Virus record (IMG/VR): IMGVR_UViG_3300024239_000013
Coordinates: 62,001 to 126,000 of that record
Length of the DNA stretch: 64,000 nt
Strand: one strand, 5' to 3'
The position numbers were made by a program, and so were the translations under genes. Below the pieces are notes generated by a model. That model was not told where the DNA came from, did not search any database, and saw only the letters and a program-made list of their open reading frames with translations. Numbering within the stretch: position 1 is the first letter of the stretch; the number at the start of each line of letters is the position of its first letter. Of the stretch, positions 1-64,000 are shown one piece after another.

Positions 1-525
1 AGTACTTTAGCAACCTCAGTTCATCACGGACTAAAGATAAGAAAAAAGAATTCTGTTTTTGTAGGAGAGGCTGCAACGGACTATATAGCGGAATGGGGAG
101 TTCCTGACAGTCCAACAGATCAGATAGTTATTTTTTATAAGCAGCTCAGTAGAGAAAATATGTACAAAGATTCCAAGGAATGGGTTATTTGTGACTCTAG
201 CTCTATATTAAATTATTTCTATTTTAGATCTTTGTTTAATTCTAAATTAAGTTTAAAGGATATTGCGACAATTAATCATATACAGAAGGAAATTCTAAAA
301 TCCATAAACCAATGGCACAAAATTTATTACGTTCCCCCTTTTTTAGATGACGAAGATCCTGTAGATGGTATAAGATTCCATGATAGAGAGGATATAATTA
401 AGATAGACGGAATGATTCGAAATTATTTAGATCTGGAAAATATAGAATATACTGATTTGACAAATATACCCATAGATGAAAGGGACCAGTGGGTAATAAA
501 TGATCTATTAAAATCTAGAAAATAG
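1..525 (+). CDS. P-loop kinase/ATPase (AAA_28, NadR/Ttd14-like), 5'-truncated by window edge
   Basis: Frame open from base 1 (STLATSVHH..., looks like the tail of a GKSTL Walker A); WVICDSS strand and DGIR motif. Confidence 0.6.
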   Translation, partial: STLATSVHHGLKIRKKNSVFVGEAATDYIAEWGVPDSPTDQIVIFYKQLSRENMYKDSKEWVICDSSSILNYFYFRSLFNSKLSLKDIATINHIQKEILKSINQWHKIYYVPPFLDDEDPVDGIRFHDREDIIKIDGMIRNYLDLENIEYTDLTNIPIDERDQWVINDLLKSRK

Positions 526-969
526 TTATCTTACTGGTATTACAATGTCTGGCGAATTCTTTAAAAAGTATTCGCTATTTTTTATGGCTTTATTTAACGA
601 AGTTTCTTTTATAGTTTCTCTCCAATTGATTGTTTTATTCTTATTTAAACCAATCTTAAGATTCTTTATACTGGTCCATTTTTCTATATAAGTTGGATCA
701 TATGGAAGTTTTTTAGATTTCATATTTCCTTCCTCGTCTTTAACTATACCATAAAATTCTGGATATAATGTAGCCATATTAACCGGAATCCCTTCTTTAC
801 CTCCAACCTTATATCGGGAAAGCTCATTTACACTTTTTACCTGAGCAGCAAAAATGTTACATTTGCCCTCCTTGTTTTTCTTACCTTTTATTAAAAGCCA
901 TCCACCAAGAGACCATTTTATCCCTTGGTTGTTCCATTGGTTATATTCTAATATATTCTCCATATCCAT
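526..969 (-). CDS. hypothetical protein (likely start 963, MENILEYNQW)
   Basis: 147-aa ORF, AATATATA box just upstream of 963. Confidence 0.6.
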   Translation of the reverse strand: MDMENILEYNQWNNQGIKWSLGGWLLIKGKKNKEGKCNIFAAQVKSVNELSRYKVGGKEGIPVNMATLYPEFYGIVKDEEGNMKSKKLPYDPTYIEKWTSIKNLKIGLNKNKTINWRETIKETSLNKAIKNSEYFLKNSPDIVIPVR

Positions 970-989
970 ATATATTTAATAAAATATTG

Positions 990-997
990 GATATATA
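990..997 (+). promoter_or_regulatory. putative late promoter GATATATA(AATA); other copies 15570-15577(-), 16689-16696(-, GATAAATA), 18576-18583(-), 20201-20208(+), 21573-21580(-)
   Basis: Recurs 4-25 nt upstream of ATGs on both strands; two copies contain the T4 late box TATAAATA. Confidence 0.55.
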
Positions 998-1018
998 AAT
1001 AAAATAAGTGAATATGAA

Positions 1019-1282
1019 ATGAAAAAGTTTTTTATAGATTTGTTATCAGGGCAAACTGAGGTGTCAAGTAAGAGATTTGCTGCTCTTTTTGCATTAGTAA
1101 ATTTGGTGATTCTAACTTGGATTGCCACTTTAAATGATGATAATTTAATTACACCTGAATTTATGTTTGATGCATTACTAATGATCGCGGGAGGTGGTTT
1201 CGGTCTAAGCGTTGTGGAAAAAGTTCTGACTACAAAAAATTCTAAAAAAACTGATTCAAACGAACAAAACCCTACAATATGA
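1019..1282 (+). CDS. small two-TM membrane protein, holin-like
   Basis: SSKRF followed by two hydrophobic helices and a charged tail. Confidence 0.45.
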   Translation: MKKFFIDLLSGQTEVSSKRFAALFALVNLVILTWIATLNDDNLITPEFMFDALLMIAGGGFGLSVVEKVLTTKNSKKTDSNEQNPTI

Positions 1283-1545
1283 AAAATTTAAAACCGTTTG
1301 AAGATTATAACATTTCGAATTTAGACGAGGCTCTAGAAGAGTCTTCATGTTTAAGCGAGAATGCTAAGAATGAATTGAAAAGAATCTGTGAAGAGTATTT
1401 AGTTAAAGAAGCTATCGATTATGATGAAGATGATTATGATGAGCATACATACGATGGGTATGTAGAAGAGACCGCTAATTATATTAAAGAATGTTTAGGT
1501 AGACCCGGATATTCATCTTTAGATAAACCATACACAACACAATAA
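1279..1545 (+). CDS. acidic hypothetical protein with MKNLKPFEDY N-terminus
   Basis: ORF track; shared N-terminal motif. Confidence 0.6.
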   Translation: MKNLKPFEDYNISNLDEALEESSCLSENAKNELKRICEEYLVKEAIDYDEDDYDEHTYDGYVEETANYIKECLGRPGYSSLDKPYTTQ

Positions 1546-1546
1546 T

Positions 1547-2116
1547 ATGAGTAGATTGGTAAAATTTGATAAATATAAATCAGAAATCAAAGAATCTGAG
1601 GAGGAAGAATTTACATATAGCCTTGATGAAATTTCGGATGCTCTTGATTCAGTGGAAGATGATCTAATTAATTACATAGAAATTCATAATATAGAAATTT
1701 TAGATGTTGACCACGACGAAACTCGCGACGGAGAGGTGGTATTAAAGCCGATAATTGGTGAACATTCTGACCTTGTCTATGACTATAATACAGACCTAAA
1801 TGATTTAATTTTAAAAGAGCTTTCAAAATCAGGTAATGACGGACTTAAACCCCGATTTAATTCTGACGTTATATTTAATGCTATAGATTTAGTTTCTTCT
1901 TACATTGGAAAATATGTAAATGATGTATCGATGGATGATATAGAAATAGAATATGAAACAAGGTCCGGAAATTTTAATGAGATAACTGTAACATTCCTGA
2001 TAAATCAGAAAAGTTTAAAAAATGTTGAGATTTTATCTATTAATTTCAAAGAATGGAAAAAAGAAGTTCTCGGACAAATAGTTAAAAGTATAACCAGAAA
2101 GTTTAAATACATATAA
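1547..2116 (+). CDS. acidic hypothetical protein
   Basis: ORF track; MSRLVKFDKY N-terminus. Confidence 0.6.
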   Translation: MSRLVKFDKYKSEIKESEEEEFTYSLDEISDALDSVEDDLINYIEIHNIEILDVDHDETRDGEVVLKPIIGEHSDLVYDYNTDLNDLILKELSKSGNDGLKPRFNSDVIFNAIDLVSSYIGKYVNDVSMDDIEIEYETRSGNFNEITVTFLINQKSLKNVEILSINFKEWKKEVLGQIVKSITRKFKYI

Positions 2117-2148
2117 AAAAAATCCCAATCAAGATTGGGATTTTTTTT
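2115..2148. terminator. bidirectional intrinsic terminator
   Basis: A8-TCCCAATC-AA-GATTGGGA-T8 between convergent genes. Confidence 0.85.
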
Positions 2149-2168
2149 ATAATGATATTAGTTAAAGA

Positions 2169-4064
2169 TTATTTTTTGTCTTTCTTTTCTGATTTATCAT
2201 CTTCTGACGAATCTTTCATAATATCTTTCTTTTGTGATTTTTCTTGAATTTGTTTTAAAAGCTCCATTCCGAGTAATCCTGAAATTGGTCCATTTCCAAC
2301 ATCGTTACCAGAGATTAAAATTTCTGGGATAATTTTAATTCCATTTGTACCAATCATTTCAGTAACTTTTAATTTTCCGAAATTATCTTCTCCCATAGCT
2401 TTAACCTGTTTCTCATAAGCTTCAGCAGTTGCTTTACCGATAGCTGAGATTTTAGATGCCTCAGCATCGCCGGTTAATTTAATCTGGGCAGCTTCAGCTT
2501 CAGCCATTAGTTTCTTAGCTTTGGATTCAGCTCCAGCTTTTAACTCAAGAGCTTTAGCTTCTCCTTCTGATTTTTTAACAGCAGCTTCAGCTTCACGTTG
2601 TGAGATTTCTACCGATTGCTGAGCTGATACCATTTGACCTTGCATATTTGCTAATGCTTTTGCTGATTCTAGTGTCTTACGTTGGTCTTGTGCTTTTCTC
2701 TGGGTTTCGAATGTAATCTCCTCTTCCTGAGCAATCTTACGATCTGTTAAGGTTTTCATTAAAGATTCTGGCGGAACAATATCACCGATCAAGGTATCTA
2801 CTGCATGAACGTTATATTCTTCTAGTACTTTAGAAATACTTACTTTAGCTGCGTCTTGACGTTGTTGTCTTGTAGATAAAAATGAAATAACATCTGAATC
2901 TTGAGCGGAGTTTCTGAAATAGTTCCCGATTGTAGGTTCAAGAACCTGAGATACTAAATTTGACATAGATCCAAATCTTGCAATAACTTTAGGTGCTTCG
3001 TTAGAAGGAATGTGAATAATCTGAGATACGTCTAGATTGAATGGAAATCCATCTTTAGATCTAACCGTAATTGTGCTCAGGTTTTTATCCAGATCATGAG
3101 ATTCCGAACGAGCTGTAGCCCAATTGAGTACTAGGTTTGTTGTAGGAACTATTTCAATTTTCTGAGTATATGGATTGATAGCGTATTTACCTGGATCTAG
3201 TGGAGTTATCCATACGCCCCTTTGCCCTTTCTTAACTATATTTCCGTGTTTAAATCCATCACCAGTTGTGTCTTCTCCTTCCTCCCCTACATAAGAAATA
3301 ACTACACCGACGTGACCGATTGGAATCTGAGTCATTTCTCTCTTTTCAATTTCTACTGCCCAGGGGTTTAGTGAATATGATCCTGCTTGAATAACCTGTA
3401 CCTGTAAACCTCTCTGACCTCCGTTTTCTAAGAATTTATCAAAATTTTGAAAGTTGTTGTGTCCTTCAATAGGTGAACCTGCAATAGATCCAGGAGATAG
3501 CGGGATACCGTCTAATGCTGTTACCACTCCGACCATTCCATCTTCAATGTAAGTAATGTCTGCGATAAGAACATCAAATAAAAATTTATTGATACGATAC
3601 ACCCCGTTATTAAGATATCCTACTTGTTTACCCCTTTGCCCCCCTTTTGTCAAGAAAGCCCTACTGTCTTGGAAATTATCACAGTCTATATTTCTTGCTA
3701 AAATTGACCCAGTTGGAAGAGGTAACCCGTCTTTAGCAGAAAGTAATCCAATTTTACCTCTAGGTATTTCTGTTAAATCTGCCATTTCAACTGAGTATTG
3801 CCAAATCCAATATCCCCAATATAAACCGGGTGCTAAAGTGTCTGCCTGAAACCCTGCTTCTCCATTAAGAGCGATGATTTTTCCGTCGGGTAATGATTTA
3901 TTTTCACCAAAAAGAACAAATTTCTTGGTAACGAGACCAATTTTATCTTCTGGGATTATAACCATACCAAAGAAAACCCTCAGTGTAAATTTATAAAATA
4001 CAATCAATAATAATGGAACTAATACCCATCCGAATTTTAATAATAAGCTTAATGCTAAATCCAT
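2169..4064 (-). CDS. SPFH/Band-7/flotillin-like membrane protein
   Basis: N-terminal TM, repeated GQRG units, ITVRSKDGFPFNLDVSQ SPFH core, AEA-rich coiled coil. Confidence 0.85.
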   Translation of the reverse strand: MDLALSLLLKFGWVLVPLLLIVFYKFTLRVFFGMVIIPEDKIGLVTKKFVLFGENKSLPDGKIIALNGEAGFQADTLAPGLYWGYWIWQYSVEMADLTEIPRGKIGLLSAKDGLPLPTGSILARNIDCDNFQDSRAFLTKGGQRGKQVGYLNNGVYRINKFLFDVLIADITYIEDGMVGVVTALDGIPLSPGSIAGSPIEGHNNFQNFDKFLENGGQRGLQVQVIQAGSYSLNPWAVEIEKREMTQIPIGHVGVVISYVGEEGEDTTGDGFKHGNIVKKGQRGVWITPLDPGKYAINPYTQKIEIVPTTNLVLNWATARSESHDLDKNLSTITVRSKDGFPFNLDVSQIIHIPSNEAPKVIARFGSMSNLVSQVLEPTIGNYFRNSAQDSDVISFLSTRQQRQDAAKVSISKVLEEYNVHAVDTLIGDIVPPESLMKTLTDRKIAQEEEITFETQRKAQDQRKTLESAKALANMQGQMVSAQQSVEISQREAEAAVKKSEGEAKALELKAGAESKAKKLMAEAEAAQIKLTGDAEASKISAIGKATAEAYEKQVKAMGEDNFGKLKVTEMIGTNGIKIIPEILISGNDVGNGPISGLLGMELLKQIQEKSQKKDIMKDSSEDDKSEKKDKK

Positions 4065-4107
4065 TTTTTCTTTTTTTTTAAAATTTATAATTATTTTTTT
4101 AGATATC

Positions 4108-4128
4108 CAAATTTAAATAATAAAATCG
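4108..4128 (-). promoter_or_regulatory. promoter CG-N11-TAnnTTTG (copy 1 of 10; others 6706-6726, 8840-8860, 14326-14346, 20045-20065, 28650-28670, 42936-42956, 53146-53166, 54310-54330, 58838-58858)
   Basis: Bacteroidota -7 box with invariant CG exactly 11 nt upstream, each just upstream of a minus-strand gene run. Confidence 0.8.
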
Positions 4129-4139
4129 GATAAAAAAAA

Positions 4140-5972
4140 TTATTTTATTTTTTTCCAAGAAATTTCAAAGTTTTTTATGTGTGGATCGATTGGAACTAAA
4201 TCTATACTACACAATTTAACGATTTTGATCATATTTTCCATAGAAATCTCGCCGAAAATAGTCGGCCTAAATATGGCTTTACCGCTTTCGAGTAAATATT
4301 TTGTGATATTAAAGTTTTCCTTATTTGCAAATTCAATATCTGCAACCCAAAACCCATCTTCCAGATACATATCTCTGGTAAAGTGGTTAACCTTATCGCT
4401 TCCTTTAATTTTGATGCCTTCAGTGCTCTTAATATGTACAACCAAACCTTCTAAACATCTTTTTGATTTTTTAAAATCTTGAATTATAGAATCGATTTCG
4501 GAATCAGTATAATAATATCCATATTGATTTTTTTTACCAACTTCTGCTATAGGATATTTTATTTTCATAATATTTTTTCAAAATTTTTATTTATGTCTAA
4601 TTCTTATCCAATCTACCTCTTCGTAATCCCTAGCATTATTTTTTTCCAATTTTATGTGAAGCATAAGAATGTTTGTTCCTTGAATGGGTAAAATTTTATA
4701 AGTTAATTTATTCTGACCTCTATTTAAATCGCCATTAGTACTATAATTATAAAGATCTCTGATCTTATTATAGAGTAGCATGAGAGTCTCTTGTTTCCCG
4801 ATTCCTCTTCCTGTCGCATATTCTAAGAAAACGTGATCTGTAACTATAGATTCTCCAATCTCTAATAACTGAGAAACTGCAAAGCTTGCAATTCTGGTGG
4901 TTTTTCCATTATTTCTATTTGTTATCATGTCTATTTTTAATTTCTAATAATTTCTTATATTTTTTCCGATATAACGTTATTATAATAAGATAAGATATTC
5001 TCATATACAATCTACTGTCATTGTCTCTGGTCTTTTTATTAAAATAATAATCTAACTCGTGGGTATATAAATTGAATTTATTTGATTTTTGATTAGTCAC
5101 AATCCGATACTGCTCATTAAAAGATCTTAAATTAAATAAAATCATAGTATGAATCGGTATAACCCTTTCCTGATATACCATATCAGAACCGTCTGTAAAT
5201 TTCTTGTATATTTTAAAATCCCATCTAAACCAACTTGGCATATATCTATTTTTAACACATTCGGATTTTAACTTCATTTTAGGTTCAAACATCACGGAAT
5301 ATCTTTTAAGATTAAATTTTATGGTTCTTTTTTTAATCTCATTTAGACCTAATTCGTAATAATGATACCAAGAATTTAGTGCATATAACATCCCACTAGT
5401 ACTCATTTTTTCTAATCTACCAACTAAAGATCCTGATAGATAAGAATCTCTGAAGTAATATTTACCAGACTCTATCCAAGATAATCCATTTAAAGCAGCT
5501 TCACACCACCCAAAATTTGTACATTGATACCCATTCTTAAATGAAGGTTTAATATGATAAATTCTTTCCTCTATATCTTCATATCTTCCTCTATGAGTTA
5601 ATATTAGCTCGCTCTTACAAATAGGACAAAATATCTTATCTGACATTACTTAAATCTTTTTATAACTTTAAGTTTATCTATTTCAAATGCCATTTCTTCT
5701 AGTGACTTAGTTTCAAATATTATTTCATTTTTATCAACATCCATCATTACTCTATCATACTCACCAGTTTCTTTATTTCTTACTACGAAACAAGCCACTT
5801 TTAAAGAATCGTTCTGCTCACCAGATCCCCATAATACTGATTTATCGACTGCGTGTCTTGTGCTTATTTTGTCATGAAACCACTCGTGTGTTTCTGACTC
5901 CCAATACAAACCATCTCTTTCTAAAAATTCGTTTCTTTCCATACTTATTTTTCTGTTGTTGGTTTTAGCCAC
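4140..5972 (-). other. four hypothetical CDS (4140-4568, 4587-4928, 4915-5646, 5646-5972)
   Basis: Abutting minus-strand ORFs, no recognisable family. Confidence 0.6.
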
Positions 5973-6688
5973 ATTCCATTACTAAAAATGATCTGAATTA
6001 TTCTTGGATTAATTTTCTTTATATTTTCTAATAGCTCAAGTGTTTTGATAGTGTCTTCTTTGAACATCTTAAATATCTCCTCCCTTATTCTTTCCTGAGA
6101 AACAACCTTTTCTAATTTATCGATAACTTCTTCGTTTGAACAAACTTTCATAATCTCTTCCGAAATAGTAAATCCTTTTGTTACTGAAAATCTAAAAGCT
6201 CGTATAAGTCTTAATGGATCATCTAGCATGGTCTTTTCGGTTTCTAATGGTGTTATTAGGATTTTATTTTTCAAGTGCTCTAGACCACCAAAATGATCTA
6301 TAATTCGACCATATTCATCTTTTGCTAAAGCATTCAAAGTAAAATCTCTTCTTTTTAAGTCGTCGTTAAGATTACCTGGTTTTATTATAGGTTGTCTAGT
6401 TCCTGGAAAATAACCAACCTCTTTTCTTGACATTACAAAATCTGCAACCCCCTGATATTTGTGATTTGCTGGGAATTGTGCTCTTATTGTAAAACAATCG
6501 GGATGTGTTACAAATATTCTGAAACCCTCATTATTCAAATAGGTTTCCAGAATAGTAAACATTTCATAAGCTGTATAGTCTCTTGACAATAAACTTTCAT
6601 ACGGAACTGCTACATAATCAACATCCTTTGAAACCAAACCTAAAATTTCATCTCGGACCTTTCCTCCGACTTCGTAAAATGTAAACAT
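5945..6688 (-). CDS. cca: class II tRNA nucleotidyltransferase (CCA-adding/poly(A) polymerase family)
   Basis: VGGKVRD...DVD, RRDFTLNAL, DDPLRLIRAFRF motifs. Confidence 0.88.
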   Translation of the reverse strand: MFTFYEVGGKVRDEILGLVSKDVDYVAVPYESLLSRDYTAYEMFTILETYLNNEGFRIFVTHPDCFTIRAQFPANHKYQGVADFVMSRKEVGYFPGTRQPIIKPGNLNDDLKRRDFTLNALAKDEYGRIIDHFGGLEHLKNKILITPLETEKTMLDDPLRLIRAFRFSVTKGFTISEEIMKVCSNEEVIDKLEKVVSQERIREEIFKMFKEDTIKTLELLENIKKINPRIIQIIFSNGMWLKPTTEK

Positions 6689-6715
6689 TTTCTTTATTTT
6701 TTTAGCAAGATTAAT

Positions 6716-6755
6716 AAAAAAACACGAGGTATAAAAATTATCCTCGTGTTTTTTT
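6716..6755. terminator. intrinsic terminator overlapping the next promoter
   Basis: A7-CACGAGG...CCTCGTG-T7. Confidence 0.7.
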
Positions 6756-6778
6756 AAAATTTTATTTAATCTAAATCA

Positions 6779-7255
6779 CTATTCCACCTTAAGAAACTTT
6801 AAAACCGAATCCCATCCAGGAAACTCCGATTGTCCAAAATGTATATGGGTTCCTTTGAAATCAGCAACCCCATTTGCTATTCTGTCATCTATTAAATAGT
6901 CACCCATTACTAGTCCTTTATTATGGCACAGAATTAATTTTTTCTTTGAAGTATTACCAAGATATTTTTGTACCCAATTTCTTTTCTCTGCCCAAGCATT
7001 AGGATTACTCCATGGTGGTGTGCTTAATATATAGGTTTCGTATTTTTCCTGTAGTTTGTTCCATGCTTCAATAGCACCTTCAACAGGCTCTAGATCTTTG
7101 TAAGCATTTTCGTGCTTAAATAGGCTGTTACCCTTAATTCCTTGATTCTCTAGTTCTCTAGCTCTTTTATCGAAATCACAAATAACCCCATCCATATCTA
7201 TGAGAACTATCGGTTTTGTGATTGGTATAGTTGCCCTTAACCAGGATTTTTCCAT
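6779..7255 (-). CDS. 5'(3')-deoxyribonucleotidase, HAD superfamily
   Basis: DMDGV, ILSTPPW, EKRNWV, GDYLIDD. Confidence 0.85.
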   Translation of the reverse strand: MEKSWLRATIPITKPIVLIDMDGVICDFDKRARELENQGIKGNSLFKHENAYKDLEPVEGAIEAWNKLQEKYETYILSTPPWSNPNAWAEKRNWVQKYLGNTSKKKLILCHNKGLVMGDYLIDDRIANGVADFKGTHIHFGQSEFPGWDSVLKFLKVE

Positions 7256-9301
7256 TTATTTAAAGTATTTAATTTTTATTTTTTCTGAGGCTAATCTATA
7301 AACATCCATAAAATCAGATAATTCAGAATCACTAAGATTCAGAATTCTTGACCCGACGCTTTCTAAATCAACATCAGATTCTGATTTATTTAATCTTAAA
7401 AAAGCTACAACAAAACAAGATTCATTAGATTGAAAGAAAGATTTAGATATTTTGTGTCCATTTTTTTCTAAGAAATCTCCACCAAAACTATCGACATAGC
7501 CATCTTCTCTATATTCGTCCTCTTTTTCGAAAAGTTCGTTAACTCCCCATTTAATAATTTCATAGAAAGGCTGCTCTGATTTAGTTGAGTTGTACTTTCT
7601 AGCCTCTATGTTGTTTATTCTAATTTTCATATTCTTCAGCTTCTATAAATACATTCTTTATTTTTATAAATACTTAATACAGAACCCTGCCCGTGGGTAA
7701 TCCCTATTTGGTAATTGTAATATTCGTAAACAGAAGATGGAAAATTCTCAGTAAATTCGTCTATTGGATCTATAACAGTTCCATATCTTGATGCAAATTC
7801 AAATATAAATGATGTGAGATTTAAAGGTTTATCCTGGTATGTTTGATAATGCTTAGCATCGTATCTATTCTGTTTAGACATAACCCTATCCATTATCGAA
7901 TTGAATGAAGTTTCGTCTTTTATTTTTTCTCTAAATACTTGTATTCTTTCGTCTAAGATTGCTTCTTTAGCTTTAAGATTACTGATATATTCGGCAGTAG
8001 ATTTTTTTCCTTCTGGACTGTCCAGATATTTTTTTAATCTTTCTGATAAGCTTTCAGTGTCTATCATATCCTATTTTTTTTATTTAATTCTTTCCCAAAA
8101 TTCTCCTTTTTTCATCTTATTTTCAATTACATATTCAGCAGAAACAAAATCAAGTGCATCTTTAAGAACCTCTTCTGTGCATCCTCTTTCTGCATACGGA
8201 TCATTAAATCTTGAAATGATGTCGATATCTCTAGGTTGATCTAATAATTCTTTAGGCTTATATGCTCTAACCTTACCTTTTTTAATCTCGAATTCAATAA
8301 CTGGGATTTTTTCGCAATCCTCAGATATTTCCGAATTGATAAGTTGACATTTCAAATTAAGAAACGGAAACTCTTTAGCAATAATTATCCACTCATCATA
8401 GATCTCTCTAACATCTGGCCATTTTCCTATATTATAATTATTACATCCTATATTTCCGTCCCATGAACACCATCCATGAGGACCACCTATCCAAGAAGAT
8501 GCTATCCTATGATTATTCAAATAATATAAACCCGAAATTCTCCTGTATTTTTTAGCATAAAGTTCTTCTTTAAAGTCGTAAAGTTCCGAAAAATTGTTTA
8601 AATTAAATTCTTTCTTTAGCTCTACATAAAGATCGTTAGTGTCTAAATGATGTCCGAATATTAACTTATTGATTGTTTTTTCCCATTCTCTATCATTACA
8701 ACAGAAGCTGAAACTATCTGTCCTAACTAGGATTTCCTTAGCCTGATCTTTCGTTACACTTTTACCTTTTACAATTAATCCCGGCCATTTGGGTAAATTA
8801 ACTTCTAAAATGTTTTCCTTATTCATTTTATTTTTTTAGCAAATTTAACTCAAATGTACGGGAATTAAAAAAAATCTACGTGATATTTAACTAGTCTTTT
8901 ATTATAACCTTGAATTTTTTACCAGACTCCGAAATAATTTCATCTATCCAAGCTTGTGCTTCTTCATTACTATTGAATTGCCTATATACTATATCTTTGT
9001 GAGCTAGATTAATTTCTACAGTAGCTTTATTCCAAATCTTTTTATTTTTCTCATCGACTCTAAGCCAACTATATCTTTCAAAATAAGAAGAGTCCATTCT
9101 GATTCTTTCATCATCATCCGTTAAATATCCAAAATTTCCACTAGTCCATCCCTCAGGAATCTCTGGATGCTTTCCTACTACAAATCCCAGAAATTTTTTA
9201 TCTCTTTCTGGTATTCTTTCCTTCCATCTATATTCAGATTCTCTTTCAGTTGTGAATTGGATTGAAATTATGTTATCTAATTGGAAATATTTCTTTGTCA
9301 T
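7256..9301 (-). other. four hypothetical CDS (7256-7630, 7636-8067, 8080-8826, 8891-9301)
   Basis: ORF track, tightly packed. Confidence 0.6.
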
Positions 9302-9307
9302 TTCTTT

Positions 9308-9766
9308 TTAATTTTCTGATATTTGACTTGAAATCTTTTTAACTTTACCAATATCCGCTCTTCCTTGATATTTTTTATTAAACTCACCGATGGTTTTACC
9401 TATTAGCGCCTGCTTATTGGTAATCACGTTTTTAAAGCTTTTCATAATTTCTGAAAGTGCCTCTTCAACCTCTTTATCCGACATTTGTGCTGGCATATAA
9501 TTTCTAAGAACTGAAGCTTCTGCAGATTCCTTTATAGCCAAATCATGTCTTCCGTTTTTTTCAAAGATTTCAATTGACTCTTCCCTTTGCTTGATTGCCT
9601 TGTTAATTATTTTAAGAAAATCAGCATCTGTCATTTCCACATTTGGATTTGATTTTTCTGCAAGTGTAATTGCTGATTTTACACTACTCAAAGCTGCCTT
9701 AGCATCATTGTCCTTATTCTTCATTGCAGATAAAAAATCTGCATTTACCCTTTCTTTAATTGTCAT
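9308..9766 (-). CDS. GatB/YqeY domain protein
   Basis: AMKNKD...IKQREESIEIFEKNGRHDLA...YMPAQMS pattern. Confidence 0.85.
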   Translation of the reverse strand: MTIKERVNADFLSAMKNKDNDAKAALSSVKSAITLAEKSNPNVEMTDADFLKIINKAIKQREESIEIFEKNGRHDLAIKESAEASVLRNYMPAQMSDKEVEEALSEIMKSFKNVITNKQALIGKTIGEFNKKYQGRADIGKVKKISSQISEN

Positions 9767-10580
9767 CTATCTTTGTTTTTAAAGTATTTCTAATAAAATC
9801 TCTTTCCTGTGTAAATATTGGGGTTTCTACAACAGACCATTTATTCCTTTTGTATGTTTCTCCATTTTCTATGTTATTCATAGTAACCTGAATTTTTTTA
9901 ATTACCGCCCCCCTTTTTTTTCGGAAATCATAATCATTCCAGTTGATCCCCTTCTGAAAAATCATTTCTTGCAACTGGTCAGTTTTTACCCCATTTAATT
10001 GATTGTGACTATAAAGACTTTGTGCCACCGAAGAGATGCTATTCCTTACTGCATCTTGTTGTCTCCAGATAAAGTAGTTTTCGACCTCATCTATAAAAGG
10101 GATTTGAAATGCTCTGGCATCGAACGTAGCAAGTTTGAAATTTTCAATTTCAGATTCTTTTAAAAGATTTCCATCGTAATTCATCGAATGATTAGCAATT
10201 CCAAATTCATTACAAAACCTTTTCATTCTAAGTTGATTAAATTTTGCTGTAGCCATAGATGATGCAACAGAAACCATTTTTTGCAAGTTATTATCAAACC
10301 ATGCATGTGTTCCAAGATCGTCGAAATCTGTTAGTAAAAGACTTATCTCATCTGACTGAACGTAACCTAACTTGGTTCCTTGTATGTTTTTGCAGAGATA
10401 AACTGTTGTCTCATTCATGTCTTCAATTAGACCTTCGTCAAATGGACGTTCTAAACCTTTAGTGTAGGTGTGAAATGCTTTCCCGTCGATCCTGATGATC
10501 GTGTAAGTTCTTCTTGGGAGCTTGATCCTTGTTCTATCTTCGTAGAACTCTTTCATTCTGTCGCCTAATGCGTCTTTCAT
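9756..10580 (-). CDS. tRNA(His) guanylyltransferase Thg1-like protein
   Basis: RIDGKAFH, YVQSDEISL, FDARAF, YFIWRQQDAVRNS; start moved to MKDALG. Confidence 0.9.
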   Translation of the reverse strand: MKDALGDRMKEFYEDRTRIKLPRRTYTIIRIDGKAFHTYTKGLERPFDEGLIEDMNETTVYLCKNIQGTKLGYVQSDEISLLLTDFDDLGTHAWFDNNLQKMVSVASSMATAKFNQLRMKRFCNEFGIANHSMNYDGNLLKESEIENFKLATFDARAFQIPFIDEVENYFIWRQQDAVRNSISSVAQSLYSHNQLNGVKTDQLQEMIFQKGINWNDYDFRKKRGAVIKKIQVTMNNIENGETYKRNKWSVVETPIFTQERDFIRNTLKTKIDDN

Positions 10581-10679
10581 AATATTTGCTTTATGCAACC
10601 TTCAATAGTCGGATGCTGATTAATATTTATTTATAGATTATTTTTTATAAAAGTTCCTTTAGTAGTTTAATTTTTTTCA

Positions 10680-11793
10680 TTATGTATGAATTTTTTTTCC
10701 AACCAACCCACATAAAAATTCTGAAACCAATTCTGCCTCTGGATTCCTCCAAGCATGATTTAAGTAAACGTCGGCCTTATCGTGATAATGGTAATAATTT
10801 GAATCTAAATGTCTCTGTGCAGCCTTTGCTGTTAAGAATGAGTTGATATAAACTGGTTCCATTGAATATGTACATTTTTCTAATTCCGGAACATTTTCTT
10901 CAATCCATTCATCTAGTTCAAATCCAAAATCATCGTCCCACATTTCTTTTAGATTATCTGGCTCGTCTACTCCTTTTTCTATAAGATATTCTCTAAATTC
11001 CTCAAATTCTTCTATTACTTGGAAATCACCATCTCTGTCTATCCAACAGCGGGTATCCCCATTTAAGTCCCAATCATATACTCTTCGCCAGTCTCTTATT
11101 TGAAAAATATGAGGCATCCGTGTACATCTTGGATCCTGTGTTGTCATTTCAGTAGCAAGTTCTATTAGCTTATCGTACATTTCGTCACTAATCTCTATAT
11201 TTTTCATTATTTAATTCTTGATTTTCAATAAATTCTAATGTTGCTGCATAAGCAGATCCTTTAAAAACATCGTCTTTCGTCTCTTTTATTGCTCCTTTAA
11301 AAAGTCTCTTGAACTCATCAAATCCCTTGTTTTTTAAAATGATAAGTCCAACCCCCATTACAGTTTTTGGTCTATCCACTCCGGTTTCTCTGACTATTTC
11401 GTCAGCTATATTTTTTATCTCCTCCTGATAACTTGGTTTTATGTTATCTAGAGCATTTTCAAGAGCACTATAGAAGCAATTCTCTTCATTTATCAATCTA
11501 CCTTTGAATGATAAGGATCCGTTGGAGTTTCTAGATATATCCATATAATAATCCCTATCATCTCTTTCTTCGTGGTCGATTACTCTATATAGAGAATCCT
11601 TATAAACAAAATACTCTTCAGTAACATATCCCTTTGAAAAATTAGAATGATTAAATTTTTCCGCAAATTCAAAAATCCAATTTTCGCTCAATTCATAACC
11701 GAATCTTTTTGCTATGTATTTACAGGTCTCTTCTAGAGTTCCTTCTAGTTTAACCGGATATAATTTTCCAGTATGAAATTCAATTTTTTCCAT
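10680..11793 (-). other. two hypothetical CDS (10680-11207, 11188-11793)
   Basis: ORF track. Confidence 0.6.
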
Positions 11794-11796
11794 TTT

Positions 11797-12315
11797 TTAT
11801 CTGTTATAAATCACAACTGTTACTTTGCAATCTGTTATATTATTGTGTATAATTTCCTTTATTCTTTCCCAATTTCCTCCAGCTAAACCTGAGCCTATTT
11901 TTGGCATCCCTATATGTTTCCCTTTAAAAACCATATTTAATTTTCTCATGCATATGGTAAATGCTTCATAATCAAAAGGTATTCTAACCCCATCTTTATG
12001 ATTCATCCCATATCTAAATTGTGTATACGCATTAACAACGGTTAGCTCTGGTTCGTTCCTATTGTTTTTGGCATCTTCCAAAGACCATATTGATCTTTCA
12101 CCCAATACGAATGTCTGGTAATCTATATTACCTAATTTTTCTATGGAAGGACCGATTCTTTCCATATTGAATTTATCAGCTCCAAATGCCTTTGCCATCT
12201 GTGGAGCAATTCCAGCTCCCATTGTCGATTGACAATTACAACCATGAACTATAACATCAAAATTTCCTTTTTTGGCCAGATCTATTAAATCCCCATATAT
12301 TTCTTTGTATTCCAT
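11797..12315 (-). CDS. macrodomain (ADP-ribose processing) protein
   Basis: GDL, HGCNC..MGAGIA, MPKIGSGLAGG. Confidence 0.85.
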   Translation of the reverse strand: MEYKEIYGDLIDLAKKGNFDVIVHGCNCQSTMGAGIAPQMAKAFGADKFNMERIGPSIEKLGNIDYQTFVLGERSIWSLEDAKNNRNEPELTVVNAYTQFRYGMNHKDGVRIPFDYEAFTICMRKLNMVFKGKHIGMPKIGSGLAGGNWERIKEIIHNNITDCKVTVVIYNR

Positions 12316-12476
12316 GGTTATTATTTTCTCCTGTTAAAACCAGATATTTTAGCTATCACAAAAAAAGGAACTATTATTGCATAAAATTCCCAATTTAAGA
12401 AACTAATTCCACCAAAAAAAGAAAGAGCAGCTCCTAGATAAATTGGGCCGGATAATTCTAATAATTTTTTCATAAC

Positions 12477-13154
12477 TTATTTTATTTCGTCTATTAATGT
12501 TATTTCTGCTGTTTCGTAATCTATTCTGTAAATACCCTTAGGAACATCCTGATTTTTCCAGTTATATCTATTCTCTATTACAATGCAACTATTTCCTTTG
12601 ATGATTGAAGAACTATTTTCGAATATTCTCTCTCCTCTTCTTAGGTCATATATTCCTCCATTAACACTGGCTAAATTTCCGCCCAAATGATATATTGTTT
12701 CTAAGCCTCCTGCATCTAGACAAACATCACCTAATCGATTAACTACTACGTGATCTCCAAAGCCTTCGAATTTTAATGTTTTTTTACTTTTGTCTTGTAT
12801 TCTGTTTCCGTATCTTAATAGCGTGCAATAGCCATCCACAAATCCGTTTGTTCCGATTCCACCTTTTCTGAAAACTTCACTTGAAATTTTCAACCCGTTG
12901 TGGTATAGATACGAGTACCCTAATTTATTTTCCAAAGGTTCTCCTTTATCGTTTAATTCCTCAATAGGTCTTAGTTCATATCCTTCTTTCAGATCTTGAT
13001 ATTTAGATTCAATCTTCGATGGTTTAATTCCTTCCAATAAATTTGATATCAGATGTAAATTAAGAGACTCACTTTTAACAAGTCCAATAATATCTGGATT
13101 CATATCAAAATAATTAAATTTTGGATTTTTATTATTATTTTTCGACATATTCAT
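12477..13154 (-). CDS. hypothetical protein
   Basis: ORF track. Confidence 0.55.
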   Translation of the reverse strand: MNMSKNNNKNPKFNYFDMNPDIIGLVKSESLNLHLISNLLEGIKPSKIESKYQDLKEGYELRPIEELNDKGEPLENKLGYSYLYHNGLKISSEVFRKGGIGTNGFVDGYCTLLRYGNRIQDKSKKTLKFEGFGDHVVVNRLGDVCLDAGGLETIYHLGGNLASVNGGIYDLRRGERIFENSSSIIKGNSCIVIENRYNWKNQDVPKGIYRIDYETAEITLIDEIK

Positions 13155-13533
13155 ATTTGATTTTCAGAATTCTGTATATAAAATTAGCTTTTTCTATATC
13201 TTCTCTGGATTTTGCTAAATCTAATAGATCCTGGAATTCTTTATCGTATATTTTTACTAGATCTTCTCTAGATTCAGCATCTTCAATCATTTTTTCTACT
13301 TTCTCGAAAAAGTTTAAGAATTTAATTCTATCACGAGAAATCGAAATTATAGAGATTGACAAAATGCTTATAAAAATTCCCAAGGATAATCCAATCTTTA
13401 GGTTTACTAACATTGAAAATTTGGAATCCATTATCGAAAATAAAGCAAAAGAATAAATAGATGAGATGAGCCACATAACAATAAAAATTTTAAATAAGCT
13501 TGATTCCATCAAGAATGCTGAGAATTTTTTCAT
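13135..13533 (-). CDS. two-TM membrane protein, paralogue of 50987-51409
   Basis: Shared LFK-TM-TM-...EDL.KI...KY.Y layout. Confidence 0.6.
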   Translation of the reverse strand: MKKFSAFLMESSLFKIFIVMWLISSIYSFALFSIMDSKFSMLVNLKIGLSLGIFISILSISIISISRDRIKFLNFFEKVEKMIEDAESREDLVKIYDKEFQDLLDLAKSREDIEKANFIYRILKIKYEYVEK

Positions 13534-13544
13534 AATGATTGTAT

Positions 13545-13988
13545 TTATATTTTGATCTCTCTATTAATATCTCTTTCTATATCTCTATTTTTAATAACTT
13601 CCCTTTTATCATAGTTCTTTTTACCCCTAGATAAAGATATCTCTAATTTAAATAAGGACCTATCATTTTCATAAATTCTGCAAGGAACTATACTCATACC
13701 TTTTATTAGATCCTTTTGGAGTTTATTAAGCTCCTTTCTTTTTAATAAAAGTTTTCTATCTCTTTTTGGATTGTGTGAATAGTTTGGGTTCGTCGATGAT
13801 ATGTGTAGGTTTCTTATGAAAAGTTCATTATTTATAAAATAGCAATAAGAATCTGTAAAATCAATTCTATTTTCTCTAATAGATTTTACCTCAGATCCAA
13901 CCAATTGAATCCCTGCATCTAATTTTTTTATAAATTCAAATTCAAATTTTGCTTTTTTGTTAATGATATTTATTTTTGATGGTTTCAT
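13545..13988 (-). CDS. smpB: SsrA-binding protein SmpB
   Basis: NKKAKFEF, AGIQLVGSEVKSIR, RDRKLLL, RGKKNYDKRE. Confidence 0.92.
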   Translation of the reverse strand: MKPSKINIINKKAKFEFEFIKKLDAGIQLVGSEVKSIRENRIDFTDSYCYFINNELFIRNLHISSTNPNYSHNPKRDRKLLLKRKELNKLQKDLIKGMSIVPCRIYENDRSLFKLEISLSRGKKNYDKREVIKNRDIERDINREIKI

Positions 13989-14299
13989 ATTAGTCCTGAG
14001 AGTTTAAATTCGAGTCCATTTTTTTTAGCTTTAATCTCAGCTTTTACCTCTATAACAGCATCTCCTAGATAATCACGATCGGTTTTTTCTACTGTGATGT
14101 CTATGTATCCTTCGTCTAAAAGTTGATTCGTTAATTTATTTAATACCTCACTTTTCACTTTTTCGATGATAAGTTGTTCAACTGATGATCCTCGATAAGC
14201 AAAAGCTCCGAATCTATAAGATGCTGATGCTTTAAAAATCTTAGTTTCCGGTTCATCAAAAAGCTTTCTTATGGTTTTTAATGATTTATCATGATCCAT
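13985..14299 (-). CDS. hypothetical protein
   Basis: ORF track, follows promoter at 14326. Confidence 0.55.
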   Translation of the reverse strand: MDHDKSLKTIRKLFDEPETKIFKASASYRFGAFAYRGSSVEQLIIEKVKSEVLNKLTNQLLDEGYIDITVEKTDRDYLGDAVIEVKAEIKAKKNGLEFKLSGLI

Positions 14300-14357
14300 T
14301 TTTTTTTATATCTTTTTTACGATTGCAAATTTAATAACTATATACGATCAAAAAAAA

Positions 14358-14385
14358 TAAATCCTGGTTATTTAACCAGGATTTA
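14358..14385 (-). terminator. intrinsic terminator
   Basis: Perfect TAAATCCTGGTTA/TAACCAGGATTTA stem followed by a T-tract on the minus strand. Confidence 0.75.
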
Positions 14386-15565
14386 TATCATCTTTAAAAT
14401 ATTTTTAACCTTCGTTGTTTTTTTCAATTTTTTCAATATTTCATCACTAATTTCTTCTTCTAGTGTAAATTCTAATCTTTGAGAATTCCCATTGGGAGAA
14501 AAGTTCCAATCAAATCCTATCCCAATAATCTTTTTTAGATTTTCCACCAATTCGTCCATATAATAGGATATCCTTTTGGGTATTCTACCGTCGAATAACA
14601 TTGACCAATATTCTATTACAAATTGTTCTGAGTTGATGATTAAATAATCACATTCCATCATACGGTCCTTAAAAAATTCAGTAATATATGGCTTATAGAA
14701 ATCTATTAAAAATTCCAGATTCTCTTTCTCATCATCGAAATTCTCATAAATCTTAATGTTATTCATATTATATCATTTTCCAAATTTTCCTGGTTTTTAA
14801 AACATTCTTGATTGTTTTTAGATTTTTTTCATTAATCTCGATATTATCTTCATTAAAAATTTTAATGAATCCATGGAATATTCTTTTTTTAGCTGATATA
14901 GGTAGTTTATCTACTGATTCTATATACTGTGGATTTTCTAAAAGTGTCTTTGTGAATATTTCACTTAAAATATCTTTATCGACTATTTCACTTAGGGTTG
15001 ATGGATTATTATAAAATTCATCTATTAAATTATCGTAAAGATCTTTTACATTTTGTATTATTTTAGAGGATAAACCTTCAATTTTTTTTATATTAGAAGG
15101 AGCTATCAATCTAACATCCTTTAATTTCTCGATAAGATAATCTAATGCTTCCTCTATTATAGACTTTAATTGATTATAGTCTCTTGGATTTGCTATGACA
15201 TTTATTCTATGCCTTTCATCCCATTCATAGGTCTTTTTTATTTCATATTCACCTATATTTAAACTTTCATCTATTGATATTTTAATACTTAGAAAATTCC
15301 CGATTAAATCCGGAACTGTGTCAAATCCGGTTAGATCTAGAAGCTTCTCTATCTCAGTTTTTATTTCACCAACATATGTTTTAATGGTTATTAAATAGTA
15401 TGGAACTTTAGCTTCTAGTTTTCTGTCTATCTCTACGTATTTTCTACGATTATTTTTTGTGAAATCTAGATCTGCATAAAGTTTTTCTGAGAAATCTTGA
15501 TCTAAGAAATTTCTAGGCTTATCCGATGATTCATTTATCCAATTATTAAAATTCTTAACTTCCAT
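14383..15565 (-). other. two acidic hypothetical CDS (14383-14766, 14768-15565), candidate virion-internal proteins
   Basis: IKIYENF / VKNFNNWINE N-termini, GATATATA box, both end in KMI. Confidence 0.55.
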
Positions 15566-15600
15566 GGATTATATATCAAAATTTAAAACTTGATCTGCAA

Positions 15601-15987
15601 TTAAACCTCAGCTACTTTTTCGATACTTTCATTTTTGTGTCTTGCTACTAGTTTATTATAAAGGCATTCAATCTCATCCAAGGAAAGATTACTTTTTTTC
15701 CCGTTTATATCAACTGTACATGCAACTACATTTCCTTCAATATAACCCTTAGCTGAATCTACCCTATCGAAGCTTCTGGAATAAATTCCTTCCTCTTCGA
15801 AAATCCTATTTGTATAGTAACATGTTGGATAAGATAGCAATTTTTTAACAGATTCAAAATTTAGATCAAAATCAAGTTTCCTGTCCTGTGCACTCTGATA
15901 GATTTTTAACATTTTCTTAGCTACCTCTAGGTCACTGATTTCTTCTTTTTTTGTAATGGGTAAAGATTTTTTTTTAATTTTAGTCAT
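15601..15987 (-). CDS. T4 Srd-like / HNH-fold protein
   Basis: SAQDRKLDFDL...CYYT...SFDRVDSAKGYIEGNVVAC resembles the T4 Srd N-terminal region as I recall it. Confidence 0.55.
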   Translation of the reverse strand: MTKIKKKSLPITKKEEISDLEVAKKMLKIYQSAQDRKLDFDLNFESVKKLLSYPTCYYTNRIFEEEGIYSRSFDRVDSAKGYIEGNVVACTVDINGKKSNLSLDEIECLYNKLVARHKNESIEKVAEV

Positions 15988-16006
15988 TTTTTCAATTTTT
16001 TAGCGA

Positions 16007-16684
16007 TTAATTATGACCGAAATCTATTTCGGCTATATCGTCTATTGTGTATCCTTCATCATCATTCCCTGATGCATTAACCTCAACAACATATTTATTA
16101 TTATCTGAGGTTTTTGTGCTGTTATAGATAAAATAGTAATAAGCTAGTTCACCAGGATTATACATTTTCATGATTTCTACTTTTTCAAATTCTCCAGATA
16201 CTAATCCAGTCTTATTCCAAAATAACATTTCTATTACATCATCATCTATAGATTTAATATAAACATCCTTCATTACCCTAGGATATAAAGAAGAGATTTC
16301 CATCGTAGAAGATGTGCAGTTTATATTAACATAGACTTCTGATTCTTTGTATTTTAATTTAAGTACCACATCAAAGCCATATTCCAATTCATCTATGGTA
16401 CGTCTAGCTCTCATCTTACCTATAACTGAGAGTTTTTTTAATATATCTTCGGAAAGCTTTGGGTATGTAGATATTATATTTTTATTATCTTTAATAAAAT
16501 TGTAAAAATCTTCAAAGGATAAATTCTCGAATGGTTCTTCTATTCTAATATCATAGAATCTCAAACCAGATCTCCAATATTTTAATTTTATAGGTTTGCC
16601 TGTTAAGTTTGAAATCTCGTCTATTAATGATTCCAAGCTATCTGTGGGTTGGGTAAAATCTTCAAATATTTTAATTCTTCTCAT
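16007..16684 (-). CDS. hypothetical protein (MRRIKIFEDF start)
   Basis: ATG at 16684 follows a GATAAATA box. Confidence 0.55.
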   Translation of the reverse strand: MRRIKIFEDFTQPTDSLESLIDEISNLTGKPIKLKYWRSGLRFYDIRIEEPFENLSFEDFYNFIKDNKNIISTYPKLSEDILKKLSVIGKMRARRTIDELEYGFDVVLKLKYKESEVYVNINCTSSTMEISSLYPRVMKDVYIKSIDDDVIEMLFWNKTGLVSGEFEKVEIMKMYNPGELAYYYFIYNSTKTSDNNKYVVEVNASGNDDEGYTIDDIAEIDFGHN

Positions 16685-16857
16685 GATATATTTATCCAAT
16701 TCCTATGATCTTTTTTCCACGTACAAGAACTTTTTAGAATATCTATATTGTCCAATTCTGATTCCCGAGTATTCTTTGTGTCTTTGTGTGATCTGGTGAC
16801 CCAATGTACTCCCTCCTGTAATAATTATTTTCACAATTTTATTTTAAATAAGATAAC

Positions 16858-17595
16858 TTATTTCTCCTTTAGCAAGAATGAATTAGAAATGGATTTGAAA
16901 GATATTGTTTTATCCTTGTTTCTAATAACCACTCCTTCTCTCTCCGCTCCATTGTATAGTTTTGATTTACCCTCTGCGTAAAGAAGAATTTCATCGACAG
17001 TTTCTGGTAGGCTATAATTTTCCTCGAGCACAGGAACAAGTTCAAGTGGTTTATCGTCATTATTAACTTTAGATAGGAATTCCCTCATTTCATCTAATCC
17101 TAGATATTCTTGAGTGTCAATATTGAAAATATTGAAAACTCTAAGAGTATGCCCTTTTATTTTATATGGATTCCCTTGAATTCCTTCACCGATAAGTTCA
17201 CCCTGGATTGCGTAATTTTGATTAAGAGATCCTAGTTTTTCTGCTATCTTTAGCTCTCTAGCAACCTTCCAGAATGTATTTTCTTTTTTGGTTCTTTCGA
17301 CACCATCTTCACCAATGATAGTACCAGGTACAAATTCTCCAGGATCCGCTAACTCAAGGTTTCTTGAACAGACTCCGAAAACTCCGTCTTTTAAATAGAA
17401 GGTTGCGGAACTTCCGTCTAGTTTTTCAGTCACATAAAACCTTTCAGTCTTCCAGCCCTCGTACTCTTTGGTTAGATTTTGACAGTTATGTACTAAAATA
17501 TCGTTTGCATAGAAGTTATGAACTTTATCTACTTCAATGTCATAACGTTTTGATTCATGATTTATCTTCTTAATAGATTTAATTTTATCTAACAT
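16858..17595 (-). CDS. split-intein C-part (37 aa, 17595-17485) fused to RNA ligase catalytic domain
   Basis: YDIEV..HNFYANDILVHN|C splice junction; EKLDGSS, IQGELIG, REGVV, FKSIS ligase motifs. Confidence 0.92.
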   Translation of the reverse strand: MLDKIKSIKKINHESKRYDIEVDKVHNFYANDILVHNCQNLTKEYEGWKTERFYVTEKLDGSSATFYLKDGVFGVCSRNLELADPGEFVPGTIIGEDGVERTKKENTFWKVARELKIAEKLGSLNQNYAIQGELIGEGIQGNPYKIKGHTLRVFNIFNIDTQEYLGLDEMREFLSKVNNDDKPLELVPVLEENYSLPETVDEILLYAEGKSKLYNGAEREGVVIRNKDKTISFKSISNSFLLKEK

Positions 17596-18557
17596 AGTAT
17601 TTCTTTTAAAAGGTTATAGATTTCTTCGTTTGTCATATTATTAATATCACTCTCCCAAAAATAGTGAACTGTATATCCTTTAGATTCTATAAGCTTACGT
17701 TTCCGATTGTCTTTCTTCCAAACATCCTTTGCTAAAAGACCATCTAAAAGAACGTCAGACTCTTTATAGAACTTAGGATTAGCATGCCAAAAGTCACCTT
17801 GAACTTCTATGATAACTTTATTCTTAAATATCAGATCCCAGTTATATGCATATAGAAATCCGTTTGCCGTATATTCTACATCTAATTGATTTAGTATTGT
17901 CTGAATTCTGATCTCTTGACTACTTACATAATTTATATTAGCTCTTGCTTTTTCTGTCATCCGCCTGCGTTCATCCGCCGTCATTTTAGATATTCTTTTC
18001 TTCTGTGACTCTCCAATCTTCACCGAAACACCTGGGATTTGAGAAGGATTATAAACGCTATCTCCGTATTTTTTGATAAGAGTATCTCTTATAGATTCTT
18101 GGGCCTTTTCATAGTCTATATGTGACTGTGCAACCTTCCGTATCTTTGGGTTGCAGAAGTTGTTCTCATATCCAAAGTTCTTTAGGAACGTCTCTTTCTT
18201 TTTTTTCTTGATGGCTTTAGCCTGTGATGGATTCTTAACCCCAAACCGTTTCATATTAGTAGACTCAATCTTATCTTTATAAACCTTGGTCTTTTTGCTT
18301 TCGCTATTAGTTCGTTTAATCCCAAGTAATTCGATATAATTTGCAAATGAAACCCCATACATTTCTTTAAGATCAGAGACATTATAACCTTCAAGATATA
18401 GATCCTTTACCGTATCGAAGGTTCTATCTTCTATTTCTATTTGAGATTTAATGTAGTTTACCTCATTTGTTAATTTATTAATGTTGTGATGTCTATTAAT
18501 GTGTATTTTTAATATGTTCGTTTGATTGAATTCTTTATTGCAGATAATACACCTCAT
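17589..18557 (-). mobile_element. free-standing putative homing endonuclease (C2H2 finger, FGVKNPSQ-type repeats, Vsr/DUF559-like nuclease)
   Basis: CIIC..HINRHH; IEVQGDFWHANP..KKD..K..GYTVHYFWE; lies between the intein halves. Confidence 0.82.
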
Positions 18558-18631
18558 AATAAGTTTCCTTTTATTTATATATCTCTTATTTATATAAAAA
18601 ACAATAAATAATCAGTCTTTTTAATAACTTT

Positions 18632-19441
18632 TTAGGTTATTTTAACGGTTTCATTACCTAAAAGATCTCTAACTTCTCTGAAGCATTTTAATTCAGGAAG
18701 CCAAATACGATGATTTCCAGTAGCTTTAATAGTCTTACCAGACTCTAGTTCAATCATGTACCAATCGTTATTATTCTTTTGAATAGAATGACTGTTAATG
18801 GAGTTCATTTCATTTTCATCAGTTATAGTATTGTATGATAGAACCTTACCTGTATACTTTGACTCACAGATTTCCTTGATAGTCATTGGACCGTCTTCTG
18901 TGTTAACAATAACATCTTCAGACAAGCATCTTTCTTCATCAGTCTTTCTGATAAATGACGGGAAGTATCCCTTAACCTTTCCTGCTAGCTGTGCTGGAAT
19001 AGGAGGTTCGTATTTTATGATTCCGAGAAGATCTGTTACATCTAGACCCTCTTCTATAACAATAGAACCACCAGTCCCCAATTGTAATTTGTCTCCTTGT
19101 GGTTGTTTGCTAATTCCAACGACCATTTCTTTTTCACTTCTCAAAGTAGATAAAGGCAATAAAAGCCCTTGACTTAATTCTTGTCTAAGTCTAATAGTCT
19201 TTAATCTAAATCCTTCAATGTCCCCCATTTTTTTATATGAGGATTTTCTTAGAAATTCGAATTTTTCATCAATTGGTAAGAATGAATCAACTTCACAATA
19301 AATAGCCAATTCTCCCTCCTTATATTCTCCAATTCTAGTTATAACTTTCCATCCACCAATATGACAAATCTCAAGTGAGTCTGCATTGGGATGTTTAGTT
19401 ATTTTATCAATTCTCTTTACTGATGCTAATTTTCTTTCCAT
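18632..19441 (-). CDS. RNA ligase (DRB0094-type) N-terminal part fused to split-intein N-part (98 aa, 18928-18635)
   Basis: RKLASV..HPNADSLE..GW, LRQELSQGL, FPSFIRKTDEER|CLSED; intein block B ATGNH. Confidence 0.92.
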   Translation of the reverse strand: MERKLASVKRIDKITKHPNADSLEICHIGGWKVITRIGEYKEGELAIYCEVDSFLPIDEKFEFLRKSSYKKMGDIEGFRLKTIRLRQELSQGLLLPLSTLRSEKEMVVGISKQPQGDKLQLGTGGSIVIEEGLDVTDLLGIIKYEPPIPAQLAGKVKGYFPSFIRKTDEERCLSEDVIVNTEDGPMTIKEICESKYTGKVLSYNTITDENEMNSINSHSIQKNNNDWYMIELESGKTIKATGNHRIWLPELKCFREVRDLLGNETVKIT

Positions 19442-19444
19442 CTT

Positions 19445-19906
19445 TTAATCTTTTTTATTTAATATTGTATGGATTGTTTCCTTTATTATTTCATTATATG
19501 GAAGCCAGGCTTCTGACAATTTTGCTTTGGTGTAATTTTTAGATCCCCTACAATCTCCATCTTTAGAAGGTTTAAGATCTCTGCACTGAGCAGGTCTTTC
19601 TTCAAATGACATCGTGCATCCTTTATCTGTTAAAAATATACACTCTCCTCCCCAAGAAGGATCAAGTACTTTACCTAAGGATTTTTTAGTCTGTGGACGT
19701 AGAAAGTAAAATGTTATATCATCATATTCGGGATTTTCTGTAGGATTACCTTCCCAGTAATCAAATTGATATCCCTTCTCGTACATTTTCTCCAGAGAAT
19801 CGACAGTAATTTCTTTCATATCGTCAGGAGAAAGTATACCAGGAAGACTTTTACAACAACTTCCACACGATGAACAAATTGATATGTTTTCGTTATTTTC
19901 TATCAT
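19445..19906 (-). CDS. YkgJ-like CxxCxxCC cysteine-cluster protein
   Basis: CSSCGSCC, CIFL..GC..ERPAQCR. Confidence 0.8.
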   Translation of the reverse strand: MIENNENISICSSCGSCCKSLPGILSPDDMKEITVDSLEKMYEKGYQFDYWEGNPTENPEYDDITFYFLRPQTKKSLGKVLDPSWGGECIFLTDKGCTMSFEERPAQCRDLKPSKDGDCRGSKNYTKAKLSEAWLPYNEIIKETIHTILNKKD

Positions 19907-20233
19907 ATTTTTTAATTTATTAGATGTGACAGTTCTATATAGATATTAAAGTATCAACTATATTCTATTCAAAAAATAGGTTTAAAGAATCAATATCAGA
20001 TTCATTTATTATTATAAAATACTCTCATATATTAATTTTATACCCAAATTTACATTCAAATTACGGGATAAAAAAATATAGATATATAATTATTTTTTTA
20101 ATGGATCTTTTTAATTTGTCTAGATTACATTCTTTCGATGGACTGAAAGAAATAAATTAATTTGTAAAATATTATATGTCTAGTATAATTCTTATTTTTC
20201 GATATATAAAAAAATCATATATTTTTAGCAATA

Positions 20234-20812
20234 ATGAAATATCCAAAGAAGTATCTCACAGCAAATCCAAATGTAATGAAAAGAGAGATTAAAAAACACG
20301 GGGGAAAGGAAGACGACGATTCTTCCGCATACGGACCCTGGGATGCTGATTATAAAAGTAGAAAAGCTGGAAAGGGTAAACCGATTCCAACTAAACAGTC
20401 TAAATACACAAAAAAATACAAGGAACTCTTTGGAGAAAAAGAAAATTTTGAATCTAAAAACATACTAGATTTTGATGTGTTTAATCTACCAGACAATCTA
20501 TTTGAGGATATAATTATAGAAAATACTGAAATTACCGAAAAGGTTATTATGGAATCTTCGATGGAGAAAGATGGTCCTATATATAAGGCTTTAAAAAAGA
20601 AATCTGATAAAACTGGATTTCCTCTAAATATATTAAAAAAAGTTTGGTCTAGAGGGTATTCAGCCTGGAAAACCGGTCATATTCCTGGGACTACACCCCA
20701 GCAATGGGCTATGGCTAGAGTTAATTCTTTTGTTACTGGTGGTAAAACAACTAAAATGTCCGATAAGGCACTATATGACCAGGCAAAGAAAAACAAGAAA
20801 CAAAAAAGGTAG
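20234..20812 (+). CDS. conserved basic phage protein
   Basis: SKYTKKYKELFG and RGYSAWKTGH..QWAMARVNSF motifs; GATATATA box. Confidence 0.6.
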   Translation: MKYPKKYLTANPNVMKREIKKHGGKEDDDSSAYGPWDADYKSRKAGKGKPIPTKQSKYTKKYKELFGEKENFESKNILDFDVFNLPDNLFEDIIIENTEITEKVIMESSMEKDGPIYKALKKKSDKTGFPLNILKKVWSRGYSAWKTGHIPGTTPQQWAMARVNSFVTGGKTTKMSDKALYDQAKKNKKQKR

Positions 20813-20817
20813 TTCTT

Positions 20818-21567
20818 TTAAACTACCATATTTTTTTCAAATTGTTCATATGTCCATTTAAGATAATCGTTACCAGCTTGGGTATTTTTAAAGGGATCTA
20901 TTGGAATTTCGCCCCTATATTTATCAGGGCTTATCTTTTTCAGCTGTTCCCAAGCAGAAGGACCTATTTGAAATAGTCCTTTATAAGTTCTGTTTGTGTC
21001 TGGATCTGGATCAAATCTAGATTCTTTGTAAGCAACGGTCGTCAGAAATTCTTTTGGGAAATTAGGATTTGGTAGCTTTTCTATAGCATTCTTAACAACT
21101 TTATGTTGTGGAAGATTTATTTTATTTAAAGCTTCTTTTTTATATTTATCCCAAGTGTTCTTCTGATAATTCAGAAAAGCCAATACAGCTTCCTTATCGT
21201 TTCCTTTTAAAACTTTAGCGTATCCTGGATCAGAGGAAGGCATATTTTTAAGCATATTGTTTCTATCAGAACTGTTCAGTTTTTCCTTTCCTAGATAAAC
21301 GTTAACCAATTTAACTGCTCCAGAAGGACCCTGCTGATGAGGTAAATATAACATATGTTGTCCTTCTATAGGAGAAGGTTGTTTAGCAACCTGTTGTTTT
21401 TTAACCTGTGTTGGTTGGAGGGTTTTCTGTGCTTCTTTCTGAAAAATTCTAGATAATAGCTTTTTAAAACTATCCCACAAATTCTTAACTCCATCTGAAA
21501 ATCCCTCGTTAATTTCCAATTCGGGGTGAAATTCAAATTCTCTATATTCTTTAATGTGTTTTAGCAT
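20818..21567 (-). CDS. lytic transglycosylase (SLT/lysozyme-like)
   Basis: KESRFDP, GLFQI, DPFKN..G..YL. Confidence 0.8.
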   Translation of the reverse strand: MLKHIKEYREFEFHPELEINEGFSDGVKNLWDSFKKLLSRIFQKEAQKTLQPTQVKKQQVAKQPSPIEGQHMLYLPHQQGPSGAVKLVNVYLGKEKLNSSDRNNMLKNMPSSDPGYAKVLKGNDKEAVLAFLNYQKNTWDKYKKEALNKINLPQHKVVKNAIEKLPNPNFPKEFLTTVAYKESRFDPDPDTNRTYKGLFQIGPSAWEQLKKISPDKYRGEIPIDPFKNTQAGNDYLKWTYEQFEKNMVV

Positions 21568-21600
21568 AGTATTATATATCTATGAATCCCGTGGATAAAT

Positions 21601-21855
21601 TTAAAGTTTGGAATCTGCGGGCCAAAGATGTTCGTATCCCGTAATTTCACACCAATATTCAATATCAGAAAGCTCAAAATCCCGATCATCATAGAAATCT
21701 ATAAAGTGTGATCCGTCCATATAGCCTTCATAAACGACGGCTATATGGAATTTACCATTCTTGTCCATGGCTACCACTGGATCACTCATTGAACCGTCCC
21801 AGTGACCTTTTTTATATGCGTTTGGGGTTTCATTCTTTACGTTTTTCCACTTCAT
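21601..21855 (-). CDS. DUF551-like small protein
   Basis: MKWKNVKNETP...IEYWCEI; similar to 60282-60611 and the C-half of 60601-60945. Confidence 0.5.
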   Translation of the reverse strand: MKWKNVKNETPNAYKKGHWDGSMSDPVVAMDKNGKFHIAVVYEGYMDGSHFIDFYDDRDFELSDIEYWCEITGYEHLWPADSKL

Positions 21856-21862
21856 ATTTTTT

Positions 21863-22914
21863 CTATTTTTTAAATCTATTAAAAGAATTGACGGTGATCA
21901 AATTCCATTTAACTTTACCTATAAAATAATTAAGACTCCTTGAATTTGTGTAACTCATTGCAGAACTTAAATAGCTTTTTAAGTTATCAACCCATCCGTT
22001 GATTGTATATTCAACCGGCTGCATTCTAGTAACACCCTCGCTAGTTTTAAGTACAGTTTTACCCATTGCTAACTGTGCCTCCTTGGTACTCATTCCTCTG
22101 AACTTCTTAAACATTTTGGTTCCGAAGTTAAATAGCTGTTCAGTTTCCTTGGAGTATTGATCTACTCTTTCTCCAGGCTCTGTCCACCCTTCTTTTTTAT
22201 TGTTTGCAAGATATGTTTCCCCGCACTCTCTAGAGCTTTATTTAATATAGACCCAAGCATAATATAATCTGCTCCTAAAGCCAATCCTTTAATAATATCA
22301 GAATAACTTTTAAATCCACCATCAGCAACTATTTTTGAAGGATTCGTTAGAGATTTTTTAATTCGATAACACTCATCAATTAGTGATGCCATAGGATAAC
22401 CGATACCTGTCTGAACTGTAGTAAGACATCCTCCCCCATTACCAATACCAATTCTAATATAATCTGCTCCGGCATCTGAAAAAATCTTATATGTTTCAGG
22501 ATAAGCAACATTCCCGACCATTAATACTAAATCTTCTCCGTACATATCTTTGCCTTTTTTGACTAGATCTAGTAATTTAGTCATATGGCCGTTAGCTATA
22601 TCGATAAGAATATAATACTTTCCCTCTCTCTTATTTTTAATAAAGAGTTCTTCGAATTGGTCCATTCCAATAGCTCTAAAAAAATCGAAAGATGTATTTT
22701 CTAAATTGGAATCAGAATATTCGGTCCTTGGCATTATTACTTTGATTCCTGCTTTAAGGAAGAAATCTTTATTTTCTTCACAAATTACAGTATCCATAGG
22801 TGCTGTAAAAAGGGGAAGATATCCATCCTCATATAAAACATTAACTTCTTTTCTTGAAGTAATTTCGCTAATCGTAGCGGGAGTAATTAAAATATCATCA
22901 AAATCAAATTTCAT
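21863..22914 (-). CDS. GMP reductase/IMP dehydrogenase family, frameshifted near 22219
   Basis: FDDILI, APMDTV, DIANGH, GIGNGGGCLT, ADGG, GADYIMLG in 22162-22914; FRGMST and LKSYLSSAMSY in 21863-22114; adding one G at the G run joins them. Confidence 0.85.
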
Positions 22915-23780
22915 TTATTTAGTTTTTTTTAAGTAATTAACAACTGATTGTAATTTATCCGCATCCTTTTCGTTAAAGATGAATTCATCAAAAGCACCAT
23001 AATTACATTTTCTCCCGAAAATATACATTAAGCCGTATTTTAATCTTTCAAAGAAAGGTCTTTTGTTTAGATGTATATGAAAATAACACATTGGATGTTT
23101 TACCCCATTAATATCATCATCGCTATATAAAATAATCATTTGATGTTCAGTCGAATAGCAACTACACAAAAGAATGTCTTTTTTATCGGTCATTTCCGAT
23201 TCTTTTAAAAAATCTGTTTCCTCCATTTTCTTTTATATTTTTATTTATTTTTTTTTATTAATTCTCCTCGTACACATCAAACCCATCTTGATCATAATGA
23301 TATTCGCAACAAGGATACGGTCTTCCTTTTTCGTCTATCTTTTGCCAAGCTTTTTTCTCATAGCTAACCCATATCCAATCAACACCTTCAATTCCAATTG
23401 GATGATCCTCAGATTCCAATGGGGGATCGTATGAATATGGGTCGATGTATCTATGACCACATTCACATTCTCTATTTACACAATCGTCGCATACATATGG
23501 ACTGCTTCCGTCTCTGTATCCTGGAACGTAACACCATACGGCTAATTTTCCGCAATCACACAATATTTTTTCTTTATTACCAACTGTCAACATCTGTTAA
23601 ATCTAATTCTGTTTTTGTTAAATGACTATATACCGATATTTCCAAACCTATAGAATTGGGTGTTATTTTCCAAGTAAATGTTCCATATTCACCATAAATA
23701 GCCTTAATGTGACTAATCCATTCCTGATATAAAGAATTCTGCTTATCGGATAATTCTGCATGAATTACCTTATTATTCAT
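22915..23780 (-). other. three small hypothetical CDS (22915-23226, 23258-23593 Cys-rich, 23577-23780)
   Basis: ORF track. Confidence 0.55.
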
Positions 23781-23794
23781 CTTGATTAATTTTT

Positions 23795-24469
23795 TTATTT
23801 CAACTTTTTAGATTTGATAACTTCATCAATTATACCATATTCAACTGCATCTTCTGAGCTTAACCAGAAATCTCTGGTTGCATCATTTTTTACCTGTTCG
23901 GCAGTTTTTCCACAATATTCGCCAAGAAGCTCAAATAAAATCTCATTGTATTTTTTCCACTCTAACATATCAATTTCTGCGTCTTGTATGTTTCCGCTAA
24001 ATCCACCGCTGGATTGGTGAAGCATAACCTTACTAAATCTTAGTGAGGCTCTTTTACCCTTAGTTCCTGCTCCCAATAAAACAGATCCCATTGAAGCTGC
24101 CATTCCTGTATTCACTGTTACTATGTCGGATTTAATGTAACCCATAACGTCAACCATACTAAGTCCAGATTTAACAGATCCTCCTGGTGTGTCAATATGC
24201 ATTGTAATGTCTCTATCATCAACAGAATCTAGAAACATAAGTTGTGCTTGTACAACGGTAGACATGTCGTCGTTAACAACTCCCGCAACCCAAAGAATTC
24301 TATCCATCATTAACCTATCAAAGACTGTCATCTGAGTAACTCTAAGCTGTCTCTCCTCGAGAATCATAGGAGTCATTGATGACTGGATTTTTTTGTCATA
24401 ATAATCCAATTTCATAGAACTTATTCCGCTGCTCAGAGCATATTTTTTAAATTCCGCTGATGTATTCAT
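23795..24469 (-). CDS. clpP: ATP-dependent Clp protease proteolytic subunit
   Basis: DRLMMDRI, TPGGSV, GMAASMG (Ser), MLHQ (His), RDFW (Asp); start moved to MNTSAEF. Confidence 0.93.
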   Translation of the reverse strand: MNTSAEFKKYALSSGISSMKLDYYDKKIQSSMTPMILEERQLRVTQMTVFDRLMMDRILWVAGVVNDDMSTVVQAQLMFLDSVDDRDITMHIDTPGGSVKSGLSMVDVMGYIKSDIVTVNTGMAASMGSVLLGAGTKGKRASLRFSKVMLHQSSGGFSGNIQDAEIDMLEWKKYNEILFELLGEYCGKTAEQVKNDATRDFWLSSEDAVEYGIIDEVIKSKKLK

Positions 24470-24491
24470 ATTTAATCTATATTTTGTTTTT

Positions 24492-24896
24492 TTAATAATG
24501 TAAATCAATAAATAAAAAATCCTGATCGTCTTTATAGCTAACACAACTCCAAGCAGGATGATATTGTTCTTTCAGCTCATCCCCAATCTCAATAATATTC
24601 GATAATGGATCCTCGATATCATATTCAGGTTCAAGACCACATTCTCTTCTTTTAGATTCTTTTAAAAGATTTTCATTCATTTTTTTTGCTGAATGATAGG
24701 TAACACCTTCCTTTAGATAAACCCCCCAATCATTTCTTTCGAAATAAAAGTCCTCAACCCTCTGTATCATTATTTTTGCGTCATCTGGGATTCCATTTTT
24801 CTTTACGAATTCCTTTAGCCCACCAACAGTCAAATGCTGTTTATAATTCTTAATATCTTCTTTTGTGAGTTTTTTAATATTATTTTTATTCCTCAT
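24492..24896 (-). CDS. hypothetical protein
   Basis: ORF track. Confidence 0.55.
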   Translation of the reverse strand: MRNKNNIKKLTKEDIKNYKQHLTVGGLKEFVKKNGIPDDAKIMIQRVEDFYFERNDWGVYLKEGVTYHSAKKMNENLLKESKRRECGLEPEYDIEDPLSNIIEIGDELKEQYHPAWSCVSYKDDQDFLFIDLHY

Positions 24897-25291
24897 TTTT
24901 TTCTAAATTTAACATAGTTTTCTAAATATGAGGAGATGTTTTTTCCTCCTGCAGGATTCATAGAATGAACCAAATATTCAGGAAGATCCAAATCATTATC
25001 TATACAATAATCAACCAACCACTTTGCACAATCTAACCCAGTTTTTTCTTTAAATCTTTTGTACAATTTATTATAAGAACCCCCGTACATTTTTGGAGAG
25101 TAATGCTCATCAGCGAGGTCATGATCAAAAGAAATTATCTTAGGAAGACCTTTTTTGATGATGTAATCAACAAACTCGTCATAGTTTCTAACGATTACCC
25201 ATTCCAATTTAGAATATATTGGGAGCTTCATATACTTTATACAGTCATAAGGATGTCTAAAATCATCCAGAAATAAATTGTAATTCATCAT
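24893..25291 (-). CDS. cyclic-phosphate-processing receiver-like domain protein
   Basis: LFLDDFR, SFDHDL, TGLDCAKWL, HSMNPAG. Confidence 0.8.
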   Translation of the reverse strand: MMNYNLFLDDFRHPYDCIKYMKLPIYSKLEWVIVRNYDEFVDYIIKKGLPKIISFDHDLADEHYSPKMYGGSYNKLYKRFKEKTGLDCAKWLVDYCIDNDLDLPEYLVHSMNPAGGKNISSYLENYVKFRKK

Positions 25292-25302
25292 TATTTTTCC
25301 GT

Positions 25303-26425
25303 TTATTTTATTTTAATAAATAAATTTCCTGATTCTATAGAGGAAATACACAATAAATATTCAACCAATGTGATTTTTTTATTGTTTATTTCCATGTAAA
25401 TTGAGTTTAGAAGAACTCTATCACTAAATGTTCCACCAAATTCGTCACACTTTAGAATTATCTTAGTGTTCTTACCAAAAATCTCTGTTCCGAGGTCAGT
25501 TAAAAGATCCCTTGAAATATTAAAACTTATAGTTTTATGTGCATATCTAGCAAATACCCTTAGAATAGATCCACGAAGTTTTGTTTTAAAGATTTCCAGA
25601 ATTGGGGATTCTCCTAGCTCTTCATAGCTCATATTATAATTTTCGAGATCCTCTTTTTTTATATTGAAATCTATGGTAGGCATATTATCTGAACCAGTTT
25701 ATCATACCATCCCACATTGCATCTCCGTGATTTATAGCCCCAAAATCGTAAAATTCCTCAATTCCAGATTCATCAAAATCCCTATCTTCTTCTGTGTAAT
25801 ATTCGGATTTTTCTAGAGTTTCTATTGGATTTTTTCTTTCCTTGTAATATTTCCACCATTCTTCTTTAGAGATATTCTCATAATCTGGATATATTGAAAT
25901 TTCACCGGGATTATATAGACTAGGTTTAACCTTAGCAGGAAGACCATAGTACCATATCTTTCTGTCAGTCTCATTTTCAGGGTTTATGAAATTGTAAGGA
26001 TGTTCTAATAGTTCTATAGTTAAAGCTTGAGCTTTCGACATTGCATAACCAAGATCTCTAGAAGCAAATGAATATATCAATTTACCATTTGCATAGATTT
26101 CACATTTACCATTAGCCCTTAAATCATATTCATCCCACTTATGTTTCAGATAATTATTTTGTTTATATCTGATTTCCCAACAAATTCTATTATTGCCTTT
26201 ATTTATATAAGGAGTAAGTTCTCTTTCGAAATTAATCTCACCTCTTACAGGTTCTTCTGTGTGATCTAGCCACCAAGTTGTTGGTGAATCATTCATTTCT
26301 CCTAATACATGGTGATATCCGTCTATGTCGTAAACCGTACATAGTCTATCGTCCAAATATACGTCAAAAGCTTTTCTTACTTTATATTTTTCCCTTGCTT
26401 TGCTTATAGTTAAATATTTCCCCAT
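25303..26425 (-). other. two hypothetical CDS (25303-25683, 25685-26425)
   Basis: ORF track. Confidence 0.55.
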
Positions 26426-26429
26426 ATTT

Positions 26430-26849
26430 TTATAATTCTATTTCAAATCTATCTTTCATTTTTCTTATAGATTCTTCAGGAACCTCGTGAACATTAGTTC
26501 CCCCGTGTCTGTTCTCTATAATTATACTAGTTACCATATAACCATATTCCTTTGCCAATTTGAAATATGGTTCCATTTCCCATTCTTGTGTAAATGTATT
26601 GGAAACTACTATTTCTGGATAATATCGAGAGTTTTGTTTATTCTCTTTCATTCTATTCTCAACCTCATTTCTACACCATTCATGTGCAGCTTTTAATTTA
26701 GAAGGATTGAAATTATATTCCCCAGTTTCTTTATCGTAGAAATATTTGTCAGCCTCGCATATTTCACAATCATTCCAAAGATGTCTTGCGAATGTAGATT
26801 TACCAGAGCCAGGTACACCTCTAATTAAAAATAGTGTAGGATTCAACAT
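26430..26849 (-). CDS. P-loop polynucleotide-kinase-like protein (AAA_33)
   Basis: RGVPGSGKST, EADKYF, VSNTF, NVHEVP. Confidence 0.82.
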   Translation of the reverse strand: MLNPTLFLIRGVPGSGKSTFARHLWNDCEICEADKYFYDKETGEYNFNPSKLKAAHEWCRNEVENRMKENKQNSRYYPEIVVSNTFTQEWEMEPYFKLAKEYGYMVTSIIIENRHGGTNVHEVPEESIRKMKDRFEIEL

Positions 26850-26882
26850 TTTTGTGGATTTTTTTAGATTTAATTTATTAAA

Positions 26883-27527
26883 TTAATTTTCCATGTGATG
26901 GTCTTTAGGTAGGACAAGAGTCTTTATTGGTCTGCCTTTTAAAATACCTAAGATCTCGTCTAGACTATATGGCTTTAAATCGTTACCATCAACTCCTACA
27001 TCCATTGCTCTCCCCGAATTTACCTTTAAATTAGGTGGAAGATGAACGTGTCCATGCAGATGTGGAACTCCCCTCCCCATATCTTCCCAGCTAGCAACAG
27101 GGAAGTGACTGCAGAAAAATTTGTATTTTTCAGTTTCTTTATCCCGAGGTCTTCTTATTTCTAAGATATCATAGAATGCAACTTCTTTGAATATCTCTTG
27201 AATACCTTCTCTATTATTTTTTATGTGATGATCGTGATTTCCAAGAAATATGATAATATTCTTACATTTTATTTGAGATCTAAATTGTTCTATGGATTCA
27301 AATCCACCAAAACTCCAATCCCCTAAGTGGACTAAATAATCATTCTCGTCAACATATAAATTTATTCCGTTAACAAGAGCGGAATTCATTTCCCCTAAGC
27401 TGTGGAAATCCCTAGTTCTGCTGGATTTATCACTCCAAGTTGAAACTCCTCGACAAATATTCTGGTGTGAATAGTGAGTATCGCTAGTAAACCAAATTTT
27501 CTGGTTCTTTTCTAATGTTATTTTCAT
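26883..27527 (-). CDS. calcineurin-like metallophosphoesterase
   Basis: SDTH, HLGD, GNHD, HLHGHVH. Confidence 0.88.
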   Translation of the reverse strand: MKITLEKNQKIWFTSDTHYSHQNICRGVSTWSDKSSRTRDFHSLGEMNSALVNGINLYVDENDYLVHLGDWSFGGFESIEQFRSQIKCKNIIIFLGNHDHHIKNNREGIQEIFKEVAFYDILEIRRPRDKETEKYKFFCSHFPVASWEDMGRGVPHLHGHVHLPPNLKVNSGRAMDVGVDGNDLKPYSLDEILGILKGRPIKTLVLPKDHHMEN

Positions 27528-27533
27528 AATTAT

Positions 27534-28631
27534 CTAATCTTCTGTTTTATTCCAAAATGGTTTTTGATATTTGGGTCTTATCATTTTCCAGATTTTTTCT
27601 GAATAGTCATTCCCATCATAGAACATAAATAAAATACTTGTTATATCTCTATCTTGTTCTTTTGCCCATTCTGCAAATTCCTTCCTTCCTTTATCTTTTT
27701 CAAAATCTGGTCTTTTTTCAAAGAAGCTCTTGTAAATATCGTTTACTCTTTCCTCTATTGATGAATAGTTATATTTCAATTCTTTTATTATTTTCTTCAC
27801 CCAAAGATCAAATTCATCAGGAACCCTATCCAAAAAATTACCAAGATCCTGTTTATTTTTTAAGAGCTCCCAGATATCCACATTCGAGAAGTTTGTCAAT
27901 AGTCTATGTAATCTAACATATTCCTCGCCTTTTATTTTCATTCTGAATCCGGAAGAAAATCTAATAACGAAACCCTCGGAATTTGAAGATATTATTTTTT
28001 TAAGCTCTTTGTAATTATTAAGACCGTCATATTTTTTAACTACTTTAAACCCTATAGTTCCTAGAATACCCTGGTTTTTTAAGTTCATTAAGCTTTTTTC
28101 GTCAGAGTGAATATCATATTCATATCCATCTAAATTATCAATAACTGAAAGTAAAATGATATCCTCAAAATCATAGCTAACAACTATTCGATTTTCTGGG
28201 TAGATAATCTCGAATAAATAAGTGCAATCTTTCAACAAATCCTTATAATGATATTTCTCCAATATAGATCTTCCCCTTATCGCTTGCTCTGAAGTGAATG
28301 ATCCTTTTGTAGCAAAATGCCATTCCCCTTCGTAATTGAAAAGTATACCCAAGGATCCGTCCATCTTCTCGAAAACATCAAAATTTTCGTTCGGAATATC
28401 GCTAGAATCCAATTCTTCTAAATTAAAGAATTTAGGAAATGTCCTTGCAACGACATTTCCTTCCCTATCAAGAACCGTCCCTCTCATATTAAGAGTGATT
28501 TCATCCCACTCTTTAGAGAATTGGCACTCTCTTGAATAGTTATAAATATCCAAAGGTAATGATGGATGAGAATTTTTTTCTAAAAGACCTCTTTCAATAT
28601 AGGAATTGAGAATATTTATATCGTATTTCAT
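27534..28631 (-). CDS. T4 Rnl1-like RNA ligase
   Basis: FPKFFN, EKMDGSLG, FEII, EGFV, KIKGEEY. Confidence 0.88.
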   Translation of the reverse strand: MKYDINILNSYIERGLLEKNSHPSLPLDIYNYSRECQFSKEWDEITLNMRGTVLDREGNVVARTFPKFFNLEELDSSDIPNENFDVFEKMDGSLGILFNYEGEWHFATKGSFTSEQAIRGRSILEKYHYKDLLKDCTYLFEIIYPENRIVVSYDFEDIILLSVIDNLDGYEYDIHSDEKSLMNLKNQGILGTIGFKVVKKYDGLNNYKELKKIISSNSEGFVIRFSSGFRMKIKGEEYVRLHRLLTNFSNVDIWELLKNKQDLGNFLDRVPDEFDLWVKKIIKELKYNYSSIEERVNDIYKSFFEKRPDFEKDKGRKEFAEWAKEQDRDITSILFMFYDGNDYSEKIWKMIRPKYQKPFWNKTED

Positions 28632-28930
28632 TTCATATTATTATAGTCGCAAATGTATGATATTATTTCGGGATTAAAAAAAATTAAAGATAAAGTTTTA
28701 CTTTTTTAATGATTATTTATATAAGAATGAATGCAGGTAACTTTCAATTTATATTTTATCCACATAACAATAACCATTTCAATTAAGGTCGTTTGTAATT
28801 TTAAATTTCAGAAAAGGAACGACACATACATCTATCAATTAAAAGTAATTCTAAAAAAAATTAATAGAATTTAAGATAGATATATTTTTTAAAAATACGC
28901 GTGAACAACTTCTATTTTCATATTCACGTT

Positions 28931-29236
28931 TTATCTGTAATATTTTTTCTTTAGATTAATTTCAAGCGTATCTGTAAATGTTTTATCGCAAACATTTACA
29001 TCATAATAACCAATATGCCATTCGTGTTTACCGTTCACGAAGTTATATCCATAGTGGTACCCAAATTTATTTTCAACGTGAGAATCGACACATTTTCCAA
29101 TAATCCTATATTCTCTACCGTTTTTAATGAAATTCGGTTTACGTGTAATTTCACATCCAACCAATAACGATAATGTCATTACATAGAAAAGTAATCTCGT
29201 ATTTAATACTTTATTATTGTTCAATAGTATTTTCAT
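28931..29236 (-). CDS. putative lipoprotein
   Basis: Hydrophobic stretch ending LVGC. Confidence 0.45.
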   Translation of the reverse strand: MKILLNNNKVLNTRLLFYVMTLSLLVGCEITRKPNFIKNGREYRIIGKCVDSHVENKFGYHYGYNFVNGKHEWHIGYYDVNVCDKTFTDTLEINLKKKYYR

Positions 29237-29238
29237 AT

Positions 29239-29676
29239 TTATTTGATTGTATTTTCGTTTATAAAAAAACCAAAATCAACTAAATCTTCAATATTTTTCA
29301 TGTTATCCCTAAATAAAAATTCAACACCTTCTTCATAGGAAATAAATCTTCCTATTGATATGTCATTATTGTGTACTAGATACCCATTTTTGTCTATTTT
29401 AAATCCTTTAAACAAAACTTTTTCTTTTGCTCTTAAATAATTATAAATTTCATCATTGTAGGCATCATCATAACCTTCAATATAATTTTCAGGTTTTTCT
29501 AAAACATTACCATCCTCGTCACAAGGAACAAACATTTCTAGTTTTAAAGATTGTTTTAGAAATTCCACATATCTTTTCACTGTATTAATATGTCTTATGG
29601 CTTCTTCCTGCGTTGGAATATTTTCTAATAATTCAAAATGATCTAAAACAAAATCAGAAATTGATATTAGTTTCAT
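29239..29676 (-). CDS. family D paralogue 1
   Basis: MKLIS...FLKQ.LKLEM..PCDED...KEKVLF shared with 30828-31208 and 37442-37882. Confidence 0.75.
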   Translation of the reverse strand: MKLISISDFVLDHFELLENIPTQEEAIRHINTVKRYVEFLKQSLKLEMFVPCDEDGNVLEKPENYIEGYDDAYNDEIYNYLRAKEKVLFKGFKIDKNGYLVHNNDISIGRFISYEEGVEFLFRDNMKNIEDLVDFGFFINENTIK

Positions 29677-29684
29677 AATTATCA

Positions 29685-29710
29685 CCACTTACTACAAGTG
29701 GGAAGTTTTA
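29685..29710 (-). repeat. gene-junction hairpin repeat AAAACTTCCCACTTGTAGTAAGTGG (copy 1 of 11)
   Basis: Other copies: 30528-30551, 31717-31740, 32110-32134, 32457-32484, 32876-32904, 37891-37914, 38528-38552, 38708-38736, 40150-40174, 41987-42009. Confidence 0.9.
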
Positions 29711-29713
29711 AGG

Positions 29714-29899
29714 TTAAAAAGGACAATATTCTTTTTTAGGTTTGTCCTGTAATTCTACATAATCTCTTTTTATTTTCTCTGAGATTGCTTTTCTTACAAA
29801 ATCTGAAACCTTTATATTTCTGGATTTCAATTTCTCTAAAGTTCTTTTTTGGGTAGCTGAAATTTTAAGCGTAAAAACTTCGGTATATAAAGGTCTCAT
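29714..29899 (-). CDS. small ribbon-helix-helix-like protein
   Basis: FTLKIS strand then helices (VSDFVRKAISEKI). Confidence 0.55.
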   Translation of the reverse strand: MRPLYTEVFTLKISATQKRTLEKLKSRNIKVSDFVRKAISEKIKRDYVELQDKPKKEYCPF

Positions 29900-29905
29900 A
29901 ATGAT

Positions 29906-29944
29906 TTTGTATTACTTTTTATTCGTCTATATAGATGTTATACG
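29906..29944. repeat. about 40-bp repeat TTTGTATTACTTTTATTCGTCTATATAGATGTTATA (also about 38760-38797, 40186-40222, degenerate 30564-30590)
   Basis: Direct comparison; always paired with a hairpin repeat. Confidence 0.85.
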
Positions 29945-30364
29945 CTATATTATTTTTCCCATCCTCTTTTCAAGTAATTGCGGATTTTCATAAATATTTC
30001 CTATTTTTTTATAAAGTCTATTTTCAAGTGGAAAAGTCCAGAACATACTTTCATCCAGTTCTTTTATATCCCCATCTTTATATTTCTCAAACTCATAATC
30101 TAACAAAGCTCCGAACATTCCCCATTCTTTAATCCAAACTACAACAGTAATATTTCCTTCTTTATCCTCAAGAATATCACTTTCCCATATAAATTTAAAT
30201 TCAGTGTCTTCAAATCCTGTCTTTTCCATTGCTATTATTTCAGCAAGATTTGCCCACTTATATTCTCCTGTTCCGTCTGGAATATAAAGAGCTTTTCCGT
30301 TTCCTACGATGGCATTGTATCTCATTTTTTTGCCATCCCATAATCTGTAATTAGGTCTTTTCAT
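29945..30364 (-). CDS. YopX family protein
   Basis: YRLWDGKKM, TGFED..IWESDIL, IGNIYENPQLL. Confidence 0.8.
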   Translation of the reverse strand: MKRPNYRLWDGKKMRYNAIVGNGKALYIPDGTGEYKWANLAEIIAMEKTGFEDTEFKFIWESDILEDKEGNITVVVWIKEWGMFGALLDYEFEKYKDGDIKELDESMFWTFPLENRLYKKIGNIYENPQLLEKRMGKII

Positions 30365-30365
30365 T

Positions 30366-30831
30366 TTATAATTTTTTAGTATTAATATTACACGCTTCAA
30401 CAGCATCTGTTAATCCTTGTGAATAACAACTATAACAAAGAGTTTTTAAATCAAATTCAGGCGTTTCTGGTTTAAAATCTTTAAACTTTGATTGAAATCT
30501 TTGTTCATCCAAATACATATTAATAAACACTTACTACAAGTGGGAAGTTTTAATATTAATTGTTTTTATTTCGTCTATTTTTGTGTTATAAGCAATTATT
30601 ACCAGACATTCGGTTAATTCTAATCTGTAGGTTTTCTCGCTCTTCATATAATTCCGACAAACGTTTATTGTAGTCAAAATCTTTGTTGGTTTCCATCGAA
30701 ACTTCAAATCTGTGAATACCATTTAAAACAATCGTTTCACCCTTTTTAATGCGAAAAATAACATTTATAGCACCATTTATTATTTCAACCTTGTTTTGCA
30801 TGTTGATTAATAATCTGTTTTTTTTTTTCAT
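30366..30831 (-). other. two small CDS (30366-30518, 50 aa, not in track; 30586-30831)
   Basis: Manual translation; the 30518 ATG follows a hairpin repeat. Confidence 0.5.
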
Positions 30832-31208
30832 AGTCCTATTTGTTTAATTGCTGATTCGGTTAAATAAATTGGTGTTATTGTATTAATAATATCTGATAAA
30901 GATTCTATTGTTGAGAATGTATTCACTAACCATTTAGCTTGAGCAATAGGTATATTTTCAAATAAAACTTTTTCTTTAGAATTATTGTATTGTATTTGTT
31001 TAAATTCTTTTTCACTTCCTGCATCTTTATCAGAAGCAAATGGATTATTTAAAATATTTCCATCTTCGTCACAAGGAAAAAACATTTCTAGTTTTAAAGG
31101 CTGTTTTAGAAAGTTAGCATATTTTACAATTGAATCTCTTTGTTTTATATCTGTAATATCTTGATTAAGAACAAAATCTGTCATTGATATTAATCTAAAT
31201 GTTTCCAC
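30828..31208 (-). CDS. family D paralogue 2, 5' end displaced by HNH insertion
   Basis: LISMTDFVL...FLKQPLKLEMFFPCDEDG. Confidence 0.75.
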   Translation of the reverse strand: METFRLISMTDFVLNQDITDIKQRDSIVKYANFLKQPLKLEMFFPCDEDGNILNNPFASDKDAGSEKEFKQIQYNNSKEKVLFENIPIAQAKWLVNTFSTIESLSDIINTITPIYLTESAIKQIGL

Positions 31209-31708
31209 GTTTTTCGGTTAATTATATTATATATATTACGATATGTTACTTTGTATTTTAGTGCAAGTTCAGTTGGTTTTAATGTTGAATTTCTAATTTC
31301 AATTATATCTTTTTCTGTTAATTTGCTTTGATGGTGTTTTTCACCTGTCATAGTATTTGAAATTGACTTTTTATGCTTATCTGTTATAGAAGTCCCTTTT
31401 CTAGCATTTATAAATTTTTCTGATACACCTTTATTAGATATACGTTTTTTAGACTCTAATCCTATTTTGTTTTTAGATTCTATTGTATGTTTATAGCCTT
31501 CTGGATGGTCATAATTATAATGACATTTTCTACAAAGCTTTATATAGTTTTCAACATTCTTTTCATGAAACTTGCCATTTATTAATGCATTATCCAATAT
31601 AGATTCTGTATCTCCACATCTTTCACAGGCTTTTATGTGTTTCATTCTTCTTCTAATCCAATCATGAATATTTCTATAATCTTTTGAGTTCGTTGATATT
31701 AGTTTCAT
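31190..31708 (-). mobile_element. HNH-type homing endonuclease-like gene with NUMOD3/HTH C-terminus
   Basis: HDWIRR..CERC..LCRKCHYNYD; HT.ESK.KI; SKLTEKDIIEIR..LALKYKVT..RKTWKH; 9-bp flanking duplication. Confidence 0.75.
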
Positions 31709-31710
31709 AA

Positions 31711-33355
31711 TTATATCCTCTTATAACAAGTGGGGTTTTTAACAAGTTCTATGTTTGATTGTTTGTAGTATCTAAGGGATTTTAATTTTTCTTGGATACG
31801 AGATTCTACATCAGAAAAATCAATTTCTTTAAATAGATCATGAATTATGTCAGTATCGTCCCCTGTTATCTCATTCCACAATTCCCAAGTTGAATCTGCT
31901 AATAAATCTCGAATTTGATTTTCGTCTATTCCATTAAAAATAATAGGAGTTTTTTCAGTTGCCATTGGAGATTTATCGAAATTAATAGCATCAATATCAT
32001 CAGAAATATTTTTTAGTCTTTGGTGACCTTCATCAGGATATACATAATATTTATATCCATTATTTATTGCTTCTTGTAATGTCATTTTTATATTTTTCAT
32101 TTTATGCTTCCACTTACTACAAGTGGGAAGTTTTTGATTCGTGTAATAATCTATCTATTTCAGCTACTATTAGTGCTCCTGCTTTTTGTAAATCTCTAAT
32201 TCGTAAATTAGTATTATCTGTATAATCTCTTTTTAACCATTCTAAATCAAATGGCCAGAAATGTAAAAACATATCATTTCCCCATTCATTATCAATAAAA
32301 CTAATCATATCATTAGTCATAGCATATGCACAGGCCGCATTTGCCAATTCTCCTTCTTTATGTTCTGCATCATGTTCATAAGTCCATCCTTCTATTTCAA
32401 TTTGTCTTTGCCTTTCTTCAGCAATTAATTGTATTTCTGTTTTCATTTTATTAAATCCACTTACAAATTCTAGTGGGAAGTTTTAGTTTTGTTTATCCAT
32501 CTAGCCAATCAGACCTATCATAACATAAATAAGAGTGGTCTTCTGGTTCTTCATATTTACAATTATTACAAAAAGCCTCAGAAAATTCTTCGTGAGTTGC
32601 TAATTCACCACAACCGCAGTAAAGTCTTTCTATTGAACCTTTTTTTATTTTTAACCTAATATTTCTATATTTAAAACAATCATCTATATTTTCAGGATAA
32701 CCATTTTTATCAATATCTCCTTCAACATAGTCTTTGTTATCGTACATTTCTTCAACGTTCATAAAATCTTGACCATAAGACCTAACATTTCCCCAAACTT
32801 CATCTCCAATTTCTATATGAACATAATCTCCTATTACTTCTTGTTCTGATATTGCTTTTACAAACATATTTTAATCCACTTCGCTATGCCTAGTTGGAAG
32901 TTTTAAATTTTTCTAACTCAACTAAGGAATCCATGTACAAATAGCAACTTTGTCCCAATTTTTATTTTCAAGTAAAGTCTTATCATCAGACCATTGACCT
33001 AAATGATTTCGTTCGCCACTCTCTTTATCCCACATCCAATCACAAAATTCATCCTCAAAACCAGTACCATTACCAGCATTAACAGTAACTCCATGAAATC
33101 TTGACAAGTCACCATCTACCAATAAAAATTGTAATGGGCTTTCAATGTCATTGTAAATAATTAAAGTTTTCATTTATTAATTCTTTTGTCTTTTTCTAAA
33201 ATTTCTTTTTTGTGTTCGAGGACTTTTCTAGCTTCTGTAGAAATTCCTTTATTTTTCTTTAAAGCATCAACAATTTTTCCCCATTCATATACATTTGAAT
33301 GACTTAATGATGCTGTTCTTACTTGCCCTTTAAACCAATAATTAATTGCTAACAT
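31711..33355 (-). other. five small CDS (31711-32100, 32117-32446, 32493-32867, 32922-33173, 33170-33355)
   Basis: The first three are each preceded by the hairpin repeat; 32117-32446 has the common phage IAEERQRQ...KAGALIVAEIDRL pattern. Confidence 0.65.
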
Positions 33356-33394
33356 AATTTTTCAATATTTAAAATTGTATAAAATTCTTTTGAT

Positions 33395-33797
33395 TTAGTG
33401 GCATTTCATTAACTTTCTATTGAATTCTTGAGTATGGTTTATTAATGGGTGGTTAAATTCAATTTCGTTAAACTTATTTTTATCAATATCAATTCGGATA
33501 CAACACTTCATCACATCAACATTACTGAATACACGTTCTTCTATTTCGTCATTTTTTTGGAATAAATTTAACGTCATTTAATTCATTGTACTCCTTTAAA
33601 GAAAAAGGTTTCACCTTATAATTTTGTCTTAATTTACCATAATCAAAAACCATTCTTATACCTCTATGGGCCAAATAATTATAATCTCTTGTCATATAAA
33701 CACAGGGATATAATATCCTCTGATCCATATAAATAAAACCAGTATCTAAAATTGATTTTAATCTTTTTAAGTTTAGTATATTATGATATAGTTCCAT
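33395..33797 (-). pseudogene. frameshifted gene, possible ADP-ribosyltransferase-like fold
   Basis: 33549-33797 and 33395-33577 join by removing one A from the A7 run at 33552-33558; LYH...TR...EIEER. Confidence 0.45.
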
Positions 33798-33848
33798 AAA
33801 TTAAATGTTAAAATACTACACACAGATCCAAAATTTTTACTAGAAATA

Positions 33849-34130
33849 CTAAACAATATTTGCCACACCATTGGTAATTATATAATGAGTTTTACACCCA
33901 AACCTATGAAGTATTGACGGACTTATGGTCGCTTTACCGTTATTAATGGTTAAGTTCCATTCACCTTCTTTAATAGGTATTGGTGTTTGCTTTCCACAAC
34001 CACAAGGACAAAGGTGATTTGCTATTTTATATTCTTTTGAATAATATAGTTTACCTGATTCCATTTCATTGAATCCTGGAATAAATTCTACTTCAATAAG
34101 TTCTAAAGGAACTTTCTGTAATGTTTTCAT
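33849..34130 (-). CDS. DUF6527-like metal-binding protein
   Basis: HLCPCGCG, TISPSI, CKTHYIITNG. Confidence 0.7.
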   Translation of the reverse strand: MKTLQKVPLELIEVEFIPGFNEMESGKLYYSKEYKIANHLCPCGCGKQTPIPIKEGEWNLTINNGKATISPSILHRFGCKTHYIITNGVANIV

Positions 34131-34153
34131 TTTAATATTTTTTTAAATAAAAA

Positions 34154-35363
34154 TTAACCCCATATAGAATCTTCCAATTTTTCAACATCTTCTAGACTTC
34201 TAATATCAACATATTTAATCCTAATCCCATTATGAAAAACTGACACATGAAAGGATTTATTGTCGGTAACCATTCTAAAAGAAATGTCATGACCATAGAG
34301 CCCATTTTTAGAATATTGTAAATCAAATAATGATGTTGCAACTTTTCTTAGTTCGTTATGATTTAGTTCGTTATGATTCATACTTTTCTTGTATATGTTA
34401 ATATCGATATTTTTTCTAAAAATAATTTGACTATCCAATAAGTTTTACCCGAGAGGCTATCTTGAATCCAGCAATTGTATGAACTTCATGTTCACTAGTT
34501 CCAAAGTAATTAGTCACAAGATAATTGCCGGGTTTTGGAGAAATCTTGACAACTGATCCGGATGGTTCTTTTACATCACTGACATTTCCAAACATGTATC
34601 TCCACATATCACATGAAATTGAACCGCAATAAATCCAACCCAATTTTGGAAGTTCTTCACTGGCCTCGAACTCCATTCCAGAATTATCTCCTTGACCTTC
34701 AGCCCAACGATAAGTCTCTTCTATGATTATGAATTCTTGTTTATCACTAGACAAATAGATATCAATTGACGTATTTCCCAGTTGTTGGTAGCCAATATTG
34801 TCATTGGCATGAAACTCAGCAATACGTCTTCTTCCAACTATAGTATTCAAAGAAAAGTAATTATAAGAAAAGTCTTTTTCAGCTTCGTCTAGTTTAGCAA
34901 TGTGATCTTTAAAGAAGTTAGCAAAGACGATTTCTCCATTTACTTTAAATTCAAATGACTGGGGTAAGTTATGTTCTAATTCGCAACGATCTTCCTGGTA
35001 TTCATAAAACCATTTACTTGCTGGAGATTCTTTGGTATTGAGTTCAGCAACAAAACAAATAATCTTAGACTCTAGTGGATCATACCTCCAACCGAGTGAT
35101 CGATTACAATTTGCACATGGTGAATCCAGTTCTATTTCCCTAATGTGTTTATCACCGTCCGGAATTGACTCAGTAATTAAAGACTCTGACCAAACAATCC
35201 CTTTTTTCGAAAGAGCTGAACTATTATCCCAAAATTCAATTCTTTTTCCAAGACGTTTTATCATTCCATCAGGGCCCCATCCATAAAAAGGATTGTGCCC
35301 ATTCTCGTCTATTTTAATCTCTCCGGAAACAAGTCCATCGTAGAGCTGTTTTATTGTTATCAT
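34154..35363 (-). other. two hypothetical CDS (34154-34438, 34431-35363)
   Basis: ORF track; 15-bp tandem duplication at 34349-34378 (NHNEL twice). Confidence 0.55.
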
Positions 35364-35429
35364 AAAGTAAATAATTTCATTTTTTTTAATCTAACTTCTT
35401 CTTTTGTCATTTTTCAGAGTCCTCTATAT

Positions 35430-35715
35430 TTAAAAAATATCAACTACACGTCTGCAAACTTTCTTTGTCCACCAGTTAATTCCACCTTTATTGTTTCTTA
35501 TAATCAATCTCTTTTCGTTGTTTCCCTTTACAGGTGAGTGTAAAATCTACCTTTCGCCTTGCAATAAACAATATCTCCTCCGTTGCAATATTTCCGTTTT
35601 ACAGGAGAAAGTTTATATCCTTGACCTGATTTAATTAAAGGTACCGTTGAATTTCCTTTTCGATTGTAACGAATGTTTCCTCGTTCTCTAATTTTTCTAA
35701 TTTATAATTTTTCAT
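35430..35715 (-). pseudogene. degraded copy of the S24/S26-like gene at 40230-40520
   Basis: Starts MKNYKLEKL, ends RVVDIF*; internal frameshifts. Confidence 0.8.
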
Positions 35716-35796
35716 TTGTATAAAATTTTTGATATTAAATATAGCAGCAAATATAAGAAATAAATATAACTGTTGCTTTCAATCTTATAGTGAATT

Positions 35797-36287
35797 TTAA
35801 ACCCCTACAGTCATACATTTTGTTGTTGGTACAAATTCATATTCTTTACCTGATGGGTATTTGACTTTTATCAAAGATGATAGCCCATTATCCAAAATTT
35901 CCACAATGACATCATCCCATTCCATCCAACCTATGCACCATAACCTTACCTTATCTCCGGTTTTGCAATCTTTAAGTTCTTTTTCCATAATAAAACGTAC
36001 TATAATATTTCACAAAAAACAAGAGTGCCGAAACTCTGTCTGTATGTTTTGGTTATTTTAGACCTTTTTTAGTGTATTTCTTGATGTTAGGAGTAATTTT
36101 TACCACACCTATTACACTTAGTGTTTTTTGGCATACGTCCATCACTTGGTACGTATCCAAATTCATCTATACAATCTTGAATCTTACAAGTGAATTGATG
36201 CCAACCAATTAAGCAAAGTAATCTTGAAACAAAACTACGCCTAGCAGAAGTGATATTCAATTTTGGATTTTTTTCTTCTTTTCCCAT
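35797..36287 (-). other. two small CDS (35797-35988, 36087-36287)
   Basis: ORF track. Confidence 0.5.
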
Positions 36288-36429
36288 TTTTGTTATCTAA
36301 TTTAAGTTATTCATATTTTGATAATTTGTGATTCTGAGCCCGCAAGTAAATATTTTCATCTTTAGACACACTGCATATAAACCCAGGTTCTGTTTCAAAA
36401 AATTCAAAGGCTTATAGTTTTATATCAAG

Positions 36430-37410
36430 TTAAATCTGAATAATTTCAAATCCTTTATATAAATCATTTTTCCAACGCCAGTCTAGATAATCTTTTTTTA
36501 GTAGTTTAACCTTTTTACCAAGAGAAAGAGCAAGATGTGCAACAACGGTATCAATAGTCCAAATCTCATCACATTTTAGAATCAATTCTGATGTATCTAA
36601 TAAATTATTTATTTCAACATAATCCGCAAAATCTAATTTTTGATCATGTTGAAGAGATACTATTTTTTTATCGTTGATTTTATCTCTGATTAAATTTGGA
36701 TCTATACTTCTTTCCTTGGTATTTTTAGATTTTGAATTTGCTGACCAGCAAAGACCAATATCCCATTTTCTACTTTCCTGTTGAACCTCTATCAGATAAC
36801 TTTGATCCGATAAATCAAAGAAGAAATCACCAGATAATAAAAATCTGTCGTGATTCATTACAAATTCGTATGAAATTGATCTTTCTGTAAAGAATGTAAC
36901 ATTTTGAAATTTAAAATATTTTTTAAAGAATTCTAAGGTTTCTTCATATACCTGATAAGATACGCTTTTATATTTTTTTGATAAAAATTCTATCTGCCGG
37001 GAGAACAGAATCTCGTCACCAAATCCTTGTTCGTTCAAGACAAGAATTGCATCTGCTTCCTCACCGAATTTCAATCTTTTTATAGGTAGATCTGGATATG
37101 ATTTTCTGATACCCTCACATCTAAATTTCCAATATCCCTTAGCTTCTTCTGCTTTTTTGAGATGCATTAAACATAAAAATATTTCATACTGTGATTCACC
37201 ACCATTTAATTCAGATTTTCTATAACATCTTAAAGCAGATTTCCAATCAAATATTGCAGATTTACAAAGACCCATATTGTAGTAAATTATTGATAGTGTT
37301 TTACTATCTAATTTTTTACCGAGTATTTTTTTTAGTATATCATAGGAACCTTTATAATCACCATTATTATAAAGTAAAATAGATTTCCCAACTATAGCCG
37401 AAATGTCCAT
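36430..37410 (-). CDS. TPR plus glycosyltransferase family 9-like protein
   Basis: N-terminal TPR (YYNMGLC), EQGFGDEILFSR, TIDTVVAHLA, DWRW. Confidence 0.78.
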   Translation of the reverse strand: MDISAIVGKSILLYNNGDYKGSYDILKKILGKKLDSKTLSIIYYNMGLCKSAIFDWKSALRCYRKSELNGGESQYEIFLCLMHLKKAEEAKGYWKFRCEGIRKSYPDLPIKRLKFGEEADAILVLNEQGFGDEILFSRQIEFLSKKYKSVSYQVYEETLEFFKKYFKFQNVTFFTERSISYEFVMNHDRFLLSGDFFFDLSDQSYLIEVQQESRKWDIGLCWSANSKSKNTKERSIDPNLIRDKINDKKIVSLQHDQKLDFADYVEINNLLDTSELILKCDEIWTIDTVVAHLALSLGKKVKLLKKDYLDWRWKNDLYKGFEIIQI

Positions 37411-37441
37411 ATTTTATTTTTTTAATCTATTAATTTCTAGC

Positions 37442-37882
37442 TTAATTTTTCTGTTTTCGTATTCCTATTTGTTTTACTGCGTTTTCGGTTAATATAGGTT
37501 CATAGTGTATTAAGCATTCTATTGTAGTTTGATATAAATCCTTTACTTTTAATATAGGGACTGAACACATGTAAATAGTTCCTTTAAAAATTTCAAATCC
37601 TTCAAACAAAACTTTTTCTTTTGCTTTTTTATATCTGTAAATTTCATCATTGTACTCTGTCATAATATTAGGAAGTCTCTGTTCATAGTCTTTAGGTTCG
37701 TATAAAATTTCATCATCTTCATCACAAGGCGCAACCATTTCTAATTTTAAAGGCTGTTTTAGAAAATTATCATAATTAGTTCTTATTTCTTCATACCAAG
37801 CAAGATATACATTTCTTGTAGGAAATTCTTTTTCTTTTGATTTACATAACTCACCAAAAGAAGTATTTGATATTAGTTTCAT
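37442..37882 (-). CDS. family D paralogue 3
   Basis: MKLIS...FLKQPLKLEMVAPCDED...AKEKVLFEGF. Confidence 0.75.
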   Translation of the reverse strand: MKLISNTSFGELCKSKEKEFPTRNVYLAWYEEIRTNYDNFLKQPLKLEMVAPCDEDDEILYEPKDYEQRLPNIMTEYNDEIYRYKKAKEKVLFEGFEIFKGTIYMCSVPILKVKDLYQTTIECLIHYEPILTENAVKQIGIRKQKN

Positions 37883-38088
37883 AATTATTACCACTTACTA
37901 CAAGTGGGAAGTTTATTTTTTTGTTATATATTTCAACACTTATAATTCTTTCTGAGGTACGATTAATTTTCCAAATCGCTTGTTCTATTGCTCTTTCAAA
38001 TGATAATGCTGAAATATTTATCCTTCGTTTTTTTTTCCAGAAATATCATTTATAATGGTAATTCTATAAGTTTCCATAATTATGATTT

Positions 38089-40139
38089 TTAAATATTAAT
38101 AGAATCTAATTTTTTTTCTAATTCTGCAAATAATTCCTTGTCTTTTCCTTCTTTAATTATTCCCAAAATACAACTAGTTTGATAACGCAATGAACCAACG
38201 ATGTCTTTTATTCTTTGTTCTTCTAATTCTTCATCTATATGAAAATTCAAATCAACTTCATTATCTTGAACAAAATCAATTGTAAACTGTTCATAATTTC
38301 CACTATGGATTTTATCCTCATAATACCTGAAAATTTCTAAAGCTTGTTTTAACATGTTTTTAATTTTTATTTTTTTATTATCTTTATCTTGTCTATTGTA
38401 GGAACTATAATGTTCAATTCATGGCATTTATTACGAATTATCATCCAAGCAGCTACTTTACTAATTGCTTTAGCTTTAAATCCATGAATTTCATCAATAA
38501 ATTCTTTATTATTTTTCATAATTTTTACCACTTTCTACAAGTGGGAAGTTTTATTTAAAGCCAAATTTCTTTTTACCTTTAATTTTACGCTCCGTTTTTC
38601 TACGATAGTTACGTTTTTCTCTGCTAGAAACTAAGTCAGACTTACCTAAAAACTCGTAATCTCTAGTTATTTTATAACTATTTGTTTCTTTTTCCATTTT
38701 AGTAATTCCACTTCTCTATGCCTAGTGGGAAGCTTTAAGGTTAAATGCTCCATAGCGATTTTGTATTACTTTTATTTCGTCTATATGGATGTTATACACA
38801 ATACTACATTAGGGTTTCAATTATAGTTCTGTGTAAAATAAAATTATGAAGGTATAAATCCATATCTAAAACCTTCTCTACCGTATAACGCATCGGTACA
38901 AATAATTCCATCTGAGTTGTTAATTTCGTCTATATCTTCTTTTGTAAGTTCAGTTCTAATTAACATACTTACCATTCTATTGTTCTCATAAGAAAGTCTT
39001 TTGTTTCCATTCACATCATCAATAATTTCTAATGGTTCTATACCATTTTCACCAACAATACATTTTCTTGATAAAGACCAATTAACAACGCTTGGATGTT
39101 TTGTTGTAATTATTTTGTTTTGATGAACACCTGCTTTAACATATTTTTCTACTAATTCCTTCATATTTTTATTTTTTTCACCGCACAATTAGTTTTTAGT
39201 TAAATCTGTTCTTATCCAACAACCTATAAATTTAGCCTGCTCAATTAATTGTCTTTCAAATTCTTTAGCGTCTTCTTTTTTGATGAAAACCTTTGCTTGT
39301 CTTCTTGTGTCGTCTGACCACCCTGTTTTTACATACCAAGTTACCGTCCAGCTTTCAAGTTCTGTAACTGTTTGCATTTTCTCTTTTGGAATAAATAATT
39401 TAAATAATTTCATTTTTTTAAATTTGTTTAAGCCAACCCACAAAAAATAAAAATATCCTATGACACGGGTTTGGCGTAATGTCACCAGATAATTTAGTGC
39501 TAAAATTTAAGCTCATGGAAAGGTGCACTAACACCAAGCAGAAAAATGTTAGATGAAATTCTTTTCAATAAAATCATCTAATCCCATTTTACGAAGTTTG
39601 CTATTTAATATCTCCCCTTTTTTATTACATTCTGTACCTCTTTTTGATTTTTCAAGATAGAATGTGTAAAACTCTAAACCTATTGGGTTTTCATATTTTT
39701 TTGATAATTCTGCTTTATAAATTTCCATTTTATTTTTTTTTAAGTTAAACATTTGTTTTTCCAAAGTCACTACATCACAAATGCTTTAGCGAGACCATAG
39801 TTATTAAGTTAAATTTTAGTTATAGTCCTTTTACGAAAGTGATAACTCCTCTTCGCAAATAGTTTGAATCATTGCAATCCTAAATCCGGAACGAAGTCCA
39901 AACTTAGAATCATTACAATCTACATCTTTAATTTTTGTATAAACTTTTTTCCAAAACTCTATGTCTTGCTTCATTTCATCGATAATTAAATCAACCAAAT
40001 TGCAAAACATATCCCAAGATTGGTTATCAAACGAATCAACGTTTTCTAAAACAAATTTTTGAAACTCATTTTTTGCTTCTTCGGAATTATGTCTTTGATT
40101 TCCGAGTTGTATCATTTTTACTTTATTATCCCAGTGCAT
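38089..40139 (-). other. small hypothetical CDS (38089-38355, 38367-38519, 38551-38697, 38844-39188, 39189-39485, 39549-39770, 39831-40139)
   Basis: ORF track plus two manually translated 48-50 aa ORFs that follow hairpin repeats. Confidence 0.55.
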
Positions 40140-40229
40140 AATTTTATTTCACTTGCTTTATAGCGGGAAGTTTTAAGGTTAAAGGTTTGTATTACTTTTA
40201 TTTCGTCTATATAGATGTTATATGCAAGG

Positions 40230-40520
40230 CTAAATAACCTCTACCACACGACCATAAACTTGCTTTGTCCATCCATTGATACCACCTTTATTATTTCCGA
40301 TGAGCAATCCCTTTTCGTTGTTTTTGCCCTTAACCAAGTGAGTGTAAAAATTACCTTTCACTTTACAATAAACAATATCACCTTCATTACATTCTTCCCA
40401 CTTTACAGGAGCAAGTTTATGTTCCTGTCCTGATTTAATTAGTGGTATCATTGAGTTTCCTTTTTCACTTGTTACAAACGTTTCTCCATTCTGTAACTTT
40501 TCTAATTTGTAATTTTTCAT
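40230..40520 (-). CDS. peptidase S24/S26-like small protein
   Basis: GNSMIPLIKSG, GDIV, THLV. Confidence 0.55.
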   Translation of the reverse strand: MKNYKLEKLQNGETFVTSEKGNSMIPLIKSGQEHKLAPVKWEECNEGDIVYCKVKGNFYTHLVKGKNNEKGLLIGNNKGGINGWTKQVYGRVVEVI

Positions 40521-40521
40521 T

Positions 40522-40812
40522 CTATTTAACTTTAAATTTTACTAGTTCTCCAAAATCCATTAATTTACCTCTAAAATCACAAATTTTAGATTTTCCTGAA
40601 ACCTTATAATAAGGGCAATCCTTATTACATTCAGATTTATCACCAACAGTTTCTAATTCTGAACACCATATATAATCTTTTTCTTTTGAAGGAATTGCTT
40701 CAAAAAGTTCTATTTCATTCAATCCTTCTTCTTTTGCTCTTTCTAAATAAGTTTGTAAAGGATAACAAATGTTAGCATCTTCATTTTCAAAATATAATTT
40801 TTCTGTTTTCAT
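40522..40812 (-). CDS. Cys-rich hypothetical protein
   Basis: ORF track. Confidence 0.55.
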   Translation of the reverse strand: MKTEKLYFENEDANICYPLQTYLERAKEEGLNEIELFEAIPSKEKDYIWCSELETVGDKSECNKDCPYYKVSGKSKICDFRGKLMDFGELVKFKVK

Positions 40813-41362
40813 AACTTAATTTTCTTTCAATTTAATCCAACCATATTCAATTAGGTTATCTACAGATAAACCCACGTAAGGTAATGCATAACCTTTAGAA
40901 CGGAGGTAATCAAAAACTTGCATCCAATTTTTAATTCCATTAGTACTAGAAGTAGTTCCGCTGTCATTAATTGAAGTTCTAAAAATTGATAGTATTAATT
41001 CTTTAATTGCACCAGATAAATGACCTAGTCCAAATATTTTAGAAACCTCAATAGCATCTTCATCACTTATCTGTGAAAGTGGGTTTAGTATTAATTGGCA
41101 TTCATTTATATTTGCATTACATGATAATTCATTTTTTTCAAAATTTTCATCTTCTAATGATACTATCCAAACCTGCTTTGTAAAATTTCCACATGATAAA
41201 TAGAATGAAACTATATTTCCTATTCTATCTTGGTAAAATACTTGTTGATTTAAATACTGAGCAAAAAACTTTGCTTTATTTTCTAATGTGTTTTCTGTTT
41301 TCATAACTTAATTTTCTTTCAATTTAATCCAACCATATTCAATTAGGTTATCTACAGATAAA
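40799..41362. repeat. perfect 72-bp direct repeat (40799-40870 and 41291-41362)
   Basis: Covers the 3' end of each family E gene and the next MKTE start. Confidence 0.9.
40816..41304 (-). CDS. family E paralogue 1
   Basis: MKT.NTLENKAKFFAQY...PLSQIS.ED...RSKGYALP...LIEYGWIKLKEN. Confidence 0.75.
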   Translation of the reverse strand: MKTENTLENKAKFFAQYLNQQVFYQDRIGNIVSFYLSCGNFTKQVWIVSLEDENFEKNELSCNANINECQLILNPLSQISDEDAIEVSKIFGLGHLSGAIKELILSIFRTSINDSGTTSSTNGIKNWMQVFDYLRSKGYALPYVGLSVDNLIEYGWIKLKEN

Positions 41363-41769
41363 TCCATCCAAGGTAATGCATAACCTTTGGAACGAAAGTA
41401 ATCACATTCCTTTGACCCAATTTTTCTATCACCATTCCAATGATGGAGACTTCTGAAGGTCTTAAAATTACGACCTAATTCAATCGAGGCAATTTCACTA
41501 AAAGTAAAATAATGATTAACTTCCAATATCTCCCCTAGTTCATCATAAGTTTTATTATATGTAAACATAATGCCCTGGATCGTGTCTTCATTACTAATCT
41601 GTGAAAGTGGTTTTAGCTCTAAGTAACTCCTATCTATACCATACATATTCGATGTATCTACAGGATAAATTTCTTTATTCCCTGAATTTGATATATCCGA
41701 TAAAACTTTTTGTCCCCAATACTGAGCAAAAAACTTTGCTTTATTTTCTAATGTGTTTTGTGTTTTCAT
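41308..41769 (-). CDS. family E paralogue 2
   Basis: Same constant blocks, unrelated interiors. Confidence 0.75.
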   Translation of the reverse strand: MKTQNTLENKAKFFAQYWGQKVLSDISNSGNKEIYPVDTSNMYGIDRSYLELKPLSQISNEDTIQGIMFTYNKTYDELGEILEVNHYFTFSEIASIELGRNFKTFRSLHHWNGDRKIGSKECDYFRSKGYALPWMDLSVDNLIEYGWIKLKEN

Positions 41770-41774
41770 AATTT

Positions 41775-43327
41775 TTAATCTTTTTCTAAGTAAATTATCC
41801 CTTCACCTTCCAATAAGATATTGTCTGCAATATCTGAAAAAATGTCTGGTGCCTCTATTAATGCATCGTCACTTTGCTGTATACATTCTCCTATTCCATG
41901 TTTTTCTAAAAACTCTGTTATTTTTTCTATTGCTAATTCTTTTTTTTCGGTTGTCCAATTTACTTGATATGCCATAATCTTTAATTCACTTAATATAAGT
42001 GAGAATTTTTTATTAAATAAGATTAAATTAAATATTATTTCTGGGATAAAGTTGTTATTTTAATGAGGTATAAAAACCTATCTGAATGTAAATATAGATG
42101 ATTAATCGTGAATCTAAAATAAAACTCCATTACCTTTCGATTTCTTTCTCCTTTACTATAACAGGGAAACATATAGTGTCACTTTCTTTAAAACTCATAT
42201 ATTCATGGAGGTTAACTTCTCTCAATTCACTATTATCGAGCAAAAAGTAATACCTTTCTACTATAATTCCTCTTCCTATAGATCCCGTTACATACTTTTT
42301 GGATTTGATTTCATAACATTGATCTTCATAAGTGTAAACATAACTTTCTTTTTCACAAGAAAAAAGAAATGATAAAATAATTAAAAAATTTACTAATCTC
42401 ATATAATTTAAAAATTTTACTATTTATTTTTAAATTCTTTTTTAATGAATCTTTCACCGTCTCTCTTAATGGAATCTAGTATGGAATCATTTGATGAATA
42501 ATAGGAATAGAAAGAATCTTTAATGTATTCGTATTTTTTATCTGGTGGAAGATTCTCAAAATAGCTGTTCATTTTACCGATAATAAATTCAACTAATCCA
42601 TCTAAAGAGCAAATGAAAGAAATAAAATTATTATTTGTCTCAATTTCTTCCTGAGTAATATTCTCCTTATTTATTCTAGATTTTAGAATTCTCATCTGAT
42701 ATTGAACATTAGTGGATAATATTGCTATTTTATAATAATCATTTTTTGTAAAATTATTATTGTTTTTTTCACAATATTCTAGGAAAAAATATTGAAATAT
42801 CGAAATCTCCCGGTCAGAATAAGGAAGCCACTTAACGATGTTTAAGTATTTATTTATTCTATCCTTTGATGAAATTTTCTCAGTAACATCTTGCTGAATA
42901 TTATCTAATCCCATTTGATCTTTTTTTTAATCCAACAAAATTAATAAACATCTACGATAAATAAAAAAAATTACGGAAATCCCATAATTTTTTTTAATAT
43001 CAGTAAATGCCTGTCAATTTAACTATCTCTTTTAAGACACAGGAGAAATAAGATGAAATTGCTTTTAATTTGGTTATATTATCTATTAAATCTTTATTTA
43101 TATAAATTAACCAAATAGTTTATGATCAAAAAAATTGAGATTGCGTGGATAAATGCTGATGTGTAAAATATAATTTTAGTGTAGTTAAATTTTTTAAAAA
43201 ATTCACCATCATCCAAAATTAAATATTTAAAAACATATAGAATTCCTATTACTGGAATATGAATGTTAAATAATTTTCTCATATTGTATAATGTTTTAAT
43301 GCTTTTAATAAACATTGTTCCAAACAC
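41775..43327 (-). other. small CDS (41775-41975; 42130-42402 lipoprotein LFSC; 42420-42914; 43094-43327 membrane)
   Basis: ORF track. Confidence 0.55.
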
Positions 43328-43644
43328 TCTTCATAGTCCGTAAAATTTGATCCTATTGATATATTTACGTCATCTCCTACGATCAAACCTTCAAAGAAAA
43401 ACCTCTTATCTTTTTTCTTAGGTATCACTGCTATGTGAATATTTTTATATTCCCTTAGCCACTTTTGGAGAAGAGATTGTGTGGGGACTTCTATCTGAAA
43501 ATATCCAATCTGGCTATTATATTGGCTCCTTGTAAGATCCCCATTCTTTTCATAATAAACATTCGAATAAGATGTAAATATAGTGCTAAATCCTATGTCT
43601 CTTGCAGCCTTAGCTGTTTTGAAAGATACTAATTTTTCTTGCAT
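43279..43644 (-). CDS. family C paralogue
   Basis: TAKAAR.IGF...PTQSLLQKWLRE...YEECLE..L.KALK. Confidence 0.75.
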   Translation of the reverse strand: MQEKLVSFKTAKAARDIGFSTIFTSYSNVYYEKNGDLTRSQYNSQIGYFQIEVPTQSLLQKWLREYKNIHIAVIPKKKDKRFFFEGLIVGDDVNISIGSNFTDYEECLEQCLLKALKHYTI

Positions 43645-43648
43645 TTTA

Positions 43649-44842
43649 TTATAGTTCTCTAATTATTTTCATTTTTTCTGCTAAAATCCATTCACCTCCT
43701 TGTGATTCTGGTCTGTTGAAAGTTTCAAAATTTTCAACCTCAACTTCAACCCAAACCCTATCTTTTTTGGATAGATGAGGAGCTTTTGGTTTCTTTAGAC
43801 AATGCCACCCCTTTCTAGATGAATATCCTTTGGTCGGATGTTCCTCTGCTACCATCCACTCGTCGATCGATAATCGCTGTTTTTTGTTTATAAAAAGAGG
43901 GGAAAGCGAACCATCTTTAAGTTTTCTAACTAATTTATAAGCCTTCATCTAATGTTGTCTTTTGTTGTTCAATGGTTTGTTGGGTTTTAGTTATCTCAGA
44001 ACCTAAAACTTCATACGAACACCCAGATCCCGAAGATTTACAGTTTATTTTTTTTAACCAGTACGTCCCATCATATTCATTAAAAGATTCCACAATGAAA
44101 CTTTCATTTGAGACATAGACCAATGATCCTTCTTTAAATTCTTTTTTAACTGTTTTATCTGGCTGATACTGTTGTAGATTTGTCCCACAATCTTTACACC
44201 CAATAGTGAATAAAACTAAAATCAATAATAATTTTTTCATACTATTTTTAAATGTGATTTATGTTCTTTCTTACGTATCAATTAGAAGTTTATAGAATCT
44301 TGTTCGTCTTGTTCTTTTTTATGAATTAAAAAGTTTAATCTATTCTCATATACCAACTCTATGCATTGTGTTTTGTGGATTTTTACTGAATATCCAGTTG
44401 TGTCGAGGATCCAAAAAGAGGTATACCTTGCTTTCTCGAATCTTACTGCCTGAAGTTCATATCCATCACCTTCATAATAAGGGGATTCAAAAGATTCGTA
44501 TCTGTCTTGTGTTATCCCATATTTTTTATTGAAAATTTCTACATATTTCCTATATTCGTCCTTTAGGCTATACCAGCTTGTTTGTTCTGGTAAATAAACT
44601 GCAAATTTCCAAACTGTATAAGATTTTGGACTGCTTACCAAAACTATATTAGCATTAGAATATTGGACCTTTCCGCTTAGAACTATGATGTTTTTATCAC
44701 TGTCAATTACTTTAAATCCCTTTGCTTTAAATTTGGCAACAACTTCATAAAGTTTACCTGAAACTTTAACTCCTAAAAATTCTTGTGAGTATCCTAAAGT
44801 TATTGTAAAAATTAACATTAGGAATGTGATGGTTTTTTTCAT
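43649..44842 (-). other. three CDS (43649-43948; 43935-44240 lipoprotein TIGC; 44282-44842 signal-peptide protein)
   Basis: ORF track, N-terminal hydrophobic signals. Confidence 0.55.
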
Positions 44843-44995
44843 TAAGATATATTTTAATAATTATTTTTTTTTATAAAATTTAATTCTGGATCATATCATT
44901 TATTCCCAGTTTGATTGATATCTACTGAACGATCTTCAGCGGATCCAATAGAATCTAAATCAATTGAAAATTCATAGAAAAACAAATATTTTATT

Positions 44996-45412
44996 CTATT
45001 GTATTAATTTTAAAGATTCCTTTAAAGCAGACTCCAATGCAGATTCATAGGTACAACCCCCTTCTTTTATGAAGAAATATAAATAGTGGTCTGAATATTC
45101 ATCAGTTTTATAGATCTCTACTTTATATTCATTATATCCAGGTTTATTTCGTAATATTTGGATATCTATTTTATGTTCTTCTCTAAGCCACTTCTGTAAA
45201 AGAGATTGTGTTGTTACGTAATACCTTTCACCTTCGTCGAATTCATTATTGCAATCATATATTACACCATCCAAATCTTCGACTATTAAAAACTCATCAT
45301 GCTCCGTGCATAATCCTTTATAGTTGTCACAATAAAAATCTGCAAATCTTAAATTGAATCCTTTTTTCTTAGCCAATTTTGCGGTTTCCTCCGATATCTT
45401 TGTTTCTAGCAT
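44996..45412 (-). CDS. family C paralogue
   Basis: ETAKLAKKKGF...TQSLLQKWLRE...TYESALE..LKESLKLI. Confidence 0.8.
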   Translation of the reverse strand: MLETKISEETAKLAKKKGFNLRFADFYCDNYKGLCTEHDEFLIVEDLDGVIYDCNNEFDEGERYYVTTQSLLQKWLREEHKIDIQILRNKPGYNEYKVEIYKTDEYSDHYLYFFIKEGGCTYESALESALKESLKLIQ

Positions 45413-45479
45413 TTTTTTGTTTTTAAAAAATATAATAATTCTAATATCTTTATAGATTCAATAAATTCCTTATGAAATA

Positions 45480-45725
45480 TTATTCATAATCTTCCGAATC
45501 CTTATTTATATCAAGACTGTCACAAACAGAAAAGATTCCTTTATACTTTTCGTCGTAATCTTCTTCCCAATTCTTCGATATTTCGTTCCAAATATATCCT
45601 TATGAACCTTTAGAGTTTTCCGAATATCTAAATTCAACAATCTCGTCATCAACATCAACCTTTCACTGGATACTTTCGACTCGCCATACAACTTGAACGT
45701 CCTCAAGTAACTTAATTTTTTCCAT
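45480..45725 (-). pseudogene. acidic 81-codon gene with two premature stops
   Basis: MEKIKLLEDVQVVWRVESIQ*KVDVDD...KGS*GYIWNE...EDYE*. Confidence 0.55.
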
Positions 45726-46572
45726 ATTTTTTATATTGTTCAAAACATTTTTTCATTCCACTATAGATTTTAGAATAGTCCTTATTATCTCTTAATTCTA
45801 CACTATGTAAAGCATTTATAATTTCCTCCTCACTATACATTCTTTCTTGTTGCCATTTAGCAATATGAATAAACATTGATTTTATCCAAGTTTTTTCATG
45901 GGGTTGAATGGTTTTTGCTTCTAATAATTCTAAACTATACTTTTCAGCAGCTTCTTCAAGGGTTTCTTGTTTTTGATTTTCTAAAAACTCTTTAACTCCT
46001 TCCTTATCTAAATGTTGAAATTCATTCCAATCTCCAAGAACTTTTTCTTTCGGGTTATTTTTTAGATATTCTTGTAAATTTTCAACAATTGTTTTAGGTT
46101 TGTGTTTTTCTTTTGAAATGATTATTTTGTAAAAAATTTGTGGGTTACATTTATAAGTATAATCACAAGATGATTTAACAGAACTATCACAAGATGTGCA
46201 TTTACAAATAGAATCAAATTTAACCTCCTCACAATTAGGATTTTTAACAAACCATTCTAAAAACTCATCATCAATAGCTTGTACACCATCTTTGATTAAG
46301 TCTTGGTCTGTTGTCATTATGACTAATTTACATTCGGATAAATCAGTTAGATAATTAGGAAACTTATTTAAAATATTTCCTTTTTCTAAATGCCATTTCC
46401 CTTTATGTAGTCTTACATCTTTAATTTCTTCATCATAAGTGATGTAAATGTGTTGGTTATTCAATCTTCCTCCTCTAATAATACAATTCTTATCAAGTCC
46501 TAAATTATTTGTCAATTCAGATCTAAATAATCTACTTGGTTTATCTGTTGGCACTAAATGTATGTTTTTCAT
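45712..46572 (-). CDS. family B paralogue
   Basis: MKNIH..PTDKPSRL / IYIT..EEIK / TTDQDLIKDGVQ.IDDEFLEWFVKNP.CE / KQETLEEAAE / AKWQQE..YSEEE. Confidence 0.85.
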   Translation of the reverse strand: MKNIHLVPTDKPSRLFRSELTNNLGLDKNCIIRGGRLNNQHIYITYDEEIKDVRLHKGKWHLEKGNILNKFPNYLTDLSECKLVIMTTDQDLIKDGVQAIDDEFLEWFVKNPNCEEVKFDSICKCTSCDSSVKSSCDYTYKCNPQIFYKIIISKEKHKPKTIVENLQEYLKNNPKEKVLGDWNEFQHLDKEGVKEFLENQKQETLEEAAEKYSLELLEAKTIQPHEKTWIKSMFIHIAKWQQERMYSEEEIINALHSVELRDNKDYSKIYSGMKKCFEQYKKYGKN

Positions 46573-46577
46573 GACCT

Positions 46578-46970
46578 TTATTTTTCTTTAACAATTTCAA
46601 TTAATTTCTTTAAACATTCAAGTTCTGCTTCTTCTTGTGTTCTACACAAGTACCATTCTCCTATTCCGATTTCCTTATAATTTCCAAAATGTTCATATTG
46701 GAATATGTCAAAACAGAATTTGGGATCTGTTGTTCTGTCTATTTGAATTTCACAAAATAGGTTATATTTCTCTCTAAACCATCTAAATGCTTGTGAGAAT
46801 GTCGGGGCATATATATTTTGAATTGCTTCTTCTAAATAATTGTAATCATTAGGAGAATCCTGATAGTAGATTAAACTATTATTTTGACTATAAAATCCAA
46901 AACAAGATTCATCAAATCCTAATTCTTTTAAAGCTAATGCAATTTTATAAGGTACGAATTCCCTTTCCAT
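46578..46970 (-). CDS. family A paralogue
   Basis: ME.EF.PY..AL.LKELGFDE.C / APTFSQAFRWFREKY / EEAELECLKKLIEIVK. Confidence 0.85.
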   Translation of the reverse strand: MEREFVPYKIALALKELGFDESCFGFYSQNNSLIYYQDSPNDYNYLEEAIQNIYAPTFSQAFRWFREKYNLFCEIQIDRTTDPKFCFDIFQYEHFGNYKEIGIGEWYLCRTQEEAELECLKKLIEIVKEK

Positions 46971-46971
46971 T

Positions 46972-47382
46972 TTAAATTAATTTTAATGCTTCTTGTAACC
47001 CAACCTCGTAGGCTTCTTCATAAGTATCGTAAGTAATATCACCTCTTTTCCACATTTGGATAATACCAACTGGTAATCTATGTAAATCAAATGACCAATT
47101 TAATAATTTATTGTAATTATTATTACTTATTTCAATATGGATATTATGTTGTTCTCTCAACCATTTAGCAAGTAGTGATTGTGTTGGTGCATAAGCAACT
47201 ATTGTTAATATATTACCAAAACTATCTACACTTCCTACAGAATGACTATGATGTAGCTTTATTTTCTTATACTGCTTATTATCACTATTAGGAGTGTTAG
47301 CAAAACAAACATCTGTAAAAATGTTAAATCCTTTTTCTTTTGCAAGTTTTGCTGTTTTAAATGTTATAAGTGTATCTTCCAT
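46972..47382 (-). CDS. family C paralogue
   Basis: TAKLAKEKGF / APTQSLLAKWLRE / TYEEAYEVGLQEALKLI. Confidence 0.85.
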   Translation of the reverse strand: MEDTLITFKTAKLAKEKGFNIFTDVCFANTPNSDNKQYKKIKLHHSHSVGSVDSFGNILTIVAYAPTQSLLAKWLREQHNIHIEISNNNYNKLLNWSFDLHRLPVGIIQMWKRGDITYDTYEEAYEVGLQEALKLI

Positions 47383-47400
47383 AGTTTTTTGTTTGGTAAG

Positions 47401-47886
47401 TTAAAGTTGTTTTTCATTTTGCCCTTTAACAATTTCAAATAATTTCTTTAAACATTCAAGTTCTGCTTCTTCATACGTAAGTGGATGAATGTTTAAATCT
47501 TCTAAAGTTTCACCTTCATCAAACATATCTAATGTTGCGGTAAACCATTCACCTACAGGATATCCCATATAATAAGAATTTTGAGTCCCCTTATTAGTTA
47601 TAAAAATATCGTAATCCCCCCCTAATATAGGGAAAGAATCGTACCCATTTTTTGAACCTAATATGGGTTTCATTGCGTAATGAATATTATATTTCTCTCT
47701 AAACCATCTAAAGATTTGTGAGAACGTTGGAGAAAGACATCCATTATTTCTCTTGAATATATTTCCATTTCTAGCATACTGAATATACAAATAACCATCA
47801 GTACCATAGAAACCAAAGCAAGGTTCATCAAAACCTAAGTCTTTAAGTTCTAATGCTTGTTCATAAGGTATAAATTCTTTTTCCAT
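47401..47886 (-). CDS. family A paralogue
   Basis: Same three constant blocks. Confidence 0.85.
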   Translation of the reverse strand: MEKEFIPYEQALELKDLGFDEPCFGFYGTDGYLYIQYARNGNIFKRNNGCLSPTFSQIFRWFREKYNIHYAMKPILGSKNGYDSFPILGGDYDIFITNKGTQNSYYMGYPVGEWFTATLDMFDEGETLEDLNIHPLTYEEAELECLKKLFEIVKGQNEKQL

Positions 47887-47923
47887 TTATTACTTTTTAA
47901 TTATATAAACACCATGAATTTCT

Positions 47924-48145
47924 TCATATTGAGGTAATCCATTTTTTAAGTTCTTTTATTTCCTTTTTGTAATCATCTTGTTGTACTATTAAACTAAAGT
48001 TTAAAGCGATCGAAAATCCAAATAAAACCACCATTAAAAATACATAATATATTCTTGAATATTTTTTATCATCAATGGCATAGCATACTTTAAAATATCC
48101 TATTATAAATAGAATAATCATTATTACAAGCACTGTTTCTCTCAT
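47924..48145 (-). CDS. small two-TM membrane protein
   Basis: Two hydrophobic segments. Confidence 0.55.
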   Translation of the reverse strand: MRETVLVIMIILFIIGYFKVCYAIDDKKYSRIYYVFLMVVLFGFSIALNFSLIVQQDDYKKEIKELKKWITSI

Positions 48146-48495
48146 AATTTATTTCTTTTATATTGTTCAAACCATTTTTTAAAAACATCTTTCTTAGATA
48201 TTTCAATAATTTCCCATTTTTCTAATTTTATTAACTCTTTATATTGATAATAAAAATCAGCAAATTCAATCATATCTTCCTCTGTATACAAGTTTTTATT
48301 TTGTTCTTGTTGCCATTTAGCACCTTCGATCCATTCGTCCCTATATTGTTTATTTTTATCCCATTCATCATCTTCTAAAACAATTGGGTATAACATATAA
48401 GCAATCTCTTCAAGTGTTTCTTGTTTAGGTTCTTCTAATGGAGTACAATCACAATAAATTGTATGACCACAATAACATTTTGTTTTATTTTCCAT
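48142..48495 (-). CDS. family B C-terminal module with short Cys-rich N-terminus
   Basis: CYCGH..CDC then PKQETLEE...GAKWQQEQNKNLY...WFEQYK. Confidence 0.8.
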   Translation of the reverse strand: MENKTKCYCGHTIYCDCTPLEEPKQETLEEIAYMLYPIVLEDDEWDKNKQYRDEWIEGAKWQQEQNKNLYTEEDMIEFADFYYQYKELIKLEKWEIIEISKKDVFKKWFEQYKRNKL

Positions 48496-48499
48496 TATT

Positions 48500-49285
48500 T
48501 TACTTTTTAAATTGTTTTAAAATTAATTTATTAAACCAATCGCCAAACTGTATTTTTGAAAAACCTACAGATGATAATGCTTCATTATAAGAGTGTTTAG
48601 CAATTTTTTCAACCTCTTCCTCATTATACAAGTTTTTGTTTTGCTCTTGTTGCCATTCTGAACCTAGTCTAAAAAATAATATAAGACTATCAATTAGTGT
48701 TTCGTTTGATATTTTTCCACCTTTAGGATAATCTGAAAAAGTCTTATTAAAAGTTTCTAAAGCAATTCTTTTTGCTATTTGTTCAAGTGTTTCTTGTTTA
48801 GGTTCTTTTTTTGGAATGATTATTTTATATAATTGACCACCGTTATTTAACCACTCATCAAATTCCCTGTCAGTTAACCCTATATCATGTCCGTGAATAT
48901 TTAATTCAACTTCTATCTCATCAGGAGTTTTTTCATCAACATTAATAAACTCACAACTAGGATTTTTAACAAACCATTCTAAAAACTCATCATCAATAGC
49001 TTGTACCCCATCATTTATTAAGTCTTGGTCTGTTGTTAAGATGATTTTAGAAGCATTATCTAATTCTTTAGAAAGTAAATATGATACTTGAACCAATCTA
49101 CCATCTTTAGTGATTATCCAATCATTATCTTTAATGTCTTTTTCAGAAGTAATGTAGATATTTTTAGGTTCAACATATTCAACACCTCCTCTAGGAAATT
49201 TATCAAATATCAAATAGTTTTCCTTTCTAGTTGATAACCATAACCTACTTGGTTTATCTGTTGTTAATAAATGTATGTTTTTCAT
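48500..49285 (-). CDS. family B paralogue
   Basis: All constant blocks. Confidence 0.85.
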   Translation of the reverse strand: MKNIHLLTTDKPSRLWLSTRKENYLIFDKFPRGGVEYVEPKNIYITSEKDIKDNDWIITKDGRLVQVSYLLSKELDNASKIILTTDQDLINDGVQAIDDEFLEWFVKNPSCEFINVDEKTPDEIEVELNIHGHDIGLTDREFDEWLNNGGQLYKIIIPKKEPKQETLEQIAKRIALETFNKTFSDYPKGGKISNETLIDSLILFFRLGSEWQQEQNKNLYNEEEVEKIAKHSYNEALSSVGFSKIQFGDWFNKLILKQFKK

Positions 49286-49290
49286 AATAA

Positions 49291-49680
49291 TTAAATTTTA
49301 AAATCAATATTTTCAGGTTTTAGAATATTTTCATATGCTTCTTTATAAGCTTTTTTTATATAATATGACCCAATTCCTGCATAATAAAAAATATCTGCAA
49401 GTGTTTTGTCTTCTGATTTATTAAATTCATTAGTTGCTAATATTTTTATAAGTCTATCTACTTCATTCTTTAAAGAAGTAAAATAATTATATTCTTCACT
49501 ACCAATTTCGAATTTTTTTACTATTCTATCTTTACCATTATTAATCCAAGTGAAATTATATCTATCAGGTTTATAATCAATATGTTCTATTCTTAAATTT
49601 TTTCCTTCTTCTGCCGATACGTAATAGTATTTAATACGACCTCTAAAATTTATAAGAGCGTAATAATCTTTATTTTCCAT
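49291..49680 (-). CDS. hypothetical protein (MENK start)
   Basis: ORF track, start adjusted. Confidence 0.55.
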   Translation of the reverse strand: MENKDYYALINFRGRIKYYYVSAEEGKNLRIEHIDYKPDRYNFTWINNGKDRIVKKFEIGSEEYNYFTSLKNEVDRLIKILATNEFNKSEDKTLADIFYYAGIGSYYIKKAYKEAYENILKPENIDFKI

Positions 49681-50065
49681 AATTTTGTTCTTTAGCAATT
49701 TCAATTAATTTCTTTAAACATTCAAGTTCTGCTTCTTCGTAAGAATTAAATGATATTCCTTCATGTAAAGTCCAATACATTTCAATATCGCAAAAAACAG
49801 CAAATGTATATGAAGGTTTTGTATGATAATGCACAAATTTATGTAAATTGTGGGTTTTTCTAAACCATCTAAATGCTTGTGAAAATGTTGGTGCAGCAAT
49901 CATTAGTTTATCTCTATTTGAATGAAATGAACATATTTCATCTTTCATAGGAATAGGTTTTAATTTGTTATTTTCTTCTATATCAAAATAAAAACTCAAT
50001 GCTTCATCAAATCCTAATTCTTTTAAAATTAATGCTAAATTATAAGGGATAAATTCTTTTTCCAT
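49670..50065 (-). CDS. family A paralogue
   Basis: Constant blocks. Confidence 0.85.
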   Translation of the reverse strand: MEKEFIPYNLALILKELGFDEALSFYFDIEENNKLKPIPMKDEICSFHSNRDKLMIAAPTFSQAFRWFRKTHNLHKFVHYHTKPSYTFAVFCDIEMYWTLHEGISFNSYEEAELECLKKLIEIAKEQNYGK

Positions 50066-50069
50066 TATT

Positions 50070-50984
50070 TTACTTTTTAAATTGTTGAATCAAGTAAGTT
50101 ATAAACCAATTTCTTTTTCTAACCCACTCATCAAAATTTGTGTTGGAGTTATCTTTTAATTCTTTAGTGTTAATATAATTACTTATATTTATAAGCATGT
50201 CTTTAACTTCTTCCTCTGTATACAAATTTTTATTTTGTTCTTGTTGCCATTTAGCACCATTTATGAAGATTAATCTTTCTGTTTCACTCATATCAAAACC
50301 TGAATCAGTAAAACTATTTATTGTTGTAGGATATAATCTTTCGGCAGCTTCTTCAATTGTTTCTTGTTTTATTTCTTCTTTATCTTGCATCATTGGAATA
50401 GCTAATTTGATTGTCTCTTCACCTATACTTACTAATTCAAACTCTTCTTCTTTTGGTGAATATCCACAATAACATTGTGTTTTAGGTGTTAATGTCATTC
50501 CTTTTGAACCACATTCAGGACAAATATCTTCTTCTTTTGTAATAATTAACACATAAGAATGACTACTTTCATCAAAATAAGGAACTTTGAGAGTTCTAAC
50601 AAAATCACAATTAGGATTTTTTACAAACCATTCTAAGAACTCATCATCAATTTCTTGTACACCATCATTAATTAAGTCTTGGTCTGTTGTTAGGATAATT
50701 TTTTTACAATCACAAATTAAAACTTCAATACCATTAATATGATAGTTTTTTTCTCTAAAAGATTTATTACCGTTCGATTCAGTAATTACTCCAACTTCTA
50801 ATATTCGATTTGTATATAAATGTAAAACAAAACCTTCTTTAATTTCTTCATCAGAAGTGATGTAGATATGTTGATTTAATATAGTATCAGTGCCATATTG
50901 AAATCCTTTAGCAAATCCTAACTTTCCATTATAAATATATAATCTACTTCGTTTTTCTGTTGGTAATAAATGTATGTTTTTCAT
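50070..50984 (-). CDS. family B paralogue
   Basis: Constant blocks; CPECG..CYCG insert. Confidence 0.85.
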   Translation of the reverse strand: MKNIHLLPTEKRSRLYIYNGKLGFAKGFQYGTDTILNQHIYITSDEEIKEGFVLHLYTNRILEVGVITESNGNKSFREKNYHINGIEVLICDCKKIILTTDQDLINDGVQEIDDEFLEWFVKNPNCDFVRTLKVPYFDESSHSYVLIITKEEDICPECGSKGMTLTPKTQCYCGYSPKEEEFELVSIGEETIKLAIPMMQDKEEIKQETIEEAAERLYPTTINSFTDSGFDMSETERLIFINGAKWQQEQNKNLYTEEEVKDMLINISNYINTKELKDNSNTNFDEWVRKRNWFITYLIQQFKK

Positions 50985-50986
50985 AA

Positions 50987-51409
50987 TTATTCTTTAATGT
51001 ATGTGTATTTTGTTAGAATCATAGTTTTAAGTCTCCTTACTTCTCCTATTTGAGCACCTCCTTGACATTTATTAACAAGTTCATTATACTCATTGTACCA
51101 GATTTTTTCTAAATCTTCTTTAGTACCTGTTTTATTTACTAATTCTTCAAAATACTCAGCATAATTCCAGAATATAATAGATTTTCTATTTATAGATATC
51201 GCAAGAATAACCAACCAAGAAAATATCATTCCCATTAAAACACCATATTTTAAATAATTAAGATTATCAGTAAATGTTCTTTCTCCAGAAATGTAGTCTA
51301 ATCCATAGAACAAAGTTGATATAAAAAATATTAAAATTGGATATATTACTATCCACACCTTAAATAAATGTGTCTTTTCGAAAAATCTGTTAAATGTTTT
51401 CATAGACAT
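50987..51409 (-). CDS. two-TM membrane protein, paralogue of 13135-13533
   Basis: Sequence comparison. Confidence 0.6.
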   Translation of the reverse strand: MSMKTFNRFFEKTHLFKVWIVIYPILIFFISTLFYGLDYISGERTFTDNLNYLKYGVLMGMIFSWLVILAISINRKSIIFWNYAEYFEELVNKTGTKEDLEKIWYNEYNELVNKCQGGAQIGEVRRLKTMILTKYTYIKE

Positions 51410-51831
51410 TTTTTCTTAAATTGTTCAAACCATTTATCATAAGTAATATGAACAGGATTATTTTCAACATTATTTTGATAAGATTCAATTATATCGTGAA
51501 CTTCTTCCTCACTATACAATTTTTTATTTTGTTCTTGTTGCCATTTAGCACCATTAATAAAATCTAATTTATTTACTTCACTTGGAACAACATTTTCATA
51601 ATCTAAACCTGTTATTTCTTCCCAATTTTCTGAATATTTTTCAGCAGCTTGTTCGAGTGTTTCTTGTTTAGGTTCAATTTTTTTATAATCAATCCATTCA
51701 AACTTACCTTTATTTTCATAAGAAAATTTACTTGACCATACTTTAATACCTTCATCATAATCATAAAAAGGTTCAGTTTTTAAAATAGTACCATCATTCC
51801 ATTTAATAATACCAATCCAATGTTTTCTCAT
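51400..51831 (-). CDS. chimera: unrelated N-terminus plus family B C-terminal module
   Basis: PKQETLEQAAE...FINGAKWQQEQNK.LYSEEE...WFEQFKKK. Confidence 0.8.
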   Translation of the reverse strand: MRKHWIGIIKWNDGTILKTEPFYDYDEGIKVWSSKFSYENKGKFEWIDYKKIEPKQETLEQAAEKYSENWEEITGLDYENVVPSEVNKLDFINGAKWQQEQNKKLYSEEEVHDIIESYQNNVENNPVHITYDKWFEQFKKKCL

Positions 51832-51832
51832 A

Positions 51833-52630
51833 TTATTTCTTTTTGAATTGTTCTAAACTTTCATTTTCTGTAAAATGACCAATACTACCAAAATCATACA
51901 TTTTTCTCATATCTTCCTCTGTATACAAGTTTTTATTTTGTTCTTGTTGCCATTTAGCACCTTCGATCCATTCGTCCCTATATTGTTTATTTTTATCCCA
52001 TTCATCATCTTCTAAAACAATTGGGTATAACATATGAGCAACCTCTTCAAGTGTTTCTTGTTTTGGTTCTTCTGTGTAGTGACCTTCACTTCCGCAAGGA
52101 GCATCACAAGTTACACATCTGTAAAATTTATTAGCTTCTCCACATAGAATGTATTTAGTTTCTTCTTTTGTAATTATTATTTGATACCCTATTTTTTCAT
52201 GGTAAATATATGGTAGTCCATTAAGATGTCTCTCTCTTAATTCATCAATATTAAAATACCTTAATTTATCAATAACTTCAATAAATTCACATTTTGGATT
52301 CTTTACAAACCATTCTAAGAACTCATCATCAACTTCTTGTACACCATCTTTGATTAAATCTTTGTCAGTTGTTAGAATAATTTTACTATAATGTTCAACA
52401 TCATTGTATGCTTTTTCAAGTCCTTTAAAAACCTTTTGAATATCGTAGTCTTGTGAAGTGCTATGAACATAATCTCCTTTTTTAATCTCTTCATCAGAAG
52501 TTATGTAGATATGAACCCCTTTATTAAAAAATGAATTCTTTGAACATAATTCAAATTCAAATTCATTTATACCTTTAAACAATTGTAATCTACTTGGTTT
52601 TTCTGTTGGTAATAAATGTATGTTTTTCAT
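51833..52630 (-). CDS. family B paralogue
   Basis: Constant blocks. Confidence 0.85.
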   Translation of the reverse strand: MKNIHLLPTEKPSRLQLFKGINEFEFELCSKNSFFNKGVHIYITSDEEIKKGDYVHSTSQDYDIQKVFKGLEKAYNDVEHYSKIILTTDKDLIKDGVQEVDDEFLEWFVKNPKCEFIEVIDKLRYFNIDELRERHLNGLPYIYHEKIGYQIIITKEETKYILCGEANKFYRCVTCDAPCGSEGHYTEEPKQETLEEVAHMLYPIVLEDDEWDKNKQYRDEWIEGAKWQQEQNKNLYTEEDMRKMYDFGSIGHFTENESLEQFKKK

Positions 52631-52652
52631 GCCCTTATTTTTTTAGTGATTA

Positions 52653-53126
52653 TTACATAATATCAGTAGAATGATCAATAAGTTTAAGAGATTCATACAA
52701 ACCCTCCTCTAGTGCATTCTCGTAGGTTTTATGGTGAATAGTAAAGAAAGATAATCTTTTCCAAGGTTTACCCGACGGATTTTCCTTATTTGGAACATAG
52801 ATTTCGAATCCAAAATCTCCAGCGATTTTTTGGACTATTAGGACCCTTATTTTATGGGTCTCTCTTAACCAGCATTGAAGATGTGATTGAGTAGGAGCAG
52901 AATATACCTCATAAGAATTATTCGACATATCAAAACCATCGACACCATTCTTATGATAAAAATTTGACATTTCGACCTGATCTTTTTTATAAGATTCTGG
53001 GTGATCTGGATCATCGTCATAAACGTAATCTTTCTTATAAATCACATATGAATTATAAACTCCTAAATCAAAATTCTTATTCTTAGCTAATTTTGCGGTC
53101 TTCTTTGATATCAATCTATCTACCAT
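52653..53126 (-). CDS. family C paralogue
   Basis: TAKLAK.K.F / APTQS.LQ.WLRE / TYENALEEGL.ESLKLI. Confidence 0.8.
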   Translation of the reverse strand: MVDRLISKKTAKLAKNKNFDLGVYNSYVIYKKDYVYDDDPDHPESYKKDQVEMSNFYHKNGVDGFDMSNNSYEVYSAPTQSHLQCWLRETHKIRVLIVQKIAGDFGFEIYVPNKENPSGKPWKRLSFFTIHHKTYENALEEGLYESLKLIDHSTDIM

Positions 53127-53229
53127 ATCGTTTTATATTATGAAGCAAATCTATAAAATTATTACGGAGATAAAAAATAACAACAAAAAATGCACGCTCT
53201 TTATGTGTGATAATTTTTTGGATTCATAT

Positions 53230-53601
53230 TTAGTCACATTGATCCTTGCATAATCTAATTAATGTGTTAAGGCACTCTAGTCTGGCTTCATCGTAGATAC
53301 TAAATTCTTTAGATTTAATAAAAGTAAAACCGGGTTTCGTTACTACAGAGTAGTATAGTGGTAATTTAGGATTTTCGAAAGCATAGGAAACACTACTCTC
53401 CATTTTATAGTTATATCTAAAAAAATCAAAAGCTTGCTGCCAAAGGGGAGCTGATGCAACTTGACCATGGAAACTGAATTGTTTTTTACAATACTCCATA
53501 TTAAGGTACTTATCATCAAGATAACAAGCATAGCATGGTTCATCAAATCCAAGTTTTTCAAGTTCTAATGCTTGTTCATACGGGATAAATTGTTCTTCCA
53601 T
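53230..53601 (-). CDS. family A paralogue (divergent)
   Basis: FIPYEQALELEKLGFDEPC / APLWQQAFDFFR / YDEARLECL. Confidence 0.8.
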   Translation of the reverse strand: MEEQFIPYEQALELEKLGFDEPCYACYLDDKYLNMEYCKKQFSFHGQVASAPLWQQAFDFFRYNYKMESSVSYAFENPKLPLYYSVVTKPGFTFIKSKEFSIYDEARLECLNTLIRLCKDQCD

Positions 53602-53607
53602 AATCTT

Positions 53608-53922
53608 CTATTTTCGTTTGACAATTTCAATTAATTTCTTTAAACATTCAAGTTCTGCTTCTTCGTATGTTTTAAAAACGCTCAGGTTCCACTTTTCAAA
53701 AAACCACATTCCGTATTTTATTTGTATTGAGTAGTACAGTCCATACTTTTCCCTAAACCATCTAAATGTTTGTGAAAATGTTGGTGCTTTATTGATACCA
53801 TCGGAATATCCATAACAAACTTTATTGTTACTAAACTCGTCATAAAATCCCAAACAAGATTCATTAAAACCTAATTCTTTTAAAGATAATGCAACTTCAT
53901 AAGGTAAAAACTCTTTTTCCAT
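53608..53922 (-). CDS. family A paralogue (shortest)
   Basis: Constant blocks. Confidence 0.85.
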   Translation of the reverse strand: MEKEFLPYEVALSLKELGFNESCLGFYDEFSNNKVCYGYSDGINKAPTFSQTFRWFREKYGLYYSIQIKYGMWFFEKWNLSVFKTYEEAELECLKKLIEIVKRK

Positions 53923-53923
53923 T

Positions 53924-54291
53924 TTAAATTAATTTTAATGCTTCTTGTAAACCAATCTCGTAGGATTCTTCATAATTATTTTTTTCTACACTTTGATACC
54001 CTTTTACAATTGGTTTGTCAAAACAAGGTGTTAATATATATTTTTTAATTCCATTGGAAAAAGCTCTCTGAACTAAATATCAATTTCATGTTCTTCTCTC
54101 AGCCATTTAGCAAGTAGTGATTGAGTTGCCCTTTCGTACCATTCTTTACAAGTATCAACCATAGCACCACCTATCCCTAAATTTTCTATACTACCATCAT
54201 CTCTAAACTTTCCTTTTGTTTTTCTTGATTGTGGAAATCCTTTTTCTTTAGCAAGTTTTGCTGTTTCAGATGTTATTCTTGTATCTACCAT
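53924..54291 (-). pseudogene. family C paralogue with 1-nt frameshift near 54075
   Basis: After EEHEIDI the alternative frame reads LVQRAF...YEESYEIGLQEALKLI*. Confidence 0.8.
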
Positions 54292-54423
54292 ATCGTTTTT
54301 ATTATGAAGCAAATCTATAAAATTATTACGAGGATAAAAAATAACAATAAAAAAAATAGATGTTCTTTATGTGTGATAATTTTTTGGATTCATATTTAGT
54401 CACATTGATCCTTGCATAACCTT

Positions 54424-54792
54424 CTATTTTCGTTTGACAATTTCAATTAATTTCTTTAAACATTCAAGTTCTGCTTCTTCGTATGTACCATTATAGTTCA
54501 TAGGTTCAGTTCCAAGTTGTCTATTTCCTTTATTATCAAAAACTTGATAAGAAAACTCTTGTGTTCCAATCTCAATTAAACCACATAATTTATACTTTTC
54601 TCTAAAGAATCTAAATGCTTGTGAGAATGTTGGGCAGTTAATTGTATTATACAACATTGAACCTCTTGGTGAAGATTTACTTCCTTTAACGTGAATGTAA
54701 CCTATTTGGTCTATACTACCAAAACAAGTCTCATCAAATCCTAATTCTTTAAGTTCTAATGCCAAATTATAAGGTACAAATTCTTTTTCCAT
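54424..54792 (-). CDS. family A paralogue
   Basis: Constant blocks; last about 60 nt identical to 53608-53922. Confidence 0.85.
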   Translation of the reverse strand: MEKEFVPYNLALELKELGFDETCFGSIDQIGYIHVKGSKSSPRGSMLYNTINCPTFSQAFRFFREKYKLCGLIEIGTQEFSYQVFDNKGNRQLGTEPMNYNGTYEEAELECLKKLIEIVKRK

Positions 54793-54990
54793 TTATTTCT
54801 TTTTAAATTTATCACATCTTTTAATCCAGTGTGGGTCATAATTACTAGGAAAAAAGAAAGACCATTGATTCCATGTAGCATCTAATTTTTTATTTCTTCC
54901 TTTAAAATCTTCTTTTTGCCATTCAGCATTACATTTTGAATGAGCGTCTCCTATAATTTTTTCTCTAAATTTACAATTTATACAATTCAT
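54793..54990 (-). CDS. small Cys-rich protein
   Basis: CINC..GDAHSKC..FP.NYDP.W..C. Confidence 0.55.
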   Translation of the reverse strand: MNCINCKFREKIIGDAHSKCNAEWQKEDFKGRNKKLDATWNQWSFFFPSNYDPHWIKRCDKFKKK

Positions 54991-54993
54991 GAT

Positions 54994-55857
54994 TCATTTA
55001 TTTTTAAATTGTTCAAACCATTGTTGTTCTGTTAAATTAGAGTCTAATCCATATGTTTCAGAATAACTAATATTTTGTTCTCCTTGTCTAAATGCTTCCC
55101 TTAAATCTTCCTCACTATATAAGTTTTCATCTTGTTTTTGTTGCCATTTAGCACCAGTTATAAATGAACCGTAGTTGTCTCCTGCGGTATTATCGTTATT
55201 TGACCACTTATTACCATTGATTTCAAATACCCATTTTTTAGCAGCTTCTTCTAGTGCTTCTTGTTTAGACTCTAACTCATGAGAATATTTTTCTAAACCT
55301 TGTTGCTCGTATTCTTGAACTGTTTGTTTAGGCTCTTTTTTTCTCATAGGACAATGTATTGAATGACAATTTTTAAAATTAGAGGTTCTACATTTTGGAC
55401 AATTGATAGGTTCTTCTTTTGATATTTCGGTATCTTCTTTTGGAATGATTATTTCATAGTCGTAAGTATCCCCAACTTCATGAAAATATTTTTCAACTTC
55501 AACCTCCTCACAATTTGGATTCTCAACAAACCACTCTAAAAACTCATCATCAATTTCTTGAACACCATCTTTGATTAAGTCTTGGTCTGTTGTTAAAATG
55601 ATTTTTTTAGGTTTATTATTACTTCTTAAAGCCATTGTGTTTTGCCAAAACCAAACTCTACCGTTATTATAAACCCAAACATCATTTTCAAAACCTGTTA
55701 TTTCTTCATCAGAAGTGATATAAATATTAACATATTCTTTAAATGAGTCATTTACTTCAACATCTAATTTTAATGTGAAAGTTTCTCTATTAACATCATT
55801 GTAAATTTTAACTAATCTACTCGGTTTATTTGTTGGTAAGATGTATAAGTTTTTCAT
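54994..55857 (-). CDS. family B paralogue
   Basis: Constant blocks; CPKC..CHSIHC insert. Confidence 0.85.
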   Translation of the reverse strand: MKNLYILPTNKPSRLVKIYNDVNRETFTLKLDVEVNDSFKEYVNIYITSDEEITGFENDVWVYNNGRVWFWQNTMALRSNNKPKKIILTTDQDLIKDGVQEIDDEFLEWFVENPNCEEVEVEKYFHEVGDTYDYEIIIPKEDTEISKEEPINCPKCRTSNFKNCHSIHCPMRKKEPKQTVQEYEQQGLEKYSHELESKQEALEEAAKKWVFEINGNKWSNNDNTAGDNYGSFITGAKWQQKQDENLYSEEDLREAFRQGEQNISYSETYGLDSNLTEQQWFEQFKNK

Positions 55858-55994
55858 TGTTGTTTTAATTTTCTATAACAAATATATAACAATTATTTTT
55901 TATTCAACGGGATATTTTATAAAAATTTAATACTACTACAAAATCATCATTTACTTTTAATCTTTTGAAATTGTTCAATCATTTTAATATGTTT

Positions 55995-56654
55995 TTATAG
56001 GTTTTTTTCAACCCATTTATCCCATTCAAAAAAGACACTATGCAAAGAATCCGATTTCCAGCCATTTTCACAATATTCCTTTACTTTATTAGCAAATTCA
56101 ATAACCTCTTCCCTACTCCAGCTATCTTTTGCTATCTTAATTGTAATAGTATTGTCTTGTGGATTTATTTTTAATATAGATTTAACCTTATCATAACCAT
56201 ATGCATCTAGTTCATCCACATATTCTTTACCCTCAAATTTATTTTCACATTCAACTAATACATCGGTAATAATGTTCCCACGATTATATTCTTCAATATA
56301 TTTTTGAATAAATTGTTGTGATGGTTGAGGTAATTCTAAAGAAGAGTCAGTCGAAGCAATTACTTTTTTAGCTACATTTTTAAATTCCTTAGTAATAGCC
56401 TCTAATCTTTTTGAATCACATTTATGTAATCCATAATAAGAAGATTTCATAGATGTACCTAAATACCAGTCATTTTCTTTAATTTCATCATCTGAAATAA
56501 TATAAAGATGATGCCCAATATAATCTTCATGTTCCATTAAATATTTAGTTTTAATAGCAATTATTTTATCTTGTCCTGTTATATCTTTACAAATCATTCC
56601 ATCTGTTTTTTGATTAGTTGGTAGCATTACCACATTCGCATTAATAAAGCTCAT
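55995..56654 (-). CDS. distant family B relative
   Basis: MLPT / HLYIISDDEIKENDW / KVIASTD / WSREEV. Confidence 0.65.
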   Translation of the reverse strand: MSFINANVVMLPTNQKTDGMICKDITGQDKIIAIKTKYLMEHEDYIGHHLYIISDDEIKENDWYLGTSMKSSYYGLHKCDSKRLEAITKEFKNVAKKVIASTDSSLELPQPSQQFIQKYIEEYNRGNIITDVLVECENKFEGKEYVDELDAYGYDKVKSILKINPQDNTITIKIAKDSWSREEVIEFANKVKEYCENGWKSDSLHSVFFEWDKWVEKNL

Positions 56655-56693
56655 TTTTTTTATTTTTTTTAAGTTCTGTAAAATTATTATTTT

Positions 56694-57104
56694 TTAAATT
56701 AATTTTAATGCTTCTTGTAATCCAATCTCATAGGCTTCTTCATAAGTTTTAAAATGCAGTGTGAAGTATGCTAATCTTTCAAAAGGTTTTCCGACAGGAT
56801 TGTCTTTATTTGGAATATAAATTTCGAATCCAAAATCTCCTGCAATTTTTTGTATTGGGTATACTCTTATACTATATTCTTCTCTCAACCATTTAGCAAG
56901 TAGTGATTGTGTTGGGGCAGAAACAAATTCTATATCAGATGTATTTTCTCCTCTTATATACTTTCTTATCCTCCAATCTGATACATCTCCTTTAAATTCT
57001 CCCTTGTAATTATAATAAGGAATTTCAAGTCTGTTAGTTTCTTGGAAAAATCCTTTTTCTTTAGCAAGTTTTGCGGTTTCAAATGTTACTCTTGTATCTT
57101 CCAT
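56694..57104 (-). CDS. family C paralogue
   Basis: MEDTRVTFETAKLAKEKGF / APTQSLLAKWLRE / TYEEAYEIGLQEALKLI. Confidence 0.85.
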   Translation of the reverse strand: MEDTRVTFETAKLAKEKGFFQETNRLEIPYYNYKGEFKGDVSDWRIRKYIRGENTSDIEFVSAPTQSLLAKWLREEYSIRVYPIQKIAGDFGFEIYIPNKDNPVGKPFERLAYFTLHFKTYEEAYEIGLQEALKLI

Positions 57105-57128
57105 ATTTTTTTGTTTAGTAAGCAAAAG

Positions 57129-57563
57129 TTATTTTATATTTTGTTTTTTAACAATTTCTATTAATTTTCTGATACAAGCAAGTTCTGCCTCCTCGTAAGA
57201 GTTATAAATTATTCCACTTTGCATTTCAGATAAAAAGTCTTGCCTTATGTTTTCAGAAATATTTTTAATCTCATAAGCATAATCTATTTTATTAATTGGT
57301 AAAACTATACAAGAGTGTAATTTATACTTCTCTCTAAACCATCTAAATGCTTGCTGATATAGTGGTGCGGATATAGGTTCATTTTCAAATCCTTCTAATT
57401 GACTATTTAGAAGTAAATGAGGACAATGTGATAGAGGATTACCTTCATTTACAGTATCATAACAAAATAAACTTATTTCATCAAAGCCTAATTCTTTGAG
57501 TTCTAATGCTAATTCGTAAGGACAGAAAAGACTTTCCATTCCTTGTTTTTTTACTTCTTCCAT
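57129..57563 (-). CDS. family A paralogue
   Basis: Constant blocks. Confidence 0.85.
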   Translation of the reverse strand: MEEVKKQGMESLFCPYELALELKELGFDEISLFCYDTVNEGNPLSHCPHLLLNSQLEGFENEPISAPLYQQAFRWFREKYKLHSCIVLPINKIDYAYEIKNISENIRQDFLSEMQSGIIYNSYEEAELACIRKLIEIVKKQNIK

Positions 57564-58424
57564 TTATTTCTTTTTAGATAATAAAAAATCTTCTTTTGCA
57601 TCTACTCTAAATGAACTAGCATATTTATGAAATAATAAATCAATAATTTTTAAAACCTCTTCTTCACTATACATTCTTTCTTGTTGACATTTGACTAATT
57701 CTATTGCTCGTTTGATGACTATAGGTTTTGTTATATCTCCAAAACCGTCAAATATTCTTTCAGCAGCTTCTTCAAGTGTTTCTTGTTTGGGTTTTAAATT
57801 TTGTAACTCAATAATACTTCTAGTACCAAAGCCTATTTGTTTTAGTTTACTTTGTTCTATATTAAGTGCTTCTTCTAAAGTTAGATTAAATTGTTTTAAA
57901 GAGTTCTCTAATCTTACTGATATTACTTGTTTCTTTTCTTCTTTTGGAATGATTATTTTAAATAGTATGTGAGTTCTATAATTACCATGACAGGTTTTAT
58001 ATTTAGGATTGTTTTTGTCTTCATTACAATTACTACATACGTAATTATATTTAACATCAACCTTTTCACAACTTGGATTCTTAACAAACCATTCTAAGAA
58101 CTCATCATCAATTTCTTGAACACCATCTTTGATTAAGTCTGGGTGTGTTGTTAGGATTACTTTTTTATACTTATAATCAGTACCTGTTGATATATTCAAG
58201 ACTTGTTCCTCATTACATTTAAATAATTCAGTAATTTTTTCATTATTAGGTGTAAATTCGATACACCAATCTCCCTTTTTAATTATTTCATCAGAAGTAA
58301 TGTAGATGTGTTGAGATGTATTGAATGGTAATACATTTTTTGATAATTCTAACTTACCTTGAAGTAAATTATTTTTCCATAATCTACTTGGTTTATCTGT
58401 TGGTAATATATGTATATTTTTCAT
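57564..58424 (-). CDS. family B paralogue
   Basis: Constant blocks. Confidence 0.85.
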   Translation of the reverse strand: MKNIHILPTDKPSRLWKNNLLQGKLELSKNVLPFNTSQHIYITSDEIIKKGDWCIEFTPNNEKITELFKCNEEQVLNISTGTDYKYKKVILTTHPDLIKDGVQEIDDEFLEWFVKNPSCEKVDVKYNYVCSNCNEDKNNPKYKTCHGNYRTHILFKIIIPKEEKKQVISVRLENSLKQFNLTLEEALNIEQSKLKQIGFGTRSIIELQNLKPKQETLEEAAERIFDGFGDITKPIVIKRAIELVKCQQERMYSEEEVLKIIDLLFHKYASSFRVDAKEDFLLSKKK

Positions 58425-58816
58425 AGTTTTTCTTCTTTAACAATTTCTATTAATTTTTTTAAACACTCATGTTCTGCTTCTTCGTAAGAATAGTAAGGAC
58501 TTGAATAAAAATCTTTTTTAATGTAATCATCTATTCCAAAATAGAACCCTTTATTTTCTCTTTGTTGATACAATGACTTAATATGAGACTCTATATTATA
58601 TTTCTCTCTAAAAAATCTAAATGCTTGAGAAAATGTTGGTGCTCCACATAAATCTTCCCATTCACTATTTTTTGCTAAATAAGGAAAATCTTTTAATATG
58701 TGCCTTTCAATATAATCTAAATCTCCATTTGGTTCATAATAACCAAAACAAGGTTCATCAAAACCTAAGTCTTTAAGTTCTAATGCCAAATTATAAGGTA
58801 TAAATTCTTTTTCCAT
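58421..58816 (-). CDS. family A paralogue, first gene after promoter 58838
   Basis: MEKEFIPYNLALELKDLGFDEPCFG... Confidence 0.85.
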   Translation of the reverse strand: MEKEFIPYNLALELKDLGFDEPCFGYYEPNGDLDYIERHILKDFPYLAKNSEWEDLCGAPTFSQAFRFFREKYNIESHIKSLYQQRENKGFYFGIDDYIKKDFYSSPYYSYEEAEHECLKKLIEIVKEEKL

Positions 58817-58879
58817 AATGTCCATCTTATTAAAGGACAAATTTATAAAAATGTTACGAATAAAAAAAATATCAGAAAT

Positions 58880-59447
58880 CTATAAGTTTCCTGATATTAA
58901 TCTTTTAGCATTAGAAATAATTTCTTCTATTTCATAAGCCCCTTCAAAGGTTCCTGTGCTAAGTACACATACACATTTTCCATTTTTATCTAATATTCTA
59001 GGAGGTGATTTACCATCCCATTCAAATGTCCATGGGGTTTCTAGTGAATCTTTAATATTAGCAATAGAAATTCTTCTTTGAGCTTCAGCATTATGCTCTT
59101 CTGGAGTCATTTGTTTCTTTTTAGCCATTCCTTTATTATTTGAATGCAAAAATAATAAAAGATAACGAGATAAAAAAAATAATCTATAATAATATGTTTT
59201 TAATACACATGACCAAGCAATCCTCAATTGTTTTTATATTTTCTGTGCAGTAATCGCCACCAAATCCCCCATGAACAGCATGCATTCCTCTTTCATCTGT
59301 TACAGAAACATAAAAATCGTCTATTCTTTGTTTCTCTATAATTATTTGATGGTTTTTGTAGTAGCATTCAAGAGAATTTTCACTTTGATGTGTTATCATT
59401 TTATCTCTTATTATTCTGGTCTTACCTTCAACTAAAACTTTTATCAT
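58880..59447 (-). other. two small hypothetical CDS (58880-about 59128, 59184-59447)
   Basis: ORF track. Confidence 0.5.
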
Positions 59448-59473
59448 AATAATAATTTTTTATTTTATTTCGA

Positions 59474-60268
59474 CTATCCCGTTACTGATTTATTACTTAT
59501 TAGAGAATTGTAACCATTTTTAATGGAGTCATATTTTAGAATATATTCTGATTCTATTCTAAAAACTTCTTTATCTGGAGTATCTGGTGGTAATTCATCC
59601 AGAACTTCGAATGTCCATTCGCTTAATTTCGTTTCCCTTAGATATAAACCAAATGGGCTTGACGAGTGTGTTAAATGGTTCCACCATCTAAAAAATGGAG
59701 CATTTCTTGTTTTCCCTATGTAGCTTTTACCTGTTGATTTTTCTGTACATTTATAGATGTAATTAGGAGATCCTTCATTTATATAATTGATATCATCCTC
59801 TAGTTCTGCATTTTTATAATACTCAATTTTCCAATTTTCGTAGCAATCCGGGGTCTCTATAATATCGTTACCAGTTCTATAGTCGCTTCCACAAAAAACC
59901 TTTCCGGGAAAAATTCTACTCACTAGAGGTCTGCTTTCATATCTATTCTTATGAACATTTCCGCAATAATCACATTTCCATTCTCCTTTTTTTATATCAT
60001 TTATTTCATATTGATATAATGGAAATATAACAACATAAAAAAATTGTGCTTGATCCTTGGTCTCTCTTTCATAGACCTTGTTATTAGGAAAGAATTGTGG
60101 ATATTTTTCTAATAATATCGATTTTACTTCAGTTTTATCCTTGGCCTCTATAAGAGGCTCTCTTAGAACCTCGACTGTGTCAAATCCACTATAAGAATCA
60201 GTAGCTATAGATTTAACGACCCTTATAATTGCTTTATAGTAATTAGTTTCATTTTCTATCATATTCAA
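59474..60268 (-). CDS. GIY-YIG nuclease domain protein
   Basis: YIYKCT...SYIGKT..RWWNH...ESEYI...GYN. Confidence 0.75.
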   Translation of the reverse strand: MNMIENETNYYKAIIRVVKSIATDSYSGFDTVEVLREPLIEAKDKTEVKSILLEKYPQFFPNNKVYERETKDQAQFFYVVIFPLYQYEINDIKKGEWKCDYCGNVHKNRYESRPLVSRIFPGKVFCGSDYRTGNDIIETPDCYENWKIEYYKNAELEDDINYINEGSPNYIYKCTEKSTGKSYIGKTRNAPFFRWWNHLTHSSSPFGLYLRETKLSEWTFEVLDELPPDTPDKEVFRIESEYILKYDSIKNGYNSLISNKSVTG

Positions 60269-60281
60269 TCAACCCTTTTAT

Positions 60282-61742
60282 CTAATATAAAAAATTTCCA
60301 TCTGGCCCTTTCGGCAATCTTCTCCAGTGAGTGTATGCTAGACCAGAAGGTTCACTTCCTGAAACCCCACCAGTACTCATCCAACATTTCCTTTCCGGAG
60401 ACCACCATGCTGTATCGATAACCCATCCACAGTCATAAGTATCTATAGAAGCAAGAACCACCTCGTGACCGGGTTTTTTCTTTTCAAAATCAAACCAAAC
60501 TTCATTCTCGTCGGTTTCCGGATCTTTTTCTAATTGGTATTGTAAAGCGAATTCAATCTTCGGTTCTTCTTTCTTTCCAAAGAATCTTTTAATAAGTTTT
60601 TTAATTTTCATATTTCCATTTAATTACTTTAATCATCAAACAGCATCCAGAAAGGGAACATCTCCATTCTAAGCAGTTATCATTTTTACAATCGCATCTA
60701 AAACAACAATATGAATTCCCATCTTCGTCTTTTGCTATTACGTCCACACCTTTTTCAGGAAGTTGGTCTGATATAGATATAAAATTCTCTTCTTGTTGTC
60801 TATAATATTCCGACTCTTGGTTAGTTGCACCTATTATTCTTTTTATAATTGATGGATTTGCTTTTTTATTGTCCCAATCTAAAATAGCGTCCGCTTTTTT
60901 AGTGAGTTTTTTTAGAATTCTTAATTTAGATCCCCCAGCTTTCATATTAATTTTTTTTTAATCTTTCTTCGATGTATTCGGCTATATCTATAATCGATCT
61001 TGAATCTATCCAATTATAATCAACACCGTTTAGAGTTACTGAAAAATCCCCATCACTCCAGTCCCATACAACACTATCAAAAGAAGTAATTTTTATGGTT
61101 TGGTTATTTAGATCCTCCACAATCTCATCGAATATTTTTATTCTTTTTTTAGTTTTAAGTTCCATTTTTTTACCAAAATAGACCACGTTCTCGTGGTTAG
61201 CACATCTCAATGTTAGTGATAGATCAGAGTAATCCTCAATCCTATTATAATTGTCCAGTATATAGATTTTAGCACATTCTAAAACAGATCTTAACTCTGA
61301 TGATAATTTATAGTAATTACCATAAAAATTCCCGTCTTTATATTTATTAGATTCTCTTATTACATCTAATATATTTTCTTCATTTTTAGATAGATCAACT
61401 AACATATTTTTTTTATTTTATTGATTTAATCTTAATCTTTTTATCCTGGTATCCAATCGGTTTCCGTGATTCTTAATCTTTATATGAACCTATGTGTATA
61501 TGATACCATCTACAAAATGTTTTGTTGGTTTCCTTTAGTGCTTTTAGCCCGTTTATAGTATAATTTCCTTCTATTGCTTTTTTTAAAACTGTCTGCCTCC
61601 AGGGTAAACCTATACTTATATAAAGTTTAAAAAATTGAATGCCTAAATGATTAGCACCTCTAGATTTCCAAAATTTTTTATACCAATCTCTTTTTCTTAT
61701 GGATATCCAAAAAACCCATGGAAATTTTATTTTTTCTGTCAT
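60282..61742 (-). other. four hypothetical CDS (60282-60611 and 60601-60945 DUF551-like; 60947-61405; 61473-61742)
   Basis: ORF track; THWRRLP and VIKWKY endings. Confidence 0.55.
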
Positions 61743-61768
61743 ATTTATATCTATTTAATTAAATTAAT

Positions 61769-63217
61769 TTAAAACCTTTTCAGAACATACATCTTTCTAC
61801 TTGCTCTTGTGTATGCAGTGTATTTTATTCTATTTCTCTCTATTATGTCTAGATTCATATCAATATCATCCTCGAGAACAAAAGTTGTGTTATATGTGCT
61901 TCCTTGTGATTTATGTGCTGTTATAGCATATGCATAATTAACATCTGCATAAGACCTTAGAAAATTGTAATAATCTAACCAGGATCTATCTTTACCTTTC
62001 TTTCTTATTGCTCTAAGTTTTAATATATTTGCAATCTTCTGGAATTCGATTTCACTGTCTTCGTGAAGTATTTTAATGGTTTCTTCTTTATGCTCATCAG
62101 AATCGTCTAAATATTCAACAACAGTTTTATAATACTTCAATTCAATCTCTAACGGTTCTGCGTCTGGATGGTCGTCAATGACAAATCTTCTGGATTCGGT
62201 TTTTGTTTCATATTTAATCACCGAGAATTCATCGTTTGTGTTGAATACGATCTCCCTTTCTTCAATAATCGGATTATTAGCTATTAGTTTTTCCCCCTTT
62301 AATATCTTAGATTTCTCTGACAATTCACCATATATAGCTTTTCTGATTATTCCATTCATTGTTGACACTGTCTTATTCCTCCAAGCTATCACCTTAGAAT
62401 ATTCAGAATCATTCGCAAATTTATCAGTTACGAAATACTCTTTTAACTTTTCAGAAAATCCCCTTCTTACCTCCGGAGAATTGAGATTTAAAAACTCAAC
62501 ACCCTCCCCATTTGAATTTACCTTAGAAATATTATCTATACTAAGTTTATTTGAATGTAATTCTTTTCTTATTATTACAGACGAATCTATTATTGCATTA
62601 CCTTCTTTCTGTCTCATTATCTGATTAAGCTGAAGGGTCTTGATTCTATAGTGGTCCGCTAATTCTTCTCTGAAAGGTATACAGTCCGGCTTACCTACTG
62701 GTGGTATCTGAGCAGGATCTCCCATGCATATAATTTTAATCTTATCCCTGTATTTTAATATCTCGTGAAATAAATCGTCATTTAGCATAGAAACCTCGTC
62801 GATGATAAGTAGTCTAACTGTTTTTATCTGAGGCTTAAAGTCCCCTTGATTTACGAATTCTTGTTTGCCATCATTTGTTATTTTTTCAGTCAACCCAAGC
62901 AACTTATGTATTGTTTGAAATGTTACTCTACTATTTCTTAATCCGCTAGTTTTCTTAATAACTCTAACAGATTTATTTGTAGGTCCAGTAACTGCTATTT
63001 TAAACCAATTATGTTTAGGATGTATCACTTCAAGAGCATATCTAACCAGTAAACTCACACAGTAAGTTTTACCGGTTCCTGCCCAACCTTTAAGAACATA
63101 AACACTATCGTCGGATTTATCATATATGAAATCCCTTAATTCTTCAAAAGCTTTCTTTTGATCTGAATTAAGGGTTTCTAGATTTATTATTGGTTTTTTG
63201 CTTTTAAATTTAGACAT
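61769..63217 (-). CDS. dda: Dda/RecD-like SF1B DNA helicase
   Basis: GWAGTGKT, IIDEVSM, GDPAQIPPV, RQ, YAITAHKSQGSTY, YTAYTRA. Confidence 0.88.
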   Translation of the reverse strand: MSKFKSKKPIINLETLNSDQKKAFEELRDFIYDKSDDSVYVLKGWAGTGKTYCVSLLVRYALEVIHPKHNWFKIAVTGPTNKSVRVIKKTSGLRNSRVTFQTIHKLLGLTEKITNDGKQEFVNQGDFKPQIKTVRLLIIDEVSMLNDDLFHEILKYRDKIKIICMGDPAQIPPVGKPDCIPFREELADHYRIKTLQLNQIMRQKEGNAIIDSSVIIRKELHSNKLSIDNISKVNSNGEGVEFLNLNSPEVRRGFSEKLKEYFVTDKFANDSEYSKVIAWRNKTVSTMNGIIRKAIYGELSEKSKILKGEKLIANNPIIEEREIVFNTNDEFSVIKYETKTESRRFVIDDHPDAEPLEIELKYYKTVVEYLDDSDEHKEETIKILHEDSEIEFQKIANILKLRAIRKKGKDRSWLDYYNFLRSYADVNYAYAITAHKSQGSTYNTTFVLEDDIDMNLDIIERNRIKYTAYTRASRKMYVLKRF

Positions 63218-63267
63218 CGCCTTTTATTTTTTTAAGTTATTTAGATGGACTGGATAACTTTTATTCA

Positions 63268-63876
63268 CTAGGGGCAGTATAATATAACCATATTATCTTT
63301 ATGTACATCTATATTTGGGTAAACCTCTCTAAATTTTTTAAGGTTGAAAGGTCTACATATCACATGAATCCCATTTTTTGTAGGGATCGTATGAACACTA
63401 TCATCTCTTCCTGTTTCGAAAATTAATTTCTGAACAAATTCAATAATTTCATTAATTCTCATATCATGGTCGCCTTCCAGATCCTTATAGTCTATATCTA
63501 CTATCCACTTTTTATCTGGATCTGAATGATGCTCCCCTGTAGAGGATGCATACGCGTTTTTTACGGCTTTGTAATTTCCTGAAGTGATATGATCCACAAT
63601 TTTCTTTAAAGTCTGCATAGCCACCTTATTTGCGTCTCTAACATTAAGTCTGAAGTATGCCCTAGCATTATGTTGGTTACATGTGGCTATGATATCAGAT
63701 TTCATACCATCAAATTGTTCCAGACTATAGATATAGTGATCTGATATATGGACCATATCCTTATTTAGATCCGGATTGTCTTTTCTTCTTTTAAGTATCT
63801 GAAGGAAGTAGAATGAATTCTCATTATCAAATTTTAAAAGATTTCTTATTGTATCAAAGTTGTTTACGATTTTCAT
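63268..63876 (-). CDS. conserved phage protein, possible AEP/primase-like fold
   Basis: WIVDID and TKNGIHVI resemble AEP motifs I and II. Confidence 0.4.
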   Translation of the reverse strand: MKIVNNFDTIRNLLKFDNENSFYFLQILKRRKDNPDLNKDMVHISDHYIYSLEQFDGMKSDIIATCNQHNARAYFRLNVRDANKVAMQTLKKIVDHITSGNYKAVKNAYASSTGEHHSDPDKKWIVDIDYKDLEGDHDMRINEIIEFVQKLIFETGRDDSVHTIPTKNGIHVICRPFNLKKFREVYPNIDVHKDNMVILYCP

Positions 63877-64000
63877 GATTTTAACATATCTAATTTTTTA
63901 TTCCATTTTTATCTAAATTATTCAAGAACCTCTGTTTCTATCACATCCCATCTTTCAAAAGTTCCAAATTCATATGGCGGATCTTGATCGATATACTGAT

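What the first reader, a model, noticed from the sequence alone, without database searches (positions are those of the whole stretch)
48271..52073. A variable segment copied between two otherwise different family B genes
48271-48436 and 51908-52073 are about 166 bp with 3 mismatches by my count. They include the normally variable MLYPIVLEDDEWDKNKQYRDEWIE segment and are bounded by constant blocks; flanks are unrelated. This is direct evidence of recent exchange or conversion. The segment QKIAGDFGFEIY.PNK.NP.GKP is similarly shared only by 52653-53126 and 56694-57104.
Basis: seen in the sequence. Interest (0 to 1): 0.68.

Follow-up and report, generated by a model that had tools for sequence, protein, structure and literature searches.

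The report
Copied cassette between two phage paralogs
Two otherwise different genes of one repeated family in a 319-kb phage genome share a 166-base stretch that was copied between them recently, and the family as a whole appears to reshuffle such cassettes at short blocks kept nearly constant at the DNA level.

Summary
Window 48271-48436 and 51908-52073 are 166 nt with 3 mismatches, including a 128-nt perfect run, in frame in two minus-strand genes (117 aa and 265 aa). The flanks fall at once to 30-40% identity.

The tract is constant block 1 (EEPKQETLEE), a 24-codon core, and constant block 2 (GAKWQQEQNKNLYTEEDM).
- Core identity is 99% for this pair and 45-60% for the other 27 paralog pairs.
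- dS is about 0.04, against 0.25-1.5 in the best-conserved block of the family.
- Among the seven copies of this core with DNA in hand, the two window copies are each other's nearest relatives (2 differences; 6-7 and 17-19 to the others).
- Independent Logan contigs support all four flank/repeat junctions.
- No reverse transcriptase is encoded, and no RNA signal was found.

The best reading is recent recombination or gene conversion between paralogs through the constant blocks. It is not a one-off:
- Two other phage contigs show the same kind of copied module.
- A related strain carries hybrid genes joined inside constant blocks.
- Metagenomic proteins combine cores and tails freely.
- The constant blocks keep rare codons across distant phages (P same codon about 0.8; controls about 0.55).

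Protein function and the direction of transfer remain unknown.

The parts
48271..48436 (-). Copy A of the shared 166-nt tract (const1 48397-48435, core K1 48325-48396, const2 48271-48324)
   Evidence: 163/166 identical to copy B, with a 128-nt perfect run; core identity 99% for this pair, against 45-60% for the other pairs.
51908..52073 (-). Copy B of the shared tract (const1 52034-52072, core 51962-52033, const2 51908-51961)
48142..48495 (-). Gene B48s, 117 aa. A short stand-alone C-module gene: Cys-rich start MENKTKCYCGHTIYCDC, then const1-K1-const2, then tail DMIEFADFYYQYKELIKL...
   Evidence: The N-terminus and tail recur with other cores in metagenomic proteins. It lies 4 nt downstream of the full-length gene 48500-49285.
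51833..52630 (-). Gene B52, 265 aa. A full-length family-B gene: N-module, Cys-rich linker, const1-K1-const2, own tail ending EQFKKK
   Evidence: AF2 model: N-module pLDDT about 89; C-module helices 194-201 and 215-233.
45712..46572 (-). Family-B paralog (286 aa)
48500..49285 (-). Family-B paralog (261 aa), immediately upstream of B48s
50070..50984 (-). Family-B paralog (304 aa). Its const2 is 96% identical to both copies. In run X16 its body is joined directly to the B48s tail.
51400..51831 (-). Short family-B gene (143 aa, C-module only), immediately downstream of B52
   Evidence: Its core recurs joined to the B48s-type tail in P0005 and P0011.
54994..55857 (-). Family-B paralog (287 aa)
57564..58424 (-). 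Family-B paralog (286 aa)
55995..56654 (-). Divergent family-B relative (219 aa); best match to phrog_15656
   Evidence: E 2.1e-13; distant relatives in Cellulophaga, Bacteroides and Leptolyngbya phages.
52764..52832 (-). Second pair, copy 1: QKIAGDFGFEIYVPNKENPSGKP in family-C gene 52653-53126
   Evidence: 58/69 nt identical to the other copy.
56784..56852 (-). Second pair, copy 2: QKIAGDFGFEIYIPNKDNPVGKP in family-C gene 56694-57104. That gene's termini are 90-100% like 46972-47382.

Best explanation
The 166-nt tract was copied recently from one family-B paralog to the other, within this phage lineage, by homologous recombination. This could be ectopic gene conversion or a double crossover during replication or co-infection. 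The recombination was primed by the two short constant blocks that every family member carries: const1 (KQETLEE) and const2 (GAKWQQEQNKNLY).

The unit moved is const1-core-const2. In the AF2 model it forms a helix, a loop and the first part of a long helix.

Shown:
- the near-identity, synonymous sites included;
- its restriction to this one pair;
- that the two copies are each other's nearest relatives;
- that both copies exist in independent contigs;
- that the same kind of copying, and hybrid genes joined inside constant blocks, occur in other phages and in a related strain.

Inferred:
- that the constant blocks are the crossover sites;
- that the exchange was non-reciprocal;
- that the arrangement serves to reshuffle a binding or specificity determinant of an early, accessory phage protein of unknown function.

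The direction of transfer is unresolved.
For: Tract and its age:
- 163/166 identity, a 128-nt perfect run, flanks at 30-40%.
- dS 0.04 in the tract (1 synonymous difference over about 25 sites), against 0.25-1.5 between paralogs in the best-conserved 33-codon N-module block.
- core 99% against 45-60% in the other 27 pairs; const1 94% against 69-86%; const2 100% against 78-96%.
- over 117 nt of the cassette the two window copies differ at 2 sites. They differ at 6-7 sites from the L089/L210/L211 lineage and at 17-19 from L213 and L009, and they share derived letters.

Physical reality:
- in run X1, contigs 47900-48299, 48369-48838, 51526-51936 and 52006-52331 match with no differences at about 42-51x. 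They break about 30 nt inside the perfect repeat, as expected of a true two-copy repeat in a k=31 graph.
- run X5 (another study) has copy A with both of its junctions.
- run X16 has one 2,019-nt contig that joins 52700-52639, 50984-50227 and 48292-47942. These are hybrids joined at the start block and inside const2.

Recurrence:
- L075 has 134 nt at 98.5% between a short C-module gene and a full-length gene, again spanning const1 to const2 but with a different core. L009 has 122 nt at 97.5% covering const2, tail and end.
- cores and tails combine freely in metagenomic proteins.

DNA-level conservation of the constant blocks:
- CTT is used for Leu in 87 of 105 instances, against a background of 0.19. 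P(same codon) is 0.77-0.81 against 0.49 expected, while control families from the same loci give 0.53-0.62.
Against: - No raw reads or long reads were available. The Logan contigs do not span the 128-nt perfect repeat, so linkage of each flank pair rests on graph logic and on the original assembly.
- No close relative with both loci assembled was found, so polarity and non-reciprocity are untested.
- The tract ends where homology between the two genes ends, so the crossover points cannot be placed more precisely than 'within or at the edge of the constant blocks'.
- No recombinase was identified with confidence. RecT and ERF are absent. The only RecA-like hit is a sub-threshold match in a KaiC/AAA_24-like ATPase.
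- The same core is 95% identical in an otherwise unrelated phage, so an external donor for one of the two copies is not strictly excluded.
Confidence: 0.85

Rival explanations
1. Each gene acquired the K1 cassette separately from co-infecting phages of the wider gene pool. On this reading the transfer was horizontal, not intragenomic.
For: The cassette circulates. At least 22 other metagenomic proteins carry it in other contexts. The L089 lineage has it at 95% nt identity while sharing no other nucleotide similarity over 15 kb.
Against: The two window copies differ at 2 of 117 sites, but at 6-7 sites from the closest external lineage. They also share derived letters (GAG, ATG for Met, GAC) absent from all the others. 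Two separate imports would need the same unsampled donor.
Confidence: 0.07
2. The segment is an old duplicated domain kept identical by selection on the protein or on the DNA, with no recent exchange.
For: The family's constant blocks are unusually conserved at synonymous sites across phages, so some DNA-level constraint or homogenisation does exist.
Against: The core differs at synonymous sites between phages that keep almost the same peptide: L213 and L009 differ at 17-19 of 117 nt. Selection therefore does not freeze its codons. The flanks of the two genes are unalignable, which a plain old duplication does not explain.
Confidence: 0.04
3. It is an assembly artefact: a chimera of strains or a duplicated segment created by the assembler.
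For: The record is a metagenome-assembled contig. The 128-nt perfect repeat exceeds common k-mer sizes. Only contigs, not reads, could be laid.
Against: - An independent assembly (Logan) of run X1 contains all four junctions with zero differences at equal depth.
- A two-copy direct repeat has only one linear path through the graph.
- The three mismatches sit within 38 nt of a unique flank.
- Both reading frames stay open.
- A different study's run holds copy A in context.
- The same architecture occurs in L075.
Confidence: 0.03
4. It is a diversity-generating retroelement (template repeat and variable repeat), or an embedded structured RNA or mobile element.
For: Two near-identical repeats of about 130-170 nt with a few mismatches, in a phage.
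Against: - No reverse transcriptase (PF00078) anywhere in the 319-kb genome.
- The mismatches are T/A, A/G and T/C, not confined to adenines of one copy.
- No Rfam match.
- The folding energy is not unusual (z -1.2).
Confidence: 0.01

Closest known systems
gp38 adhesins of T2/T6-type phages: hypervariable segments separated by conserved glycine-rich motifs (PMC3157838, citing Tetart et al. 1996, 1998)
   Same: Short, strictly conserved in-frame motifs separate variable segments that come in a restricted palette. Genetic exchanges that create chimeras occur within or near the conserved motifs.
   Different: - No sequence or fold relation was found: no Pfam match, and fold-search Z of 3.5 or less.
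- Here the genes are small non-structural proteins in a multi-copy array next to replication genes.
- The exchange is between paralogs of one genome, and stand-alone short module genes take part.
- gp38 exchanges were shown by crosses; here they are inferred from sequence.
PeSL-mediated modular shuffling in T4-type hyperplastic regions (PMC2839356, PMC4122927)
   Same: Repeated short conserved sequences scattered through a region of small accessory genes act as recombination sites. This produces insertions, deletions and replacements between close relatives. The X16 hybrid contig shows comparable deletions or replacements.
   Different: PeSLs are intergenic promoter plus stem-loop cassettes. 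The blocks here are coding, in frame and without unusual folding, so they swap parts of proteins rather than whole ORFs. A hairpin cassette reminiscent of PeSLs does occur elsewhere in the window (29.6-40.2 kb) but is not part of this finding.
Ectopic (interlocus) gene conversion and concerted evolution in multigene families (reviewed in PMC3924818, PMC3966223)
   Same: A short tract of near identity is embedded in diverged paralogs. Conserved blocks are homogenised while combinations within the genes increase.
   Different: Those cases are cellular genomes. Non-reciprocity is not shown here. In a phage the partner may also be a co-infecting genome or a replication intermediate.
Relaxed homologous recombination by phage recombinases as a source of mosaicism (PMC3945230)
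   Same: Short, imperfect homologies suffice for exchange between phage sequences, which gives mosaics.
   Different: No Rad52-like, RecT or ERF recombinase was found in this genome. There is only a sub-threshold RecA/KaiC/AAA_24-like ATPase.
Cassette-based variation systems (pilE/pilS, vlsE; from general knowledge, not tested here)
   Same: Partial copies holding variable segments between conserved flanks lie near full-length genes and share tracts with them.
   Different: The short genes here are intact ORFs with their own start codons. No silent/expressed distinction, no directionality and no dedicated machinery is shown.
Lineage-specific expansions of small proteins in jumbo phages, such as about 35 Zn-ribbon copies in Bacillus phage G (PMC7824862)
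   Same: A jumbo phage carries a locally expanded family of small proteins of unknown role.
   Different: That survey does not report cassette exchange between the copies.

Membership tests
Ectopic gene conversion / homologous exchange between paralogs | A tract of near identity embedded in otherwise diverged paralogs | tested here: met
   163/166 nt identical, with flanks at 30-40%. Core 99% against 45-60% in the other 27 pairs.
Ectopic gene conversion / homologous exchange between paralogs | Synonymous sites as alike as the others, meaning recent common ancestry rather than protein-level selection | tested here: met
   dS 0.04 against 0.25-1.5. The same peptide in other phages differs at 6-19 of 117 nt.
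Ectopic gene conversion / homologous exchange between paralogs | Homology available at the tract borders to prime the exchange | tested here: met
   const1 and const2 are 69-100% identical among all paralogs and form the two ends of the tract.
Ectopic gene conversion / homologous exchange between paralogs | Non-reciprocal transfer with an identifiable donor | not testable with these tools
   No close relative with both loci assembled was found. Runs X5 and X16 give partial contigs only.
Ectopic gene conversion / homologous exchange between paralogs | Both copies physically present in one genome | tested here: inconclusive
   All four junctions are present at equal depth in the X1 contigs. No read or contig spans the 128-nt repeat, and there were no long reads.
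Diversity-generating retroelement | Reverse transcriptase encoded nearby | tested here: not met
   PF00078 gives no match in the 319-kb genome, and the control genomes did ring.
Diversity-generating retroelement | Differences confined to template adenines | tested here: not met
   The mismatches are T/A, A/G and T/C on the coding strand.
PeSL-type regulatory cassettes | Promoter plus terminator stem-loop, intergenic | tested here: not met
   The blocks are in-frame coding sequence. Fold z -1.2; no Rfam hit.
gp38-type conserved-motif / hypervariable-segment design | Conserved in-frame motifs alternating with variable segments drawn from a limited palette | tested here: met
   Alignment A2. The K1 core recurs in at least 22 proteins, and the T1 tail occurs with at least 8 different cores.
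gp38-type conserved-motif / hypervariable-segment design | Homology to gp38 or an adhesin function | tested here: not met
   No Pfam family; fold-search Z of 3.5 or less. The genomic context is replication/early genes.
PHROG phrog_15656 (unknown function) | Profile match of the N-module | tested here: met
   E 2.1e-13 (55995-56654), 2.1e-9 (50070-50984) and 3.9e-4 (B52).
PHROG phrog_12005 (unknown function; family C) | Profile match over the full length | tested here: met
   E 1.5e-21 and 4.1e-24 for 52653-53126 and 56694-57104.
Silent-cassette antigenic-variation systems | Donor copies are promoterless or truncated and not expressed | tested here: not met
   The short genes are intact ORFs with ATG starts. 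Expression could not be tested, because no RNA runs were found.

The most novel reading that the evidence does not exclude
Family B may be a built-in cassette-diversification system of phages that probably infect Bacteroidota. On this reading the stand-alone short C-module genes next to full-length genes serve as a reservoir of alternative cores and tails. The constant blocks would be maintained at the nucleotide level, rare codons included, because they act as recombination junctions. This would let a phage, and the wider phage gene pool, re-assort the specificity determinant of an early host-directed or defence-directed protein. In all three intragenomic copies seen here (G000, L075, L009), one partner is a short stand-alone gene.
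Probability: 0.2. Interest if true: 0.8.

Novelty: new variant of a known kind. Interest (0 to 1): 0.58.

Why it matters
Exchange at conserved motifs is known for tail-fibre adhesins and for regulatory cassettes. Here it is caught almost fresh, inside one genome, in a very large phage protein family with no assigned function: at least 7,996 database hits, no Pfam domain and no solved fold.

The family offers a natural test of whether short coding linkers are kept at the DNA level because they recombine. It also flags the core and tail as the likely specificity determinants, to be probed once a function is found.

Practically, the finding warns that trees, orthology calls and assemblies of such arrays will be misled by mosaicism.

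Tried and rejected
- DGR: rejected. There is no reverse transcriptase and the mismatches are not adenine-specific.
- Structured RNA or known RNA family: nothing beyond a chance tmRNA row at E 0.55; fold z -1.2.
- Cultured-phage relatives of the region: none by megablast, and none by tblastn with B52. Only distant family-C and divergent-B relatives turned up, in Flavobacterium, Cellulophaga, Bacteroides and crAss-like phages, all annotated as hypothetical.
- Function from domains: no Pfam family and only unknown-function PHROGs.
- Function from fold:
  - The full-length model and the N-module model (pLDDT 74 and 89) gave no PDB match: Foldseek E above 0.5, VIA Z of 3.5 or less.
  - BFVD and the Atlas returned only uncharacterised phage proteins, with weak LexA/S24-like rows at TM 0.35-0.45 that I do not accept.
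- Recombinase: RecT and ERF are absent. The RecA profile gave a 14.7-bit hit in a 334-aa KaiC/AAA_24-like ATPase, below all cut-offs, so it is not claimed.
- Polarity:
  - The start of the tail (EEDM) occurs with several tail types, so it is uninformative.
  - P0012 shares the B48s Cys-rich start together with K1, and P0002 shares the start and tail with another core. This is suggestive but not decisive.
- Exact or degenerate scans for the K1 core in IMG/VR found only the L009 contig.
- P0015's DNA could not be fetched.
- The many 'joints' in run X1 with sides of 20-39 letters were not used. They probably come from other paralogs or other phages.
- The large HMM search and the complex prediction were not needed.
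Full report
**1. The observation**

Window 48271-48436 and 51908-52073 align without gaps over 166 nt with three mismatches. blastn extends the match by one base, to 167 nt at 98.2%. This is the second-best self-match of the whole 319,334-nt record, an IMG/VR virus contig in which the window occupies 62001-126000.

On the coding (minus) strand the mismatches are a synonymous CCT/CCA, an Ile/Val and a Tyr/His. All three lie in the first 38 nt, which leaves a 128-nt perfect run. Identity falls to 30-40% immediately outside both ends.

Both copies are in the same frame within intact ORFs:
- 48142-48495, 117 aa, here called B48s;
- 51833-52630, 265 aa, here called B52.

**2. Anatomy of the region**

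Between about 45 and 59 kb the minus strand carries an array of three paralogous families.

Family B begins MKNIHLLPTxKPSRL and typically ends WFEQFKKK. It is modular:
- a beta-rich N-module (AF2 pLDDT 89) that ends in DGVQxIDDEFLEWFVKNPxCE;
- a variable, often Cys-rich, linker;
- a helical C-module made of const1 (EPKQETLEEAA), a 20-36-residue variable core, const2 (GAKWQQEQNKNLYxEE), a variable tail and the end block.

Six full-length copies, one divergent copy and two short copies with the C-module only lie in the window. Two more copies lie at genome 29.0-30.4 kb. Each short copy sits directly downstream of a full-length copy: 48500-49285 then B48s, and B52 then 51400-51831.

The shared tract is exactly const1 + core + const2. 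In the model it corresponds to helix 194-201, a loop, and the first part of helix 215-233.

**3. Why the copy is recent**

- The core is 99% identical in this pair and 45-60% (chance level for a global alignment) in the other 27 pairs. const1 is 94% against 69-86%, and const2 is 100% against 78-96%.
- dS in the tract is 0.04 (one synonymous change over about 25 sites). Between paralogs it is 0.25-1.5 even in the family's best-conserved 33-codon block.
- The same core peptide exists in other phages. Over 117 nt, the two window copies differ at 2 sites, from the L089/L210/L211 lineage at 6-7 sites, and from L213 and L009 at 17-19 sites.
- The window copies also share derived letters that none of the others has.

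So the codons of this cassette are free to drift, and the two copies are each other's closest relatives. That favours copying within this lineage over two separate imports.

**4. Whether the sequence is real**

Only Logan contigs were available, not reads.

- In X1, the probable source sample, contigs 47900-48299, 48369-48838, 51526-51936 and 52006-52331 match with no differences at 42-51x.
- These contigs stop about 30 nt inside the 128-nt perfect repeat. That is the behaviour of a true two-copy repeat in a k=31 graph.
- A two-copy direct repeat allows only one linear path, and the three distinguishing letters lie within 38 nt of a unique flank.
- X5, from another study, holds copy A with both of its junctions (47942-48304 at 95% and 48290-48489 at 99%). 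At 48405 it has the letter of copy B. At least one of the three mismatches is therefore polymorphic, and is most simply a later change.

A misassembly is unlikely, but molecules that span the repeat were not seen.

**5. The event is one instance of a general process**

- *Related strain.* In X16, from a further study, one 2,019-nt contig joins three window pieces: 52700-52639, then 50984-50227 (2 differences), then 48292-47942. This places B52's upstream region on the body of B50, and then the tail of B48s. The joints lie at the start-codon block and inside const2.
- *L075.* On this unrelated 160-kb IMG/VR contig, a 65-aa stand-alone C-module gene and a full-length B gene 1.6 kb away share 134 nt at 98.5%. 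The shared stretch again spans const1 to const2, but with a different core (RLTEGHDDLDSKYSWIEGFEK).
- *L009.* A full-length gene and a short ORF share 122 nt at 97.5%, covering const2, tail and end block.
- *Metagenomic proteins.* The B48s tail is joined to at least eight different cores, including those of window genes 51400-51831 and 48500-49285. The K1 core occurs in at least 22 other proteins with varied N-contexts and tails.
- *L089 lineage.* It shares K1 at 95% nt identity and no other nucleotide similarity over 15 kb.

**6. The constant blocks are conserved as DNA**

In 49-72 distinct contexts per block, drawn from IMG/VR loci whose B proteins are about 35-50% identical, the blocks keep rare codons:
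- CTT for Leu in KQETLEE: 44/47, background 0.19;
- GAG in DDEFLEWF: 59/65, background 0.24;
- ATC-CTA-ACA-ACA-GAC in ILTTD;
- AGT-AGG in KPSRL.

A codon-degenerate scan of IMG/VR for KQET[L/F]EEAA, which is unbiased with respect to codon choice, gave 106 distinct instances. CTT was used 87 times and TTA 15 times. The exact 21-mer AAACAAGAAACACTTGAAGAA accounted for 73.

At conserved amino-acid columns the probability that two genes use the same codon was as follows:

| Family | Observed | Expected |
|---|---|---|
| Family B | 0.77-0.81 | 0.48-0.50 |
| Helicase-like family, same loci | 0.53 | 0.47 |
| ThyA-like family, same loci | 0.56 | 0.46 |
| Four further families | 0.53-0.62 | 0.45-0.50 |
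| Family A | 0.71 | 0.52 |
| Family C | 0.50 | 0.45 |

Either the blocks are continually homogenised by exchange, or they are selected as DNA. The data do not separate these two, and they are not exclusive.

**7. Mechanism and alternatives**

The best reading is homologous recombination, either ectopic gene conversion or a double crossover, primed by const1 and const2.

Excluded alternatives:
- *DGR.* No reverse transcriptase in the genome, and the mismatches are not adenine-specific.
- *Embedded RNA element.* No Rfam family and no unusual folding (z -1.2).

What remains open is the enzyme responsible. RecT and ERF are absent. The only RecA-like signal is a sub-threshold hit in a KaiC/AAA_24-like ATPase. 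Host enzymes or replication-coupled exchange remain possible.

Direction is also unresolved. P0012 carries the B48s-type Cys-rich start with K1, and P0002 carries the B48s start and tail with another core. This hints that cores have been replaced in that lineage, but does not say when.

**8. Function**

Function is unknown.
- No Pfam domain and only unknown-function PHROGs.
- At least 7,996 database relatives at the search's candidate cap, all hypothetical where sensibly named.
- No solved fold: Z of 3.5 or less. Only uncharacterised phage proteins appear in BFVD and the Atlas.
- Distant relatives occur in phages of Flavobacterium, Cellulophaga and Bacteroides and in crAss-like phages. TAnnTTTG boxes precede some of the genes. 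The host is therefore probably a member of the Bacteroidota.
- The array lies next to a GIY-YIG-like gene and a Dda-like helicase, which suggests an early or accessory region.

My inference, at low confidence, is that these are early host-directed or defence-directed proteins whose core and tail set the target specificity.

**9. The second pair**

The peptide QKIAGDFGFEIY.PNK.NP.GKP is shared only by 52653-53126 and 56694-57104. The DNA is 58/69 identical with a longest exact run of 20 nt.

The gene 56694-57104 is itself a mosaic: its termini are 90-100% like 46972-47382, and its middle is like 52653-53126. This is an older sharing within the same mosaic regime, not a fresh conversion.

**10. 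Comparison with what is known**

The design works like the gp38 adhesins of T-even phages. There, conserved glycine-rich motifs separate hypervariable segments, and exchanges fall in or near the motifs (PMC3157838). It also resembles PeSL-mediated shuffling in T4-type hyperplastic regions (PMC2839356, PMC4122927).

It is not a member of either. There is no homology to gp38, and the blocks are coding rather than promoter/stem-loop cassettes.

It fits ectopic gene conversion as known from cellular multigene families (PMC3924818, PMC3966223). I found no description of this family or of its DNA-level junction conservation in the held literature. A limited literature search does not establish that none exists.

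**11. Verdict**

I rate it a new variant of a known kind, of moderate to good interest. The interest comes mainly from the family-wide pattern rather than from the single tract.

Noticed in passing
window 29649-40182 (e.g. 29674-29717, 30516-30559, 37880-37923, 38517-38560): Eight copies of a 44-60-nt cassette with the hairpin CCACTTACTACAAGTGG followed by GAAGTTT. It lies directly 5' of the ATG of minus-strand genes (families D10 and D16). It looks like a repeated regulatory or leader stem-loop, reminiscent of PeSL cassettes.
   Followed up: no
run X16 laid on window 47942-52700 (record 9): A related strain (95-99.7% identity) has one contig that joins the upstream region of 51833-52630, the body of 50070-50984 up to const2, and the tail of 48142-48495. 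It thus lacks about 1.6 kb and about 1.9 kb that are present in the window.
   Followed up: partly
window 53923-54312: A broken family-C gene. There is a 79-aa N-terminal ORF (54073-54312; real start probably the internal ATG of MVDTRITSE) and a detached C-terminal remnant encoding ...NNYEESYEIGLQEALKLI at 53923-53980.
   Followed up: partly
window 53132-53190 and 54296-54354 (also 58824-58882 and 28636-28694): A 59-nt intergenic cassette, 93% identical between the first two copies. It holds a TAnnTTTG box about 27 nt upstream of the ATG, like the -7 element of Bacteroidota promoters.
   Followed up: partly
window 46890-47027 vs 53842-53979; 53595-53670 vs 54411-54486: Further high-identity patches (138 nt at 89%, and 76 nt at 97%). 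They cross gene boundaries between family-A starts or ends and neighbouring genes, so families A and C are mosaic too.
   Followed up: no
window 59474-60268 (-): A 264-aa protein whose C-terminal 90 residues match GIY-YIG homing-endonuclease profiles (phrog_314 E 2.3e-11; Pfam GIY-YIG 17.5 bits, below cut-off). It sits at the upstream edge of the array.
   Followed up: partly
window 61769-63217 (-): A Dda-like / PIF1-RecD-type SF1 helicase (phrog_325 E 1.9e-85; AAA_30, PIF1, UvrD_C_2).
   Followed up: yes
genome 318845-319070 vs 319109-319334 (outside the window): A 226-nt direct repeat at 96% identity at the very end of the contig. It is the best self-match in the genome and may be a terminal or tandem repeat, or an assembly end effect.
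   Followed up: no
genome 29007-30416 (outside the window): Two more family-B copies far from the main array, with an 86-nt 93% patch between them.
   Followed up: no
window 40799-40932 vs 41291-41425, and 41253-41309 vs 41718-41774: Another set of local repeats (135 nt at 89.6%, and 57 nt at 96.5%), which suggests a further tandem paralog family upstream of the array.
   Followed up: no
window 47924-48145 (-) and 50987-51409 (-): Small hydrophobic, probably membrane, proteins interspersed in the array. Neither has a family match apart from a sub-threshold tetraspanin row.
   Followed up: no
L075 7957-10654: The same gene order as in the window: a full-length B gene followed by two stand-alone short C-module genes, then another full-length B gene that shares a cassette with one of the short genes.
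   Followed up: yes

What the first reader, a model, noticed from the sequence alone, without database searches (positions are those of the whole stretch)
53118..54486. Duplicated promoter unit with one gene excised at an 8-bp microhomology
The promoter-containing spacer is present twice. In the second copy gene 53230-53601 is missing except for its last codons (CKDQCD*). The join matches recombination between CATAATCT at 53249 and 53599, with one mismatch. The flanking A and C genes share only their ends with their counterparts, not their interiors. This shows expansion, contraction and interior replacement in one place.
Basis: seen in the sequence. Interest (0 to 1): 0.6.

Follow-up and report, generated by a model that had tools for sequence, protein, structure and literature searches.

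The report
Gene shuffling scar in jumbo phage
In a 319-kb uncultured freshwater/subsurface phage, a promoter-bearing spacer really does occur twice within an array of small paralogous genes, one copy having lost its neighbouring gene by a 350-bp deletion at an 8-bp repeat; this is a well-documented but ordinary example of recombination reshaping a variable phage region.

Summary
Window 53118-53256 matches 54283-54422 (130 of 141 columns). Window 53599-53670 matches 54415-54486 (71 of 72). Identity falls to 51-57% just outside. Unit 2 lacks exactly 350 bp. In unit 1 that stretch is bounded by CATAATCT on both sides; random deletions show 8 bp or more about 6 times in 10,000.

All genes lie on the minus strand of a 319-kb IMG/VR jumbo phage. 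They belong to an array (window 43-59 kb) built from two protein superfamilies of unknown function.

Both spacers carry a promoter-like motif (T-run-ATCYCG, about 12 nt, TAnnTTTG). It occurs 31 times on the coding strand, against 1-2 in shuffles.

The junction is real. A second assembly is identical, k-mer depth is uniform, and a related strain from another study (L095/L096) carries the same junction.

That strain lacks the 1166 bp between the two spacers. At least 12 other contigs carry unit 1 alone.

The unit-2 C gene is a frameshifted cassette. Intact homologues, 92-96% identical, sit in unrelated phages.

Best reading: a hyperplastic paralog array remodelled by unequal recombination at promoter spacers and conserved gene ends, plus one microhomology deletion. 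The closest known parallel is the PeSL cassettes of T4-type phages. It is a new member of a known kind, of modest interest.

The parts
54424..54792 (-). Gene A2 (122 aa), a member of the 'MEKEF' family (phrog_25117). Its last 21 codons are identical at the nucleotide level to those of A1.
54415..54422 (.). Deletion junction CATAACCT. It corresponds to the merged copies of CATAATCT in unit 1, with one mismatch.
   Evidence: The same junction, with the same variant base, is present in L095/L096.
54396..54417 (-). Remnant of the 3' end of gene B (ATGCAAGGATCAATGTGACTAA on the minus strand). It is no longer part of a gene.
54292..54395 (-). Spacer 2, between the B remnant and the C2 start. It carries the promoter-like motif at 54310-54340, 18 nt before the ATG.
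53923..54291 (-). C2psi, a C-family ('MVD', phrog_12005) cassette broken by a 1-nt loss in a homopolymer run (plus-strand AAA at 54075-54077; intact homologues have four). The frame-0 ORF ends at 54073 and the rest is readable in another frame down to 53923. Codons 1-3 (MVD) are of the C1 type, whereas all intact homologues start MED.
53608..53922 (-). Gene A1 (104 aa), MEKEF family
53599..53606 (.). Upstream copy of the 8-bp repeat CATAATCT. On the minus strand it reads AGATTATG and includes the ATG of B.
53230..53601 (-). Gene B (123 aa), a divergent MEKEF-family member. This is the gene missing from unit 2.
   Evidence: It is conserved next to spacer 1 in at least 12 contigs from other samples.
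53249..53256 (.). Downstream copy of the 8-bp repeat CATAATCT, inside the B tail
53127..53229 (-). Spacer 1, between B and C1. It carries the promoter-like motif at 53146-53176, 19 nt before the ATG.
52653..53126 (-). Gene C1 (157 aa), C family (phrog_12005, E 1.5e-21)
43000..59300 (-). The surrounding array of paralogues. The three blastp families are MKN (11 copies in the genome), A/B (8) and C (6). Many short high-identity patches link the paralogues.

Best explanation
The locus is a recombination scar in a hyperplastic array of small paralogous genes in an uncultured 319-kb phage.

A segment was present in two versions. It ran from the conserved 3' end of an A gene, through gene B and a promoter-bearing spacer, to the first codons of a C gene. 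In one version B was removed by a 350-bp deletion between two copies of an 8-bp repeat, by slippage or microhomology-mediated joining. This left the B tail as dead sequence.

In this genome the B-less version (A2, scar, spacer 2) and the intact version (A1, B, spacer 1, C1) lie in tandem. Between them sits a C-family cassette (C2psi) that is also found in unrelated phages and is frameshifted here.

The tandem state and the single states seen in other strains interconvert by unequal homologous recombination. The substrates are the two 139-nt spacers and the nucleotide-conserved gene ends.

Shown: the repeat, the missing 350 bp, the microhomology, the motif recurrence, the strain haplotypes, the foreign cassette and its frameshift.

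Inferred: that the motif is a working promoter, the enzymatic route of the deletion, and the order of events.
For: Repeat and deletion geometry.

Microhomology beyond chance: about 6e-4.

Polarity of the event favours deletion over insertion:
- The B start (MEEQFIPY..) and end (..ECLNTLIRL) align with the family N- and C-terminal motifs.
- B next to spacer 1 is unchanged in at least 12 contigs from other samples, always with AGATTATG at both places.

Promoter-like motif: 31 hits on the coding strand. Of these, 28 are fully intergenic and most lie 12-44 nt before a start. This compares with 9 on the other strand and 1-2 in shuffles.

The junction is real and all parts sit in one genome:
- An ENA contig is identical over 20,372 bp.
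- Contigs of run X1 break exactly where 31-mers become shared between the two spacers (53165 and 53224).
- Their depth is uniform at 39-43.

Strain haplotypes:
- L095/L096 equal 'unit-2 left part + C1', with 29 differences in 1303 nt. Only 1 of these is in the scar and spacer.
- L013 and L097-L105, and contigs of X3, X4 and X7, cross unit 1 without a break, so the spacer is single-copy there.

Foreign cassette: C2 is 92-96% identical in L094, L106, L107, L108 and L109, on different phage backbones. Similarity stops at the gene edges, and the window copy has lost 1 nt.

Other repeat-flanked changes and mosaic patches:
- A 3.3-kb indel in L013 lies at a 45-nt repeat that is 42/45 identical.
- A 167-nt patch is 98% identical between two paralogues.
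Against: - No raw reads were available, so no read-level view of the junction or of minority forms was obtained.
- No expression data were laid on the spacers, so promoter activity rests on motif recurrence and position only.
- The upstream half of the motif is a T-run followed by ATC, not the canonical TTTG -33 box of Bacteroidota.
- No recombinase was identified in the genome. RecA and RecT are absent, and there are two AAA_24 hits below the cut-off.
- The junction carries one mismatch (C for T). No unit-1 copy has it, so it must be a later substitution or a repair product.
- The direction of the 1166-bp difference between this genome and L095 is unresolved.
Confidence: 0.8

Rival explanations
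1. The tandem arrangement is an assembly chimera of two co-occurring haplotypes, one with the scar and one with B, joined at the shared repeat.
For: Both single haplotypes exist in other samples. The repeat has exact runs of 56-66 nt, which short k-mers cannot resolve. The JGI and ENA assemblies may derive from the same reads.
Against: C1 would be shared by both haplotypes and should then have summed depth. Instead C1 (41.2), B (39.3), C2psi (43.2) and A2 (42.1) have equal depth in run X1 (table 8). The spacer2-to-C2psi joint places spacer-2 markers within 15 nt of C2-specific bases. Given that joint, only the tandem path gives a linear genome. Two assemblers gave the same path, and the ENA contig name implies k=141, which would exceed the repeat length.
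Confidence: 0.04
2. Gene B was inserted into unit 1, with the 8-bp repeat as a target-site duplication. On this view it was not deleted from unit 2, and the scar-like state is ancestral.
For: An insert flanked by an 8-bp direct repeat is also the signature of transposition. The stretch between the repeats is 342 bp, a whole number of codons.
Against: The insert would have had to lack its own ATG and land in frame just after a pre-existing ATG. It would also have had to lack its own stop. The 342 bp hold no transposase, and I saw no terminal inverted repeats by eye. The B ends align with the family termini. B next to spacer 1 is the commonest and most widely sampled state.
Confidence: 0.05
3. 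On the order of events: the tandem state is ancestral, and the single states are derived from it by deletions between direct repeats. L095 would arise by spacer 2 x spacer 1 exchange, and B-only strains by exchange between the A 3' ends. The alternative is that the tandem state was built by unequal exchange between two single-unit haplotypes.
For: L095 is exactly the product expected from a crossover between the two spacers. Direct repeats of 139 nt and 72 nt flank the segments concerned. In run X7 the depth over the A1 interior is near zero (2.7 against 34), as expected for an A-end x A-end deletion.
Against: The crossover in L095 would lie in the last 18 of 139 nt. The C2psi start carries the C1-type codon 2 (MVD, not MED). 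This suggests that spacer 2 was joined first to a C1-type gene, as in L095, and only later to the C2 body. The spacers differ by about 8%, whereas the strains differ by 1-3%, so both spacer types pre-date the strain splits.
Confidence: 0.35

Closest known systems
PeSL (promoter-early stem-loop) cassettes in hyperplastic regions of T4-type phages (Arbiol et al. 2010, PMC2839356; Comeau et al. 2014, PMC4122927)
   Same: Both are short promoter-bearing intergenic cassettes repeated among small non-essential ORFs. In both, indels between close relatives are flanked by two copies of the cassette; here that is the 1166-bp difference between this genome and L095. Both sit in a region rich in ORFans that differs between near-identical strains.
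   Different: No stem-loop or terminator accompanies the promoter here (fold z-scores 0.6 and 0.2). The promoter type is TAnnTTTG (Bacteroidota-like), not sigma-70. Only about 30 nt are shared among the 31 copies, and just these two spacers share 139 nt. Much of the exchange uses conserved coding ends, not the cassette. Mini-circles were not tested.
Modular exchange at conserved boundary sequences in phage genomes (Botstein's modular theory; from my own knowledge, not checked in a paper here)
   Same: Gene-sized modules are shared at 92-98% nucleotide identity between otherwise unrelated phage backbones. Similarity ends at the gene borders.
   Different: Here the boundaries are the conserved first and last codons of one protein superfamily, not intergenic linkers.
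Multigene-family arrays of large DNA viruses that expand and contract by unequal recombination, such as poxvirus gene 'accordions' and ASFV MGF regions (from my own knowledge, not checked in a paper here)
   Same: Tandem paralogues, strain-to-strain gain and loss of members, and frameshifted copies.
   Different: The host domain, the gene families and the scale all differ. No selective driver was shown here.
Microhomology-bounded spontaneous deletions in phages (illegitimate recombination at short repeats; from my own knowledge). See also the spontaneous deletion of an ORFan region in a cyanophage, listed (PMC4503421) but not read.
   Same: A few-hundred-bp deletion whose ends lie in a short direct repeat, with one copy retained.
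   Different: Nothing notable. This part is textbook.

Membership tests
PeSL-type mobile regulatory cassette | Contains an early-type promoter | tested here: inconclusive
   A promoter-like motif recurs 31 times on the coding strand; 28 copies are intergenic and most lie 12-44 nt before a start. There is no transcript evidence. No sigma-70-type match falls in the spacers on the coding strand.
PeSL-type mobile regulatory cassette | A stem-loop terminator joined to the promoter | tested here: not met
   RNA folds of both spacers are no better than shuffles (z 0.60 and 0.18). The only terminator-like hit lies on the non-coding strand, in spacer 1 only.
PeSL-type mobile regulatory cassette | Indels between close relatives are bounded by two cassettes | tested here: met
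   L095/L096 lack the 1166 bp between spacer 2 and spacer 1 and keep one spacer.
PeSL-type mobile regulatory cassette | Excised mini-circles | not testable with these tools
   Only contigs, not raw reads, were served. The 'goes back' joints seen there trace to cross-mapping of a paralogue at 46.6-47.0 kb.
Microhomology-mediated deletion | A short direct repeat at both ends of the lost segment, with one copy kept at the junction | tested here: met
   CATAATCT stands at 53249 and 53599, and CATAACCT at 54415. The chance of 8 bp or more is about 6e-4.
Microhomology-mediated deletion | The undeleted state is ancestral | tested here: met
   The B termini match the family termini. B+ is found in at least 12 contigs from several studies, including a lineage about 10% diverged over the wider 53655-52280 region.
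phrog_12005 / phrog_25117 (phage proteins of unknown function) | A significant profile match | tested here: met
   C1 scores 1.5e-21 and the 143-aa paralogue 4.9e-24 against phrog_12005. A1, A2 and B score 1e-5 to 5e-7 against phrog_25117. The A and C profiles are homologous to each other (hhalign 98.5%).
Transposon insertion with target-site duplication | A transposase or terminal inverted repeats in the flanked segment | tested here: not met
   The 342 bp between the repeats encode only the B body, a family member. I saw no inverted ends when reading the sequence.

The most novel reading that the evidence does not exclude
The conserved first and last codons of this protein superfamily, together with the shared promoter spacer, might act as dedicated recombination joints. 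These codons are kept near-identical at the nucleotide level among otherwise diverged paralogues. Such joints would let freshwater phages with unrelated backbones trade and re-sort single-gene cassettes. That would be a PeSL-like shuffling system without the stem-loop, using coding ends, in phages with Bacteroidota-type promoters.
Probability: 0.3. Interest if true: 0.55.

Novelty: new member of a known kind. Interest (0 to 1): 0.33.

Why it matters
This locus gives a clean, strain-resolved example of how variable regions of very large uncultured phages change. Four things are visible within 2 kb:
- a microhomology deletion;
- a repeat-flanked 1.2-kb gain or loss;
- import of a cassette shared with unrelated phages;
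- decay of that cassette by a 1-nt frameshift.

At least three haplotypes are documented in public metagenomes. The work also yields a candidate promoter consensus for this phage (T-run-ATCYCG, about 12 nt, TAnnTTTG), which could guide annotation and host prediction. It does not reveal a new mechanism, and the genes involved remain of unknown function.

Tried and rejected
- Pfam scans of ten proteins from the locus gave nothing above cut-off.
- Sigma-70 and terminator scans gave nothing in the spacers on the coding strand.
- The megablast of the locus against INPHARED and an exact 26-mer scan of IMG/VR found no near relatives. The B protein has only about 30%-identical relatives in IMG/VR.
- The JGI metagenome scan with A2 found over 500 relatives at 41-59% identity, but no near-identical strain other than the source contig.
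- AlphaFold models of C2 (pLDDT 82.5) and A2 (pLDDT 87.3) gave no convincing fold match. The best Foldseek E-value was 0.075, to dsRBD-like halves. The best VIA Z was 5.9, below the stated noise level. I make no functional claim from them.
- The ESM Atlas returned only unnamed viral clusters.
- RecA and RecT families are absent from the genome. AAA_24 gave two hits below the cut-off, so no recombinase is named.
- Several 'joints' in the contig lay-out looked at first like variants of the locus: 52630>54433, 54634>53842 and the loose end at 54235 in X1. They trace to other paralogues of the same genome, for example window 47296-47325 and 58414-58489, and were discarded.
- The X4 and X7 contigs that join an A 3' end to a C start over 16-36 nt are not in this genome. 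They could not be placed.

Full report
**Setting**

The window is bases 62001-126000 of a single 319,334-bp IMG/VR virus record, rated complete by CheckV. Its source contig is Ga0247724_1000003.

The genome has 31% G+C. About 90% of the ORFs I called lie on the minus strand. Its Dda-like helicase is only about 30% identical to that of any deposited phage. So this is an uncultured jumbo phage.

Near-identical DNA occurs in subsurface, freshwater, estuary and wastewater metagenomes from 12 studies.

**The observation**

A gapped alignment shows that 53118-53256 equals 54283-54422 at 130 of 141 columns, with exact runs of 56 and 31 nt (counts). It also shows that 53599-53670 equals 54415-54486 at 71 of 72, with an exact run of 66 nt. 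Just outside either edge identity drops to 51-57%.

The two patches are offset by 1166 and 816 bp. So unit 2 lacks exactly 350 bp that unit 1 has.

That stretch is bounded in unit 1 by CATAATCT at 53249 and at 53599. Unit 2 has a single CATAACCT at 54415.

Read on the coding strand, the repeat is AGATTATG. One copy contains the start codon of gene B (53230-53601, 123 aa). The other lies six codons before its stop. Unit 2 retains only ATGCAAGGATCAATGTGACTAA.

Random deletions of 100-1500 bp in this genome have a slidable junction of 8 bp or more about 5-6 times in 10,000.

**What the genes are**

A self-comparison of all ORFs finds multigene families:
- an 'MKN' family with 11 copies;
- an 'MEKEF' family with 8 copies, which includes A1, A2 and B;
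- an 'MVD' family with 6 copies, which includes C1 and C2psi.

All three are clustered at window 43-59 kb.

PHROGs places the C genes in phrog_12005 and A/B in phrog_25117, both of unknown function. Pfam gives nothing.

Profiles of the A and C families are homologous to each other (hhalign probability 98.5%). So the array is built from two superfamilies.

AlphaFold models are confident (pLDDT 82.5 and 87.3). They match nothing convincingly. The ESM Atlas returns only unnamed viral clusters. Function stays open, and I make no claim from the weak dsRBD-like resemblance.

**The promoter**

Listing every TAnnTTTG in intergenic DNA on the coding strand revealed a longer shared motif: a T-run, then ATC(C/T)CG, then about 12 nt, then TAnnTTTG.

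A pattern for it hits 31 times on the minus strand. Of these, 28 are fully intergenic, mostly 12-44 nt before a start codon. The plus strand has 9 hits, and composition-matched shuffles give 1-2.

Both spacers carry the motif 18-19 nt before the C-gene ATG, at 53146-53176 and 54310-54340.

TAnnTTTG is the -7 box of Bacteroidota promoters (established knowledge, not tested here). The upstream half of the motif is not the canonical TTTG.

Neither spacer folds better than shuffles, so there is no attached stem-loop. Promoter activity is inferred, not shown.

**Is the junction real?**

Only Logan contigs, not raw reads, were served. Four lines of evidence nevertheless support it.

1. In run X1, the likely source, contigs stop at 53165 and resume at 53224. 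Those are exactly the points where 31-mers become shared between the two spacers. So both copies are in the data.
2. The unique contigs over C1, B, C2psi and A2 have depths of 41.2, 39.3, 43.2 and 42.1. A mix of two haplotypes sharing C1 would give C1 a summed depth. One genome therefore holds all the parts.
3. An ENA assembly contig (k141_97055, 276 kb) is identical over 20,372 bp. It may rest on the same reads.
4. Independent support comes from Logan contigs of ERR2832478 and ERR2832473 (L095, L096). They carry the same scar with the same variant base.

**Strain haplotypes**

L095 has the order 65-aa gene, A2, scar, spacer of type 2, and then a C gene of the C1 type from codon 4 onward. It equals 'unit-2 left part + C1' of this genome with 29 differences in 1303 nt. 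Only one of those differences is in the scar plus spacer. So L095 lacks the 1166 bp from the C2psi body through A1 and B to spacer 1.

Conversely, at least 12 contigs from other runs cross B, spacer 1 and C1 without a break, with AGATTATG at both positions and spacer 1 essentially unchanged (L013 and L097-L105; also contigs of X3, X4 and X7). An unbroken k=31 contig means the spacer is single-copy there.

Three states therefore exist:
- B-bearing unit only;
- scarred unit only;
- both in tandem, as in this genome.

Other differences follow the same logic. In L013, C1 is followed by the MKN gene that lies 3.3 kb further on in this genome. The switch falls in a 45-nt repeat that is 42/45 identical. 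L095 and L097 lack several further array genes.

**The unit-2 C gene**

It is only about 30% identical in protein to C1. It is 92-96% identical in DNA to intact 122-aa genes on at least two different phage backbones:
- L094, L106 and L109 have RusA, dGTPase and HD neighbours;
- L107 and L108 have HNH and RNase H neighbours.

Similarity starts about 10 nt before the ATG and ends at the stop codon.

Relative to all five intact copies, the window's copy has lost one base of a four-base run (plus-strand AAA at 54075-54077). This splits the frame.

All intact copies begin ATGGAAGATACAA (MED). The window's copy begins ATGGTAGATACAA (MVD), like C1 (ATGGTAGATAGATTG). The right edge of the repeated patch is thus a recombination joint inside codons 2-4, at the shared AGATA.

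This suggests that spacer 2 was first attached to a C1-type gene, as in L095, and only later to the C2 body.

**Mechanism and order**

The deletion of B by microhomology is well supported. Four points argue for it:
- the repeat is beyond chance;
- the B ends align with the family's N- and C-terminal motifs;
- the undeleted form is the common one;
- the alternative, insertion with a target-site duplication, would need a gene without its own ATG or stop to land in frame after a pre-existing ATG.

For the tandem state I favour unequal exchange between a scarred haplotype and a B-bearing haplotype at the short shared C-gene start. The reverse cannot be excluded: the tandem state could be ancestral, with L095 produced by a crossover between the spacers.

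The spacers differ by about 8% while the strains differ by 1-3%. So both spacer types are older than the strain splits.

No phage recombinase could be named.

**Comparison with known systems**

The nearest described system is the PeSL cassette of T4-type phages (PMC2839356, PMC4122927). PeSLs are promoter-plus-terminator units that are repeated in hyperplastic regions and flank indels between close relatives.

Here the promoter-like element and the cassette-flanked indel are present. The stem-loop is absent, and mini-circles could not be tested. Much of the exchange also uses conserved coding ends, not the cassette.

I therefore say that it works like a PeSL-mediated hyperplastic region, but I do not file it as a PeSL.

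Self-blastn shows that the same patchwork is general in the array. Examples are 48270-48436 vs 51907-52073 (98% over 167 nt) and 46890-47027 vs 53842-53979 (89% over 138 nt).

**Verdict**

The finding is a clear but ordinary footprint of recombination in a variable phage region. It is made more informative by the strain haplotypes and by the cassette shared with other phages. Interest is modest.

Noticed in passing
whole genome; in the window e.g. 4108, 8840, 20045, 28650, 42936, 58838, 59147 (minus strand): A genome-wide promoter-like consensus: a T-run, then ATC(C/T)CG, then about 12 nt, then TAnnTTTG. It has 31 copies on the coding strand, mostly 12-44 nt before gene starts. The -7 box points to a Bacteroidota host.
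   Followed up: partly
window 54075-54077 (C2psi, 53923-54291): Loss of one base in a four-base homopolymer frameshifts a cassette that is intact in five homologues from other phages.
   Followed up: yes
window 57556-57788; L095:8303-8536; L106 and L109:7776-8008: A 233-nt module forms the 3' end of a 286-aa MKN gene here. It is 98% identical to a free-standing 82-aa gene in a related strain and in unrelated phage backbones, where it sits directly before the C2 cassette.
   Followed up: partly
window 48270-48436 vs 51907-52073: A 167-nt patch is 98% identical between two otherwise diverged paralogues. This is the strongest gene-conversion-like patch in the array.
   Followed up: no
genome 38.6-50.8 kb (before the window): A second tandem array holds 12 paralogues of 231-320 aa.
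   Followed up: no
genome ORFs at window-relative 87298 (366 aa) and 132421 (397 aa), outside the window; L094:2361-3432; L109:6504-7451: IS605 OrfB/TnpB-like genes occur in this phage (about 30-34% identical to the L094 copy) and in the unrelated phages that share the C2 cassette.
   Followed up: no
L013:1020-1313; L095:10497-10816: In related strains C1 is followed by the MKN gene found at window 48500-49285, not the one at 51833-52630. This is a 3.3-kb difference whose breakpoint lies in the conserved MKN 5' end (45-nt repeat).
   Followed up: partly
contigs of runs X4 and X7 at window 54235-54303 and 54438 onward (tables 5c and 7): Contigs join an A-family 3' end to a C-family start over only 16-36 nt, and then continue into sequence that is absent from this genome. 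They may show what follows A2 in those strains, or they may be an extra paralogue pair.
   Followed up: partly
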